Assembly (NCBI GenBank): GCA_963833905.1
Contig: CAWHZQ010000013.1
Location: 13,902-77,901, forward strand
Direction: 5' to 3'
Source: an uncultured Gemmatimonadales bacterium
GTDB lineage: Bacteria > Gemmatimonadota > Gemmatimonadetes > Gemmatimonadales > GWC2-71-9
Length of the DNA: 64,000 nucleotides
In this document: in pieces, positions 1 to 64,000 of the stretch
Layout: the number at the start of each line of letters is the position of its first letter
Position numbering within the stretch: the stretch's first letter is position 1
Position numbers and translations under genes: made by a program
The notes under the pieces: generated by a model
Seen by the model: the letters and a program-made list of their open reading frames with translations, nothing else
Database searches by the model: none
Told to the model about the DNA's origin: nothing

Positions 1-1899
1 GTAGCGATAGTCGGCCGGATTGGGGGACGTGGCCGTGAGATTCCGCCGGGCCTGCATGAGAAAGTACGTGATCTCCGTCGTGCCGTGGTGCTCCGGGATG
101 AACGCCCTCACCACCCGCGGCAGGCCGGCCGCCTCGGCGAGCGCGATACCGTCGAGCACGTGCTGCCGGATGATCCGCGCCGAGTCGATGGGCGGCAGCT
201 GGTCATGCGGGTTGGGGCCGCCGCCCTGGTTCTCGACGAAGAAGCCCGGCGCGCTCAGCTTCCCGATATCGTGGTAGTAGCAGCCGACGCGCGCCAGCAG
301 GCCGTTCGCGCCGATGATGTTGCAGGCCGACTCGCAGAGGTTGGCCATGGCGAGACTGTGGGCCCACGTGCCCGGCGCCTCGAGCGCCAGGCGCCGGAGC
401 AGCGGCCGCCCGAGGTCGGAGAGCTCGAGCAGGGTCAGGTCGGTGGTGATGCGGGTGGCCGACTCGGCGAGCGGCATGACCAGCATCGCCAGCGCCGCGC
501 TCGCGAGCGCCATCAGCGAGCCGAGCAGCGCGCTCGCCACGATCGTGATCGTGGCCCAGCCCTGGAGCAGGCCCACCGTGATCGACGCGAGGATGCTCGC
601 CGCCGCCACGACCGCCACGGTGACGTAGAGATGCCGGCGGCGCCGGACGGCACGGATGCCGATCGCGCCCGCGACGCCGCCGACCAGGCCGAAGAAGAGG
701 ATCCCGCTTTCCCCGAGCGACCACTGCCCGTCCAGCAGCACGGCAAGGGTCAGCGCGGCGAACACGCCGATGCGCCCGTCGTAGAGCAGCGTCACCAGGA
801 TGGCGGCGAAGGGAATCGGCACCATCTCGGGCCGGATGGGGAGCAGCTGCGTGGTGCCGGCCGTGATCAGCACGACGAGCGAGAAGAGCGCCCCGAAGAA
901 GGCCATCTCGCGCAGCTCGACGTACGTCTCCCGGCGGTAGAACACCATCAGCAGCCAGAAGACGCCCAGCACGATCGCGTTGTAGAGCAGCGCGCCCACC
1001 ACGCCGGGCGTCCAGTAGCCGCCGACGCCCCGCCGCTGGAGCTCCTGCCCCAGGGCCACCATCTTGGCCCGCATCTCCTCGGTGACCGTCTGCCCCGCCC
1101 CGGCGATCCGCTCGCCCGAGCGCACGCCGTACCGTGTCGGGTCCACGCTCGCGCGGAGCTGCTCGCGGCGCGCGCTCGTGAGCGTGGCGTCGGGCACGAT
1201 CGTGGGATGATAGAACGCGCCCACGATGCGCCGGAGCGTCCGCTGGCCGGCCGGATCCTCCACCACGATGCCCGCGGCCTCGGCCTGCTCCATCAGGTCG
1301 GCGAACGTGAGGATCGAGTCGCGTGCCACGACCCGCTCGGTGTCGTTCCGCCGCAGGGTGATCTGGCGGCTGGCCTCGCCGCGGATCACGCCGGCATCGG
1401 CGACGCCGCGCGAGAGGATGTCGCCGAGAAAGTGGGTCACCAGGTCGCGCATCTCGCGCCGGTGCGCCGGGTCGGCCAGGTAGCGCGTCTCCTCGGGGCC
1501 CAGGTGCGCCTGGGTGGACGCGACCGCGCGCATGAGCTCGGGGCCCTGCGCGCTCGCGCGGTCCAGATCGGTGAAGAAGTCCCGCGCGGCGGCGAGCGAT
1601 GAGTCGTAGGCGGTGGGGCTGAAGCGGTAGACGGGCTGCGCGGTCAGGGCCCGCGACTCGCCCTCGCGCGCGATCTCGTCGGTGGTCTTCCGCACCTGGT
1701 ACGGAAACGGCGCCACGACCGTGCGCTCGGAGCGCTGCCCGACGTCGGGGATCCGGGCGCCGAGACCGGCCGGCGGCGGAAACAGCAGGTAGGTCAGGAC
1801 GGCGGTGACGAGCAGGGGAATCCACCGGACGAGGTGGAACTTGATCCGGTCGGACAGCGTGTCCCCAAACGGGCTTCGAGGCACCTCCGCGCGAGCCAT
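1..1899 (-). CDS. 7TM-HD (HDIG) membrane-associated phosphohydrolase; 3' end runs off the window
   Basis: Absent from the ORF track because it has no in-window stop. Reverse-strand reading in the frame ending at nt 1 starts MARAEVPRSPFGDTLSDRIKFHLVRWIPLLVTAV at 1899. Around nt 240-300 it gives LLARVGCYYHDIGKLSAPGF (HDIG motif). The ATG shares one base with the phoH stop (TGATG). The phoH/7TM-HD pairing is a common neighbourhood. Confidence 0.8.
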   Translation of the reverse strand, partial: MARAEVPRSPFGDTLSDRIKFHLVRWIPLLVTAVLTYLLFPPPAGLGARIPDVGQRSERTVVAPFPYQVRKTTDEIAREGESRALTAQPVYRFSPTAYDSSLAAARDFFTDLDRASAQGPELMRAVASTQAHLGPEETRYLADPAHRREMRDLVTHFLGDILSRGVADAGVIRGEASRQITLRRNDTERVVARDSILTFADLMEQAEAAGIVVEDPAGQRTLRRIVGAFYHPTIVPDATLTSARREQLRASVDPTRYGVRSGERIAGAGQTVTEEMRAKMVALGQELQRRGVGGYWTPGVVGALLYNAIVLGVFWLLMVFYRRETYVELREMAFFGALFSLVVLITAGTTQLLPIRPEMVPIPFAAILVTLLYDGRIGVFAALTLAVLLDGQWSLGESGILFFGLVGGVAGAIGIRAVRRRRHLYVTVAVVAAASILASITVGLLQGWATITIVASALLGSLMALASAALAMLVMPLAESATRITTDLTLLELSDLGRPLLRRLALEAPGTWAHSLAMANLCESACNIIGANGLLARVGCYYHDIGKLSAPGFFVENQGGGPNPHDQLPPIDSARIIRQHVLDGIALAEAAGLPRVVRAFIPEHHGTTEITYFLMQARRNLTATSPNPADYRY

Positions 1900-2852
1900 C
1901 AGCCGTTCTGATCCTCCGCGTAGGCCCGGATGATCTCGCGCACCAGCCGATGGCGCACGACGTCCGCCTCGTGCAGATACTGGAAGGCGATGCCTTCGAT
2001 CCCGGGGAGGATCCGCTCGACCTGCACCAGCCCGCTGTCTTCGCGCCGGGGCAGGTCGACCTGCGTCTTGTCGCCCGTCACCACCGTCTTGCTGTTCACG
2101 CCCAGGCGGGTGAGAAACATCTTCATCTGGGCGCCGGTGGCGTTCTGCGCTTCGTCGAGGATGATGAACGCATCGGCCAGGGTGCGCCCGCGCATGTACG
2201 CCAGCGGCGCGATCTCGATCGTGCGGGTCTCGAGCGCGCGCTGCACGCGGTCGTGCGGCATCATGTCCTCGAGCGCATCGTACAGCGGGCGAAGGTACGG
2301 ATCGACCTTGGCCTGGATGTCGCCCGGCAGGAAGCCCAGCGACTCGCCGGCCTCGACCGCCGGGCGCGCGAGGATGATGCGCTTGACCCGCTTCCGCGCG
2401 AGCGCCTCCACCGCCTTGGCGACGGCCAGATACGTCTTGCCCGTGCCGGCCGGGCCGATCCCGACCACGATATCGTGATTGCTGATGGCCTGCAGGTAGT
2501 CCCGCTGGCCCTGGGTCTTGGGGACAATGGCGCGCCGGAGCCCCGGGAGCACGATCTTGCCGTCGCTGGTCTGGGCCGGCAGCTCACTCGGCGGCCCCTC
2601 CGACGCCAGCCGAAGGACGTCGTCCGGCGAGACCGGCTCTCCCATCCGCGCCAGGTCCAGCAGCCCCTGCACGACGGGCGTGGCGCGCTCGAGTTGTTCC
2701 GCGGTGCCCGCCAGGCTGACGTCGTCACCGCGGAAGGAGACCCGTATGCCGAGGGTCCGCTGCAGCTCCATCAGGTTCGCGTCGTTCACCCCGGCGAACA
2801 GCAGCGGGTCGGCGCCTTCGGCGGACAGCCGGTGATGGGTGTCGTCGGCCAT
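1899..2852 (-). CDS. phoH: PhoH-like ATPase (PhoH/YbeZ family)
   Basis: Intact 317-aa ORF. Walker A GPAGTGKTYLAV; FIILDEAQN; PhoH-type C-terminus. Confidence 0.9.
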   Translation of the reverse strand: MADDTHHRLSAEGADPLLFAGVNDANLMELQRTLGIRVSFRGDDVSLAGTAEQLERATPVVQGLLDLARMGEPVSPDDVLRLASEGPPSELPAQTSDGKIVLPGLRRAIVPKTQGQRDYLQAISNHDIVVGIGPAGTGKTYLAVAKAVEALARKRVKRIILARPAVEAGESLGFLPGDIQAKVDPYLRPLYDALEDMMPHDRVQRALETRTIEIAPLAYMRGRTLADAFIILDEAQNATGAQMKMFLTRLGVNSKTVVTGDKTQVDLPRREDSGLVQVERILPGIEGIAFQYLHEADVVRHRLVREIIRAYAEDQNG

Positions 2853-2854
2853 GG

Positions 2855-4700
<1,846 letters not shown>

Positions 4701-5230
4701 CAGCGGTGGTGGCCTCGAGCAGTTGCTGGCGCACCGTGTCTCGGCGGACCAGGCGGGCGATGCGACTCAGGATCTTGACGTGCAGGCCGGCCGACGCCTC
4801 CGGCCCCACGATGAGAAAAACCAGCCGCACCGGCTCCCCGTCGATGGCGTCGAACGGAACCGGGGCCGGCGTCACGCCGGCGACCATCGTCAGCTCGTGC
4901 ACCGCGGCGCACCGCCCGTGCGGAATGGCCACCCCGAAGCCGATGCCTGTGCTCTGCACCGATTCGCGTTCCAGCACGGCGGCGAGGACGTCGTCGTATT
5001 CAGCGTTCGCGAGATTCGCAAGTTTTCGTGTCAGCGCCGCGATGGCCGCGTGCCGATCGCCGACGCTGAGCGGAACCACCACCCGGTCCGGCGAGAGCAG
5101 CTCGGTCAGGAGCACGGCACAGCCTGGCGGTGCATGGGACAAACGTAACCGGCGGCGGAGGGGCGGGCAATGCGAGAACGCGGCGGGACGGGCCGCCCGG
5201 ATCGGGGCTATCCGATTAGATTCCAACACG

Positions 5231-6386
5231 ATGAGCCACCACCCCGTCGCCGCCCCCCACCCCCCGGTCAACCTGCTGGACCGTACCCCGGCCGCCGCCC
5301 GCGACCTCCTGGCCGCCTGGGTGGCCGGCCGCGGCCTGCCGGCCTATCGGGCGGGCCAGATCCTGCGGCGGCTCTGGCAGGCGCCGGTGGCCGCCTGGAC
5401 CGAGGCCACCGAGCTGCCGCTGGCCCTGCGGGCGCGAGCTGGACGCCGCCTTCCCGCTCCCCCGGCTGGCGGCGGAAGTGGAGCAGCTGTCGGCCGATGG
5501 CACCCGGAAGTTCCTCTGGCGGCTGGCGGACGGCGAGGCCATCGAATCGGTGCTGATCCCCTCGGGCGGCCGCCGGACGCTCTGCATCAGCTCCCAGGCC
5601 GGGTGCGCGCTCAAGTGCGCGTTCTGCGCCACCGGGCAGATGGGCTACCGGCGGAACCTGAGCGCCTTCGAGATCGCCGGCCAGGTGCGCGAGATCGCGC
5701 TTCGCGATCCGGCGGACCTGCCGACCAACGTCGTCTTCATGGGCATGGGGGAGCCGCTGCTCAACTGGCCGGCGGTCGACACCGCGCTCACCATCCTCAA
5801 CGCACCCGACGGGCTCGGGATCGGCGCGCGGCACATCACCGTGTCGACCGTGGGCATCCTGCCGGGGATGCAGGCGTTCGCCCGGCGGCCGGAGCAGTTC
5901 CGGCTCGCCATCTCGCTGCATGCGCCGACGTCGGCGCAGCGCCTGGGCATCATGCCGATCGAGAAGAAATACGATCTGGAGGCGGTGCTCGCCGCCGCGG
6001 CGGCGTTCCGGAAGCGCGTCACGTTCGAGTACGTCATGATCGGCGGGGTGAACGACCAGGACGCGGATGCCGACCGGCTCGCCCGGCTGGCGCGCCGCCT
6101 GGGCGCGCTGGTCAACATCCTGCCGCTGCATCCGGGCGGCGCACCCGACCTCACGCCGACGACCGGCGAGCGGATCCGCGCGTTCGCGTCACGGCTCCGG
6201 AATCAGGGCATCGAGGCGACGGTGCGGCGGAGCCGGGGGCTGGACATCGACGCGGCGTGCGGGCAGCTGCGGGTGAATACGGAGCGGAAGCGGAAAGGCT
6301 CGGGATGGCGCGGGCAGGCGGGGCGAGCGTCCAACCCGTCATCCCGAGCGAAGCGCAGGGACCTTCTCAACCCTTCCGGGCGGTAG
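5231..6386 (+). CDS. rlmN: 23S rRNA/tRNA (adenine-C2)-methyltransferase RlmN (radical SAM), with an apparent frameshift near 5435
   Basis: The N-terminus MSHHP...LPAYRAGQILRRLW lies in the frame of ORF 4706..6469. The core lies in ORF 5478..6386, with GCALKCAFCATG (CxxxCxxC) and ACGQL. The last ~25 codons read into a repeat element. Confidence 0.85.
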
Positions 6387-6430
6387 CCACCGTCTGGGTA
6401 GGCAGGCGAAGTCCCTCGCTCAGGTCCGCC
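6338..6430. repeat. Degenerate copy of the palindromic GTCATCC(C/T)GAGCG...CTCAGGATGAC repeat family
   Basis: The left arm gtcatcccgagcgaagcgcagggac matches the left arms at 12317 and 28537. The right arm (gtccctcgctcaggtc) is eroded. It lies between convergent rlmN and ppc. Confidence 0.45.
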
Positions 6431-6431
6431 C

Positions 6432-9203
6432 CTACCCCGTCGCCCCGAACCCCGTCGCGATACAGTTGATCGACAACAACAGCGCCGACAGCAGCTCCTC
6501 CTGCGACTTGTCGCTGCCGCTGTCCCGGAACCGGCGCAGCAGCTCGATCTGCTGGCGGGAGATCTGATTCAGGATCGGCAGCCGGCGCGCGAGCTTCCGC
6601 CGGAACCTCGGGAACCGCTCGGCCAGCGCCGTTCCGCCGCTGATCCGCAGCACCGCCTCGACCGTCCGATGGTACTCCTCCTCGATCAGCGGGAAGACGG
6701 CCGCCCGCACCCGCTCCTCCGGCACCAGCGCCGCGTACTCCCGCGCCATCTCCAGATCGACGTACGACAGCGTCTTCTCGACCTCGTCCACGATGAGCCG
6801 GAAGAGGCGTGAGTCGTTGAACATCCGCTGAATGAGCGCGGAGCCGCGCTGGCCGCGCACCTGCAGGAAGGTCAGCACTCCGCTGCCGACTCCGAACCAG
6901 CCGGGCACGAAATGGCGGTTCTGTGACCAGGCGAACACCCACGGGATCGCGCGCAGGTCGCCGAGCGTGCGCGCGCCGAACCGCCGGGCCGGCCGGGAGC
7001 CGAGATTGAGGAAGGAAATCTCCTCGAGCGGGCTCGCCGTCTGGTAGTACGGCAGCAGGTCAGGGTGGTCGACGAGCTTCCGGTAGGCCGCCTGGGCCGC
7101 GCCCGAGAGCGCCTCCATCGCCTCGTCGAACTCGGCCGTCGGCACGAGCGCCTCCTCGCGCTCGGACTTGATCGTGTGCTCCACCACGCTCGCGGCCAGC
7201 AGCTCGATCTGGTACTGCGCCGTGCCTCGGTTGGCGTACTTGAACGAGACGACCTCGCCCTGCTCGGTGATCCGCATCCGCCCCTGGATCGAGCCGGCGG
7301 GCTGCGCCGCGATCGCGCGCCCGGTCGGCGCCCCGCCCCGGCTCACCGACCCGCCGCGCCCGTGGAAGAACGCGATCGGCACCCCCATCTCCTTCCCCAC
7401 CCGCGTGAGCTTGATCTGGGCCTTGTACAGCTCCCAGTTCGAGGTCAGGAAGCCGCCGTCCTTGTTCGAGTCCGAGTAGCCGATCATCACCTCCTGCACC
7501 CCGCCCTGCGCGCGCACGCTGCGCTTGACCAGGGGCACACTGAGGAGCTCCCGCATGATGGCCGGCGCGCGCTGGAGGTCCTCGATCGTCTCGAACAGCG
7601 GCACGATCGGGAGGGTGCAGCTCTCGATGCCCGCCGTGTCGCCGAACAGCCCGCCGATCTTGGCCAGCAGGTAGGCGCCCAGCACGTCGCTCTCGCTCTG
7701 CGTCATGCTGAGCACGAAGGCGCCGAAGGCCTCGCGGTCGATCTCCGCGCGCAGCCGGCGGACGAGCTGGAACATGCCGAACGTCTCCGCGAACTCCGCC
7801 GAGGGCTCGGGAGCGGGCGCGCCCGGAGTGAGCGGCCGGCCCAGCTCCGCCGCCAGCCAGGTTCGCCATGCCTCCGAGCCGGGCTCCGGAGCATCGCCGG
7901 TCCCGCCGCCGGTCCGCCACAGGTCGGCGAGCGCGGCGTTGAGCTTGGTGGTGTTCTCCCGGACGTCCAGCCGGACCGTGCTGAAGCGGAACGACTCGAC
8001 CTCCCGGCGCACCGGGCGGATCAGGGCGGTGGCCAGCTCGGGCCGTCCGTCCTCGATCAGCTCGTCCTCCATCAGCTTGAGGTCCGCGAGCAGCGCGTCG
8101 GCCGACGCATAGCCGGCGGGATCCGGCCGCGTGTCGCCGCGCTCGGTGTGCTCGATCATCAGCTGGATGCGGCGGAGCATGCAGGCGAGATACTGGCGGA
8201 ACACTTCGCCCGGATTGCGGGTGGCGATCTCCTCGGCCTGCCCCGTCGCCGCCAGCTCGCGATCGAGCGCCGTGCGGAAGCGATCGGAGATCGGGACGGC
8301 CTTCTCGGTGATGCTGAGCGCGCGGACCAGCTCGTCGATCCGGCGGCGGTAGCGGCGGAGCCCCGTCAACCGGTTCTCCAGCAGCGTGCCATGGGTGACG
8401 TCATTGGTGACGAAGGGATTGCCGTCCCGGTCGCCGCCGATCCAGGAGCCGAACTGGAAGAACGGCGGCACGACCCAGCGCTCGCCCGGATAGAACTGCG
8501 CCAGCACCCGCTCGACCTTGTCCAGCAGGTCGGGCACCGCCTCGAACAGGGTCTCGTTGAAGAAGTGCAGGCCCCAGAAGACCTCCTGGGGCACGGTCGG
8601 CTTCTGCAGGCGCAGCTCGCCCGTGAGCCAGAGGAGCTCGATCTCGTTCCGCAGTCCGTCGATCAGTCCCTGGCGCTCGCGCGGCGTCCAGCGGGGCGAC
8701 TCGAGGTCGACCAGCCGGCGGTAGATGCGCCGATGCTTCTCCAGCACCGTGACGCGCTTGGCTTCGGTGGGATGGGCGGTGATGACCGGCCGGACGCGGA
8801 GCTGCTCGAGCAGCGTCCGGATCTCGGCCGCGGGCACCTTGGCGGCCGCGGCGTCGGAGAACACCCGCGCGAACGTGCCTCGGAGGAGCTCGTAGCCGCG
8901 CTCGGCCTCGATCTGCCGCCGGCGGCGCATGGCGGCGTTCTGCTCCGCGATGCTGAGCAGCTGGAACCAGATCCCCTGCACCTGGAGCGTCCGGGCCAGC
9001 AGCTCGGCGCTCAGCTCGTGCGGGGCCCGCTCGCCGCGCAAGACCGGCTCGACCTCCGGCGCGCGCTTCCGCACCAGCGTGAGCATGAGCTCGCTCAGGA
9101 GCTCGAGCACCTCGTTGGCGTAGTGGGCCGCGCTGGCGGCCACGGGGTCCGGCGACTCGGGCAGCTCGGTGGCGGAGAACGGTTCCAGCGCCACCTGGCT
9201 CAC
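6432..9203 (-). CDS. ppc: phosphoenolpyruvate carboxylase
   Basis: Intact 923-aa ORF. VITAHPTEAKR, GYSDSNKDGG, FHGRGGSVSRGGAP, C-terminal ...GFGATG. The GTG start overlaps the upstream stop (GTGA). Confidence 0.95.
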   Translation of the reverse strand: MSQVALEPFSATELPESPDPVAASAAHYANEVLELLSELMLTLVRKRAPEVEPVLRGERAPHELSAELLARTLQVQGIWFQLLSIAEQNAAMRRRRQIEAERGYELLRGTFARVFSDAAAAKVPAAEIRTLLEQLRVRPVITAHPTEAKRVTVLEKHRRIYRRLVDLESPRWTPRERQGLIDGLRNEIELLWLTGELRLQKPTVPQEVFWGLHFFNETLFEAVPDLLDKVERVLAQFYPGERWVVPPFFQFGSWIGGDRDGNPFVTNDVTHGTLLENRLTGLRRYRRRIDELVRALSITEKAVPISDRFRTALDRELAATGQAEEIATRNPGEVFRQYLACMLRRIQLMIEHTERGDTRPDPAGYASADALLADLKLMEDELIEDGRPELATALIRPVRREVESFRFSTVRLDVRENTTKLNAALADLWRTGGGTGDAPEPGSEAWRTWLAAELGRPLTPGAPAPEPSAEFAETFGMFQLVRRLRAEIDREAFGAFVLSMTQSESDVLGAYLLAKIGGLFGDTAGIESCTLPIVPLFETIEDLQRAPAIMRELLSVPLVKRSVRAQGGVQEVMIGYSDSNKDGGFLTSNWELYKAQIKLTRVGKEMGVPIAFFHGRGGSVSRGGAPTGRAIAAQPAGSIQGRMRITEQGEVVSFKYANRGTAQYQIELLAASVVEHTIKSEREEALVPTAEFDEAMEALSGAAQAAYRKLVDHPDLLPYYQTASPLEEISFLNLGSRPARRFGARTLGDLRAIPWVFAWSQNRHFVPGWFGVGSGVLTFLQVRGQRGSALIQRMFNDSRLFRLIVDEVEKTLSYVDLEMAREYAALVPEERVRAAVFPLIEEEYHRTVEAVLRISGGTALAERFPRFRRKLARRLPILNQISRQQIELLRRFRDSGSDKSQEELLSALLLSINCIATGFGATG

Positions 9204-10175
9204 ACGACGCGATCCCGGAGCGGCTTTCCGCTGAAGAAGAGCTGAAGGTTCTCGAACGCGCGCAGGCCCATGGCCACGCGGGTCTCCTGCGTCGCGCTGC
9301 CGAGATGCGGGAGCAGGACGACGTTCTCCATCGCGAGCAGCGCCGGCGTCACCTGCGGCTCCTTCTCATACACGTCGAGCCCCGCGCCGGCGATGCGCCT
9401 GGCCTGGAGCGCCTCGACCAGCGCCGCCTCGTCCACCACGTCGCCACGGGCGCTGTTGATGAGGAACGCCTCCGGCCGCATCAGCGCCAGGCGCTCGCGG
9501 TTCATCAGGTGCCGGGTCTCGGGCGTGGCCGGACAGTGGAGCGAGACGAAATGCGCCTCCTGCAGCACCTCTTCGAGGCTGTTCCGCGGCTCCGCGCCCA
9601 GCGCCTTGGCCACGTCGGGCGCGGGCGGGAAAGGGATCGTGGAAGATCACTTTCATCCCGAACCCATGATGGGCCCGCTGCGCCACCGCCCGAGCGATCC
9701 GGCCCATGCCGATCAAGCCGAGCGTCTTGCCCGTGACGTGCGTGCCGAGCATGTGGGTGGGCCGCCAGCCGGTCCAGTGGCCGCCCCGGAGATGGCGCTC
9801 GCCCTCGCCGGTGCGGCGGGCCGTCATGAGCAGGAGCGTCACCGCGAGATCGGCCGTCGCGTCGGTGAGCACGTCCGGCGTGTTCGAGACGGCGATCCCG
9901 CGGGCCTTGGCGGCCTCGACGTCGATGTTGTTGAAGCCGACGCCGAAATTGGCCACCAGCTTCGCCCGGCGGGGCTCGGTGGCGAGCACCTCGTCGGTGA
10001 CCTTGTCGGTGACGGTGGTGAGGAGGGCATCCGCGCTTCGGAAGGCTTCCCTCAGGCCGTCCACCGTCAGCGGTCGGTCCTCCGGATTGAGGCGCGCGTC
10101 GAACTCGCGGGCGAGCGCCTGATGCACCGGCTCGGGGAGGCGGCGGGTCACCACCACGACCGGACGCGCGCTCAC
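9200..10175 (-). CDS. D-isomer-specific 2-hydroxyacid dehydrogenase (hydroxypyruvate/glyoxylate reductase-like), with an apparent frameshift near 9625
   Basis: The N-terminal part [16 protein letters not shown]...[20 protein letters not shown] (NAD-binding GxGxxG) lies in the frame of ORF 9366..11093. The C-terminal part lies in ORF 9200..9613 ([12 protein letters not shown]...LPHLGSAT). GTGA overlaps at both ends. Confidence 0.8.
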
Positions 10176-11083
10176 GTGCCGACCGTCACGCGCTTCGACA
10201 TGCCGCCCAGCACCCGCGCGGCGGTGCTGCCGAGATCGGCCGGGCTCGACACCACGGTGATCCCCGCGCCACGCATGATCTCGACCTTTTCGGCCGCGCT
10301 CTCGCCGAAGGCGCGGATGATCGCGCCCGCGTGACCCATCCGGCGGCCCTTGGGCGCCGTGAGCCCGGCCACGTAGCCGATGACCGGCTTCTTCATGTGC
10401 TCCTTGGCGTGCAGCGCGGCCTCGGCCTCCTGCGGACCGCCGATCTCGCCGATCATCATGACCGCCTCGGTCTCCGGATCCTCCTCGAAGCGCTGCAGGA
10501 TGTCCACGAAGGAGCTGCCGTTGATCGGGTCGCCGCCGATGCCGACGCTGGTCGTGATGCCGATGCCGAGCGCCTTCATCTGCGACGCCGCCTCGTAGCC
10601 CAGCGTTCCCGACCGGGTCACCAGTCCCACGGTGCCGCGCTGGTAGATGTGTCCCGGCATGATGCCGATCATGGCCTTGCCGGGGCTGATGACGCCGGCA
10701 CAGTTGGGGCCGATGACCGTGGAGCGCTTCTCCTTGGGGTACCGCCGGAGATAGCGCTTCACCGTGATCATGTCCTGCGCCGGGATGCCGTCCGTGATGG
10801 CGCAGATCAGCCGGATGCCCGCGTCCGCCGCCTCCATGATGGAGTCGGCGCAAAACGCCGCCGGGACGAAGATGACGGACGCCTCCGCCCCCGCGTGCTT
10901 CACCGCCTCCTTGACCGTGTTGAACACCGGCAGGTCGAGATGCTGCTTGCCGCCTTTGCCGGGAGTCACGCCGCCCACGAGGTTGGTTCCGTAGGCCCGC
11001 ATCTCCTTGCCGTGAAACGTGCCCTTGTCCCCGGTGAAGCCCTGGACGATGACGCGCGTCCGTTCGTCGATGAGGATGCTCAT
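10172..11083 (-). CDS. mtkB: CoA-ligase alpha subunit, SucD family. Context suggests malate--CoA ligase (malate thiokinase) small subunit; the alternative is succinyl-CoA synthetase alpha.
   Basis: [28 protein letters not shown]...GHAGAII (phospho-His loop). The start was set at an internal ATG by residue count. ATGA overlap with the upstream subunit. Confidence 0.6.
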
Positions 11084-12273
11084 GGCTTGCCATTCCCGGC
11101 CGTGCTGCCCGAGGCCTTGAGGACGGCCACGACCTTCTCGGCCGCCTCGGTGAGGGTATCCGCCGTGACGAGATCGAGCCCGCTCTCGCGCAGGATCCGC
11201 TTGCCCTCCTCGACGTTGGTGCCGGCCAGCCGCACCACCAGCGGGACCGTCGGCTTGAGCTCCTTGACGGCGTTCACCACACCCTGCGCCACCCAATCGC
11301 AGCGGTTGATGCCGGCGAAGATGTTGACCAGGATCGCCCTGACCTTCGGGTCGGCGAGGACGAGCCGGAAGGCGTTGCAGACCTTCTCGGGCGAGGCGCC
11401 GCCACCCACGTCGAGGAAGTTGGCCGGCGAGCTGCCGGCGTGCTGGATGAGATCCATCGTGCCCATCGCCAGCCCGGCGCCGTTCACGATGCAGCCGATC
11501 TCGCCGTCGAGCGCGACGTAGTTGATCCCGTACTCCGCCGCCTGCGACTCCCGCGGATCCTCCTCCGCGTAGTCCCGCAGCTCGCTCACGTTGGGGCGGC
11601 GGAAGAGCGCGTTGTCGTCGAAGGTCATCTTGCAGTCGAGCGCCAGGAGCTGGCCGTCGGTCGTGGCGACGAGCGGGTTGATCTCCACCATGGTGGCGTC
11701 GAGGTCGCGGAACGCACGATAGCAGCCGAGCAGCGTCGTCACGGCGCGGGTCACCTGGGCCGAGTCGAGCCCCAGCGCGAACGCGATCTCGCGCGCCTGA
11801 AAGGCGGTGAGCCCCACCGCGGGCTCGACGGTCGAGCGGATGATCGCTTCGGGGGACTTCTCCGAGATCTCCTCGATCTCCACGCCGCCCTGCGCGGAGG
11901 CGACGATCATCACGCGCTCGCTCTTCCGGTCGAGCACGAAGCCGAGATAGATCTCGCGCTCGATGGGAACCGCCGCCTCCACGTAGAGCCGGTGCACGGT
12001 CCGGCCTTCAGGGCCGGTCTGATGGGTGACGAGCCGCTTGCCCAGGAGGGCCTTGGACGCCGTCCGCACCTCGTCCTCGTTGGAGCAGAGCTTGATGCCG
12101 CCGGCCTTCCCGCGGGCGCCGGAGTGGATCTGCGCCTTCACGGCCCAGCGGACGCCGCCGATCTCGGAGGCGCGGTAGACGGCCTGCTCCGGGCTATACG
12201 CCACCCCGCCCCGCGGGATCGCGACGCCGAAGCCGGCGAGCAGCTCCTTGGCCTGGTATTCGTGGATGTCCAC
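11080..12273 (-). CDS. mtkA: CoA-ligase beta subunit, SucC family (ATP-grasp). Context suggests malate--CoA ligase large subunit; the alternative is succinyl-CoA synthetase beta.
   Basis: (V)[16 protein letters not shown]...[19 protein letters not shown]...[11 protein letters not shown]...[18 protein letters not shown] start at 12273, preceded by GGAGG. The longer ORF to 12372 reads through a repeat element. Confidence 0.6.
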
Positions 12274-12316
12274 GCTCGAGCCTCCGTCGATCAAATGTGA
12301 CCGTGATGCCGGCTCC

Positions 12317-12412
12317 GTCATCCCGAGCGCAGCGAGGGATCGCCTGCCAGCTCGAGTCACGTCGAGCGTCACTCGCTACGCCGATGCGATCCCTCGCTAC
12401 GCTCAGGATGAC
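12317..12412. repeat. Palindromic REP/MITE-like element (GTCATCCCGAGCG...CTCAGGATGAC family)
   Basis: The arms gtcatcccgagcgcagcgagggatc (12317-12341) and gatccctcgctacgctcaggatgac (12388-12412) are inverted complements. The element fills the only gap in the sga-to-ppc chain. The mcl stop codon lies inside the right arm. Confidence 0.7.
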
Positions 12413-13383
12413 ATGACGATCAGGCCCGAGCTCGACGGCCGCCGCGCCCTGCCGTCGATCGCCGCCGCCGTGTCCACTACGTTCTGCGCCATCCGCGCCG
12501 ACGCCGCATCGATCATCCGCCCGTCGAGCTGCGCCGCGCCGCGGCCCTCGCGCGCCGCGTCCTCCAGCGCCACGAGAATCCGCCTGGCACGGTCCACCTC
12601 CACCGGCGGCGGGGTGAACACCTCGTTGGCGAGCGCGATCTGCGACGGGTGGATGGCCCATTTGCCCTCGACCCCCAGCGCGGCCGCGCGCCTGGCCGCG
12701 AGCCGGTAGCCCTCCGGATCCTTGAAGTCGCCGAACGGCCCGTCGATCGGCCGGAGACCGTAGGCCCGGCATGCCACGATCATGCGCGAGAGCGCCGCGT
12801 GCCACTGGTCGCCCGGATAGTCGGGGTTGAGGCCGCCGATCACGACCGTGCGCGCCCGGCAGCTCGCCGCGTAGTCCGCGACGCCGAAGTGCATCGCCTC
12901 GAGGCGGCGGCTGGACTGCGCGATCGCCTCGACGTTCGCCATGCCGAGGGCCGTTTCGATCAACACGTCGATCCCGAGGCGGTGCGGGATGCCCTTGGCT
13001 TCCTCGATCTGGGAGACCATGGCGTCCACCATGTAGACGTCGGCGGGGACGCCCACCTTGGGAATCAGAATGGTATCCAGGCGGTGGCCGGCCTGCTCCA
13101 CCACGTCGACCACGTCCCGGTACATGTAATGGGTGTCGATGCCGTTGATGCGCACCGAGATCGTCTTCCCGCGGCCGCGCCAGTCGAGCTCCAGCAGCGC
13201 CTGGATGACGTTGGTCCGGGCCCGTTCCTTGTCGCCCGGCGCGACCGCGTCCTCGAGATCGAGGAAGATGTAGTCGGCCTCGCCGTCGAGCGCCTTCTGG
13301 AACATCCCCGGATTCGAGCCCGGCACCGCCAGCTCGCTGCGCTGCAGCCGCTGGCGGGCGGGCTCGAAGCGCGTGTGGCTCAT
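12403..13383 (-). CDS. mcl: malyl-CoA lyase-type enzyme (HpcH/HpaI aldolase / CitE family)
   Basis: 326 aa starting MSHTRFEPARQRLQRSELAVPGSNPGMF...DYIFLDLEDAVAP...LIETALGMANVEAI...GKWAIHPSQI. ATGA overlap with sga. Confidence 0.75.
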   Translation of the reverse strand: MSHTRFEPARQRLQRSELAVPGSNPGMFQKALDGEADYIFLDLEDAVAPGDKERARTNVIQALLELDWRGRGKTISVRINGIDTHYMYRDVVDVVEQAGHRLDTILIPKVGVPADVYMVDAMVSQIEEAKGIPHRLGIDVLIETALGMANVEAIAQSSRRLEAMHFGVADYAASCRARTVVIGGLNPDYPGDQWHAALSRMIVACRAYGLRPIDGPFGDFKDPEGYRLAARRAAALGVEGKWAIHPSQIALANEVFTPPPVEVDRARRILVALEDAAREGRGAAQLDGRMIDAASARMAQNVVDTAAAIDGRARRPSSSGLIVMSS

Positions 13384-14636
13384 CGAGCGGCGCCCGCGGT
13401 GGCCTTCTCCTTCGCGGCCGCCGGCTGGGCATCCGGCGCGCGAGGCGGCAGCTCCCGCGACTCGAGCGGCTTGGCCGTGCTCCGCCAGTATTCCTCCGCC
13501 GCGCCGACGCCGCTCCCCGGCGTGACCTTCACGCCCGCGTCCCGCATGGCCATCTCGGCGCCGGCGATGCCGCCGAGGAGCATGCACTCGTTGAGGTCGC
13601 CCAGGTGGCCGATGCGGAACAGCCGGCCCGCCATCCGCGCGAGCCCGGCGCCGAGCGCCAGGTTGTAGCGGCGGTAGGCGATGTCGATCACCTCGGCGGC
13701 GTTGATGCCCGCGGGCACCATGATGGCGCTGACCGTGTCCGAGTACCACTTGGGCTGCCGGGCGCAGAGCTCGAGGCCCCACGCCTTGACCGCCGCGCGG
13801 GTCCCCTCGGCGAGCCGGTGGTGCCGCGCGAGCACGTTCTCCAGCCCTTCCTCGAAGATCACGTTCAGCGATTCCCGGAGTCCGTACAGCAGCGGCAGCG
13901 ACGGCGTGTAGGGGAAGTAGCCGGTGGCATTGGCCTTCTTCATGTCGCCGAAGTCGAAGAACACACGCGGCAGCTTGGCCGAGTCGTAGAGTGCCGCGGC
14001 CTTCGGGCTCACCGCCACGATGCCCAGGCCGGCCGGCAGCATCAGCCCCTTCTGCGACCCGGTCACGGCGCAGTCGACGCCCCACTCGTCCATCCGGAAG
14101 TCGATGCTGCCGATCGAGCTCACCCCATCCACCATCAGGAGCGCGGGATGCCTGGTGTCGTTCAGCGCCTTCCGCATCCCGGCGACGTCGCTGGTGACGC
14201 CGGTGGCGGTCTCGTTGTGGGTGAAGAGCACCGCCTTGATCTCGTGCGCCTTGTCGGCCGCGAGCGCCTCCTGGTAGCGCTCGAGGGGAGCGCCCTCGCC
14301 CCACTCGGTGTCGAGCACGTCGACCCGGAGGCCCAGCCGCTGGGCCATGTCGATCCAGAGATGGCTGAACATGCCGAAGCGCGCCGCGAGGACCCGGTCG
14401 CCCGGGCTCAGGGTGTTGGAGAGCGAGGCCTCCCACGCGCCCGTGCCGCTCGCCGGAAAGATGTACGTCTGCCCCGTCGTGGTCTTGAAGATCTTCTTGA
14501 GGTCCTGCAGCACCGGGGTCGCGAGCTTCGGGAAATCGGACGACCGGTGATCCTCCATCGCAACGTGCATGGCGCGGAGGACACGGTCGGGCGTATTCGT
14601 GGGACCCGGGACGAAGAGGAAGTTGCGACCGGCCAT
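13380..14636 (-). CDS. sga: serine--glyoxylate / alanine--glyoxylate-type class V aminotransferase
   Basis: Intact 418-aa ORF: MAGRNFLFVPGPTNTPDRVLRAM...TGSQKGLMLPAGLG (PLP-Lys). Confidence 0.8.
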   Translation of the reverse strand: MAGRNFLFVPGPTNTPDRVLRAMHVAMEDHRSSDFPKLATPVLQDLKKIFKTTTGQTYIFPASGTGAWEASLSNTLSPGDRVLAARFGMFSHLWIDMAQRLGLRVDVLDTEWGEGAPLERYQEALAADKAHEIKAVLFTHNETATGVTSDVAGMRKALNDTRHPALLMVDGVSSIGSIDFRMDEWGVDCAVTGSQKGLMLPAGLGIVAVSPKAAALYDSAKLPRVFFDFGDMKKANATGYFPYTPSLPLLYGLRESLNVIFEEGLENVLARHHRLAEGTRAAVKAWGLELCARQPKWYSDTVSAIMVPAGINAAEVIDIAYRRYNLALGAGLARMAGRLFRIGHLGDLNECMLLGGIAGAEMAMRDAGVKVTPGSGVGAAEEYWRSTAKPLESRELPPRAPDAQPAAAKEKATAGAAR

Positions 14637-14771
14637 GCGCGCACCCTCGCGGCTGAAAGAAAGGACGGGGCGGAGACGAGACGCCTCCGCCAGATCTTGA
14701 CTACATTAGCAAGCGCCGCCGCCGGCGCCGCTCGCTGTATTTTTATGCATCCATACCCATGTATAGCACTT

Positions 14772-14787
14772 TGTGCTTTTTTTCACA
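14772..14787. promoter_or_regulatory. Candidate CRP/FNR-family operator TGTGC-N6-TCACA
   Basis: tgtgctttttttcaca lies in the AT-rich divergent intergenic region between sga and the glycerate kinase gene. It differs by one base from TGTGA-N6-TCACA. Confidence 0.3.
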
Positions 14788-14798
14788 AGGCTGAGATC

Positions 14799-16148
14799 TT
14801 GTCCCTCCCGACCGCCCATCCCCGAGCGACGACACCCGCCCGCGAGCTCCTCACGGAGCTGTATCGCGTTGCCACGGCGGCCGTTGACCCGGCCCCTGCC
14901 CTGGCGAGCCGGCTCGGCCGGCTGCGAGCGCGACCCCGGGCGGCGCCGCTGGATCCTGGCCCTGGGCAAAGCTGCCCTCCCGATGGCCCGGGCCGCGGTC
15001 GACGCGCTCGCGGGATGGGGAGACTCGCCGGCAGGCGGCGTCATCGTGGCGCCAGAGATCCAGCCGGCACCGCATCCCAGCCTCCCCGTGGTCGCCGGCG
15101 ACCATCCCGAGCCCGGCTCCGGCTCGATGGCGGCCGCGGAAGCCTTGGGCCGGGCCGCCGCCGCGGTCCCGCCGGAGGACGAGGTCTGGGTGCTGCTCTC
15201 GGGCGGCGCCTCGAGCCTGCTCGCCGCGCCCGTCGAGGGCGTGACGCCCCACGAGCTCACCGCGCTCTACCGCCTCCTGCTCGGCTCCGGTCTCGACATC
15301 ACCGCCATGAACCGCATCCGGAAGCGCTTCTCCCGCTGGGGCGCCGGCCGGTTGGCCCGGGCGCTGGCCCCCGCCAGGGTGCGGGTGTTCATCGTCTCCG
15401 ACGTCATCGGCGACGACCTGCCCTCGATCGGCTCCGGCCCCTGCGTCCCCGACGTCACCACCGCCGCCGAAGTCCGGCGGATGCTGGAGCGCGCGGGACT
15501 CTGGGATCGTATCCCCGCCGCCGCTCGGCGCGTCGTCACGGCGTCGGAGTCGGGAGAAACGGCGGAAACGCCAAAGCCGGGAGACGCGGCCTTCGCGCGG
15601 GTGACCCTCGAGCTGATCGCCAGTAACCGGTTGGCCCTCGAAGCTGCGGCCAAGCGCGCGGCAGAGTTGGGCCTCGCTCCCATCGTGGCGGAGGCGCCGC
15701 TCGCCGGGGAGGCGTCGGCGACCGGGGCGAGTGTAGCCGCTTCTATTCTACAAAATTGCGGCCAGTCGGAGATCCCGCAACCAGCGGCACCGAGCCGCTG
15801 CTACATCTGGGGCGGCGAGACGACCGTCACCCTGGGCGACGCGCCGCCGGGCCTCGGCGGCCGCTGTCAGGAGCTGGCCCTCGCGGCCGCCCGGGTGCTC
15901 GACGGCGCGCCCCGGGTATCGCGCTGCTCGCGGCCGGCACCGACGGCCGCGATGGACCGACCGACGCCGCCGGCGCGATCGTCGACGGCGGCACCTGGCG
16001 CGCGGCGGCCGCCGCGGGCCGGGATCCCGCGCGCGATCTGGCGGCGCATGATGCCTACCGGGCGCTCGATGCGGCGGGGGCGCTGCTCAAGGTGGGGCTG
16101 ACGGGGACGAATGTGATGGATGTGGTGATCGGGGTGTGCGCTCGATGA
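14799..16148 (+). CDS. glycerate kinase, MOFRL/DUF4147 family (glycerate 2-kinase / TtuD-like), with two apparent frameshifts (~14930, ~15912)
   Basis: Three frame pieces. First ARELLTELYRVATAAVDPAPAL. Then WILALGKAALPMA...VAGDHPEPG...LLSGGASSLL...FIVSDVIGDD...IWGGETTV. Then LLAAGTDGRDGPTDAAGAIVDG...VGLTGTNVMDV. The TTG start at 14799 is tentative. Confidence 0.75.
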
Positions 16149-16163
16149 GCTAAGCCGGCGGCG

Positions 16164-16588
16164 TTACGGCCTGAGCGGCAGCCGCGGCCGCCAGTCGCTC
16201 CCGATCAGGACGCTCACATCCACCCGCCGGAGCGTGTCCGGCTGCACCACCACCCGCCCGACGCCGAGCGCCTCCGCCACGTCCCGCCCCTGCCCCGGAT
16301 CCCCCCGCCGTACGTAGATCCGCGTGCTGTCCGACGCCGGCCCCGTCCCGAAGAAGACGACGTCGAGCCCTTTTTGCCGGAGCGCGCGCGTCGCGATCCG
16401 GGCAAAGCCGGGCCGCCGCGTCCCGTTCAGCACTTCCACCCGGATCCGCCGCCCCGGCGACGGTATGGGATAGGCATGGCCGGCGACGTGCTCGCGCTCG
16501 GGGGGCAGCATCAGCGCCACCCCCCCGCGATCGCCACCGCGAGCGCGGCGATCAGGGCGAGCCGGAGGGCGCGACGAGGCTGTTCCAG
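16164..16588 (-). CDS. small membrane-anchored LytR_C (LytR/CpsA/Psr C-terminal) domain protein; frameshift in a C7/G7 run at 16520-16526
   Basis: The C-terminal part RRIRVEVLNGTRRPGFARIATRALRQKGLDVVFFGTG...VSVLIGSDW lies in ORF 16164..16877. The TM segment RRALRLALIAALAVAIAGG lies in the frame of ORF 16511..16714. One base more or less in the homopolymer joins them. The start is uncertain (CTG 16588 or CTG 16555). Confidence 0.5.
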
Positions 16589-17109
16589 AAACGCACCGTT
16601 GGGTCGATGAGCGGCCGTCCCGACTCGACGAGATGCGCCACCCGGTCGCCAGCCACCGTGAGAAGGACGCCGGCGGCATCGTCGGGAAACCGGTCGGCCT
16701 GCGCGGCCCGCCACTCGCGCCTGAACGCGCGGCCCGGCTCGAGGTAGTCCGCGCAGTACAGCACCCGCCCGACCATGTCCCAGTCGGCCCAGCCCACCGA
16801 ATGGTAGCGCACGGCGTCGAGAATCCCCCGGTCGGTCTCACCCTCGGCCGCCGCCCGCGCCGCGCTGGCTGGGCCATGCCGAAGCGATCCCGGCCACGGC
16901 GCGTCCCCCGCCCAGCGGTCGAGCGTGGCAGGAGCCGCGTCGCGGAACGCGTCGTGCAGCCACGCGGCCCGCACCCACCGCGCGCGCTCGGCCGCCGAGA
17001 TGCGCATCCGTTCCGCCCAGCCGTCGGCCAGCGCCGCCACTCGCTCGATGTGCGCCGCCCGCTCGGGCGACACCTCCGCCCACGAGGGCAGCCCGCTCTG
17101 CGCGCTCAC
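16552..17109 (-). CDS. HD-superfamily hydrolase (YqeK-like)
   Basis: C-terminal 185 aa of ORF 16552..17619: ERAAHIERVAALADGWA...AAWLHDAFRD...VRYHSVG...YCADYLEPGR. The GTG start overlaps the panC stop (GTGA). Confidence 0.65.
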   Translation of the reverse strand: MSAQSGLPSWAEVSPERAAHIERVAALADGWAERMRISAAERARWVRAAWLHDAFRDAAPATLDRWAGDAPWPGSLRHGPASAARAAAEGETDRGILDAVRYHSVGWADWDMVGRVLYCADYLEPGRAFRREWRAAQADRFPDDAAGVLLTVAGDRVAHLVESGRPLIDPTVRFWNSLVAPSGSP

Positions 17110-17963
17110 CCGTCGAGGCCCTGGCCGAGAATGATGTTGTCGATCAGCCGCGTCCGTCCGAGCCGGGCGGCCAGCGCGACCACCGTATCGGCGCCGACCG
17201 TCTCCACCGGCGCGAGTGTCGCAGGCTCCACGATGGCGACGTACTCCACCTCCACCGTGGGCTCGGTCGCGAGGACGCCGCGCACAGTGCCCAGCAGCAC
17301 CGCCGCGCTCCGCTCGCCCGACCGGAACGCTTCGTGCGCGGCGCGGAGCGCGGCACTCAGGACCACCGCCCGCGGCCGGTGGTCGGCGTCCAGATAGGCG
17401 TTCCGGCTGCTGAGCGCGAGCCCGTCGGGCTCCCGCGCCGTCGGCACGACGACGATCTCCAGCCGCCAGTCCAGGTCGCGCACCATCTGCCGCACCAGCG
17501 TCGCCTGCTGGATGTCCTTCCTCCCGAAGCACGCCACGTCGGGCTCGACCAGATGAAAGAGCTTCGCGACGACCGTCAACACGCCTTCGAAGTGGCCGGG
17601 CCGAGCCGCGCCCTCCCACCGGTCCGCGGTCGCGCCGGGCACCACGCGGATCTCCGACCCGGGCGGGTACATGACCGCAACGGTCGGCACGAACAGCGCG
17701 TCGGTGCCGCGGGCCGCGGCGAGGGCGCGGTCGCGCGGCAGGTCGCGGGGGTAGCGCTCGAGGTCCTCGGCGGGCCCGAACTGCAGCGGGTTGACGAAGA
17801 TGCTCATGATGACCCGGTCGGCATGCCGGCGGGCCTCGTCGACCAGTCGGAGGTGTCCCTCGTGGAGGAAGCCCATGGTGGGCACGAGGGCAATGCGGCG
17901 GCCCGCCGCACGCTCGTCGCGCACCCAGCGGCGCAGGTCGCCAATGGAGCTGAGCTCGATCAT
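17106..17963 (-). CDS. panC: pantoate--beta-alanine ligase
   Basis: MIELSS...LVPTMGFLHEGHLRLV...IFVNPLQFGP...GHFEGVLTVV...FGRKDIQQ. The start was set by residue count inside ORF 17106..18311. Confidence 0.9.
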   Translation of the reverse strand: MIELSSIGDLRRWVRDERAAGRRIALVPTMGFLHEGHLRLVDEARRHADRVIMSIFVNPLQFGPAEDLERYPRDLPRDRALAAARGTDALFVPTVAVMYPPGSEIRVVPGATADRWEGAARPGHFEGVLTVVAKLFHLVEPDVACFGRKDIQQATLVRQMVRDLDWRLEIVVVPTAREPDGLALSSRNAYLDADHRPRAVVLSAALRAAHEAFRSGERSAAVLLGTVRGVLATEPTVEVEYVAIVEPATLAPVETVGADTVVALAARLGRTRLIDNIILGQGLDG

Positions 17964-17982
17964 GGACTCGGAGGCAGGAGAA

Positions 17983-18795
17983 TCAGTCGAAGCTGTGCTC
18001 TGGCCCGGGGTAGGTGCCATCCCGCACCTCGGCGGCGTAGGACCGGACGGCGACGCGCACCGCCTCGCCCAGCTCGGCGTAGCGCTTGAGGAACTTGGGA
18101 TTGAACATCTCGTTGAGGCCGAGCATGTCGTGCAGCACCAGCACCTGCCCGTCGCAGCCCGCCCCGGCGCCGATCCCGATCGTGGGAATCGTGAGCGCGG
18201 CGGTGATCCGCTTGGCGAGCGCCGACGGCAGCAGCTCGAGGACGATGCCGCAGGCCCCGGCCTCCTCGAGCGCCGCGGCATCGGCCAGCAGCCGCTCGGC
18301 CGTCGCGGCATCTCTTCCCTGCACCCGGTAGCCGCCGAGCGCGTGCACGGACTGCGGGGTGAGGCCGAGATGGCCGATCACGGGAATCCCACGGTCCACG
18401 AGCGCCCGGACCGTCTCCGCCATCGGCCGGCCGCCCTCGAGCTTCACGCCGTGCGCGCCGCTCTCCTGCAGCACGCGGCCGGCGTTCCGGATCGCTTCGG
18501 TGGGCGACACCTGGTAGGTGAGGAACGGCAGATCCACGAAGACCAGCGCGCGCCGCGCGCCGCGGCGGACGGAGGCGGCATGGTAGATCATCTGGTCCAG
18601 CGTGGCGCTGAGGGTCGTCTCCTGGCCCGCCAGCACCTGGTTGACCGAGTCGCCGACCAGCAGGACGTCGACCTCCGCCTGCTCCAGCAGCCGCGCGAAC
18701 GCGGCGTCGTAGCAGGTGAGCATCACGATCCGGCGCCCCGCCGCCTTCATCGCGAGCAGATCGGGCACCGTCATCGGCCGTGCGTCAGCGTTCAT
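17983..18795 (-). CDS. panB: 3-methyl-2-oxobutanoate hydroxymethyltransferase
   Basis: Intact 270-aa ORF: IVMLTCYDAAFARL...LLVGDSVNQV...GVKLEGG...VIGHLGLTPQS. Confidence 0.92.
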   Translation of the reverse strand: MNADARPMTVPDLLAMKAAGRRIVMLTCYDAAFARLLEQAEVDVLLVGDSVNQVLAGQETTLSATLDQMIYHAASVRRGARRALVFVDLPFLTYQVSPTEAIRNAGRVLQESGAHGVKLEGGRPMAETVRALVDRGIPVIGHLGLTPQSVHALGGYRVQGRDAATAERLLADAAALEEAGACGIVLELLPSALAKRITAALTIPTIGIGAGAGCDGQVLVLHDMLGLNEMFNPKFLKRYAELGEAVRVAVRSYAAEVRDGTYPGPEHSFD

Positions 18796-19208
18796 GGGCT
18801 TGCAGCTCCGCCAGCTCTCGCAGCCAGAAGTCGCGGTTGGGCAGCTCGGGATGGGGAATGATAAGGTCGGGCTCCGTCACGCGCCGCTGCCCGTATCGCA
18901 CGATGTCCACATCGAGGGTCCGGGGACCCCACCGCTCGCCCCGGACGCGGCCCCGCGCGCGCTCGATCTCGTGGCAGGCCTCGAGCAGCTCGCGCGGCGT
19001 GAGCCGCGTCTCGAGCAGGACCATCTGGTTGAGGTACGGCGGCTGCGTGCATGCCGGCGAGCGGCGCCGTCTCCTCGACGGCCGACGCGGCGACGACCTC
19101 GGTATCCGGGAGCTTCGCCAGCGCCTCGCGGGCGGCGGCGAGGTGTCCGGCCCGGTCGCCGAGGTTGCTGCCGAGCGCCACGTACGCGCGTTCGGCGGCG
19201 GCGACCAT
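18785..19208 (-). CDS. folK: 2-amino-4-hydroxy-6-hydroxymethyldihydropteridine diphosphokinase (HPPK), with an apparent frameshift near 19035
   Basis: The N-terminus MVAAAERAYVALGSNLGDR lies in the frame of ORF 18792..20651. The C-terminus lies in ORF 18785..19024 (GPRTLDVDIV...IIPHPELPNRDFW). Confidence 0.8.
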
Positions 19209-19210
19209 CG

Positions 19211-21291
19211 TCAGGTCTCCACCACGAAGTGCCTGGCGATCCGCTGGAGGTCGGCGGCCACGTCGCCCAGCTCGCGGATGGACCGCTCGAGGTCGGCCTG
19301 TCCGCCGGCGGCCTCGGCCGCGTGCCGCGCGAGGGCCTCGGTCTCGCTCAGCGTGCGCGCCGAGCTGGCGGCGACCTGCCGGATCTGCCCGGTGAGCCCG
19401 TCGACCGCCCGGAGCTGGTCCGCGGCCGTGGCGGCGATGGCCCGCGCGTGCTGCCCGGCCTCTCCCGTCGTGCCGACGATGGCGTCGAGCGCCATCGCGG
19501 CGTCCGCGCTCAGCTCCTCCACGCCCGCCACGGCCTGCCGTCCGCGCTCCATCTGCCCGCTCACCGCCGACACCTGGTCGGTGATCTCCTCGAGGAGGTG
19601 CCGCGCCTCGCCCGCCGCGTGCAGGCTCTGGGCGGCGAGATCCCGCACCTCGTCGGCCACCACCGCGAACCCGCGCCCCTCGGCGCCCGCGCGCGCGGCC
19701 TCGATGGCCGCGTTGAGGGCGATCAGGTTCGTCAGGTCGGCGATTTCGCGAATCGTCCCGATGAACCCCTGGATCCGGGTGGTCATCGCGCCGAGTCCGG
19801 CGACCTGGTCGGCGCTGGCGGACACGAAGCTCTTGAGCCCGACGAGCCGGTCGATCGCTTCGCCGATGACCACGCGGTTCTGCGCCGCCACCTCGGCGGC
19901 CGTGCCGCTCGCCGCGGCGGCCTGCGAGCCCTGGTCCGCCATGGCGCGGGTGGCGGTGCCGAGCGAATCGGTGGCCTCGAGGCCGCCGGCGACGAAGGTC
20001 TCCAGCTCGCTCGCGCCCTGCCGCATCCCCTGCGACGCGTCGGCCAGCGCAGCGCCGAGGTGCGGAGCGAATCGGTGACGCGGGCCAACGCGGTGACCTG
20101 CTGCCCGATCTGCTCGACGGTGCCGAGCAGAGGCCGGCGCAGCTCGGCGATGTGGATCGCCGTCGCGATCTGGTTACCCAGCGTGTTGAGGGCGACGAGG
20201 TCCTTGGGTCCGTACGCATGCCGCTTGGGGTGGTCCACCTCGACCGTCCCGAGCAGGTCGCCGCCGAAACGGATCGGGTGGACCACGAGGCTCCCGACCT
20301 GATCCATCGGGGAGGCGACGCGCGGATCGGACCGGGCGTCCTTGACCACGACACCTGGTTCGACGCGATCGCCTCTGCGCGGAATGGCGCGGCGCCGCTG
20401 GGCGGCTCGCCGCGGCCGGGGCGCCCGAGCGCGCCGCGATAGGCCAGCGTCGCGACGCCGTCGACGACGCGATAGATCCGGAAGTCACCCCAGTCGAGCA
20501 GCCGGTACGCCAGCCGCTCGATCTGGTCGAACGAGCCCTGCAGCGTGCGGTTGCTGGCGATCGCCACCTCCATCAGGTGGACCTTGTTCAGGTCCTCGGC
20601 GCCGATCGCCTCCTCCAGGATGCGACGCGTGAGGACGCCGAGCACGCCCATGGCCAGCGCCGACCGCCAGCCAGCCGACCGGCGAGAGCGAGCGCAGCGC
20701 GGCGACCGCCACGACCGCCGCGATGAGGGTCAGCAGGTAGGAAATGATCTCCCAGCGGAGGATCAGGACCTTTTCGGCGTGCTCGAGCTTGTCGCGGATG
20801 AGCAGCGTGAAGTAGAACAGCGCTCGCGACGCGAAGAAGTACATGAAGACGAGGATGGCGGCGGCCGGCAGCAGGTCGAGGGACAGCTCGGGGTGCCCCA
20901 CGAACACCAGCACGGCGGCGTAGTACCCGTAGGCCACCGCGAAGCCAAGCACCTCGCGGCCGGCGTTGATGAGCCCGGCGCGCGGGAACTTCCGGAGCCA
21001 GAGCACGTCCGAAGCGAAGACGCCGGTCCACAGGGCCAGCACCACCGGCGACGGACCCACGGTCGCCGCACCCACGAGCGCCGCCACACCGGTCTGCGTC
21101 AGGTAGGAGTACTTGCTCAGGCGCACCGGTACCGCGCGGAGCAGAACCACCACCGCGATCAGGGCCAGCGTGGTCACCGGCTGGTCGGTCCAGCGCGTGT
21201 CCGCCGCGAGCGCGGCGAGCGTGAAGAGCACGCCTCCCACCGACAGCCCCTGCGCGTACCGGTCCACCATGAGCTGGATGCGGTCTTTCAT
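19211..21291 (-). CDS. multi-pass membrane domain - GAF - methyl-accepting chemotaxis signalling domain protein, with ~3 apparent frameshifts (~20040, ~20350, ~20650)
   Basis: Four frame pieces. (1) [14 protein letters not shown] plus about 6-7 hydrophobic helices. (2) [20 protein letters not shown]...FRIYRVVDG. (3) [10 protein letters not shown]...[17 protein letters not shown] (GAF). (4) The MA domain with [40 protein letters not shown]. The ATG overlaps the trpA stop (ATGA). No HAMP domain is evident. Confidence 0.7.
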
Positions 21292-22083
21292 CGAGCCACC
21301 GTCCGCGCGTCGAGCGCCTCGCGCAGCGCCCCGCAGGAATTCCCCCGCCGCGGCCACGCCTCTGGTGCCGAGGATGTCGACGAGCGCGCTGCCGACGACC
21401 ACGCCGTCGGCCTGGCCGGCCACCGTGCGTGCCTGTGCCGGCGTGGAGATCCCGAATCCGACGGCCACCGGCAGCGGCGTCGCCCGCCGGACCTGGGCGA
21501 TCGACTCCGCCAGCCCTTCCGCGAGGGAGGCGGTCGCGCCCGTCACCCCGAGGCGGGCGACGAGATACACGAAACCCTGCGCGCCCTCGACCGAGGCCGC
21601 GAGCCGCGCGGGACGGGTCGTCGGGGCGATGAGTCGAATCAGATCGAGCGGGCTCGTCCGGATGGCCGACTCCACGCCGGCATCGCTGCCCGCCGGGAGG
21701 TCGGTCAGCAGCACGCCCGCCACGCCCAGCGCGTCGGCGTCGCGGAGGAAGCGGTCGAGGCCGTAGCGCAGGATCGGATTGAGGTAGCTGAAGACGACGA
21801 TCGGCCGGGCGAGTCTCGCGCGCTCGATCAGCGCCAGCGTGCCGGCGAGCGTCATCCCCTGGCGGAGGGCGTCGAAGGTGGAGCGTTGAATGGTCGGACC
21901 GTCGGCCAGCGGATCGCTGAACGGGACGCCGACCTCGATGATGTCGGCCACCTCGTCGGCCATGCGCAGCGCGGCCAGGCTCGCCTCGGCGGACGGATAC
22001 CCGGCGGTGAGATATGGGATCAGCGCGGTCCGCTCCTGGGCCCGGAGGGCGGCCCAGGCCGGTGCGAGCCTGGACTCAGACAA
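21288..22083 (-). CDS. trpA: tryptophan synthase alpha chain, with an apparent frameshift near 21340
   Basis: ALIPYLTAGYP...IEVGVPFSDPLADGPTIQ...GFVYLVARLGVTG...VGFGIS. Shifting one base near the 3' end gives [12 protein letters not shown] followed by TGA. In the raw sequence the ORF runs on into the next gene. TTG start at 22083. Confidence 0.85.
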
Positions 22084-23533
22084 AGTAGTCGCCGACCGTG
22101 AGACCGTAGCGTTCGGGATTGGTGACCTTGACGATCGAGCGCCGGTAGGCGCCGCTCTCGTCCTGCTCCGTCAGGCTCACCAGCGTGCCCGGAGGCGGGA
22201 CCGAGCCGCCATCCGGGTCCACCGCGATCCGCACCATGGGACGGTTGAGCTGCTGGCCCTCGGGATTGGGCGCGGCCACGAGGCCGATCTCGAAGGTGTC
22301 GAGAATGACGCAGGTGCCCACGGGATAGATGCCGATGAGGTTGATGAGCGCCTTCACCAGCACGATGTCGTAGCCACGCTTCGGGTTCTGCCACATCTCG
22401 CGCAGCACCTGGTCCGGCTCGATCGGTACCGTCTGGTAGCTCCGCCGCGTCGTGGCGGCATCGAAGCCGTCGGCCACCGCCACGATGCGCGAGAAGATGC
22501 CGAGCGAGCGGTCGCGGACCGACTTGGGATACCCGGTCAGGTCGGTCTTCATGTGGTGCTCGTGCGCGACGAGGATCGTACGGTACGGCAGCTCGTCGTG
22601 CGAGCGCATGGCGAACAGGGTGAGCGCGCCGAGCCACGGATGCCCCTGCATGATCCGCCACTCCTGCTCGTCGAGGCCGGTGGTCTTGTTGAGGATGTCC
22701 ACCGGGACCCGCGCCTTCCCCACGTCGTGCAGCAGCGCCGTCATGCCGAGGTCGTAGAGCTGCAGCCGGGTGAAGCCCAGCTTCTTGCCCAGCGCCACCG
22801 AGAAGATGCAGACGTTGACCGAGTGGGTGAACGTGTACTCGTCGTAGTCACGGATCGTCGTGAGGCCCACCAGGGAGGTCTCGTTGTTGAGGACCTGGTC
22901 GACGATGAGCTGGACCGCGCGCTTGACGCGCTTGACGCTGGTGGCGCGGCCCAGCCGGGCGCCGGTGATCACGTCCTTGGTGACCGCCACGCCCTGCGAG
23001 TAGATCCGCTTGGCCTGCTCCTTGGCCTGCTCCGCGTCGGGATCGTGCTCCTGCACCACGGCGCGCTCGACCTCGAGGCCCTGGACCCCGGCCGACGCCA
23101 GGCGCTCGAACAGCTCCTCGAAGCGTTCGTCGGGGTCACCCCGGTCGAAGAGGCTCAGGAGCAGGCTCAGGAAGATCTGCCACTCGCGCCGATTGGCCGA
23201 CTCGTGCACCCGGAGCGCGCCGACCGAGAAGGCCCGCAGCATCGCCAGGATCTGGCTGAACGACGCGTAGTTGTCGAGCTCGAGCCGGAGCCGGGTGGAG
23301 TTCACGAAGATGAAGTCGCCCGCCAGGCGGATCTCCAGATCGGCCTCGAGGGCCACCAGCGCGCGCGCGGCGGTATCGAGATCGTCGAGCGCCTTCTGGA
23401 CGGTCGCGTTCTCCACCGGGTAGAGCTTGAGGCTCCGGAGCGCCGTATAGAGCGCGAGCAGCAGCGCCCGCCCGCCCTGGCGGAGGCGGCCCTCCGACGC
23501 GCCGCTCGCCGTCTGCTCGGCCGGCGTGGTCAT
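22076..23533 (-). CDS. HD-GYP domain protein (putative c-di-GMP phosphodiesterase) with an N-terminal sensor/oligomerisation module
   Basis: The last 485 aa of ORF 22076..26023, starting [42 protein letters not shown]. No frameshift. ATGA overlap with the upstream gene. Confidence 0.85.
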
Positions 23534-25223
23534 GTGCCGGTCTCCCGCAACGCGCGGCTCACGGCGTTGCGCACCACGAGATCCTTGTCGTCGGCGGCCC
23601 GCTGGAGGATCTCCCGCGCCTCGGGGGTCCGGATCTTCCCGAGCGCGATCGCGGCGCAGGCGCGGGTCTCCGAGGCCTCCTTCATCCGGAGCAGGCCGCG
23701 CGGCAGCAGCAACGCGCTCATCGGCTTGATGCCCGCCGCGCCCGCGATGGACCCGTAGGCCTCGAAGAAGGCCATCTTCTCGGTGAGGTCCATCTCCTTG
23801 ACCGACTTCCCGAGCACGATGCCCTCGACGCGCTTCTGCGCGCCCTTGTAGCCGCGGCCGCCGACGACGCGGATGGCGGCCAGGCGCACGGCCCGGTCGT
23901 CGTCTTCCAGCGTCTTCTCGATGAACGCCATCGCCGCGGGGGTTCCCAGCTGGGCCAGCGCCTGCACCGAGGCCAGCCGCACGGCCGCGTCCTTGTGGCC
24001 GATGGTCTCGCCGAGCCCGGGCACCGTCTGGGTGAGCTGCAGGCGGCCGCAGAGCGCCACCACGGCCGCGAGCGCCTCCGACTCGGGCGAGCGGAGGATG
24101 CGGAGCACCTCCGTCGGATGCGCCTCCGCGAGCCGGTCGGCCACTTCCTCGAGCACTTTCCTGAGCGCGGGCGAGGCCAGCGTCGGAATCCAGGTGAGGA
24201 TCGGCTCGAGTGCCGTGGCGCGGAGCTCGCCCAGGACCTCGCCGACCGTGGGCTCGCCGGCGAGCGCGGGCACCTCGTCGATCGACTGCACGAGCTGGCT
24301 CACGATGGCCGGCTCGCTCAGCTTGGCCACGAAGCCGTCCAGCCGCGCGGCCTGCGCGGGCGCCAGGCCGGACGCGCGCTGGGTGAGCACGCGGCACTCG
24401 CGGAGAATGGTGGCCGCCGTCCGGAAATCGCGCGCGTTGAGCAGATTGGGGAACAGCGCCTCGAGCGTGCCGAGGATCTCGCCGCGGGTGGCCTCGTCGG
24501 CCTGGGTCTCGAAGAGATCGAACAGGATGTTGAGCGCGGCCATGCGCACGTCCCGGCGGTACTCGTCCTCGACCGCCGCGGCGACCTGGTTGATCTCCTT
24601 CTCCTCGAGGAAGTAGAGCGTGGAGTCGAACTCCTCCAGGTCGACGACGCCCTTCGGCCGCGGCGGTGCCTCCTGGGCGGCCGCCGCCTTGCGATCGCGC
24701 GCGGCGGCCTCCGCCTCCTGGCCGCTCGCCGCATAGCTGCGGGTCTGCTCGGGCAGGCCGGCCCCGGTGTCGCCGATGAACTCGATGAAATTGTACTGGA
24801 TGAACTCGAACTCCTCCTCCCAGAGCAGCGTCAGGAGGTCGTCGCCCGCGTCCGTCGGGAGGAACCGCGCGCGGTTGATCGTCTCGAGGAACCGCGGCAG
24901 CTCCTCCAGCTCCGCGCCGCGGCGGATCGTCAGCGAGCGCATCCCGTCCTTGAACAGTCCCCACGCGATGCTCTCCGCCTTGTTGAGCTGGTGGTAGACC
25001 ACCTGCTCTTCCCAGACGAAGTCGGTCTCCGCGACCGTGAGCACCAGCTCGTCGAGCACCGCCCAGATCGGCTGGAACGCGATCCGGAGGTTGTCGCTCG
25101 CCCGCTGGTAGACCGGGTTGTTGGGCAGGTACATGTGATAGGCGCGGAGCGCCTTCACCAGGCCGTTGATCAGCTCGGTGACCTGCGACGCGGGGAGGAT
25201 GTCCGTCGGCACGGGGCCGCTCG

Positions 25224-25227
<4 letters not shown>
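23530..25227 (-). CDS. HEAT/PBS-lyase-repeat protein of unknown function
   Basis: 565 codons in the frame of ORF 23530..26427, starting at a GTG that overlaps the frame-corrected trpB stop (GTGA). C-terminal HEAT-like repeats ([41 protein letters not shown]). The N-terminal ~100 aa resemble the N-terminus of the downstream HD-GYP protein. Confidence 0.7.
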
Positions 25228-26404
<1,177 letters not shown>

Positions 26405-26427
<23 letters not shown>

Positions 26428-27064
26428 CGACCGCCTCCAGAAAACGCGCGATTTTGTCAGGATCCTTGATGCCCGGCAGGCGCTCCACCCCTGAACTTAC
26501 ATCCACGATGTCCGGTCGAACGAGGGCCACGGCCGCCGCGACGGTCTCGGGCGTGAGCCCGCCGGCGAGCACCATCGCGCCGGCGGCCGAGCCGCGCCCG
26601 GGCCTCGCCCGCGAGCACGAGGTCCAGCGCGACGCCGCTACCGCCGGTGACGTGCGCCACCCGTGGCTCGACCAGCACGGCGTCCGCGTCCACCGCGGCC
26701 TCGCGCAGGAGGCCGAGGTCTTCGGGGCCGGCCAGACGCGCCACCCGCCAGACGCGCAGTCCTTCGGCGCGAAGCCGCGCCGCGTCCTCGCGCCGATAGG
26801 TCCCGTGAAGCTGGGCGCCGGCGAGCGCGGCCGAGCGGCTGATGCGGAGGATCTCGTCGACCGATTGTTCGCCGAAGACGCCGAAGACGGGCACGACGCC
26901 CGCGGCCGCGCCACCTCGGCGGCCGCCTGGGCGGTGACATGCCTCGGACCACCAGCAAAAACGACGCCCAGGTAGTCCGCGCCGGCGGCCACGGCCGCTG
27001 CCGCGTCCTGGGCGCGCGTCAGGCCGCAGATCTTGGCACGCACGGGCCGGCCGTTATCGGCCAC
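26405..27064 (-). CDS. trpF: phosphoribosylanthranilate isomerase, with two apparent frameshifts (~26900, ~26590)
   Basis: The ends lie in ORF 26405..27064 ([14 protein letters not shown]..., ...[10 protein letters not shown]...DVSSGVE). The middle lies in ORF 26457..26894 ([13 protein letters not shown]...AQLHG). Confidence 0.85.
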
Positions 27065-27847
27065 GGCGGGTCACGGCGCTCAGCCGCCCGAGCAGATCGT
27101 CAGGCTCGGCGGCCGAGGAGAGCGCCGTGCCGATGAGCACCGCGTCGGCGCCGGCCGCGGCCGCGGCCTCGACGTCCGCGACGCTCGTCATGCCGCTCTC
27201 CGCGACGGCCACGCAGCGCCGCCGGTACCGCGCGGAGCATGGTCCAGGCGGACGTCGGTGTCGACCCGGAACGTGTCCAGGTCGCGGCTGTTCACGCCCA
27301 GGACGGTCGGCGCCGGCGTCGAGCGCGCGCGCCAGCTCGTCCGGCGTGTGTACCTCGACCAGCGCCTCGAGGCCGGCATCGCGCGCGCAGGCGAGCAGCG
27401 TCGGCGAGTCGGGAGGCGCTGAGCGCCCGGACGATCAGCAGCACCGCGGCGGCGCCCGCCGCCCGCGCCTCCACGATCTGGAGCTCGTCGAGAATGAAGT
27501 CCTTCCGGAGCACCGGGACGGCGGTGCGGCCGACGGCCGCCCGGAGGTCGTCGAGCGAGCCGCCGAAGAACGGCCCGTCGGTGAGCACCGAGATCGCCGC
27601 GGCGCCGTGGCGCGCGTAGCGCTCGGCGCGCTCGGCCGGATCGAGATCCTCGCGGATCGAGCCCGCCGACGGCGAGCGGCGCTTCACCTCCGCGATGACG
27701 GCGACGCGTCCGGCGCTTGAGCGCCGCGGCCAGCGACGGCGGGCGGACCGCGGCGGCCGCCTCGCGCTCCACCGCGGCGCGGCGGGCCCTGAGGTCGGGC
27801 AGCCGGCCCCGGGTGGCGGTGAGAATCTGGTCCAGCGTAACGGGCAT
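27054..27847 (-). CDS. trpC: indole-3-glycerol-phosphate synthase, with about five apparent frameshifts
   Basis: Pieces in alternating frames: [16 protein letters not shown]; [15 protein letters not shown]...[14 protein letters not shown]...[10 protein letters not shown]; [14 protein letters not shown]; [15 protein letters not shown]; [12 protein letters not shown]...[11 protein letters not shown]. Shifts near 27710, 27420, 27320, 27240 and 27205. The ends are approximate. Confidence 0.75.
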
Positions 27848-27878
27848 CTTGTCCTTCGGCCGGTCTTCGGGTATTCTA

Positions 27879-27893
27879 GTTCGGGCTCTATTC
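27879..27893. promoter_or_regulatory. Candidate LexA box of the direct-repeat type (GTTC-N7-ATTC)
   Basis: gttcgggctctattc lies 29 nt upstream of the lexA ATG. It matches GTTC-N7-GTTC at 7 of 8 positions. No CTGT-N8-ACAG or GAAC-N4-GTTC site is present. Confidence 0.25.
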
Positions 27894-27921
27894 GGTCGCA
27901 CCGCCGACGAGGAGATACGAC

Positions 27922-28530
27922 ATGCCCCTGACCAAGCGACAGAGCGAAATTCTCGTGTTCCTGCAGAATCACATCCTGGAGCAGGGCTACGCGCCGAGCT
28001 TCGAGGAGATCGCCGAGCGGTTCGGCTTTCAGTCGCTCGCCACGGTGCACGAGCATCTGACCAACCTCGAGCGCAAGGGCTACATCCGCCGCTCCTACAA
28101 CGAGAGCCGCTCGATCGAGGTCCTGCCTCCGCGCGGCACCTCGGCGGCCAGCGAGATCCCGCTGCTCGGCAAGGTCGCCGCCGGCACGCCGATCGAGTCG
28201 CTGATGCACCAGGAGACCATCGCGGTGCCGGACCAGATGCTGCCCCGCCGCGGGCCCAACTACGCGCTCCGGGTGCAGGGTGCCTCGATGATCGACGAGC
28301 ACATCATGGACGGCGACGTCGTCGTCGTGCACGGCAAGCAGACCGCGGAAAATGGCGAGATGGTCATCGCCCTCGTCAACGGCAGCGAGGCCACCGTCAA
28401 GAAGTTCTATCGCGAGGCCGGGGGCTGGATTCGCCTTCAGCCGGCCAATGCCACCATGCAGCCCATGCGCTTTCAGGAGCGGGACGTCCTGATCCAGGGC
28501 GTCGTCGTCGGGGTGATCCGGAAGTATTGA
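27922..28530 (+). CDS. lexA: LexA repressor
   Basis: Intact 202-aa ORF. Winged-helix N-terminus (QSEILVFLQ...[10 protein letters not shown]). VAAGTPIE (Ala-Gly cleavage site). GASMIDEHI (Ser). ATVKKF (Lys). Confidence 0.95.
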
Positions 28531-29653
28531 GCCGCGTCATCCTGAGCGCGAGCGAAGGAGTACGGCAATCCTTCGCTCCGCTCAGGATGACACGTTGCCG
28601 ACGCCGCCGGTACTCCGGACACCCCCGGCGCCGCACGCCGCAACTCCGCCAGCACCCGCGCCGCACCGCCGTTCTCCAGCGCCTCCCTCGCCCGCGCCGC
28701 CGCCTCGGCCATCGTCCACCCGCGCCCCGCCACGTAGAGCGCGGCCGCCGCATTCAGCAGCACGGCGCAGCGCTCGACCATCGTGCCCCCGCCCCCGAGC
28801 AGCCGCTCCACCCGGCCCGCGTTCTCCGCCGGCTCGCCGCCGGCCAGTCCGTCGAGATCGTCGCACGCGAGGCCGAGCCCCTCGGGCGACACGGTCCAGG
28901 TAGCGACCCGCCCCTCACGCACCTCCCACACCCGAGTGCTGCCCGATGGGCTCACCTCGTCCATGCCGACCGCGGCGTGCAGCACCAGCGCGTGCGTCGC
29001 GCCCAGCCGCGCCAGCGCCTCGGCGACGAGCGGCGCGCGGTCCTCGCTCGAGACCCCGACCACCTGCCGGCGGACACCGGCCGGGTTGGCCAGCGGGCCG
29101 AGCAGGTTCATGATCGTGGGCACGGCGAGCTCCTTCCGCACCGGGCCGGCGTGTCGCATCGCCGGGTGATACGTCGGCGCGTACAGGAAGACGAGGCCCG
29201 CGTGCCGCAGCACCTCCGACGCCCGAGCCGGCGAGAGCAGGATGTCGACGCCCAAGCGCTTCGAGCACGTCGGCCGAGCCGGAGCGCGAGGTGTAGCTGC
29301 GGTTGCCGTGCTTGGCCACGGGGACGCCGGCCCCCGCCACGACGAACGCGGCGGCCGTCGAGATGTTGAGCGTGCCCACCCGGCCGCCGCCGGTGCCACA
29401 GGTGTCCACCAGCCCATCGACGTCGTCGACCTCGAGCCGGACCATCGCACCGCGAAGAGCGCGGCGCCGCGCCGGCCACTTCTTCCGCCGTTTCACCCTT
29501 CGCACGGAGCCCCATCAGGAGCGCCGCCGTCTGCACCGCCGTCGCCTCGCCCCGCATCACCACGGCGAACGCCTCCGCCGCCGCTTCGCTCGAGAGGGAA
29601 GCGCCCTGAGACAACTGGTGGAGGGCATGGCGGAGCGGAGCGTCCTGGGTCAC
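28473..29653 (-). CDS. trpD: anthranilate phosphoribosyltransferase, with two apparent frameshifts (~29460, ~29250); the 3' end as read runs through the repeat
   Basis: Pieces: [11 protein letters not shown]...[14 protein letters not shown]; [23 protein letters not shown]...[18 protein letters not shown]; [11 protein letters not shown]...[12 protein letters not shown]. The first in-frame stop is at 28473, inside the lexA 3' end. The true stop is probably nearer ~28600. Confidence 0.8.
28537..28592. repeat. Compact palindromic REP-like element (same family as 12317 and 6338); likely bidirectional terminator
   Basis: gtcatcctgagcgcgagcgaagga-gtacggcaa-tccttcgctccgctcaggatgac, a stem of roughly 23 bp. 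It lies between convergent lexA and trpD. Confidence 0.75.
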
Positions 29654-29725
29654 GGGCGGTCGCGGTCGGGGCCTCGTCGGAATGGCGCGGGAAGTGTCGA
29701 AAAGAGTATTCGCGAAAGGCCGCTT

Positions 29726-29741
29726 TTGTCAATTGTGACAA
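29726..29741. promoter_or_regulatory. Perfect 6-4-6 palindrome TTGTCA-ATTG-TGACAA in the trpD/truA divergent region (candidate operator overlapping a -35)
   Basis: On the minus strand it supplies TTGACA, followed 16 nt later by AATACT, a sigma70-like promoter facing trpD. On the plus strand TTGCCC-17nt-TAGATT ends 8 nt before the truA ATG. Confidence 0.3.
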
Positions 29742-29791
29742 GCAGTTGCGCGGCTTGCCCGGGGGGTCTCGCCCCGCTAGATTCCGGGCCG

Positions 29792-30604
29792 ATGAGCCGG
29801 ACATTCCTCGCCACGCTGCACTTCGACGGTACCGGGTTTGTCGGGTGGCAGCGCCAAGCCGCCGGCCGCTCCGTCCAAGCCGAGTTCGAGCGCGTGCTCG
29901 AGCGCCTGTTCTCGCAGCCCGCCACAGCCCACGCCGCCGGCCGGACCGATGCCGGCGTGCATGCGGTCGGACTGGGCGTCAGCTTCCCCGCCCCCGACAA
30001 CTGGACTGGTCCCACCCTGCACCGGGCGCTCAACGCCCTGGTCCCGCGCGACTGCTGGGTCGCGCGGGTGGATGAGATGCGTCCGGGGTTCCACGCGCGG
30101 AAGAGCGCAGCGTCCCGCCGCTATCGCTACGACATCGGCACCGACGCGGCGTCGGCCTCGCCGTTCCGCCGGCCATTCGAGTGGGCACTCGGCCGGCCGC
30201 TCGATCTGGCCGCGCTCCGGGCGGCCGCCACCCTGCTGCACGGCGAGCACGACTTCCAGGCCTTCGCCGCCAAGGGTGAGCCCAAGCCGCACTACCGCTG
30301 CCGGCTGGCCATCGCCGAATGGGCGGAGCGGCCGGAGGGCCGCGGCACCAGCTTCCACGTCGAGGCCGACCGATTCCTGCACCACATGGTCCGCATGCTC
30401 GTCGGCACGATGGTGGACGTCGGTCTCGGCCGCCGTCCGTTGAGTGACATCGAGATGCTGCTCGAGCGCGGGGACAATCAGCGGACCAGCCCGCCGGCCC
30501 CGGCGGAGGGGCTCTATTTCGTGGCCGCGTCGTATCCTCCGGAGCTGTTTCTGCGCCCGGAGACCGGCGTGCGCCAAGCCGAAGTGTCGGTCTCCGATGC
30601 GTAG
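29792..30604 (+). CDS. truA: tRNA pseudouridine(38-40) synthase
   Basis: MSRTFLATLHFDGTGFVGWQRQ...AAGRTDAGVHA (catalytic Asp)...RRYRY...FLHHMVRMLVGT. The internal ATG was chosen within ORF 29303..30604. Confidence 0.9.
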   Translation: MSRTFLATLHFDGTGFVGWQRQAAGRSVQAEFERVLERLFSQPATAHAAGRTDAGVHAVGLGVSFPAPDNWTGPTLHRALNALVPRDCWVARVDEMRPGFHARKSAASRRYRYDIGTDAASASPFRRPFEWALGRPLDLAALRAAATLLHGEHDFQAFAAKGEPKPHYRCRLAIAEWAERPEGRGTSFHVEADRFLHHMVRMLVGTMVDVGLGRRPLSDIEMLLERGDNQRTSPPAPAEGLYFVAASYPPELFLRPETGVRQAEVSVSDA

Positions 30605-32073
30605 GGTCGCGCGCCCCTTCGCGCTCGTCGCCACCGTGTTCGCGCTCGTCGCCACCGCGTGCCGCGACGTCCGGGCACCGGCCGGTGGCACCGCGTCCGA
30701 CAATGCTCCCGCCGACAGCGCCGCTCGAGGCCACTCGATGCCGGTCTCGAGCGCCGGCGCCCAGGTGGCCGCCGCGCGCAACGCGGACGCGCAGGCCATC
30801 AACTCGCGGCGGACCGCCATCGTCGCCGCGGTCGAGCGCGCGTCGGGGGCGGTGGTCTCCATCAACGTCAGCTCCACTCGGGAGGCGCCGGCGCGCTCGC
30901 CCTGGGACTTCTTCTTCGTCCCCGAAGGCGCGCGCGTGGTGCAGGGCTACGGCACCGGCTTCATCATCCGCCCCAACGGCGTCATCGTCACCAACCAGCA
31001 CGTGGTGGCCAACGCCACCAAAGTCGTCGTGACGCTGCCCGACGGCACCGACCTGCCCGCCCGCGTGCTCGGCGAGGACCCCCTGACCGACATCGCGGTG
31101 CTGCAGGTGGAGCGGCAGGGCCTCCCCACCGTGACCATGGGGCACAGCACCGACCTCATGATCGGCGAATGGGTCGTCGCGATGGGCAACCCGTACGCCT
31201 ACCTCCTCGGCAACGCGGAGCCGACGGTCACCGTGGGCGTCGTGAGCGCCACGTCGCGCAACATTCTCCCGACCGGCGAGCAGACCGGCCTCTACCTGGA
31301 CATGATCCAGACCGACGCCGCCATCAACCCCGGCAACTCGGGCGGCCCGCTGACCAACGCGCTCGGCGAAGTCGTCGGCGTCAACTCGTCGATCTTCAGC
31401 AACAGCGGCGGCTCCGTCGGGCTCGGCTTCGCCATTCCGATCGAGCGCGCGGTCCGGGTGGCGGACGAGATCATCAAGAGCGGCTCGGTGCGGCGGGCGT
31501 GGGTCGGACTCGACGTCGAGGGCGCCGCCGCGATGCGCAACTGGAAGAGCCAGGGCGGCGTGGTGGTCGCGGCGGTCACGCCCGAAGGTCCGGCGGCGCG
31601 TGCCGGCCTCCAGTCCGGGCGACGTGCTGGTCGAGGCCAACGGCCGCCGGCTCCGCAACTATCTCGACTGGGAAGCGGTCAAGCTGGACCTCCACGTCGG
31701 CGACGGCGTCGAGCTCAACGTTCGGAGCGGCGGCGGCACCGTGCGCCGCCGGATCGTCACCGGCGACCTGCCCACGGTCACCGCCGAGAAGGTGACGGTG
31801 CTGCAGGATCTGCAGCTCATCAACGTGACGCCCCAGATCCAGGCGGAGCGCAGCATCCGGAGCGATCGCGGCGCGCTCATCTTCCGGATCTCGACGCAGG
31901 TGAGCCGGGCCACCGGCCTGCGCGAGGGCGACGTCATCGTCGCCATCAACCGGAGCGCCGTCCGCACCGCGTCGCAGGTCGAGGGCCTGCTCAACGTGCG
32001 CTCCGGGCAGGTCGTCCGGGTGTACGTCGAGCGCGACGGGCAGATCACCTTCACCGACCTCGTCTTCCGATGA
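30597..32073 (+). CDS. HtrA/DegP-family serine protease with two PDZ domains, with an apparent frameshift near 31615
   Basis: Signal/lipoprotein-like N-terminus (LVATACR). Protease core GTGFIIRPNGVIVTNQHVV...DIAVLQV...TDAAINPGNSGGPL. The PDZ regions continue in ORF 31600..32073. Confidence 0.85.
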
Positions 32074-33510
32074 CCGACGATCGCTGGCGCTCGCCGCTCG
32101 GCACCCGCTACGCCTCGCCCGCGATGCAGATCCTCTGGGGCGAGCCGCACCGGGTCGGCCTCTGGCGCCGGCTCTGGCTCGCGCTGGCGGAAGCGGAGCG
32201 CGAGCTCGGGCTCGACATCCCCGACGAGGCGCTGGCCCAGATGCGCGCCCACCTGGACGACGTGGATCTCGCCATGGCGGCCAAGTACGAGCGCCGCTTC
32301 CGTCACGACGTCATGGCGCACATCCACGCCTTCGCCGACCAGGCGCCGGCCGCGCGCCCGTACCTGCACCTCGGCGCCACCAGCGCCTTCGTCACCGACA
32401 ACGCCGACCTGATCGTCATGCGCGACGGGCTCCGGCTCCTGCTCGGCCGGCTCGTGGCGGTGCTGCAGTCGCTGGAGGGGTTCGCGCGACGCACGGCCGG
32501 CATCCCCTGCCTCGCCTACACGCACTTCCAGCCGGCCCAGCTCACCACCGTGGGCAAGCGGGCGACGCTCTGGATGCAGGACTACGCGCTGGACGTGGAG
32601 GAGGTCGCGCACCGGCTCGAGGCGCTCCGCTTCCGGGGCTGCCAGGGCACGACCGGGACCCAGGCGTCGTTCCTCGAGCTCTTCGGCGGCGATCACGCCA
32701 AGGTGCGCGAGCTCGAGCGGCGCGTCACCGCCAAGCTCGGCTTCCGCGAGCAGTTCGCCGTCACCGGCCAGACCTACGCGCGGAAGACCGACAGCATGGT
32801 GCTCGACGCGCTGAGCGGCATCGCCCAGTCGGCGGCCAAGATGGCCGGCGACCTGCGGCTCCTCCAGCACGAGGGCGAGCTGCTCGAGCCGTTCGAGTCC
32901 GAGCAGATCGGCTCGAGCGCCATGGCCTACAAGCGGAACCCGATGCGCGCCGAGCGGATCACCGGCCTGGCGCGGTTCGTCATCTCGCTGCAGGCCAACG
33001 GCGCGCACACGGCGGCGAGCCAGTGGCTGGAGCGGACGCTCGACGACAGCGCCAACCGCCGCCTCACGCTGCCGGAGGCGTTCCTCGGCGCCGACGCCAT
33101 CCTGGTGCTGGCGACGAACATCGCGGCGGGCCTCGAGGTGCGCGAGGACGTGATCCGTCGCCACGTCGTCGAGCAGATGCCGTTCATGGCCACCGAGCGC
33201 TGGCTCATGCTCGGCGTGGGCGCGGGCGGCGACCGCCAGTCGCTGCACGAGGTCATCCGCCGGCACAGCCTGTCGGTGGCCGAGGCGGTGAGCCGCGGCG
33301 CGCGGAACGATCTGCTCGACCGGCTCTCCGCCGATCCGGCGTTCCGGCTGCGTCCCCGCCGAGTCGCTCCGCGCGGAGCTCGATCCGGCGAGCTACACGG
33401 GGCGCGCCGAGCAGCAGGTGGGCGAGTTCCTCGGCGAGTATCTCCACCCGCTGCTCGAGCGCGCCCGTCCGCTCGCGGCGGAGACCGGCGGCGCGGAGGT
33501 GCGCGTATGA
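32070..33510 (+). CDS. purB: adenylosuccinate lyase, with an apparent frameshift near 33350
   Basis: MTDDRWRSPLGTRYASPAM...HLGATSAFVTDN...GSSAMAYKRNPMRAE. The C-terminal ~50 aa are in the +1 frame and end in TGA at 33508-33510. ATGA overlaps at both ends. Confidence 0.9.
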
Positions 33511-34437
33511 GCGCCCACGACGCTCACCGAGAGCCGGCTGCCGCTGCCCCTGCTCCGCCGCGGCAAGGTGCGCGAGGTGTACGAGGTCGACGCGGACCAC
33601 CTGCTGCTCGTCGCCAGCGACCGGGTGAGCGCGTTCGACATCGTCATGCGCGAGCCGATCCCCCGGAAGGGCGCGGTCCTCACCCAGGTGAGCGCGTTCT
33701 GGTTCGAGCGGCTCGGCGGCATCGTCCCGTCACACTACGTCACCGCGAATACAGCCGACATCCTCGCACGCGTCCCCGCGCTCGCCGGCCGCGCGGACGA
33801 GATCGCCGGCCGCGCGATGCTCGTGCGGCGGACGACGCCGGTGGCCGTTCGAGTGCGTCGTGCGCGGCTACCTCTCGGGCTCGGCGTGGGCCGAGTACCA
33901 GCGCCACGGGACGCTGGCGGGCGAGGCGCTCCCGGCCGGCCTGCGTGAGAGCGACCGGTTGGAGCCCCCGCTCTTCTCGCCCGCCACCAAGGCCGAGAGC
34001 GGGCACGACGAGAACGTGACCGTCGACCGCATGGCGGCGGCCCTGGGCCGCGAGCTCACCGCGCAGGCTCCGCGACCTGAGCTTCGCCGTCTATCGCGCC
34101 GGCCGCGATCACGCCGCGTCGCGCGGGATCATCATCGCCGACACCAAATTCGAGTTCGGCAGCACCGCGGACGGGACCCTGCTGCTGATCGACGAGGTGA
34201 TGACCCCCGACAGCTCTCGCTTCTGGCCGGCCGACCGCTACGCGCCCGGGACGGAGCCAGCCCAGCTTCGACAAGCAGCCGCTGCGCGACTATCTCGCCG
34301 GGCTCAAGGCCGCCGGCCAGTGGAACGGCGAAGCGCCGCCGCCGCCGCTCCCGGCCGACGTGGTGGACGCGACGAGCCGGCGCTACCTCGAGGCGTACCG
34401 GCTCCTGACCGGCCACGCCCTGGAAGATGCCGGTTGA
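33507..34437 (+). CDS. purC: phosphoribosylaminoimidazole-succinocarboxamide synthase, with about four apparent frameshifts
   Basis: Pieces in successive +1 frames: [13 protein letters not shown]...[13 protein letters not shown]; [14 protein letters not shown]; [11 protein letters not shown]...[16 protein letters not shown]; [10 protein letters not shown]. Shifts near 33520, 33850, 34075 and 34265. Confidence 0.8.
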
Positions 34438-35084
34438 TCCGCACCGCCCCGGAGGGGCGCTGGTTCATCGCGGGGGCGTGGGTGGTGGCGCTGGCGCTGG
34501 TCACGGCCGCGGTCCGGACGCAGGGCACCGGGTGGATCGTCGGCGCGGTGCTCTGGACGCTCCTCGCGGTCTGGGTCGTCGCCTTCTTCCGCGACCCGGA
34601 GCGCGCCTGGTCCCTCGGCGAGCGCCTGATCGTGGCCCCGGCGGACGGCAAGGTCGTGAGCGTCATCGAGGTGGACGAGCCGGCCTTCTTCGGCGGGCGG
34701 ACCCAGCGGGTTTCGATCTTCATGAACGTGTTCGACTGCCATGTGAACCGGTATCCGACCGACGGGACGGTGGCGTATCGTCACTATAACGCCGGCGCGT
34801 TCGGACACGCGGGGGCCGAGAAGGCCAGCCTGTCGAACGAACAGTGCTCGGTGGGGCTCGCGACGCCGAAGGGCAAGGTGCTCATCCGGCAGATCGCCGG
34901 ACTCATCGCCCGGCGCATCGTCACTGACCACCCGGTCGGCACCACAGTGCACCAGTGCAAGCGGCTCGGCATGATCCGGTTCGGATCGCGGGTAGACCTT
35001 TTCCTCCCGCTGGGAACCCGCGTGCTCGCGCGCGTCGGGGACACCACGCGGGTGGGGGTGACGGTGGTGGCCGAATGGAGCTGA
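34434..35084 (+). CDS. psd: phosphatidylserine decarboxylase proenzyme (short, archaetidylserine-decarboxylase-like type)
   Basis: TM N-terminus, then APADGKVV...[15 protein letters not shown]...[13 protein letters not shown] (G-S self-cleavage site). The TTG start overlaps the purC stop (TTGA). Confidence 0.8.
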
Positions 35085-35971
35085 TCCCACGCAGGAGCGG
35101 CGGCGCCCGCCGGCCCACGATGCGGCAGGTCGTGGTCATCATGCCGAGCGCGTTCACGCTGGGCAACCTGTTCTTCGGGTTCTGGGCGATCGTGTCCGCC
35201 TTCAACGGCAACTTCCGCTGGGCGGGCTGGTTCATCGTGTTCTCCGGCATCCTGGACGTGCTCGACGGACGGGTCGCGCGGCTGTCGAACACGGGGACCA
35301 AGTTCGGGGCGGAGCTGGACTCGCTGGTCGACGTCATCTCGTTCGGCGTGGCCCCGGCCCTGCTGATCTACTTTCTCGACTTCGCGAGCGCGGGGCGGTT
35401 CGCCTGGGTCCTGTCCTACATCTACGTGACCGGCGTGGCGCTTCGGCTGGCGAGATTCAACGTGCTGTCGGCGGGCAAGCCGTCCACCGGATGGTTTACC
35501 GGGCTGCCGTCGCCCTCGGCGGGCATGACGCTCGCCGTCTACTATCCGTTCAGCCAGACGGACTGGTACCGGGCGTCGATCGCGTATCTCGACCTGCAGC
35601 ACCAGGGGCTGGTCGTCCTGATGCTGCTGCTCGCGCTGCTGATGGTCAGCAACGTGAAGTACCCCAAGCTGCCGTCGATCGGGCTCCGGAGCGCCAAGGG
35701 ATTGTTCGGGCTGGCGGTGCATCTCGCCATCCTGATCGGCGGCATTCTCGCACCCGAGTATTTTCTGTTTCCACTGGGCTTGTTCTACGTGGCGTTCGGG
35801 TTGGTGCGGACCACGGTGCTGGGCCTGATGGAGCGCCCCGAGCCGGCCGCCGCCGTGGACGACCAGCTCTCGGACTCGGCCATGAGCGGCGACGCGGTGT
35901 CGCCCGAACCCACTTCCAGCGAACGCCGGCTCGGCTGGAGCGACCGGCGCCAGGAGCCGAAGGAGCGATGA
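35075..35971 (+). CDS. pssA: CDP-diacylglycerol--serine O-phosphatidyltransferase
   Basis: CDP-alcohol phosphotransferase motif [26 protein letters not shown], and a multi-TM profile. Confidence 0.85.
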
Positions 35972-36219
35972 GCTTTCGAGTGCACGTGCGGGTGATGCCG
36001 CGAGGCGGGCTGCTGGATCCCCAGGGACAGGCCGTGGAGCATGCGCTCGCGGCGCTCGGCTTCGCCGAAGCGGGCGGGGTCCGCGTCGGCCGGGCCATCG
36101 AGCTCGACGTGGCGGCCGCCTCCCGCCCCGAAGCCGAGGCGCGGGTGCGGCAGATGTGCGACAAGCTGCTCGCCAACCCGGTGACCGAGGACTACCTGCT
36201 CGAGGTGGAGGAGGCCTGA
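35968..36219 (+). CDS. purS: phosphoribosylformylglycinamidine synthase subunit PurS
   Basis: 83 aa: [27 protein letters not shown]...ANPVTEDY. Confidence 0.85.
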   Translation: MSFRVHVRVMPRGGLLDPQGQAVEHALAALGFAEAGGVRVGRAIELDVAAASRPEAEARVRQMCDKLLANPVTEDYLLEVEEA

Positions 36220-36938
36220 TGCTCAAGGTGGCGGTCGTCCGGTTCCCGGGCAGCAACTGCGATGTCGACGCGCTCCGCGCCGCCGAGCGGGTCGGCACGA
36301 ACGCGTACCTGGTCTGGCACCGCGACACCAGCCTGCAGGGCGCCGACGTCGTGATCCTGCCGGGCGGGTTCAGCTACGGCGACTATCTCCGCTCGGGCGC
36401 CATCGCGCGGTTCAGCCCGATCATGCAGGCCGTCCAGCGGCACGCGGCCGAAGGCGGAGCGGTGCTCGGCGTCTGCAACGGCTTCCAGATCCTGTGCGAG
36501 GCCCACCTGCTGCCCGGCGCGCTCATGCGGAACGCGGGCCTTACGTTCGTCTCGAAGCCGGTGGACGTCGTCGTCGAGCGCACGGACACGGTCTTTACCT
36601 CGGCCTACGCTGCGGGCGCCCGGATCCGGCTGCCGGTCGCCCACGGCGACGGCCGCTTCGTGGCGGCCGACGACACGCTCCGCATGCTCGAGGCCGAAGG
36701 CCGCGTCGTGCTGCGGTACGAGCCGTCCTCGGAGGCCTCGCCGTTTCAGCCCAACCCGAACGGGTCCGCCAACCACATCGCCGGCATCTCGAACGCCGCG
36801 GGCACCGTGGTCGGCATCATGCCGCATCCCGAGCGCGTCGCCGACCCGCTCCTCGGAGCGCCCGACGGGCTCGGATTCTTCACATCCCTCGCGGCCTGGC
36901 AGCCGCGCGACACCATGCTCAGGGTTCCCAGCCAATGA
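36219..36938 (+). CDS. purQ: phosphoribosylformylglycinamidine synthase glutaminase subunit PurQ
   Basis: MLKVAVVRFPGSNCD...LPGGFSYGDYL...GVCNGFQIL (catalytic Cys)...MPHPER. Confidence 0.9.
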   Translation: MLKVAVVRFPGSNCDVDALRAAERVGTNAYLVWHRDTSLQGADVVILPGGFSYGDYLRSGAIARFSPIMQAVQRHAAEGGAVLGVCNGFQILCEAHLLPGALMRNAGLTFVSKPVDVVVERTDTVFTSAYAAGARIRLPVAHGDGRFVAADDTLRMLEAEGRVVLRYEPSSEASPFQPNPNGSANHIAGISNAAGTVVGIMPHPERVADPLLGAPDGLGFFTSLAAWQPRDTMLRVPSQ

Positions 36939-37264
36939 CGACCGACAAGCCCAGCCGCAACGAGGACGAGTATTTCGTCAAGCAGGATGCCGAGCTGCTG
37001 CGGAAGCAGCGCGCCCAGGCCGACGCCGCCGCGGTCGACGCCGAGCGCAAGTCGCACTACATGAAGTGCCCGAAGGACGGGTACGACCTGGCCAGCAGCC
37101 TCTATCACGGCGTCCAGATCGAGACCTGCCCCCACTGCGGCGGGATGTGGCTCGATGCCGGCGAGGTGGAGGCGGTGTCGCACGAAGAGCGGCCCGGCCT
37201 GCTCACCCGGGTGCTGTCGGATGCGTTCAGCAGCCTGAGCCACTCGCGAAAGAAGTCCTCGTGA
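36935..37264 (+). CDS. small zinc-ribbon (TFIIB-type, CPxC...CPxCxG) protein of unknown function
   Basis: 109 aa: ...YMKCPKDGYDL...IETCPHCGGMWLDAGEVE. ATGA overlap with purQ and GTGA overlap with purL. Confidence 0.65.
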   Translation: MTTDKPSRNEDEYFVKQDAELLRKQRAQADAAAVDAERKSHYMKCPKDGYDLASSLYHGVQIETCPHCGGMWLDAGEVEAVSHEERPGLLTRVLSDAFSSLSHSRKKSS

Positions 37265-39579
37265 GCAGCTCCACCGCCACCGCCGGCGCCACCGAAGCCA
37301 GCCCCTTCCCCGGCGAGCGTCCCGTCACGCCCGAGGTCGTTCGGGAGCACAACCTGAACGAGCTCGAGTACGGCCGCATCGTCGAGATGCTGGGCCGCAC
37401 GCCGACGCTCGACCGAGCTGGGCGTCTTCTCGGCGCTCTGGTCGGAGCACTGCTCGTACAAGCACTCGAAGTCGGTGCTCAAGACGTTTCCCACCACCGG
37501 GGCGCAGGTCGTCCAGGGCCCCGGCGAGAACGCCGGCGTGCTCCGGCTGCCGGAGGGCTGGGCGGTCGCGTTCAAGATCGAGTCGCACAACCACCCGTCG
37601 GCGGTCGAGCCGTATCAGGGCGCGGCCACGGGCGTCGGCGGGATCCTGCGCGACGTGTTCACGATGGGCGCGCGGCCGGTCGCGATGCTCAACAGCCTCC
37701 GGTTCGGCCCGCTCGATCATCCGCGGAACCGCTACCTCTTCGCCGGCGTCGTCCGCGGCGTGGGCGACTACGGCAACTGCGTCGGCGTGCCCACGCTCGG
37801 CGGCGAGGTCGGCTTTGCCGAGGGCTACACCGGGAACCCGCTCGTCAACGCCATGTGCGTGGGCCTGCTGAAGGAGGCCGACCTGATCCGCGCGGCGGCG
37901 TCGGGCGTGGGCAACGTACTGCTCTGCGTCGGGGCCAGGACCGGCCGGGACGGCATCCACGGCGCGAGCTTCGCCTCCGAGGAGCTGAGCGAGAAGAGCG
38001 AGGCGCGGCGGCCGCAGGTCCAGGTGGGCGATCCGTTCACCGAGAAGCTGCTGCTGGAGGCCAGCCTCGAGCTCATCACGTCCGGACTCATCGTCGCGAT
38101 CCAGGACATGGGTGCCGCCGGCCTCACCAGCTCGAGCGCCGAGATGGCGGCGCGCGGCGGCGTGGGCGTGGAGATCGACACCGGGCCTCGTGCCCACCCG
38201 CGAGCCGGGCATGACCCCCTACGAGATCCTGCTCAGCGAGAGCCAGGAGCGCATGCTCGTCGTCGCCGAGCCCGGCCGCGTGGCGGAGATCCAGGCGGTC
38301 TGCGCCAAGTGGGAGCTCGGCGCCACGCCGATCGGCCACGTCACCGACGACGGGATCTATCGGGTGCGTCACGACGGGCTCGTGGTCGCCGCGATCCCGG
38401 GCCAGCGGCTGGTCGACGATTGCCCGATGTACGACCCCGAGGCTCGCGAGAGCGACGCCGCGCGCGCCCGCCGCGCGGCGTCGCCCAGCCGCGCGCCGAA
38501 GGCCGATCTCCAGGACGCCCTGCCCCTGCTGCTCGACGCGCCCAATCTCGCCAGCAAGCGCTGGGTCTACGAGCAGTACGACTCGACCGTACAGGCGTCC
38601 ACCGTGCTGGGCCCCGGCGGCGACGCCGGCGTGCTCCAGGTGCCGGGCACCAGCTTCGGATTGGCGGTCACGGTCGACTGCAACAACCGCCTGGTCGCGC
38701 TCGACCCCTACGAGGGGGGCAAGGCCACGGTGGCCGAGGCCGCCCGCAACATCGCCTGCACCGGCGCGCGGCCGCTGGGCATCACCGACTGCCTCAACTT
38801 CGGGAACCCGGAGAAGCCGGACGTCTTCTTCCAGTTCCGCGAGGCCTGCCGCGGCATCGCCGACGCCTGCCGCGCGTTCGACACGCCGGTCACCGGCGGC
38901 AACGTGAGCTTCTACAACGAGAGCCCGACCGGCGCCGTCGATCCGACGCCGACCATCGGCATGGTGGGCCTGCTGGAGCGCGTGGCCGATCGGGTGCCCA
39001 GCCACTTCGCCGCGCCGGGCGACGAAATTCTCGTCCTGGGCGCCACCCGCGGCGAGCTCGGCGGCTCCGCCTACTGGGCCGAGGTGCGAGATTTCGTCGG
39101 TGGCCGCCCCGCCCGGGTTGACCTCGACGCCGAGCGCCGGCTCCAGCGAGCTGCTGGTGGCCGCGGCCCGGCGCCGCCTGCTCCGCTCGGCGCACGACTG
39201 CTCGGAGGGCGGGCTGCTCGTGGCGCTGGCCGAGGCGGCCATCGGCGGTGCCTACGCGTCCGGAGGGCTCGGGGCGACACTCGACCTGACCGCCTACGCC
39301 CCCGGCGTGCCGCCGGAGGGCGTGCTCTACGGCGAGGACGGCGCCCGCGTCGTCGTCTCCGCGGCCCCCAGCGAGGTCGCGGCACTCCTGACGCTGGCCG
39401 GCGAGCACGGCGTGCCGGCGCATCGCGCAGGCCGCGTCGGCGAGGCGGACGGCACGCTGGAACTTCGGGTGGGCCATCAACTGTTGTCGTGGGGCATCGG
39501 CGCACTTCGGCAGACCTATTTCATGGCGATTCCCAGACGGATGCAGCATCCGGACGTGGACCGCTCGGCGGGAGAGTAA
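37261..39579 (+). CDS. purL: phosphoribosylformylglycinamidine synthase subunit PurL, with three apparent frameshifts (~37415, ~38185, ~39145)
   Basis: Four successive +1 frames: [15 protein letters not shown]; [11 protein letters not shown]...[21 protein letters not shown]; [16 protein letters not shown]...[11 protein letters not shown]; [16 protein letters not shown]. Confidence 0.9.
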
Positions 39580-39582
39580 GGC

Positions 39583-40977
39583 ATGTGCGGCATCATCGGC
39601 GTCTCCGGGCTGCCTGACGCGGCCCAGCTCACGTACCTGGGGCTCTACGCCCTGCAGCACCGCGGCCAGGAGAGCGCGGGCATCGTCGCGATCGACCGGG
39701 AGGGCAACGCCCGCTCGCACCGCGGCATGGGGCTCGTGAGCGAGAACTTCGAGGAGTCGATCCTCGCCACGCTGCCGGGCGATGTGGCCGTCGGGCACAC
39801 GCGCTACTCGACCACCGGAAGCACGGTGCTCGCCAATGCACAGCCGTGCAACGTCGCCACGCGCTGCGGGCCGCTCGCCATCGCCCACAACGGCAACATC
39901 ATCAACGCCGCCGAACTCAAGCGGGAGCTGGTCGAGAAGGGCGCCATCTTCACCACCTCGTCGGACACCGAGGTGCTGGTGCACCTGATCGCCCGCTCGA
40001 AGGCATCGACGGTCGAGGGCCAGATCCGGGATGCGCTCGAACAGGTGGACGGCGCGTACAGCCTGGTGATCTCGGTCGGCCGGGTGCTCTACGCCGTGGT
40101 CGACAGCCGGGGCTTCCGGCCGCTGGTGATGGGCCGCCTCGGCGGCGGGATGATCGTCGCGTCGGAGACCTGCGCCCTCGACCTGCTGGGAGCGCACATC
40201 GCCTGCGAGCTCCAGCCCGGCGAGTTCATCCGGATCGAGGACGGGAAGGTCACCGAGCTGCCGCGGCTGTCGCCCCGGCCGGTGAGCCGCTGCGTGTTCG
40301 AGCTGGTGTACTTCGCCCGGCCCGACAGCACCGTCTTCGGCGAGTCCGTCGACCGCGCCCGCCGAGAGCTGGGCCGGCAGCTGGCCCGCGAGCAGCCGGC
40401 GCCCCGGGGCGAGGTGGTCTTCAGCGTGCCCGACAGCTCCAACGCCATGGCCCTCGGATTCTCCGAGATTTCCGGAGTCAAGCTCGAGTACGGACTGATC
40501 CGGAACCACTACGTCGGGCGGACCTTCATCAATCCCACCCAGAACCATCGGGTGGCCAAGGTGAAGATCAAGTTCAATCCGGTGCGGGACGTCATCCAGG
40601 GCAAGTCGGTGGTCGTGGTGGACGACAGCCTCGTACGCGGCAACACGAGCCAGAGCCTGGTCCAGATGATCCGGGCCGCGGGCGCCCGCGAGGTACATCT
40701 CCGGCTGGGCTCGCCGCCGATCACCGGGCCCTGCCTCTACGGCATCGACACGCCGACCAGCGAGGAGCTCATCGCCGCGACGCATTCGGTCGAGGAGATC
40801 CGCGAGTTCCTCGGCGTCGACTCGCTCGGCTATCTCTCGCTCGACGGCATGCTCCGCGCCGCGGGCCAGAGCAACGAGTACTGCCACGCCTGCTTCTCCG
40901 GCCAGTATCCCACGCCCATCCCGGGCGAGCTGGTGCAGCTCCGGCACGCCTCCCCGCTGGTGGCGACGCCGGCATGA
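39583..40977 (+). CDS. purF: amidophosphoribosyltransferase
   Basis: Intact 464-aa ORF: MCGIIGV (N-terminal Cys), YALQHRGQESAGI, VVVVDDSLVRGNT. Confidence 0.95.
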   Translation: MCGIIGVSGLPDAAQLTYLGLYALQHRGQESAGIVAIDREGNARSHRGMGLVSENFEESILATLPGDVAVGHTRYSTTGSTVLANAQPCNVATRCGPLAIAHNGNIINAAELKRELVEKGAIFTTSSDTEVLVHLIARSKASTVEGQIRDALEQVDGAYSLVISVGRVLYAVVDSRGFRPLVMGRLGGGMIVASETCALDLLGAHIACELQPGEFIRIEDGKVTELPRLSPRPVSRCVFELVYFARPDSTVFGESVDRARRELGRQLAREQPAPRGEVVFSVPDSSNAMALGFSEISGVKLEYGLIRNHYVGRTFINPTQNHRVAKVKIKFNPVRDVIQGKSVVVVDDSLVRGNTSQSLVQMIRAAGAREVHLRLGSPPITGPCLYGIDTPTSEELIAATHSVEEIREFLGVDSLGYLSLDGMLRAAGQSNEYCHACFSGQYPTPIPGELVQLRHASPLVATPA

Positions 40978-43640
40978 GCGGCCCCGTCGCCCAGCCCCTG
41001 GTCTACTTCTTCGGGCAGGGGCGCGCCGACGGCACCGCCGCGATGAAGGACGTGCTCGGCGGCAAGGGTGCCGGGCTCGCCGAGATGACCACCATCGGCA
41101 TCCCCGTCCCGCCCGGCTTCACGATCGCCAGCAGCCTCTGCCTCAGTTATCTCGACAGCCACCAGTTTCCGAAGCGCCTCCAGACCCAGGTGGAGAACGC
41201 CCTGCACCGGGTCGAGGCCGCCACGGGCAAGCACTTCGGCGACGGCGACAACCCGCTGCTCGTGAGCGTGCGCTCGGGCGCCGCCGTGTCGATGCCGGGC
41301 ATGATGGAGACGATCCTCAACCTCGGGCTCAACGACGTGACGGTCGAGGGCCTGACGCGGCTGAGCGCGAACCCGCAGTTCGCGTGGGACTCCTACCGAC
41401 GGTTCGTGCAGATGTACGGCAGCGTGGTGTTCGAGCTGCCCCGGAAGGGGTTCGAGGACATCCTCGAGGAGCACCGCCAGCGCTGCCGGGTGGAGCGTGA
41501 CATCGACCTGCCGATCGCGGAGCTGCAGGCCATCGTGCAGCGGTTCAAGCAGCACGTGCGCGGCCAGACCGGGCGCGACTTCCCCAGCGACCCGCTCGAC
41601 CAGCTCTGGGGCGCCATCGCCGCCGTGTTCGAGAGCTGGAACACGCGCCGGGCGATCGACTACCGGAAGCTGCACGACATTCCGGACGCCATGGGCACCG
41701 CGGTCAACGTGGTGGCGATGGTGTTCGGCAACCTGGGCGAGGACTCGGGCACCGGCGTCGCGTTCAGCCGCGATCCGTCCATCGGCGAGCGCGCGCTCTA
41801 CGGCGAGTATCTGCTCAACGCGCAGGGCGAGGACGTCGTCTCCGGCAGCCGGACGCCGCTCCCGATCGCCACGCTGAAGGACCGCCTGCCGGCGTCGTAC
41901 CAGGAGCTGGAGCGGGTGGCACGCACCCTCGAGCGCCACTTCCGCGACGTGCAGGACATGGAGTTCACCATCGAGCGCGGCACGCTCTACATGCTGCAGA
42001 CCCGGCGCGGCCAGCGCTCGGGGCATGCGGCCGTGCGCATCGCCTGCGAGATGGTGGACGAGGACCTCATCTCCGAGGAGGAGGCCGTCGCCCGCATTCC
42101 GCCGCACGACCTCAACCAGCTGCTCCATCCCACCATCGACCCGCACAGCCAGCTCGACCTGCTGACCACCGGCCTGCCGGCCTCGCCGGGCGCGGCCTGC
42201 GGCACGGTGGTGTTCGACGCCGACCACGCGGAGAAGCTCGGGCGCGCCGGCCAGGCGGTCATCCTGGTGCGGCGCGAGACCTCGCCCGAGGACTTCCACG
42301 GCATGGTGATGGCCAAGGCGGTGCTCACGGCCCGCGGCGGCATGACCTCCCACGCGGCGGTGGTGGCGCGGGGCATGGGGAAGCCGTGCGTCGTGGGCGC
42401 GCAGGACCTGCAGGTGGACGAGCGAGCGGGCCAGATGGGCGTGAACGGGCGGAAGCTCGCCCAGGGCGACTGGATCACGGTGGACGGCAGCACCGGCAAG
42501 GTGTTCGCGGGCCAGGCGGCGCTCCGCACGCCGGAGATGGGCGGCGACTTCCTTCGCCTGATGCAGTGGGCCGACCGGATCCGCCAGCTCCGCGTGCGGG
42601 TCAACGCCGACACGCCGGCGGACGCCCATCGCGGCCGCGATTTCGGCGCCGAAGGGATCGGGCTCTGCCGCACCGAGCACATGTTCTTCGACGGCGACCG
42701 GCTGACCGCCATGCGCCAGATGATCGTGGCGCAGGACACCGTGGGCCGGCAGCGCGCCCTCGCCAAGCTGCTGCCGATGCAGCGCTCCGACTTCGAGGCC
42801 ATCTTCCGCGCGATGGAGGGCTTCCCGGTCACCATCCGGCTGCTCGACCCGCCGCTGCACGAGTTCCTGCCGAAGGAGCCGAACGAGATCGAGCTGCTGG
42901 CGCGCGAGCTCAAGATGGACATCGCCGCGCTGCAGGCCGTGATCGACCGGCTGCACGAGGTGAACCCGATGCTCGGCCTCCGCGGCTGCCGGCTCGGGAT
43001 CATCTACCCCGAGATCACCACCATGCAGGTCCGGGCCATCTTCGAGGCCGCCTGCACCGTCGCTGCCCGGAAGGGCCGCGTCATGCCCGAGGTGATGGTG
43101 CCGCTCACCGCCAGCGTGGTCGAGTTCCGGAAGCAGGCGCTGATCGTCCGCCAGGTGGCCGAGGAAGTCTTCCGCGAGCGCCAGATCACCGTGCCGTTCC
43201 TGCTCGGCACCATGATCGAGCTGCCGCGCGCCGCCCTCACCGCGGACGAGCTGGCCCGCGAGGCCCAGTTCTTCTCCTTCGGCACCAACGACCTCACGCA
43301 GACCACCTGGGGCCTGAGCCGGGACGACGCGGGGCACTTCCTGCCCTACTACCTGGAGCACGGCGTGATCGAGGACGATCCGTTCCAGGTCCTCGACATC
43401 CCCGGTGTCGGCAAGCTGATGCAGATGGCCAGCGAGCTCGGCCGCCGCACGCGCCCCGACCTCAAGCTCGGCATCTGCGGCGAGCACGGCGGCGATCCGA
43501 CCGCCGTGGCCTTCTGCGACCGGCTCGGCATGAACTACGTGAGCTGTTCCCCGTTCCGGATCCCGATCGCCCGGCTCGCGGCGGCGCAGGCGGCGCTGGC
43601 GACGCGGGGGACGATGGACCGCACGCGCGCGACGGTGTGA
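40974..43640 (+). CDS. ppdK: pyruvate, phosphate dikinase
   Basis: 888 aa in the frame of ORF 39846..43640: GGKGAGLAEM, GGMTSHAAVVARGMG (phospho-His), GICGEHGGDP. ATGA overlap with purF. No frameshift. Confidence 0.95.
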   Translation: MSGPVAQPLVYFFGQGRADGTAAMKDVLGGKGAGLAEMTTIGIPVPPGFTIASSLCLSYLDSHQFPKRLQTQVENALHRVEAATGKHFGDGDNPLLVSVRSGAAVSMPGMMETILNLGLNDVTVEGLTRLSANPQFAWDSYRRFVQMYGSVVFELPRKGFEDILEEHRQRCRVERDIDLPIAELQAIVQRFKQHVRGQTGRDFPSDPLDQLWGAIAAVFESWNTRRAIDYRKLHDIPDAMGTAVNVVAMVFGNLGEDSGTGVAFSRDPSIGERALYGEYLLNAQGEDVVSGSRTPLPIATLKDRLPASYQELERVARTLERHFRDVQDMEFTIERGTLYMLQTRRGQRSGHAAVRIACEMVDEDLISEEEAVARIPPHDLNQLLHPTIDPHSQLDLLTTGLPASPGAACGTVVFDADHAEKLGRAGQAVILVRRETSPEDFHGMVMAKAVLTARGGMTSHAAVVARGMGKPCVVGAQDLQVDERAGQMGVNGRKLAQGDWITVDGSTGKVFAGQAALRTPEMGGDFLRLMQWADRIRQLRVRVNADTPADAHRGRDFGAEGIGLCRTEHMFFDGDRLTAMRQMIVAQDTVGRQRALAKLLPMQRSDFEAIFRAMEGFPVTIRLLDPPLHEFLPKEPNEIELLARELKMDIAALQAVIDRLHEVNPMLGLRGCRLGIIYPEITTMQVRAIFEAACTVAARKGRVMPEVMVPLTASVVEFRKQALIVRQVAEEVFRERQITVPFLLGTMIELPRAALTADELAREAQFFSFGTNDLTQTTWGLSRDDAGHFLPYYLEHGVIEDDPFQVLDIPGVGKLMQMASELGRRTRPDLKLGICGEHGGDPTAVAFCDRLGMNYVSCSPFRIPIARLAAAQAALATRGTMDRTRATV

Positions 43641-43782
43641 GTCGAGTTGCGGATTCCACGGCTCCGCACGCCGCTTCGATCACCGCGGAGGCGCGTCACT
43701 GGAGTCGGTGTCGCGCCCCGCGGCGATTGAGTCGAGCAGCCGGCGGGGGCGCGGTGGCCCCGCAGGGAGCGTCAGAGCGCGT

Positions 43783-44241
43783 TTAATTCCCTGCGCGATC
43801 CCCAAGATCGAAGCGCTCTGCAGCGACCGAAGGGGCCGCCGTGCCCCCGCCGGCTGCGGCAGCATGGCAGGATCTCCGCGCCGTACCAAGCGCCCACGCC
43901 CGCGCAAAGATCTCGATCATGCGGTGCACCGTGATGTCGAGATCCCCGCGCGGACCCGAGAACCGCTGGTCGGTGACTTCGACGTCCTCGACGGACGTGG
44001 TGATGAACGTCCGCCACCCCGGGACGTCGCCACTCCGGCTCTCGCCCCCGGTCTGGTACGCCACCAGCATCGGTTCGCCGGCCTCGTGGATGCCGATCAG
44101 CTGCGGCTCGATCACGCGGTCGCGCCCCTGGTACCGGATGCGGGTGACCCGGTGCTCCAGCACGGCCAGCACCAGCCGCTCGCCGAAGGTCAGCTCCTCG
44201 AGGGGATGCGTGGGTCTGCTCGTCTGTACCTCGCGTTTCAT
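43783..44241 (-). CDS. small stand-alone WYL-like (SH3-barrel) domain protein of unknown function
   Basis: The ATG at 44241 is preceded by GGGAGGG. RIRYQGRDRVIEPQLIGIHEAGEPMLVAYQ...GWRTFITTSVEDVEVTDQRF follows the WYL pattern. The last ~40 codons are low-complexity and may not be genuine. Confidence 0.5.
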   Translation of the reverse strand: MKREVQTSRPTHPLEELTFGERLVLAVLEHRVTRIRYQGRDRVIEPQLIGIHEAGEPMLVAYQTGGESRSGDVPGWRTFITTSVEDVEVTDQRFSGPRGDLDITVHRMIEIFARAWALGTARRSCHAAAAGGGTAAPSVAAERFDLGDRAGN

Positions 44242-44389
44242 GCTGCCCTCCCTGCGCAAGTTCGGCATCAACCTAGAGTGGCCACGGAGGCCTGACGGTG
44301 ACGGCTGACACGACCGCTTGCCCGGCCGAGGGGGCCGTCCTTAATTCCTGCCTTCCGGCGCCGCCGGTCCACCCCTCCTTGAGGACGTC

Positions 44390-44884
44390 ATGACCGCACC
44401 GCTCGTGGGCATCGTGATGGGCAGCGACTCCGACTGGGAGGTGATGCAGCACGCCAGCCAGCGGCTCCAGGAGCTCGGCGTGGCGCACGAGAGCCGGGTG
44501 GTGAGTGCCCACCGGACGCCGGACCTGCTCTTCCGCTACGCTGAAGAGGCGCGCGGACGAGGCCTGCGGTGCATTATCGCCGGTGCGGGCGGGGCCGCGC
44601 ACCTGCCCGGCATGCTCGCGGCCAAGACGCCGCTTCCGGTCCTCGGCGTGCCCGTGACATCGGCGCAGCTCCAGGGGCTCGACTCCCTGCTCTCGATCGT
44701 GCAGATGCCGGCGGGCATTCCGGTGGCCACGTTCGCCATCGGCGCCGCGGGAGCACACAATGCGGGACTCTATGCCGTGGCGATCCTCGCGCTCTCGGAC
44801 GCCGCGGTCGCCGGGCGGCTCGACGCCTTCCGCGCGGCCCAGACCGAGCGCGTGCTCAAGCTCACGCTCCCGGGGCCCGCGTGA
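44390..44884 (+). CDS. purE: N5-carboxyaminoimidazole ribonucleotide mutase
   Basis: Intact 164-aa ORF: [11 protein letters not shown]...SAHRTPD...[10 protein letters not shown]...GVPV. Confidence 0.95.
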
Positions 44885-46026
44885 TCCTTCCCGGCGCCAC
44901 CGTCGGCATGCTCGGCGGCGGCCAGCTCGGCCGGATGTTCACGCTCCGGGCGCGCTCGATGGGCTACGGCGTGGTGGTCCTCGATCCCGATCCCCTGAGT
45001 CCGGCCGGGCTCGTGGCCGACCGCCATCTCCGGGCCGAGTACTCCGACGAGGCCGCGCTCGACACGCTGGCTGAAGCGTGCGCCGCGATCACGACCGAGT
45101 TCGAGAACGTCCCGGCGGCGACGCTCGAGCGGCTTGCGCGGACGAACATCGTGCGGCCCCACGTCGGGGCCCTGGCGATCGCCCAGGACCGGATCACCGA
45201 GAAGCGCTTTCTGCACGAATCCGGGTTCGCGACGGCGCGGTTCCGCCCCGTCCACTCGGCCGAGGAGCTCGACTCGGCCGTGGCGGCGATCCGATCGCCC
45301 GCGCTGCTCAAGACCAGCCGGCTGGGCTACGATGGCAAGGGGCAGGCGGCGGTGACCGACGTGCCGTCGGGGCGCGCGGCGTTCGAGCGGTTTGGTGGGG
45401 TGGCGTGCGTGCTGGAGGAGCGGTTGACGCTCGAGACCGAGCTCTCGGTCGTGCTCGCCCGCGGGGAGGACGGCGCCGTCGCCGCGTTTCCAGTGGGCGA
45501 GAACCGGCACCGGGACGGCATCCTCGAGACCACGGTCGTCCCGGCCCGTGTGCCCGAGGGGCTCGCGGAGGAGGCCCGGGCCCTCGCGATCGCCGTGGCG
45601 GAGCGGATGGCGTACGTCGGCGTGCTCGGCGTCGAGCTCTTCGTGGCGAACGGCGGCCGACTCTACGTCAACGAGATGGCGCCGCGCCCGCACAACAGCG
45701 GACACTACACGATGGACGCCTGCACCGTCGATCAGTTCGAGCAGCAGCTTCGCGCGCTGTGCGGCCTGCCGCTGGGCGAGCCGCGGCTGCTCACGCCCGC
45801 CGCGATGATCAACCTCCTCGGCGACCTCTGGGCCCACGGGGAGCCGCGCTGGGCCGAGGCGCTCCGCCTTCCCGGCGTCCGCCTGCACCTCTACGGCAAG
45901 GCCGTCCCGAGGCCGGGCCGGAAGATGGGCCACCTCACTTGTCTCGCCCGCGACGCGGGGCAGGCGCTCGCGTTGGCGCTCGATGCGCACGCGGCGCTCC
46001 TGGCGCCCGCGCCTGTCACCGTCTGA
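44881..46026 (+). CDS. purK: N5-carboxyaminoimidazole ribonucleotide synthase (ATP-grasp)
   Basis: [12 protein letters not shown]...TTEFENV...[13 protein letters not shown]...[12 protein letters not shown]...RKMGH. The GTG start overlaps the purE stop (GTGA). Confidence 0.9.
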
Positions 46027-46042
46027 ACCACCGGAGCTTTCG

Positions 46043-46630
46043 ATGTCGCTGCTTACCGCCCTCACGCTCACCGCGCTCCTGGCGCCGCCGCTCGCCCCGC
46101 CGGCCCAGGCCGCCGACACCGCCTGCCAGGTCCTGCTCCCCAACGACGTGCCCGTCGAAGGGCGCAAGAGCCCGCTCGACTCGCTCACCTTCACGGTGGC
46201 CAAGCAGCCGGTCAAGCTCTGCTACGGGCGGCCTTCGTCGCACGGCCGCACCATGATCGGCGGCGCGGCGGTGCCGTACGGCAGGCTCTGGCGTACCGGC
46301 GCCAACGAGCCCACGATCTTCTTCACGCCAGTGGCGGTGACCGTGGCCGGGATCGCCGTGCCGCCGGGTACCTACTCGTTGTACACGGTGCCCGCCGCGG
46401 CGGAGTGGGAGATCATCGTCAACCGCTCGACCAAACAGTGGGGCGAGGAGAGCAACTACACGCCCGAGGTGCAGAAACAGGAGGTCGGCCGCGCCAAGGT
46501 GAAGAGCGAGACGATCAAATCGCCGGTCGAGACGTTCACCATCCGGAGCGAAGGCGCGGGCAGCGGCGCCACGCTCGTGCTCGAGTGGGAAAAGACCCGG
46601 GTGAAGATTCCGGTCAAGCCCGCCTCCTGA
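46043..46630 (+). CDS. secreted DUF2911-like protein
   Basis: Signal peptide MSLLTALTLTALLAPPLAPPAQA. VPYGRLWRTGANEPT...PPGTYSLYTVP...WEIIVN pattern. Confidence 0.5.
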   Translation: MSLLTALTLTALLAPPLAPPAQAADTACQVLLPNDVPVEGRKSPLDSLTFTVAKQPVKLCYGRPSSHGRTMIGGAAVPYGRLWRTGANEPTIFFTPVAVTVAGIAVPPGTYSLYTVPAAAEWEIIVNRSTKQWGEESNYTPEVQKQEVGRAKVKSETIKSPVETFTIRSEGAGSGATLVLEWEKTRVKIPVKPAS

Positions 46631-46637
46631 CCGGCGG

Positions 46638-47901
46638 TCAGCGGGCCAGGCGCCGGACGCCCTCCACCAGGCGGTCGACCTCGTCGGTGGTCGTGTAGCA
46701 GGCGCAGCCCGCGCGCACGAGGCCGGACGCCGAGAGGCCCAGCCGCTCGACGACCGTCGTTGCGTAGAAATCCCCGTTGGACACGAAGACGCCTTCCGCC
46801 GCCAGCGCCGTCGCCACATCGTCGGTCGTCCGGCCCTGCACGGTAAAGCCCACGGTCGGCGTGCGCGGCCGGCCCGGCGGCGGGCCGTAGAGCCGAACGC
46901 CCTCGAGTCCCTCCAGCCCCGTCCACAGCCGACCCACCAGCTCCTGCCCCCGCTGATGCAGCGCGCCCAGCGCGCGCGCCAGGCGGTCCCGCCGCGTGCC
47001 TCCCTGTGTGCCATCCCCCGCGAGCGACGCGAGGAACTCGACCGCGGCGCCGGCGCCCACGATGCCCTCGTGGTTCAGCGTGCCGGTCTCGAGCCGCTCG
47101 GGTGCGGTGTCCGGTGCGGGCGCGAGCTTGGGCGCGTCGAGCGCTTCGAGCCGATCGCGCCGGCCGTACAGGATGCCCACGTGCGGGCCGTAGAACTTGT
47201 AGGCCGAGCAGGCGAGGAAGTCGCAACCGATCGCGCGGACGTCGACGAGCGCGTGCGGCGCGTAGTGGACCGCGTCCACGAAGGTGAGCGCGCCGGCGGC
47301 TCGGGCGAGGGCGCAGGCGCGGGTGACGTCGTTGACGGTGCCGAGCGCATTCGAGGCCGCGCCGATGGCAAGCAGCCGCGTCCGGGGCGACAGGAGCCGC
47401 TCGAGCGCGGCCCAGTCGAGCTCGCCGGTCGCGGGCACGAGCGGAACGCTCCGGAGCGTCACGCCGCGCTCGCGCGCCAGCGCCTGCCACGGCGCCACGT
47501 TCGCGTGGTGGTCGAGCTCGGTGACGATGATCTCGTCACCGGCACCCCAGCCGCGGCCGAGGGCGCGCCCGAGATGGAAGGTGAGCGTGGTCATGTTGGC
47601 GCCGAAGACGATCTCGGCGGGCGTGGCGCCGAGCAGATCGGCGAGGGCCTCGCGCGCGCCGGCGAGGAGCCGGTCGGTTTCCTCGCTGGTGGGATAGCGC
47701 CAGTGCGTGTTGGCGTTGTGGTGCAGGAGATAGTCGGCCATGGCGTCGACGACCACCTGGGGCACCTGGCGTGCCGCCCGGGCCGTCGAAGTAGGCCACG
47801 GGGTGACCGGCGTGCCGCCTGGCCAGCGCGGGGAAGCGCGCACGGATCTCGGCGGGCGTGTCGATGTCGGCGGAGCGGGCGGGGTCGATCGTCGTCGGCA
47901 T
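46638..47901 (-). CDS. class V aminotransferase / cysteine desulfurase-family protein, with an apparent frameshift near 47770
   Basis: The N-terminus MPTTIDPARSADIDTPAEIRARFPAL lies in ORF 47536..47901. The rest lies in ORF 46638..47843 (TELDHHANV, FLACSAYKFYGPH with PLP-Lys). Confidence 0.75.
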
Positions 47902-48226
47902 GGACCGTCCTGTGGTTACGATGTCACGTTAGATAGAATATCGTAGGATTCGCAGCCATAACGACTTGCGATCACAACATTCGACAAACATTGAACAAGA
48001 AAACTCGCCTGCGGCGCCCCGCGGAGCGCCGCTCGAGGCCGCCGCCGATGCCGTCGGCCATTCACTCGCGCATTCTCCGCCCCCGGACGACTGCGCCGCC
48101 GAAGGTCCCGCATTACCTTCGAAGCGCCCTACGCGGAGTGCGGGGGTTCGTCCGCTCCGCCGCCTCACCAATCTGCCCTGGTTACCTCGCAGTAGGCGAG
48201 CCCTCATAAGGTCCGGATGCCCACGA

Positions 48227-49698
48227 ATGCCCTATCGCTCGAGTCGTAGAACGGTTTCTGGGGCCCTGCTGCTCGTGCTCGGGCTTGCCGTCGCCGGATG
48301 CGGCGGCGGCGGCACCGAGCCGATCATCCCGACGACAGCCGCGCTCAGCGTATCGACGGTGTCCCTCGCCGCGATCGGCCAGACCGCCCAGCTCACCGCC
48401 ACGATCACCGACCAGAACGGCAACACGATCGGCTCCCCGCAGCTCGCATGGACCTCCGCGAATACCGCCGTGGTCACGGTGAGCTCATCAGGGCTGGTCA
48501 CCGCGACGGGCAACGGCACGACCGTGGTCACGGTCAGCGCGGGATCGGCCTCCGCGCAGGCTGACGTCTCCGTGGCGCAGGTGCCCTCGCAGGTCCAGAA
48601 GGTCGCCGGCGACGGCCAGACCGCCACGCCTGGCCAGCCGGTGGCGGTGCCCCTCACGGTCCAGGTGAACGACGGGAGCGGGAGCCCGGTCGCCAACGTC
48701 GCCGTGACGTTCGCCGCCACGGGCGGCACGCTCGGGAGCACGAACGCCTCGACCGGGGCCGACGGCCGCGCCTCGACCGGGTTTACCCCGGTCGCGACGG
48801 GCGCGCAGCAGGTGACCGCGTCGGTCGCGAACACGTCGCTCACGGCCAGTTTCACGGAAACCGGCGTGTCGCCATTCGCCATCGAGCTCCAGTTCCTCTC
48901 CACCCCCACGCCGGCCCAGATGGCGGCGTTCACGGCGGCACGGCAGCGGTGGGAGAGCCTCATCGTCGGCGACCTGCCGAACATCTCGTCATTCAACGCG
49001 GCGGCCGGCACCTGCGGCGACAACTCGCCGGCCATCCAGCCCGCGCGGTGGACGACCTCCTGATACTGGTGACGCTGACGTCCATCGATGGCGCCGGCAA
49101 CGTGCTCGGCGGGTCCGCGCCCTGCTTCATCCGCAACACGGGCCACCTGCCGGTGCTGAGCCTGATGCAGCTCGACACCGACGACCTGGACCAGCTCCAG
49201 ACGGCGGGCTTGCTGCAGGCGGTGATCCTGCACGAGATGGGACACGCGCTCGGCTATGGCACCATCTGGACCGATCTGAATCTGCTGGCCGATGCCTCCC
49301 CGCCGCCCGGCACCGATCCGCACTTCACGGGCGCGCAGGCCACGGCCGCGTTCAACGCGGTGGGCGGCGCATCCTACGTGGCGAGCCTCAAGGTGCCGGT
49401 GGAGAACACGGGCGGCGCGGGCACCGCCGACTCCCACTGGCGCGAGTCCGTGTTCGGCAACGAGCTCATGACCGGGTTCGTGGATGCGGGGGTGAACCCG
49501 CTGAGCCGCGTCACCGTGGCCTCGATGGGGGACCTGGGCTACACCGTGAACCTCGCCGACGCCGATCCCTACACGCTCGCGCCGGGCCTCCGCGCGTTCG
49601 CCCGCGGGCCGGTGATCGAGCTGAAGAACGACGTGCTCCGGGTGCCGATTCACGAGGTGGACGACGCGGGTCGGGTGCTGCGGGTGATCCCGCGGTGA
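48227..49698 (+). CDS. lipoprotein with Ig-like (Big_2-type) domains and a leishmanolysin-like (M8) zinc metallopeptidase domain, with an apparent frameshift near 49045
   Basis: Lipobox LAVAGC. Big_2-like SLAAIGQTAQLTATITDQNGN...VTVSSSGLVTATGNGT. Catalytic region in ORF 48949..49698: VILHEMGHALGYG ... SHWRESVFGNELMTG. Confidence 0.7.
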
Positions 49699-49751
49699 TG
49701 CGGCGACGTGATCGGTGATGCGGGCGACGTACGGTGATGCGGGCGACGAGC
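49694..49751. repeat. Three tandem 19-20-nt direct repeats GGTGATGCGG(G)CGACG...
   Basis: ggtgatgcggcgacgtgatc / ggtgatgcgggcgacgtac / ggtgatgcgggcgacgagc. Copy 1 contains the peptidase stop codon. Copy 3 contains the GTG/ATG start of the next lipoprotein. Confidence 0.7.
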
Positions 49752-50364
49752 GCACGCCTGGTGGCGCTGCTCGCCGTCGGCGCCTGCCACTCGGCTGCTC
49801 CGGCGACGAAGGCGGCGACCAACCCGCCGGCCAGTCCGGCGACCGACACCTGCGCCGCGACGACAGGCGAGCTTCCGCGCTCGGCGACCAGCGCTCGGCT
49901 CGGCGGTGAGTACCGCGTACGCCTCGTGGCGAACACCGGCCCGCGCTCCGGCGAGGCGGTGGATGCACACCTCCGACTCGCACCGCTCGCCGATTCCCTC
50001 CAGGTGTCCGCACCGATGCTCGGGGTCACGGACACGACGACACGCTATCCGCTGGCCGGCTCGACCGATCTCGATCCCGCGCTCGTCGGTGGCGTGAGTA
50101 CCGGCGACAACGCTTCGACCGATCCGACCGCCCCCGGCGTGCTCGTGATCGAGCGGCGCCCGAGCGCCGCCGATGCGCCCGGCGAGTGTCATGCTCCGGC
50201 TCGGTGCGCTGGCGAACCGCCGAGGCGTCGCACGCTTCGATGGCGGCTACTTCGCGCTCACCGTTCGGCGCATCGACGCCGATGGTTTTGCGGGTACCTG
50301 GTCGAGCGGAACGGCCCTCCAAGCTGCCTCCGGCTACTTCTGCGCCGAACGCACCGTCCCCTGA
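49734..50364 (+). CDS. hypothetical lipoprotein, with an apparent frameshift near 50185
   Basis: MMRATSARLVALLAVGAC (lipobox) in ORF 49734..50567. The C-terminus lies in ORF 50173..50364 (VMLRLGALANRRGVARFDGGYFALTVRRIDADGFAGTW). No recognisable domain. Confidence 0.45.
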
Positions 50365-50396
50365 CCCGGCCGCGCCGCCGGCCGTGCCGAATGCGC

Positions 50397-50432
50397 GAAC
50401 GGGACCCGCGGCGATTGCCGCGGGTCCCGTTC
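50397..50432. terminator. Perfect 15-bp GC-rich hairpin between the lipoprotein gene and the 3' end of ssrA (bidirectional terminator candidate)
   Basis: gaacgggacccgcgg-cgattg-ccgcgggtcccgttc. There is no clear U-tract on either strand. Confidence 0.5.
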
Positions 50433-50440
50433 AAATGCAG

Positions 50441-50805
50441 TGGAGGCGCAGGGAATCGAACCCTGGTCCGAGTAAGCGTCCAGAACCGCGTCTACGTGCG
50501 TAGGCTCGTCTTCTTGCCGTCGCCTCGGGTCGGTGCCGAACCGACCTCCCCTCGGCCTAGCTCCTGAAGGATCTCACCACTCGCGTCGGAGCGACGCGCG
50601 CGGCCAGCCCAGGTTTGCGATTCGACGGGAGGCGCTCTGGGCGGGCTCCACCAGCCGAAGGCGCATCAAGCGAGCGTTAGCTCAGCTTACGCGGCCAGTG
50701 CCAGTTCAGTGTTGGCAGTTAAAGCGTTCCAGATGGTTTTACCAGGACTCTGGACCTGGGCACGCTGCCATTCCTTCTACAAACCCGTCGAAGCCAGTCG
50801 CCCCC
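50441..50805 (-). ncRNA. ssrA: tmRNA (SsrA), predicted tag peptide ANTELALAA
   Basis: Reverse complement begins GGGGGCGACTGGCTTCGACGGG and ends GGTTCGATTCCCTGCGCCTCCA. The acceptor stem carries a G3:U pair and a T-arm. Internal reading frame GCC AAC ACT GAA CTG GCA CTG GCC GCG TAA. CCA is not encoded. Confidence 0.9.
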
Positions 50806-50823
50806 GTACGGAGGGTAAATATA

Positions 50824-50982
50824 GACGGAGAGCGGAAGGACGGAAGGACGGAAAGACGGAAAGGTGGCACGGGTTGAATCGGCAAACCATTGGGCAGCAA
50901 TGCAGTTGGCAATCGCCTCCGGTCGCCCGCGTCTTCCCGCCTTTCCGTCCTTCCGTCTTTCCGTCTTTCCGTCTTTCCGTCC
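50824..50982. repeat. Inverted repeat whose arms are tandem GGAARGAC octamers, flanking a ~66-nt spacer
   Basis: Arm 1 is ggaaggac ggaaggac ggaaagac ggaaagg (50834-50864). Arm 2 is cctttccgtccttccgtctttccgtctttccgtctttccgtcc (50940-50982). They could pair over about 31 bp with a few mismatches. The element sits between the GGDEF gene stop (50983) and the ssrA 5' end (50805). Confidence 0.7.
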
Positions 50983-52436
50983 TCACCTCCCCGCCCGCTC
51001 CACCCGGTTCCGCCCCGAATTCTTGGCCACGTACAGCGCCGCGTCCGCCTGCGCCGGCAGCAGCTTCAGGGCCCGTCCGGTCTCGGGACAGGCGGCGACC
51101 CCGAACGACGCGCTGAGCGGCCAGCTCCGGCCGTTCCAGTCCCACGGCGTCGTCCCCAGCTTGATGCGGATCCGCTCCGCGATGCGGCTGCCGACCTCGA
51201 GATCCGCCTTCGGCAGCCAGATGGCGAATTCCTCGCCGCCGATGCGAGCGGCGATGTCGACCGCCCGAACCTGCCCCTGGATGATCCGCGCGAAGTGGAT
51301 CAGCGCCGCATCGCCCGCCGGATGCCCCAGCGTGTCGTTGAGCAGCTTGAACCGGTCGAGATCGGCATACACCAGCGCGCCCTCGCGTGGACCGCGGGGC
51401 TCGGCCTGACTGATGAGCTCCTCGAACTTTCGGCGGTTGGCGAGCCCGGTGAGCCGGTCGGACGACGCGTGGGCGGAGCGCTTGTCGGCCTCGAGCGCCC
51501 GGGCGAGCCGAGGGCCGGCATTCGCCAGCGCTTCGGTCAGCTCCCGCAGCGCGGCGCCGATCGGCTCGCGCCCGCCCGGCGGCCAGATCGCCACCGCGCC
51601 GAACGCCTCGTCGCCGACCAGAATCGGGAGCAGCATGGCCGCGCTCGCGCGCTGGCGCCGGTCGGCGACCACGCCGCCCAGCGGGTCGCCCTCCATCGTG
51701 AATCCGGCCACCTCGCCGCGGGCCACGCGCGCGAGGTCGCTGATCTCGGGGACGACGGTATCCAGCAGGCGGCGGTCGCCACGGCCCGAGACGCCGACGA
51801 CGCGCACCTGCGGCAGCACCGGCAGCGAGCCCGTCTGCTGGTGCTCGACGGGCGCCTCCTTGGACGACCACGATGACCTGGGCGTCGAGCGCGCGCTCGA
51901 GCTGGTAGGCGAGCCGGAGCCCGACGCTCCCGGTGGACTCGAGCGAGGCCTCCTGCGTCTGCGCCTGCGCCAGCGCCACGACCTGCGGGCGTCGGCGCGT
52001 GCCATCGAGCAGGCGGCGGAGATCGGCCTCGACCAGCCCCAGGCCCGAAGCGTCGAAGCCGGGCGGCAGCAGCAGGCCCACGGCCGTGCCCGCCGACGCG
52101 TGGAACACGAGCGTGCCGCTGTCGAGGCGCTCCGCACCGCTCTGCTCCTGGTCGCGGGCGCGCTCGAGCCGCCGGTCCACCGCCACGATCTGCCCCACGG
52201 AGAGCCGATCCGCGTCGACGATGCGCTCGGCGCGCGGCCCCTCCTCGGCGGGGTCGAGCTCGGCCACCCAGACGCCCAGGGCCCCGTAGGCGCGCCGCAG
52301 CCACTCGAGCGCGGGGTCCGGCAGCAGGTGCGGGCCCACACCACCGGCAAGCGAGTGGTCCGGCGCGCCGCCGGGCCAATCCCCAGCCCGCCGCGGCGCC
52401 TGCCAGCGCGGCCAGCACCACCGCCAGGAAGGTCAC
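50983..52436 (-). CDS. membrane-anchored diguanylate cyclase (N-terminal TM, sensory region, GGDEF with I-site), with two apparent frameshifts (~52365, ~51870)
   Basis: The GTG overlaps the corA stop (GTGA) and opens [24 protein letters not shown]. Then GPHLLPDPALEWLRR... in ORF 50777..52339. The GGDEF domain lies in ORF 50983..52350 (RAVDIAARIGGEEF, with RxxD five residues upstream). Confidence 0.8.
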
Positions 52437-53378
52437 TCCCGCAGCCACCCGCGTCGGCGGAACCAGAGGTAGATCGTCAGCACGATGCCGCCCATCGCCG
52501 CGAGCACGACCGGGTAGCCCCACCGGGAGCGCAGCTCCGGCATGAAGTCGAAGTTCATGCCGTACACGCCCACGAGGAACGTGAGCGGGAGGAAGAACAC
52601 CGAGAAGACCGTCAGGATGCGCATCACCTCGCCGGTCCGGTGCGCCGCCAGCGCCAGCTGGACGTTGAGCACGGTGTTGACGTCGTCGAGCAGCTCGTCG
52701 GCGTAGAAGTGCGAGCTCTCGACGTTCTCCTGGACGTCGCGGAACAGCGTGGCCGCACGCCCGGATGCCGGGGTCAGCCGCTGCACGACGTCCAGCGTGC
52801 GCCAGAGCAGGCGCTTGATCAGCGTGACCTGGCGCTTGAGCACGTGCACCTCGCGCAGATCCTCGGCGAAGGCGCGGGTGTCGGCGTCCCGACCGCCGAA
52901 CACCAGCTCCTCGAACGCGTCGATGCGGGTTTCGATGTCCTCCATCGGTTGCAGATAGGTATCGACGGCGCCGTTGAGCACCTGGGTCAAGAGATACGCC
53001 TGCAACCCTTCCTTGCCGGCCTTGGCGGCCGCCTCGGCCTGCGAGCCTGGTCTCGAGCGCCGCCAGCCATGGCTGTTCGGTCCGATGGATGGTGACGAGG
53101 AAGGTCGTGCCGGAAAAGATCGCGAGCTTCCGGGTGAGTTCCTGCACCGTGCCACAGGTCCGCTGCGACTCGGCGTCGAACGCGCGCAGGATCACGAAGA
53201 CGTGGGCGTCGAACTGCTCGAACTTGGGCAGGTGCTCGGGCTCGAGGCAGTCCTTCACGGCGGTGGGCTGGAGGGTGTACGTGCGCACCACCGAGTCGAG
53301 CTCCTCGGCGGTGGGCTGCACGAGGTCCAGCCATACCAGCGGCGGGTCGCTGCGCTCGAGCACTTTCCGGATCGTCAT
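52433..53378 (-). CDS. corA: CorA-family magnesium/cobalt transporter, with an apparent frameshift near 53045
   Basis: The N-terminus [23 protein letters not shown] lies in the frame of ORF 51537..53456. The C-terminus lies in ORF 52433..53155, with [15 protein letters not shown] and two TM helices. Confidence 0.85.
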
Positions 53379-54124
53379 GCCCGGCAGATCCGGCTCGCGG
53401 CGGCGGCGGCGCCGAAGCCGTTGTCGATGTTCACGACCGTCACGCCGGCGGCACACGAGTTGAGCATGCCGAGGAGCGCGGCCAGCCCGCCGAACGCGGC
53501 GCCGTAGCCCACGCTCGTCGGCACGGCGATCACCGGCACGGCCACCAGCCCGCCCACCACGCTCGGGAGCGCTCCTTCCATTCCCGCGACGACGATGACC
53601 ACCCGCGCCTGCCGCAGCACGTCGCCCGCCGCGAGCAGGCGGTGAAGCCCGGCGACGCCGACGTCCACCAGTCGCTCGACCCGCGTTCCGAACGCCTCGG
53701 CCACCACAGCGGCTTCCTCGGCCACGGGCAGATCACTGGTGCCGGCGGAGACGATCAGGACCGGCCCGCCCGTGGCCGCCGGCGCGTCCGGAGCGGCCAG
53801 GTAGACGGTCCTGGCGATCGGATTCCAGGCCAGTCCGGGGAATCGCGCGCGCAGCGCGTCTGCCACCGCCCCGCTGGCGCGCGTGCCCAGGAACGCGCCC
53901 GTGGCCGCGGCGAGCCGCTCGCAGATGGCGACGACCTGCTCGACGGTCTTCCCCTCGCAGAAGACCACCTCGGGCTGCCCCTGACGGAGCGCGCGATGGT
54001 GGTCGATGCGGGCGAAGTCGAGATCTTCGTATGGGAGATGGCGCAGGCGTTCGAGCGCCGCACCGGGGGCGAGACGCCCGGCGGCGACCTCGGCGAGCAG
54101 GGCCTCGAGCTGCTCGGCTCTCAC
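53375..54124 (-). CDS. larB: LarB-like / PurE-related (AIR carboxylase fold) protein
   Basis: The last 249 aa of ORF 53375..54406: [30 protein letters not shown]...[14 protein letters not shown]...[14 protein letters not shown]...VPTSVGYG. The GTG overlaps the dus stop. Confidence 0.65.
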
Positions 54125-55104
54125 GCCACCGCGGCGACCGGATCGAGATATTCCAGGAAGATCGCCTCGGCCTCCGCGATCGACTCGATCTGGAAGAGCC
54201 GCTGGCGCAGATCGCTCGCGCCGTGCAGGCCCCTGGTGTACCAGCCGAGATGCTTGCGGAACTCGATCACGGTCTTGCGGGTGTCGCCCTGCAGGCGAAG
54301 CGCGAGGCGGGCGTGCTCCAGCGCCACCTGGAACCGCTCGGCGGCGGCCGGCGCGGCCGGCGCGGCTCGTCCCTCGAGCAGCGCGTGCGCATCGCGGAAC
54401 AGCCACGGATTGCCGAAGGCGCCGCGGCCGACCATGATGCCCGCGCAGCGCGTGTGATCGCGCATGCGCACGATGTCCTCGGCGGTCTGGACGTCGCCGT
54501 TCCCGATGACCGGGATCTCGAGCGCCTCGACGACGCGCGCGATCTCGTCCCAGTTGGCCTTGCCCGAGAACATCTGGGTCCGGGTCCGCGCGTGGAGGGT
54601 GAAGGCGCGGGCGCCCGCGTCCTGCATCCGCCGGGCGATGGTGACCGGGTCACGCTGCTCGTCGCTCCAGCCGCTCCGTGTCTTGACCGTGACCGGCAGG
54701 TGCGTGGCGCCGATGACGGCGCGGATGATCCGGTCGACCAGGTCCAGGTCGCGCAGGCAGCCGGAGCCGCCGTTCCGCTGCACCACCTTCTTGACCGGGC
54801 AGCCGAAGTTGATGTCGATGAACTCCGGACGGTAATGCTGGGTGATGAGCGCGGCCGCCTCCGCCATCGCGTTCGGATCGGCGCCGTAGATCTGGATGCC
54901 GATCGGCCGCTCGATCTCCTCGAATTCGGCGCCCTCGAGCGTGTTGCGAATGCGCCGCCGGATGGCCTCGGAGGAGAGGAACTCGCTCAGCACGACGTCG
55001 GCCCCCATCCGCCGGCAGATCTGGCGGAACGGCGCCTCGGACACCCCGGCCATCGGGGCCAGGATGAGCGGGAAGGGGCTCGGGGAGGGATAGGGCAACT
55101 GCAT
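54121..55104 (-). CDS. dusB: tRNA-dihydrouridine synthase (DusB-like)
   Basis: 327 aa starting at MQLPYPSP: [13 protein letters not shown]...[12 protein letters not shown]...GNGDV...[12 protein letters not shown]. Confidence 0.85.
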
Positions 55105-55206
55105 GGGGAGAAAATACTTGGCGACCGTACGCTCGGCAACGCCCGCCGGAGGCGCCCGAGCGGCGCTCCGGTGGAACCCGGAGTGCCCGCGCCCCGTAGG
55201 ACTCCT

Positions 55207-56502
55207 ATGCCCCCCTGCATCGGTCTCCTGCTGCTCGCGCTGCTCGCGAGCCTGCCCGCCCACGCCTCCGCGCAGTCCGATCCCGTCGTCGCCTCGCGCG
55301 CCGCCTATCAGGAGGCCGTCCAGGCCTACAAGGCGCACGATTTCCCGGCCTTCCTGCGCCACGCCAAGGAGGCCGAGCGGCTTCGGCCGGCGCACGGCGG
55401 GGTCGTCTATGGGCTCGCCTGCGCCTACGCGCTGACGGGCGACACGGCCGCCGCCCTTGCCACCCTTCAGCACTTCGCCGCCCTCGGCCACACGGCCGAC
55501 CTCGACGCCGACGCCGACCTCACGAGCATCCGTGCCCTCCCCGCCTTCGACAGCCTGCGCCAGGCGATGCGGCGCAACGCGGCGCCCCTCGTCCGCTCGA
55601 CGCCGGCGTTCACCCTGGCGGAGCGGGATCTCCTCACCGAGGGCATCGCGTACGATCCGAAGACCCGGTCGTTCTTCGTCGGCAGCGTCCATCAGGGCAA
55701 GATCCTGCGGGTGGACGGCCGCGGACGCGCTAGCGGAGTTCGTGCCTCCGGGACTGAAGGGATTCTGGGCGCCGCTCGGCATGCGGGTGGATGCCGCGCG
55801 CCGGGTGCTCTGGGTGGCTGGGGCCGCCTTGCCGCAGACGGTCGGCTACGACTCGGCCGACGCGGGCCGGTCCGGCCTGTTCCGGTTCGATCTCGCCTCC
55901 GGCGCCCTCACCGGACGCTTCCCGCTCCCGGCCGACGGCCAGCCGCATACGCTCGGCGATGTCACCATCGCGCGGAACGGCGATGTCTACTCGACCGACA
56001 GCCGGGGGCCGGCGGTCTACCGCGTTCGCGCAGGATCCGATTCGATCGAGCAGTTCGCGACGTCCCCCCTGCTCCTCTCCGCGCAAGGGCTCGCGCTGGA
56101 CGCCGAGGAGCGCACGCTGTACGTGGCGGACTATTCGCGGGGCATCCTCCGGATCGATCTCGCCACCCGCGCGGTCCGCCTGCTGGAGACGGCGGACGAC
56201 GTGCTGGCGCTCGGCATCGACGGACTCTATCTGGTGAAGGGAAGCCTCGTCGGGCATCCAGAACGGCGTCGAGCCGCACCGCGTGGTCCGGCTGCGCCTG
56301 GACGCAAGAGGCGACCGCGTGGAGCACAGCGAGGTGCTCGAGCGCGCCCGTCCCGACTACGCCGAGCCGACGCTCGGCGTGGTGGTGGGCCGCGACCTGT
56401 ATTTACGTAGCGGCCAGTCAGTGGGAGCGGTTCCGGGAGGACGGCACCATCGATGCTCCCGACACGCTGCGGCCGCCGCTGGTGCTGCGCCTGCGGCTTT
56501 GA
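55207..56502 (+). CDS. secreted TPR-like plus beta-propeller (SMP-30/gluconolactonase/NHL-like) protein, with three apparent frameshifts (~55725, ~56255, ~56405)
   Basis: Signal peptide MPPCIGLLLLALLASLPAHASA. EGIAYDPKTRSFFVGSVHQGKILRVD. Later pieces GDVTIARNGDVYSTDSRGPAVYRV and LYVADYSRGILRIDL. Confidence 0.5.
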   Translation: MPPCIGLLLLALLASLPAHASAQSDPVVASRAAYQEAVQAYKAHDFPAFLRHAKEAERLRPAHGGVVYGLACAYALTGDTAAALATLQHFAALGHTADLDADADLTSIRALPAFDSLRQAMRRNAAPLVRSTPAFTLAERDLLTEGIAYDPKTRSFFVGSVHQGKILRVDGRGRASGVRASGTEGILGAARHAGGCRAPGALGGWGRLAADGRLRLGRRGPVRPVPVRSRLRRPHRTLPAPGRRPAAYARRCHHRAERRCLLDRQPGAGGLPRSRRIRFDRAVRDVPPAPLRARARAGRRGAHAVRGGLFAGHPPDRSRHPRGPPAGDGGRRAGARHRRTLSGEGKPRRASRTASSRTAWSGCAWTQEATAWSTARCSSAPVPTTPSRRSAWWWAATCIYVAASQWERFREDGTIDAPDTLRPPLVLRLRL

Positions 56503-56538
56503 CTCGCCCGCGGGGCGGAATTAGGTTGCCGCCACGCC

Positions 56539-56991
56539 ATGCACCTCGCCGACTTCTATTCGCCGGACACCATTTCGGTCGACCTCCAGGGCCGCGGCAA
56601 GGACGAGATCCTCGCGGAGCTCGTCGGTCTGCTGCAGCTCGACGAGCGTTCGACCGACACGCTGCTTCGCATCCTGCAGCGCCGCGAGACGCTGGGCTCG
56701 ACCGGCGTGGGCCGGGGAATCGCGATTCCCCACTGCCGCTCCCTGGTCGTCAACCGCGTCCGCCTGGCCTACGGGCACCACAAGCAGGGCGTGGAGTACC
56801 AGGCTATCGACAACCGCCCGGTTTTCGATTTCTTTCTGATCGTGGCCCCGCCTCTCGAGGTCTCGAATCAGTATCTCCCGATCCTGGGCAAGATCGCGCA
56901 GTTCGCCAAAGACGCCGACATTCCGGAGCGGCTCGCCAGGCTCCAGACGGCGGATGACTTCCTCCGGTTGCTGGGAGAGAAGGGAGTGTAA
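56539..56991 (+). CDS. PTS EIIA(Ntr)-type regulatory protein, second paralogue in the window
   Basis: Intact 150-aa ORF: SPDTISVDLQGRGKDEILAEL...RRETLGSTGVGRGIAIPHCR...FFLIVAP. Confidence 0.75.
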   Translation: MHLADFYSPDTISVDLQGRGKDEILAELVGLLQLDERSTDTLLRILQRRETLGSTGVGRGIAIPHCRSLVVNRVRLAYGHHKQGVEYQAIDNRPVFDFFLIVAPPLEVSNQYLPILGKIAQFAKDADIPERLARLQTADDFLRLLGEKGV

Positions 56992-56994
56992 GCG

Positions 56995-59179
56995 GTGCGT
57001 TCGTGGTGCCCGGCCCTGCTGCTGCTCCTCCTCGCCTGCTCGCCGCTGCTCGGCCAGTCGGCCTCCGATCGCCCCGCCCTCGACCGCTTCCAGGATTCCC
57101 TTCTCGCCATCGATGACACCATCGCGTTGCGCACGCTCGGGCGCTCCCTCGCCCGGGAGCGGCCGCCGGATGCGCTGCGATCGCTCCGCGCCGCCTTCGC
57201 GTCCGCCCGCCTGACGGAGCTCGGCGTCGATCCGAGCGCCGGGGCGACGCGCGACGAGCTCCGCCGGCTGACCCGGCGGCAGCCGGACTGGCCCTACGCC
57301 TGGCACGCGCTCGCGCTGGCCGAGACCCGCCGAGCCGCGTGGGAGCGTGCCGATCCCGTGGCGCTCGGCAACCGCATCGGGACGGGTGCGCTCGAGCGGG
57401 CGCTCCAGCATGAGATCCGTGCCCTGGCGGCCGACCCCACCTATCTGCCGGCCGCGCTCACGCTCGCCGACCTCGCGCTCGACCTGCGCGACACCACGCT
57501 CTATGGCGGCGCGCTCGATGCGCTCCGCCAGGCCGAGCGCGCGCAGGCCCACCCGCCGGCCGCGCTGCTGCTGGCGCTTGGGCGCGTCGCCCGTGCCGCC
57601 GATGAGCCCGACGCGGCGGTCGCCGCGTTCGAGCAGGCCGCCGGTGCGGGCGGTGGCGAGACGATTCCCGTCGCCCGGCTGGAGCTCGCGCGGACGCGCC
57701 TCGCCCTCGGCGAAGCCGAGGGCGAGGCCGCGTACTTCGAGACGGCCGAGTCTGACGACTCGGCCGTCATCGCCGGCTACCGCGCCGACCTGGCGCCGAT
57801 CGCCGCAGATTCGGACCTCGCGCGGTTCGACGCCGCGCACGGCGCCGACCGCGCCGCATGGCTCCGCCGCTTCTGGACCGACCGCGACCACGCCGAGCTC
57901 CGCCACGACGGCGAGCGGCTCCACGAGCACTATCGCCGCCTGCTCTACGCCCGCCGGCGCTTCGCGCTCACCGTCTCGCGCCGGTTCTATGGCCGGCGGG
58001 ACGCGTACCGCAGCGGCAGCGAGGAGCTCGACGACCGCGGCGTGATCTACGTGCGCCACGGCGAGCCGCGGACCCGGCTGCGGCCCTTCGTGTTCGGGCT
58101 CATGCCGAACGAAACCTGGCGCTACGACCGCGCCGACGGCGACCTCCTGTTCCACTTCAGCGCCGGCTACGACGATGCCGGCGGCGGCGACCTCTACGAC
58201 TATCGACTCGTGGAAAGCGTGCTCGATCTGCACGGCGCGTCCGACGCCCCGATCGACCAGCTGCTGCTCTCGCGCGAGACCCTCTCGCCGCTCTACGGCC
58301 GCATGCTCAACTGGGGCCCCAACGGCGCCGCGCGCGCCGAGGGCCGCGAGCGCGCCATCGGCCGGGTGAGCATCGACTACGGAACGACGACGGACAGCTA
58401 CGAGCTGCAGTTCGCCCGCCGGCTCACGGCGACCGCCAACCTGATCGCCGTCGGGGAACGGAACGGCGTGCCGCTCGCGCACTTCGTGTTCGGCATCGGG
58501 CCGGCGGAGACCACGCCGGCAGAGGGCGCGGAGGGCGTGAGCTATCCGGTCCGCGTGCGCGTGGTGGTGCTCGACGGCGCCGAGCACACCGTGGCGAACA
58601 TCGACACAGCGCTCGTCTTCCGGCTCGAGCGCCCGCTCGGACGGGGGCAGTATCTCATCGGGCGTGCGGAGCTGCCGCTTCCTGCCGGACGCTGGAGCTG
58701 GCGCGCGGCCATCGAGCAGGGGGACTCCGCCGGCGTCGTCCTGCCCCGCGATACGGTGCGCGCCGCCGCCCTGGGCCCGGCCCTCGCATTGAGCGACCTG
58801 GCGCTCGGCGTGGACGCGGCCAGCGCCACCTGGCTGCCGCCCGGCGGCGAGCCCGTCCTGCTCACGCCGTTCGATCTCTTTCCCGTGCGGAGCGAGCTCA
58901 GGCTCTACTACGAGGCCGCCGGCGCGGTCGCCGGTGCCGGCTATCGCCACGAGATCGCGGTATTCCGGATGAAGGGCGATCCCGCCACACCCGACCGCCG
59001 GCCGGCCGTCACGCTGAGCGTGGACGAGCGCGCGGCGGGACACGGTGATCCGGGCCCACCGGACGCTGCGCCTGCGGGATCTGAAGGCGGGGAGCTACAT
59101 GATCGAGGTGCGCGTGCGCGGCCCCGGCGGCAGCGAAGACGTACGCCGGCGCGCCTTCCAGGTGGTCAAACCGAAATAG
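56995..59179 (+). CDS. secreted GWxTD-family domain protein with a TPR-like N-terminal region, with an apparent frameshift near 59040
   Basis: Signal peptide. RRFWTDRDH...HYRRLLYARRRF...LDDRGVIYVRHGEP...NETWRY pattern. The last ~45 aa are in the +1 frame (...SYMIEVRVRGPGG...FQVVKPK, then TAG at 59177-59179). Confidence 0.5.
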
Positions 59180-59668
59180 CGGCCGTCGACTTCTCCAACT
59201 GTGCGAGGTGCGACTCGAGCTCGGCATCCATCAGCTTTCGGAGCTCGATCAGGCGGAGCGCGTAGGCCTGGAGCGCACGGTCGGTGTCGCTGACGGGCGT
59301 CCACGCCGGGACCGGCTGTGGACGCCCGGTCTCGTTGAGCGACACGAACACGATCACGCAGTGGCCCGTCCGTTGGAGGTCGGGCAGCTTCGGATCCCGC
59401 GCGTAGATGTCGATGGCGATGTGGAGGCTGGTCCGGCCGGTGTGAATGACCAGCGCGCGGAGCTCGACGAGGTCGCCGACCCGGATGGGCCGGATGAAGT
59501 GCAGGCCGCCCACGTACAGCGTGACGCAGTACCCGCCGGTCCACCCGGCCGCGCAGGTGTAGCCCGCCTGGTCGATCCACTTCATGACGGCCCCGCCGTG
59601 CACCTTGCCGCCGAAATTGACGTGCGAAGGCTCGGCCAGAAACCGGAGGGTGACCGCGCGCGGTCGGC

Positions 59669-59672
<4 letters not shown>
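59166..59672 (-). CDS. acyl-CoA thioesterase (hotdog fold, YciA-like)
   Basis: [27 protein letters not shown]...[12 protein letters not shown]. The second ATG (59672) forms an ATGA overlap with the guaA stop. The ORF-track start is 59678. Confidence 0.8.
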
Positions 59673-63964
<4,292 letters not shown>

Positions 63965-64000
63965 TCGTGCTCCTCTACCGGTTGCGCTTCGCATTGCCGC

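Follow-up and report, generated by a model that had tools for sequence, protein, structure and literature searches.

The window (the whole 64-kb stretch of DNA analysed here) comes from an uncultured soil bacterium of the Gemmatimonadales, in agreement with the original prediction that the genome was not proteobacterial. It carries six genes that follow one another on the minus strand and a seventh transcribed divergently from the first of them. The features of the locus are as follows.

13380..14636, minus strand: sga, serine--glyoxylate aminotransferase, 418 aa, at the head of the operon
12403..13383, minus strand: mcl, malyl-CoA lyase, 326 aa, its ATG overlapping the sga stop (ATGA)
12317..12412, no strand assigned: REP-like palindromic element forming a long hairpin in the mcl-mtkA spacer
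11080..12273, minus strand: mtkA, malate--CoA ligase (malate thiokinase) beta subunit, 397 aa, GTG start with GGAGG upstream
10172..11083, minus strand: mtkB, putative malate--CoA ligase alpha subunit, 303 aa, ATGA overlap with mtkA
9200..10175, minus strand: hprA-like D-2-hydroxyacid dehydrogenase, GyaR/GhrB type, raw frame broken at 9636
6432..9203, minus strand: ppc, phosphoenolpyruvate carboxylase, 923 aa, its GTG overlapping the hprA stop (GTGA)
14799..16148, plus strand: gck, MOFRL-family glycerate 2-kinase, divergent from sga, raw frame broken twice
14760..14788, minus strand: conserved motif TTGTGA-N17-TATACA, preceded by TG, in the divergent control region
14669..14691, minus strand: GC-rich hairpin with a T-rich run behind it, some 30 nt before the ATG in the 5' leader of sga

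Direct reading of the sequence demonstrated an operon architecture, with 4-nt start/stop overlaps at four junctions (ATGA at sga/mcl and mtkA/mtkB, GTGA at mtkB/hprA and hprA/ppc). All seven genes were found where the original prediction had placed them, joined by the overlaps it had described, and the one repeat-filled gap it had seen in the chain is the mcl-mtkA spacer (12274-12402), which contains a 27-nt inverted repeat with two arms that are 93% complementary. The six genes (sga-mcl and mtkA-mtkB-hprA-ppc) make up one translationally coupled unit, of which the REP-like hairpin is the sole, dispensable interruption, and gck is transcribed divergently from a control region of 162 nt common with sga.

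Enzyme families encoded by the cluster

The best PDB match of the aminotransferase is a serine--glyoxylate aminotransferase (6PK1, 479 bits), and the protein is 64-71% identical to the sga products of Methylocapsa, Paraburkholderia, Methyloversatilis and Hyphomicrobium clusters. Its top NCBIfam match is the BhcA model (NF045640), on which it scores 620 bits against a cutoff of 650; the sga products of the Methylocapsa, Methyloversatilis and Hyphomicrobium clusters are also below the cutoff (590-599 bits). These comparisons support its assignment as a Sga that behaves on the BhcA model like the Sga of cultured methylotrophs, as expected from the serine/alanine--glyoxylate type first proposed for it. 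The lyase has as its nearest solved relatives the malyl-CoA/beta-methylmalyl-CoA lyase of M. extorquens (5UGR, 426 bits) and then 4L9Y (318 bits), with citrate lyase beta relatives at 113 bits or less. It also matched the RipC model and, at 168 bits against a cutoff of 443, the CitE model, and neither citD nor citF was found near mcl. Citrate lyase beta (CitE), the other grouping raised in the original prediction, was rejected on this sub-cutoff score and on the nearest structures, which are malyl-CoA lyases, and the malyl-CoA-lyase type originally proposed is retained.

Of the SucC/SucD-like pair, MtkA passes the cutoff of 604 bits on the NCBIfam equivalog NF010647, 'malate--CoA ligase subunit beta', with 695 bits. 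Its score on the SucC model is 142 bits lower (553 bits), and an identity as the TCA succinyl-CoA synthetase SucC was rejected on this comparison, which supports reading the pair as MtkAB. MtkB is covered from end to end by the SucD-family profile, SucD models being its only matches; we know of no MtkB-specific profile model. Its assignment follows from translational coupling to mtkA and from the mtkA-mtkB pairing kept in all 80 loci, which support it as a putative malate--CoA ligase alpha subunit.

PEP carboxylase was recognised at full length, as had been claimed (Pfam PEPcase, 22-919 of 919, 816 bits; NCBIfam PRK00009, 778 bits). Likewise, the call of a divergent MOFRL-family glycerate kinase was upheld once the frame had been corrected (see below), the 449-aa Gck covering DUF4147 (2-233 of 234) and MOFRL (2-106 of 106) and matching 1X3L (titled hypothetical protein) and 2B8N (titled putative glycerate kinase) in the PDB. 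The corrected HprA-like protein of 324 aa fully covers both Pfam 2-Hacid_dh domains, so that the D-2-hydroxyacid reductase class of the original prediction stands, whereas its kinship with the HprA of Methylobacterium/Methylocapsa-type clusters does not, given 32% identity to the HprA of the Methylocapsa aurea cluster. The best PDB matches of the reductase are the GyaR glyoxylate reductases 5AOV and 2DBQ, followed by the D-glycerate dehydrogenase 1GDH, which we take to be the serine-pathway enzyme of Hyphomicrobium methylovorum, and it falls below all NCBIfam cutoffs, those of the GyaR and GhrB models included. As judged by these matches, it is a putative hydroxypyruvate/glyoxylate reductase of the GyaR/GhrB type and not orthologous to Methylocapsa-type HprA. 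At the level of profile and structure comparisons, the family of each enzyme was thus established, and the serine-cycle set originally claimed (sga, mtkAB, ppc, mclA, gck) holds, with hprA as a putative hydroxypyruvate reductase and the enzymes' substrate specificities predicted.

Conservation and control elements

The order with gck divergent from sga-mcl-mtkA-mtkB-hprA-ppc recurs, whole or cut by contig ends, in loci L001-L011, L026 and L041, and the six-gene chain is kept without gck in L012 and L018. The same gene order and housekeeping neighbourhood are found in many Gemmatimonadota MAGs, the housekeeping flanks of L003, L005 and L006 being the same around the cluster over about 22 kb. 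Furthermore, in neighbour-joining trees calculated without support values, the Gemmatimonadota sequences of MtkA, of Mcl and of Sga group as a single clade each. These gene orders and trees argue for conservation and vertical inheritance of the cluster within Gemmatimonadota.

The mcl-mtkA spacer hairpin has a predicted fold of -88.7 kcal/mol (z = -7.75). Variants of it lie in the same spacer of L001 and L005, and it is absent from L002, L003, L006, L007, L009, L010 and L012. A third copy of the repeat motif was seen at 28567-28591 of the window. In the control region, the motif TTGTGA-N17-TATACA, which includes the palindrome TGTGA-N6-GCACA, is kept in the window and in L001, L002, L003, L005, L006 and L007, and occurs once in the window against 0.07 occurrences expected by chance. 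It was not called by a strict sigma-70 scan and reads as a candidate sigma-70 extended -10 promoter facing sga. Gemmatimonadota loci share the sga-leader hairpin in position but not in sequence; RNAalifold predicted seven pairs, of which four show changes in both partners, and no Rfam family matched.

Proposed pathway and its alternatives

The serine-cycle set of carbon-assimilation genes is complete and conserved, and we consider that the region is probably the serine-cycle core operon of this bacterium. In the proposed cycle, Sga would transfer the amino group of serine to glyoxylate, yielding hydroxypyruvate and glycine, the GyaR/GhrB-type reductase would convert hydroxypyruvate to D-glycerate, Gck would convert glycerate to 2-phosphoglycerate, and enolase (its gene elsewhere) would form PEP. 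Carboxylation of PEP by Ppc would give oxaloacetate, from which malate dehydrogenase (its gene also elsewhere) would produce malate and MtkAB malyl-CoA; Mcl would then release acetyl-CoA and glyoxylate, the latter returning to Sga. C1 units would enter where methylene-H4F and glycine give serine, one possible supply being the oxidation of methanol by XoxF that has been published for other soil Gemmatimonadetes.

A Pfam survey of the 64-kb window found no glyA, mtdA, fch or ftfL and no methanol or methylamine dehydrogenase, in line with what had been said of the H4F C1-transfer genes and dehydrogenases. Genes for H4MPT, the ethylmalonyl-CoA pathway or isocitrate lyase were likewise not found, and L012 and L018, more distant Gemmatimonadales loci whose flanks differ, carry none of these C1/glyoxylate genes in those flanks. 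Because the window is free of C1-oxidation and H4F genes, methylotrophy, with C1 carbon as the flux entering the cycle, is something we infer rather than read directly from the locus.

The same absence, both in the window and beside the cluster in the Gemmatimonadota loci examined, would fit an operon that is not methylotrophic and runs as a loop for glyoxylate, glycolate or C2 assimilation, an alternative that the original prediction had rightly put beside methylotrophy. Sga would then aminate glyoxylate to glycine, hydroxypyruvate would pass via glycerate to 2-phosphoglycerate, and Mcl and MtkAB would either work toward malate as an ATP-conserving substitute for malate synthase or split malate for glyoxylate, with C1 units coming solely from internal glycine/serine metabolism or methylated osmolytes. 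The reductase, nearest to glyoxylate reductases, agrees with such a loop, as does the presence of the same enzyme set in loci of Ruegeria, Sulfitobacter and Roseovarius, roseobacters that to our knowledge are not methanol utilisers. We nevertheless regard it as unlikely, given that one conserved operon unites ppc, mtkAB and mcl with sga, hprA and gck, which is the signature of a complete cycle rather than of assimilating glyoxylate only, and that Gemmatimonadetes MAGs carry the serine pathway together with XoxF, H4MPT and PQQ genes, methanol dehydrogenase being abundant in the soil proteome (PMC5103831).

The broken frames of two genes had been overlooked in the original prediction: its positions for the reductase (10175..9200) and the kinase (14799..16148) stand, and their raw frames are not intact. 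The raw hprA span of 976 nt is not divisible by three and changes frame near 9636, where there is one extra base. The frame of gck changes twice, with an extra base at 14924/14925 and a missing base after 15912, and tblastn returned three collinear segments in frames 3, 1 and 3. Set against the window, the contigs of four soil metagenomes, each from a different study, show precisely the indels that restore these frames, at 9636, 14924/5 and 15912, base 9636 being missing from all four. The same four metagenomes carry frame-restoring indels at 4391 (aspS) and 5434/5 (rlmN), and at least 12 further indels of the same kind lie within 16201-36200. Besides aspS and rlmN, single-base indels in the window break an MCP-like gene (three times), purL and purC, and every indel checked is corrected in the locus copies of these independent metagenomes. 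The corrected HprA and Gck, with fully covered Pfam domains, are the window sequence with the three single-base differences of these contigs applied.

Since the soil metagenomes lack the indels and similar ones occur in aspS and other essential genes, we conclude that the three frameshifts are single-base assembly errors and not gene decay, and that the genes are intact in natural populations. Indeed, GC3 remains high through the shifted segments and relatives have unbroken versions of the same genes, which makes it very improbable that the one frameshift in hprA and the two in gck mark true pseudogenes of a decaying cluster and a pathway that is non-functional in this organism. Soil metatranscriptome contigs partly cover all seven genes at 95% identity or more, which we grade as weak evidence of transcription, these being assembled contigs with possible DNA carry-over.

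Finally, we give almost no credence to a misassignment of the genes, with a TCA succinyl-CoA synthetase for the CoA ligase, a CitE-type citrate/citramalyl-CoA enzyme for the lyase or BhcA for the aminotransferase, as the SucD-only matches of MtkB, the top rank of BhcA and the RipC and CitE matches of Mcl are set against the better, cutoff-passing malate--CoA ligase score of MtkA, the far higher score of Mcl with the M. extorquens enzyme than with citrate lyase proteins, a sub-cutoff BhcA score typical of true Sga and the missing bhc-type domain families described below.

Comparison with known systems

The beta-hydroxyaspartate cycle (BhcABCD) resembles the locus through its BhcA, to which the aminotransferase is closely homologous, but differs in that the window protein stays below the NF045640 cutoff and its gene is coupled to mcl and not to bhc genes. 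The domain families that we expect of bhcB, bhcC and bhcD were not found in the 64-kb window by the Pfam survey, and membership of that cycle was rejected on the score and on this result.

The Methylobacterium/Methylocapsa-type arrangement, represented by Methylocapsa aurea KYG (L064), has the same seven predicted enzyme functions, with a MOFRL-type glycerate kinase in both, and identities to the window of 70% for MtkA, 72% for MtkB, 69% for Sga, 65% for Mcl, 62% for Ppc and 38% for Gck. Its order differs, with ftfL-hprA-sga-gck divergent from mtkA-mtkB-ppc-mcl, whereas the window has the single chain sga-mcl-mtkAB-hprA-ppc and, unlike the ftfL-bearing L064, lacks ftfL, mtdA and fch both within and next to the cluster. 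The reductases, 32% identical, belong to different subfamilies, PRK13243/GyaR-like in the window and PRK06487-like in L064, and the host phylum is Gemmatimonadota, unlike that of these methylotrophs.

The serine pathway in Gemmatimonadetes has been known since 2016, when XoxF, H4MPT and serine-pathway genes were described in soil members (Butterfield et al. 2016, PMC5103831). For Gemmatimonadetes, XoxF3 systems are likewise on record, and in the study concerned most XoxF-containing MAGs had the whole serine pathway (PMC10875860). In the literature searched, we found no description of the operon architecture, the reductase type or the conserved synteny; those reports concern the presence of the pathway.

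A gene order identical to that of the window, sga-mcl-mtkA-mtkB-hprA(-ppc), is seen in proteobacterial clusters of Aminobacter aganoensis (L024), Mesorhizobium sp. Root157 (L029), Hyphomicrobium MAGs (L074, L076) and Gammaproteobacteria MAGs (L014, L016, L031, L039, L050, L057, L071). These clusters also have a GyaR-like reductase, 57-68% identical to that of the window, with 67-79% identity for Mcl and 67-73% for MtkA, but they differ in having no divergent gck at the sga end, and the Gemmatimonadota sequences form a clade of their own apart from them.

Enzymes and gene order of the cluster

The listed ORFs, a frame plot of G+C by codon position and the profile matches placed seven genes at exactly the positions of the original prediction, whose annotation of the locus also stands; what it had not noticed is that two of the genes are broken by frameshifts.

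Genes of the cluster (position, strand, product)
6432-9203, minus, full-length PEP carboxylase (ppc)
9200-10175, minus, D-2-hydroxyacid dehydrogenase (hprA), an interval of 976 nt
10172-11083, minus, SucD-like gene (mtkB)
11080-12273, minus, SucC-like gene (mtkA)
12403-13383, minus, HpcH/CitE-like lyase (mcl)
13380-14636, minus, class-V aminotransferase (sga)
14799-16148, plus, DUF4147 and MOFRL glycerate kinase (gck)

The six minus-strand genes are translationally coupled, as indicated by the ATGA overlaps at sga/mcl and mtkA/mtkB and the GTGA overlaps at mtkB/hprA and hprA/ppc, the exception being a 129-nt spacer between mcl and mtkA. Together the seven enzymes represent the serine-cycle-specific steps, and just the shared GlyA, enolase and malate dehydrogenase are missing.

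The CoA-ligase pair is not a canonical succinyl-CoA synthetase, since MtkA scored 695 bits on the NCBI equivalog for the malate--CoA ligase subunit beta (cutoff 604) versus 553 bits on the SucC model. MtkB matched SucD models only, because no specific model exists for the alpha subunit; its gene overlaps mtkA, and the two are paired in all 80 of the 80 related loci. The assignment of the CitE-like protein to the malyl-CoA-lyase type was likewise borne out, its best solved relatives being the M. extorquens malyl-CoA lyase 5UGR (426 bits) and then 4L9Y (318 bits), compared with at most 113 bits for citrate-lyase-type proteins; an exact-protein look-up of Mcl returned no record. For Sga, the best solved relative is the serine--glyoxylate aminotransferase 6PK1 (479 bits), and the top NCBIfam match is BhcA, the aminotransferase of the beta-hydroxyaspartate cycle (620 bits, under the cutoff of 650). 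A true Sga gives such a sub-cutoff score: on this model, values of 590-599 came from the sga products of the serine-cycle clusters in Methylocapsa aurea, Methyloversatilis and Hyphomicrobium, and we therefore discarded the BhcA identity. A Pfam survey of the window gave no sign of bhcB, bhcC or bhcD.

The putative hydroxypyruvate reductase is the one non-canonical part of the cluster. Its nearest solved relatives are the archaeal GyaR glyoxylate reductases 5AOV, 6BII and 2DBQ (257-270 bits), followed by the D-glycerate dehydrogenase 1GDH (225 bits), the serine-pathway enzyme of Hyphomicrobium methylovorum. It is PRK13243/GhrB-like, with scores under the cutoffs of those models. As judged from sequence, its class fits hydroxypyruvate reduction, with hydroxypyruvate the presumed substrate preference.

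Frameshifts and the quality of the source assembly

The reading frame of hprA shifts near 9636, and that of gck shifts twice, near 14924 and near 15912. Comparison with syntenic relatives revealed like breaks in aspS (~4390), rlmN (~5435) and, three times, an MCP-like gene, and from Pfam coordinates purL, purC, trpF and folK are also broken. We aligned to the window contigs assembled from four soil metagenomes, each from a separate study, whose runs contain ~57-63% of the region's sampled 31-letter words. Each of the four metagenomes showed a single-base difference from the window at 4391, 5434/5, 9636, 14924/5 and 15912, and at least 12 more were found in 16201-36200, with the extra base in the window in nearly all of them. 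Inspection of the sequence contexts placed the indel sites outside long homopolymers, and in total the window departs from near-identical independent soil contigs by one single-base indel per ~1-2 kb.

Single-base indel positions in the window
4391, 5434/5, 6356, 9636, 14924/5, 15912, 16521, 19047, 20662
21334, 25248, 27256, 27708, 29257, 31610, 33350, 33518, 34244

A frameshift every 1-2 kb, including one in the aspartyl-tRNA synthetase gene, would be inviable, and the breaks therefore represent consensus errors of the source assembly; we rejected pseudogenes, as the frameshifts strike essential genes too and four independent metagenomes lack them. Insertion errors appear to be systematic in the source assembly. 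With the three corrections within the cluster, the reductase comes to 324 aa and the kinase to 449 aa, and their Pfam domains are then covered end to end. The corrected gck runs from a TTG start at 14799 to a stop at 16148, and its product matches 1X3L and also 2B8N, an entry titled putative glycerate kinase.

Three further frames in the window deserve mention. A 943-aa frame at 23530-26361 (minus strand) has HEAT repeats (residues 753-832) following a TrpB-like PALP domain (residues 38-361); the soil contigs are one base shorter at 25248, corresponding to about residue 371, just past the PALP domain, and an insertion error has probably fused two genes artificially here. At 30444-34019 (plus strand), a stop-free frame of 1191 aa spans an HtrA-like trypsin protease and adenylosuccinate lyase, with indels relative to the soil contigs at 31610, 33350 and 33518 and a shift of the purC frame between ~33950 and 34060; it looks like a product of high G+C and indel errors rather than a real fusion. 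The MCP-like gene at 19214-21276 (minus strand) lies in four frame segments in the window and is an unbroken gene of ~700 aa in L003 and L005, two syntenic Gemmatimonadota loci.

Non-coding elements

Two copies of the motif GTCATCCTGAGCGTAGCGAGGGATC in inverted orientation fill the mcl-mtkA spacer and form a hairpin of ~96 nt at 12317-12412 (-88.7 kcal/mol, z = -7.75). The element is a REP-like palindromic repeat of the form GTCATCCTGAGCG(N)AGCGA(R)GGATC, a third copy of which lies at 28567-28591. Variants occur in the mcl-mtkA spacers of L005 and a further related locus, L001; the spacers of other relatives are short and unstructured. As a REP-like insertion the hairpin is variable, and it is tolerated at the sole non-overlapping junction and dispensable for the operon.

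The sga-gck control region measures 162 nt and contains one motif that is kept in the six closest relatives.

Other non-coding features (position, strand, description)
14669-14691, minus, GC-rich leader hairpin tailed by a T-rich run, ~30 nt ahead of the sga ATG and shared by most Gemmatimonadota loci
14760-14788, minus, promoter-like motif TTGTGA, 17 nt, then TG-n-TATACA, ending 10 nt from the gck start codon
50438-50805, minus, full-length tmRNA (Rfam RF00023, 136 bits)

The motif at 14760-14788 would act as a sigma-70 promoter of the extended -10 type for sga. Neither the control region nor the stretch downstream of ppc gave a promoter call in strict scans for sigma-70 sites and terminators; TTGTGA-N17-TATACA was passed over because the tool demands a T at position 6. 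The motif also contains the palindrome TGTGA-N6-GCACA, which we considered as a CRP/FNR-type operator and rejected: L001 and a second relative, L002, keep the -35 and the TG-extended -10 but not the right half of the palindrome, and we therefore prefer the promoter reading. The sequence of the leader hairpin varies between loci, with four of its seven pairs changed on both sides. Conserved promoter-like motif and hairpin together may constitute an unrecognised regulatory leader. Rfam at the gathering threshold found only the tmRNA in the whole window, and at a permissive threshold it gave nothing credible in the control region, with no known riboswitch or leader.

Conservation and putative role in C1 assimilation

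Searched against one genome per species of GTDB, MtkA found its best matches exclusively in Gemmatimonadota MAGs (68-85% identity), with proteobacterial proteins ranking next (at most 74%). The order gck<>sga-mcl-mtkA-mtkB-hprA-ppc is found, whole or clipped by contig ends, in the related loci L001-L011, L026 and L041, and the six-gene chain is kept without gck in L012 and L018, two more distant Gemmatimonadales loci with differing flanks. The flanks of L003, L005 and L006 show synteny to the window over ~22 kb, sharing phoH, aspS, PTS-IIA and rlmN on one side and a LytR_C protein, panC, panB, folK, MCP and trpA on the other. MtkA, Mcl and Sga of Gemmatimonadota each form one clade among proteobacterial clades in neighbour-joining trees without support values, and the cluster does not differ from its surroundings in G+C, which is 71% across the whole window. 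Since gene order, flanks, trees and G+C agree, these Gemmatimonadales have the operon as a conserved core feature inherited vertically, and it is neither a recent island nor a stray transfer.

The most likely function of the operon is to assimilate C1 units, from a putative source, through the serine cycle of a soil Gemmatimonadales bacterium; the main rival is a role in glyoxylate or C2 metabolism instead. The Pfam survey found no C1-oxidation, H4MPT, H4F, ethylmalonyl-CoA or glyoxylate-shunt genes in the 64-kb window, the rest of which is housekeeping (aspS, phoH, panBC, trp and pur genes, pyruvate phosphate dikinase, LexA, tmRNA). None of these genes lies beside the cluster in L012 and L018 either, where the flanks contain only Cpn10, a RecQ-like helicase, acyl-CoA dehydrogenase, prolyl oligopeptidase and RNase E/G. 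For the phylum, a link between the serine pathway and C1 modules has been published, with XoxF and H4MPT genes alongside it in soil Gemmatimonadetes (Butterfield et al. 2016, PMC5103831), and XoxF3 systems have been described in Gemmatimonadetes MAGs, with the entire serine pathway in most XoxF-containing MAGs of that study (PMC10875860). The pathway is not universal in Gemmatimonadota, as the MAG 'Ca. M. kingii' of a 2026 preprint lacks sga and hprA. Soil metatranscriptome contigs of at least 95% identity cover parts of all seven genes, with coverage similar to that of the housekeeping genes nearby, which weakly supports transcription of the cluster. The pyruvate phosphate dikinase (40974-43640, plus strand, 888 aa), located within a purine run (purQ, purL, purF, then purE, purK), could be a PEP source for Ppc.

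To our knowledge, no methylotroph has yet been cultured from Gemmatimonadota, a phylum abundant in soil. We tentatively propose, as a possibility we would not yet favour, that widespread soil Gemmatimonadales are true serine-cycle methylotrophs by way of this vertically inherited single operon, with a GyaR/GhrB-type reductase replacing the canonical HprA, and that module-based MAG surveys would tend to score hprA or gck as missing. If so, the reductase swap and indel-ridden long contigs would cause the cycle to be scored incomplete in such surveys. On a practical matter, searches for canonical hprA alone may miss the Gemmatimonadota gene, as the reductase lies outside the textbook HprA subfamily, and single-base assembly errors can make hprA and gck seem broken or absent in metagenome surveys.

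Our analysis provides a gene-by-gene picture of how Gemmatimonadota encode the serine cycle and leaves knowledge of the pathway itself unchanged. Some proteobacterial clusters adjoin C1-entry genes, such as serine hydroxymethyltransferase in L054 (5387-6676) and formate--tetrahydrofolate ligase in L064 (Methylocapsa aurea, 3203-4879), whereas none lie beside the cluster in the Gemmatimonadota loci examined. In Methylocapsa, Methyloversatilis and Paraburkholderia the genes follow the classical split arrangement, unlike the single chain of the window, and the gene adjoining sga in Methylocapsa aurea falls into another reductase subfamily (PRK06487-like, 32% identity to the window reductase). In contrast, Aminobacter, Mesorhizobium and several Gammaproteobacteria MAGs share both the identical gene order and the reductase type. 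Seven Gammaproteobacteria MAG loci (L014, L016, L031, L039, L050, L057 and L071) have the order sga-mcl-mtkA-mtkB-hprA-ppc with a GyaR-type reductase (61-68% identity), and surveys relying on canonical hprA only could score such genomes as lacking that step. The cluster is a well-resolved further example of known serine-cycle gene sets, departing from the textbook only in its single-operon order and GyaR-type reductase, both of which are found in Proteobacteria too.
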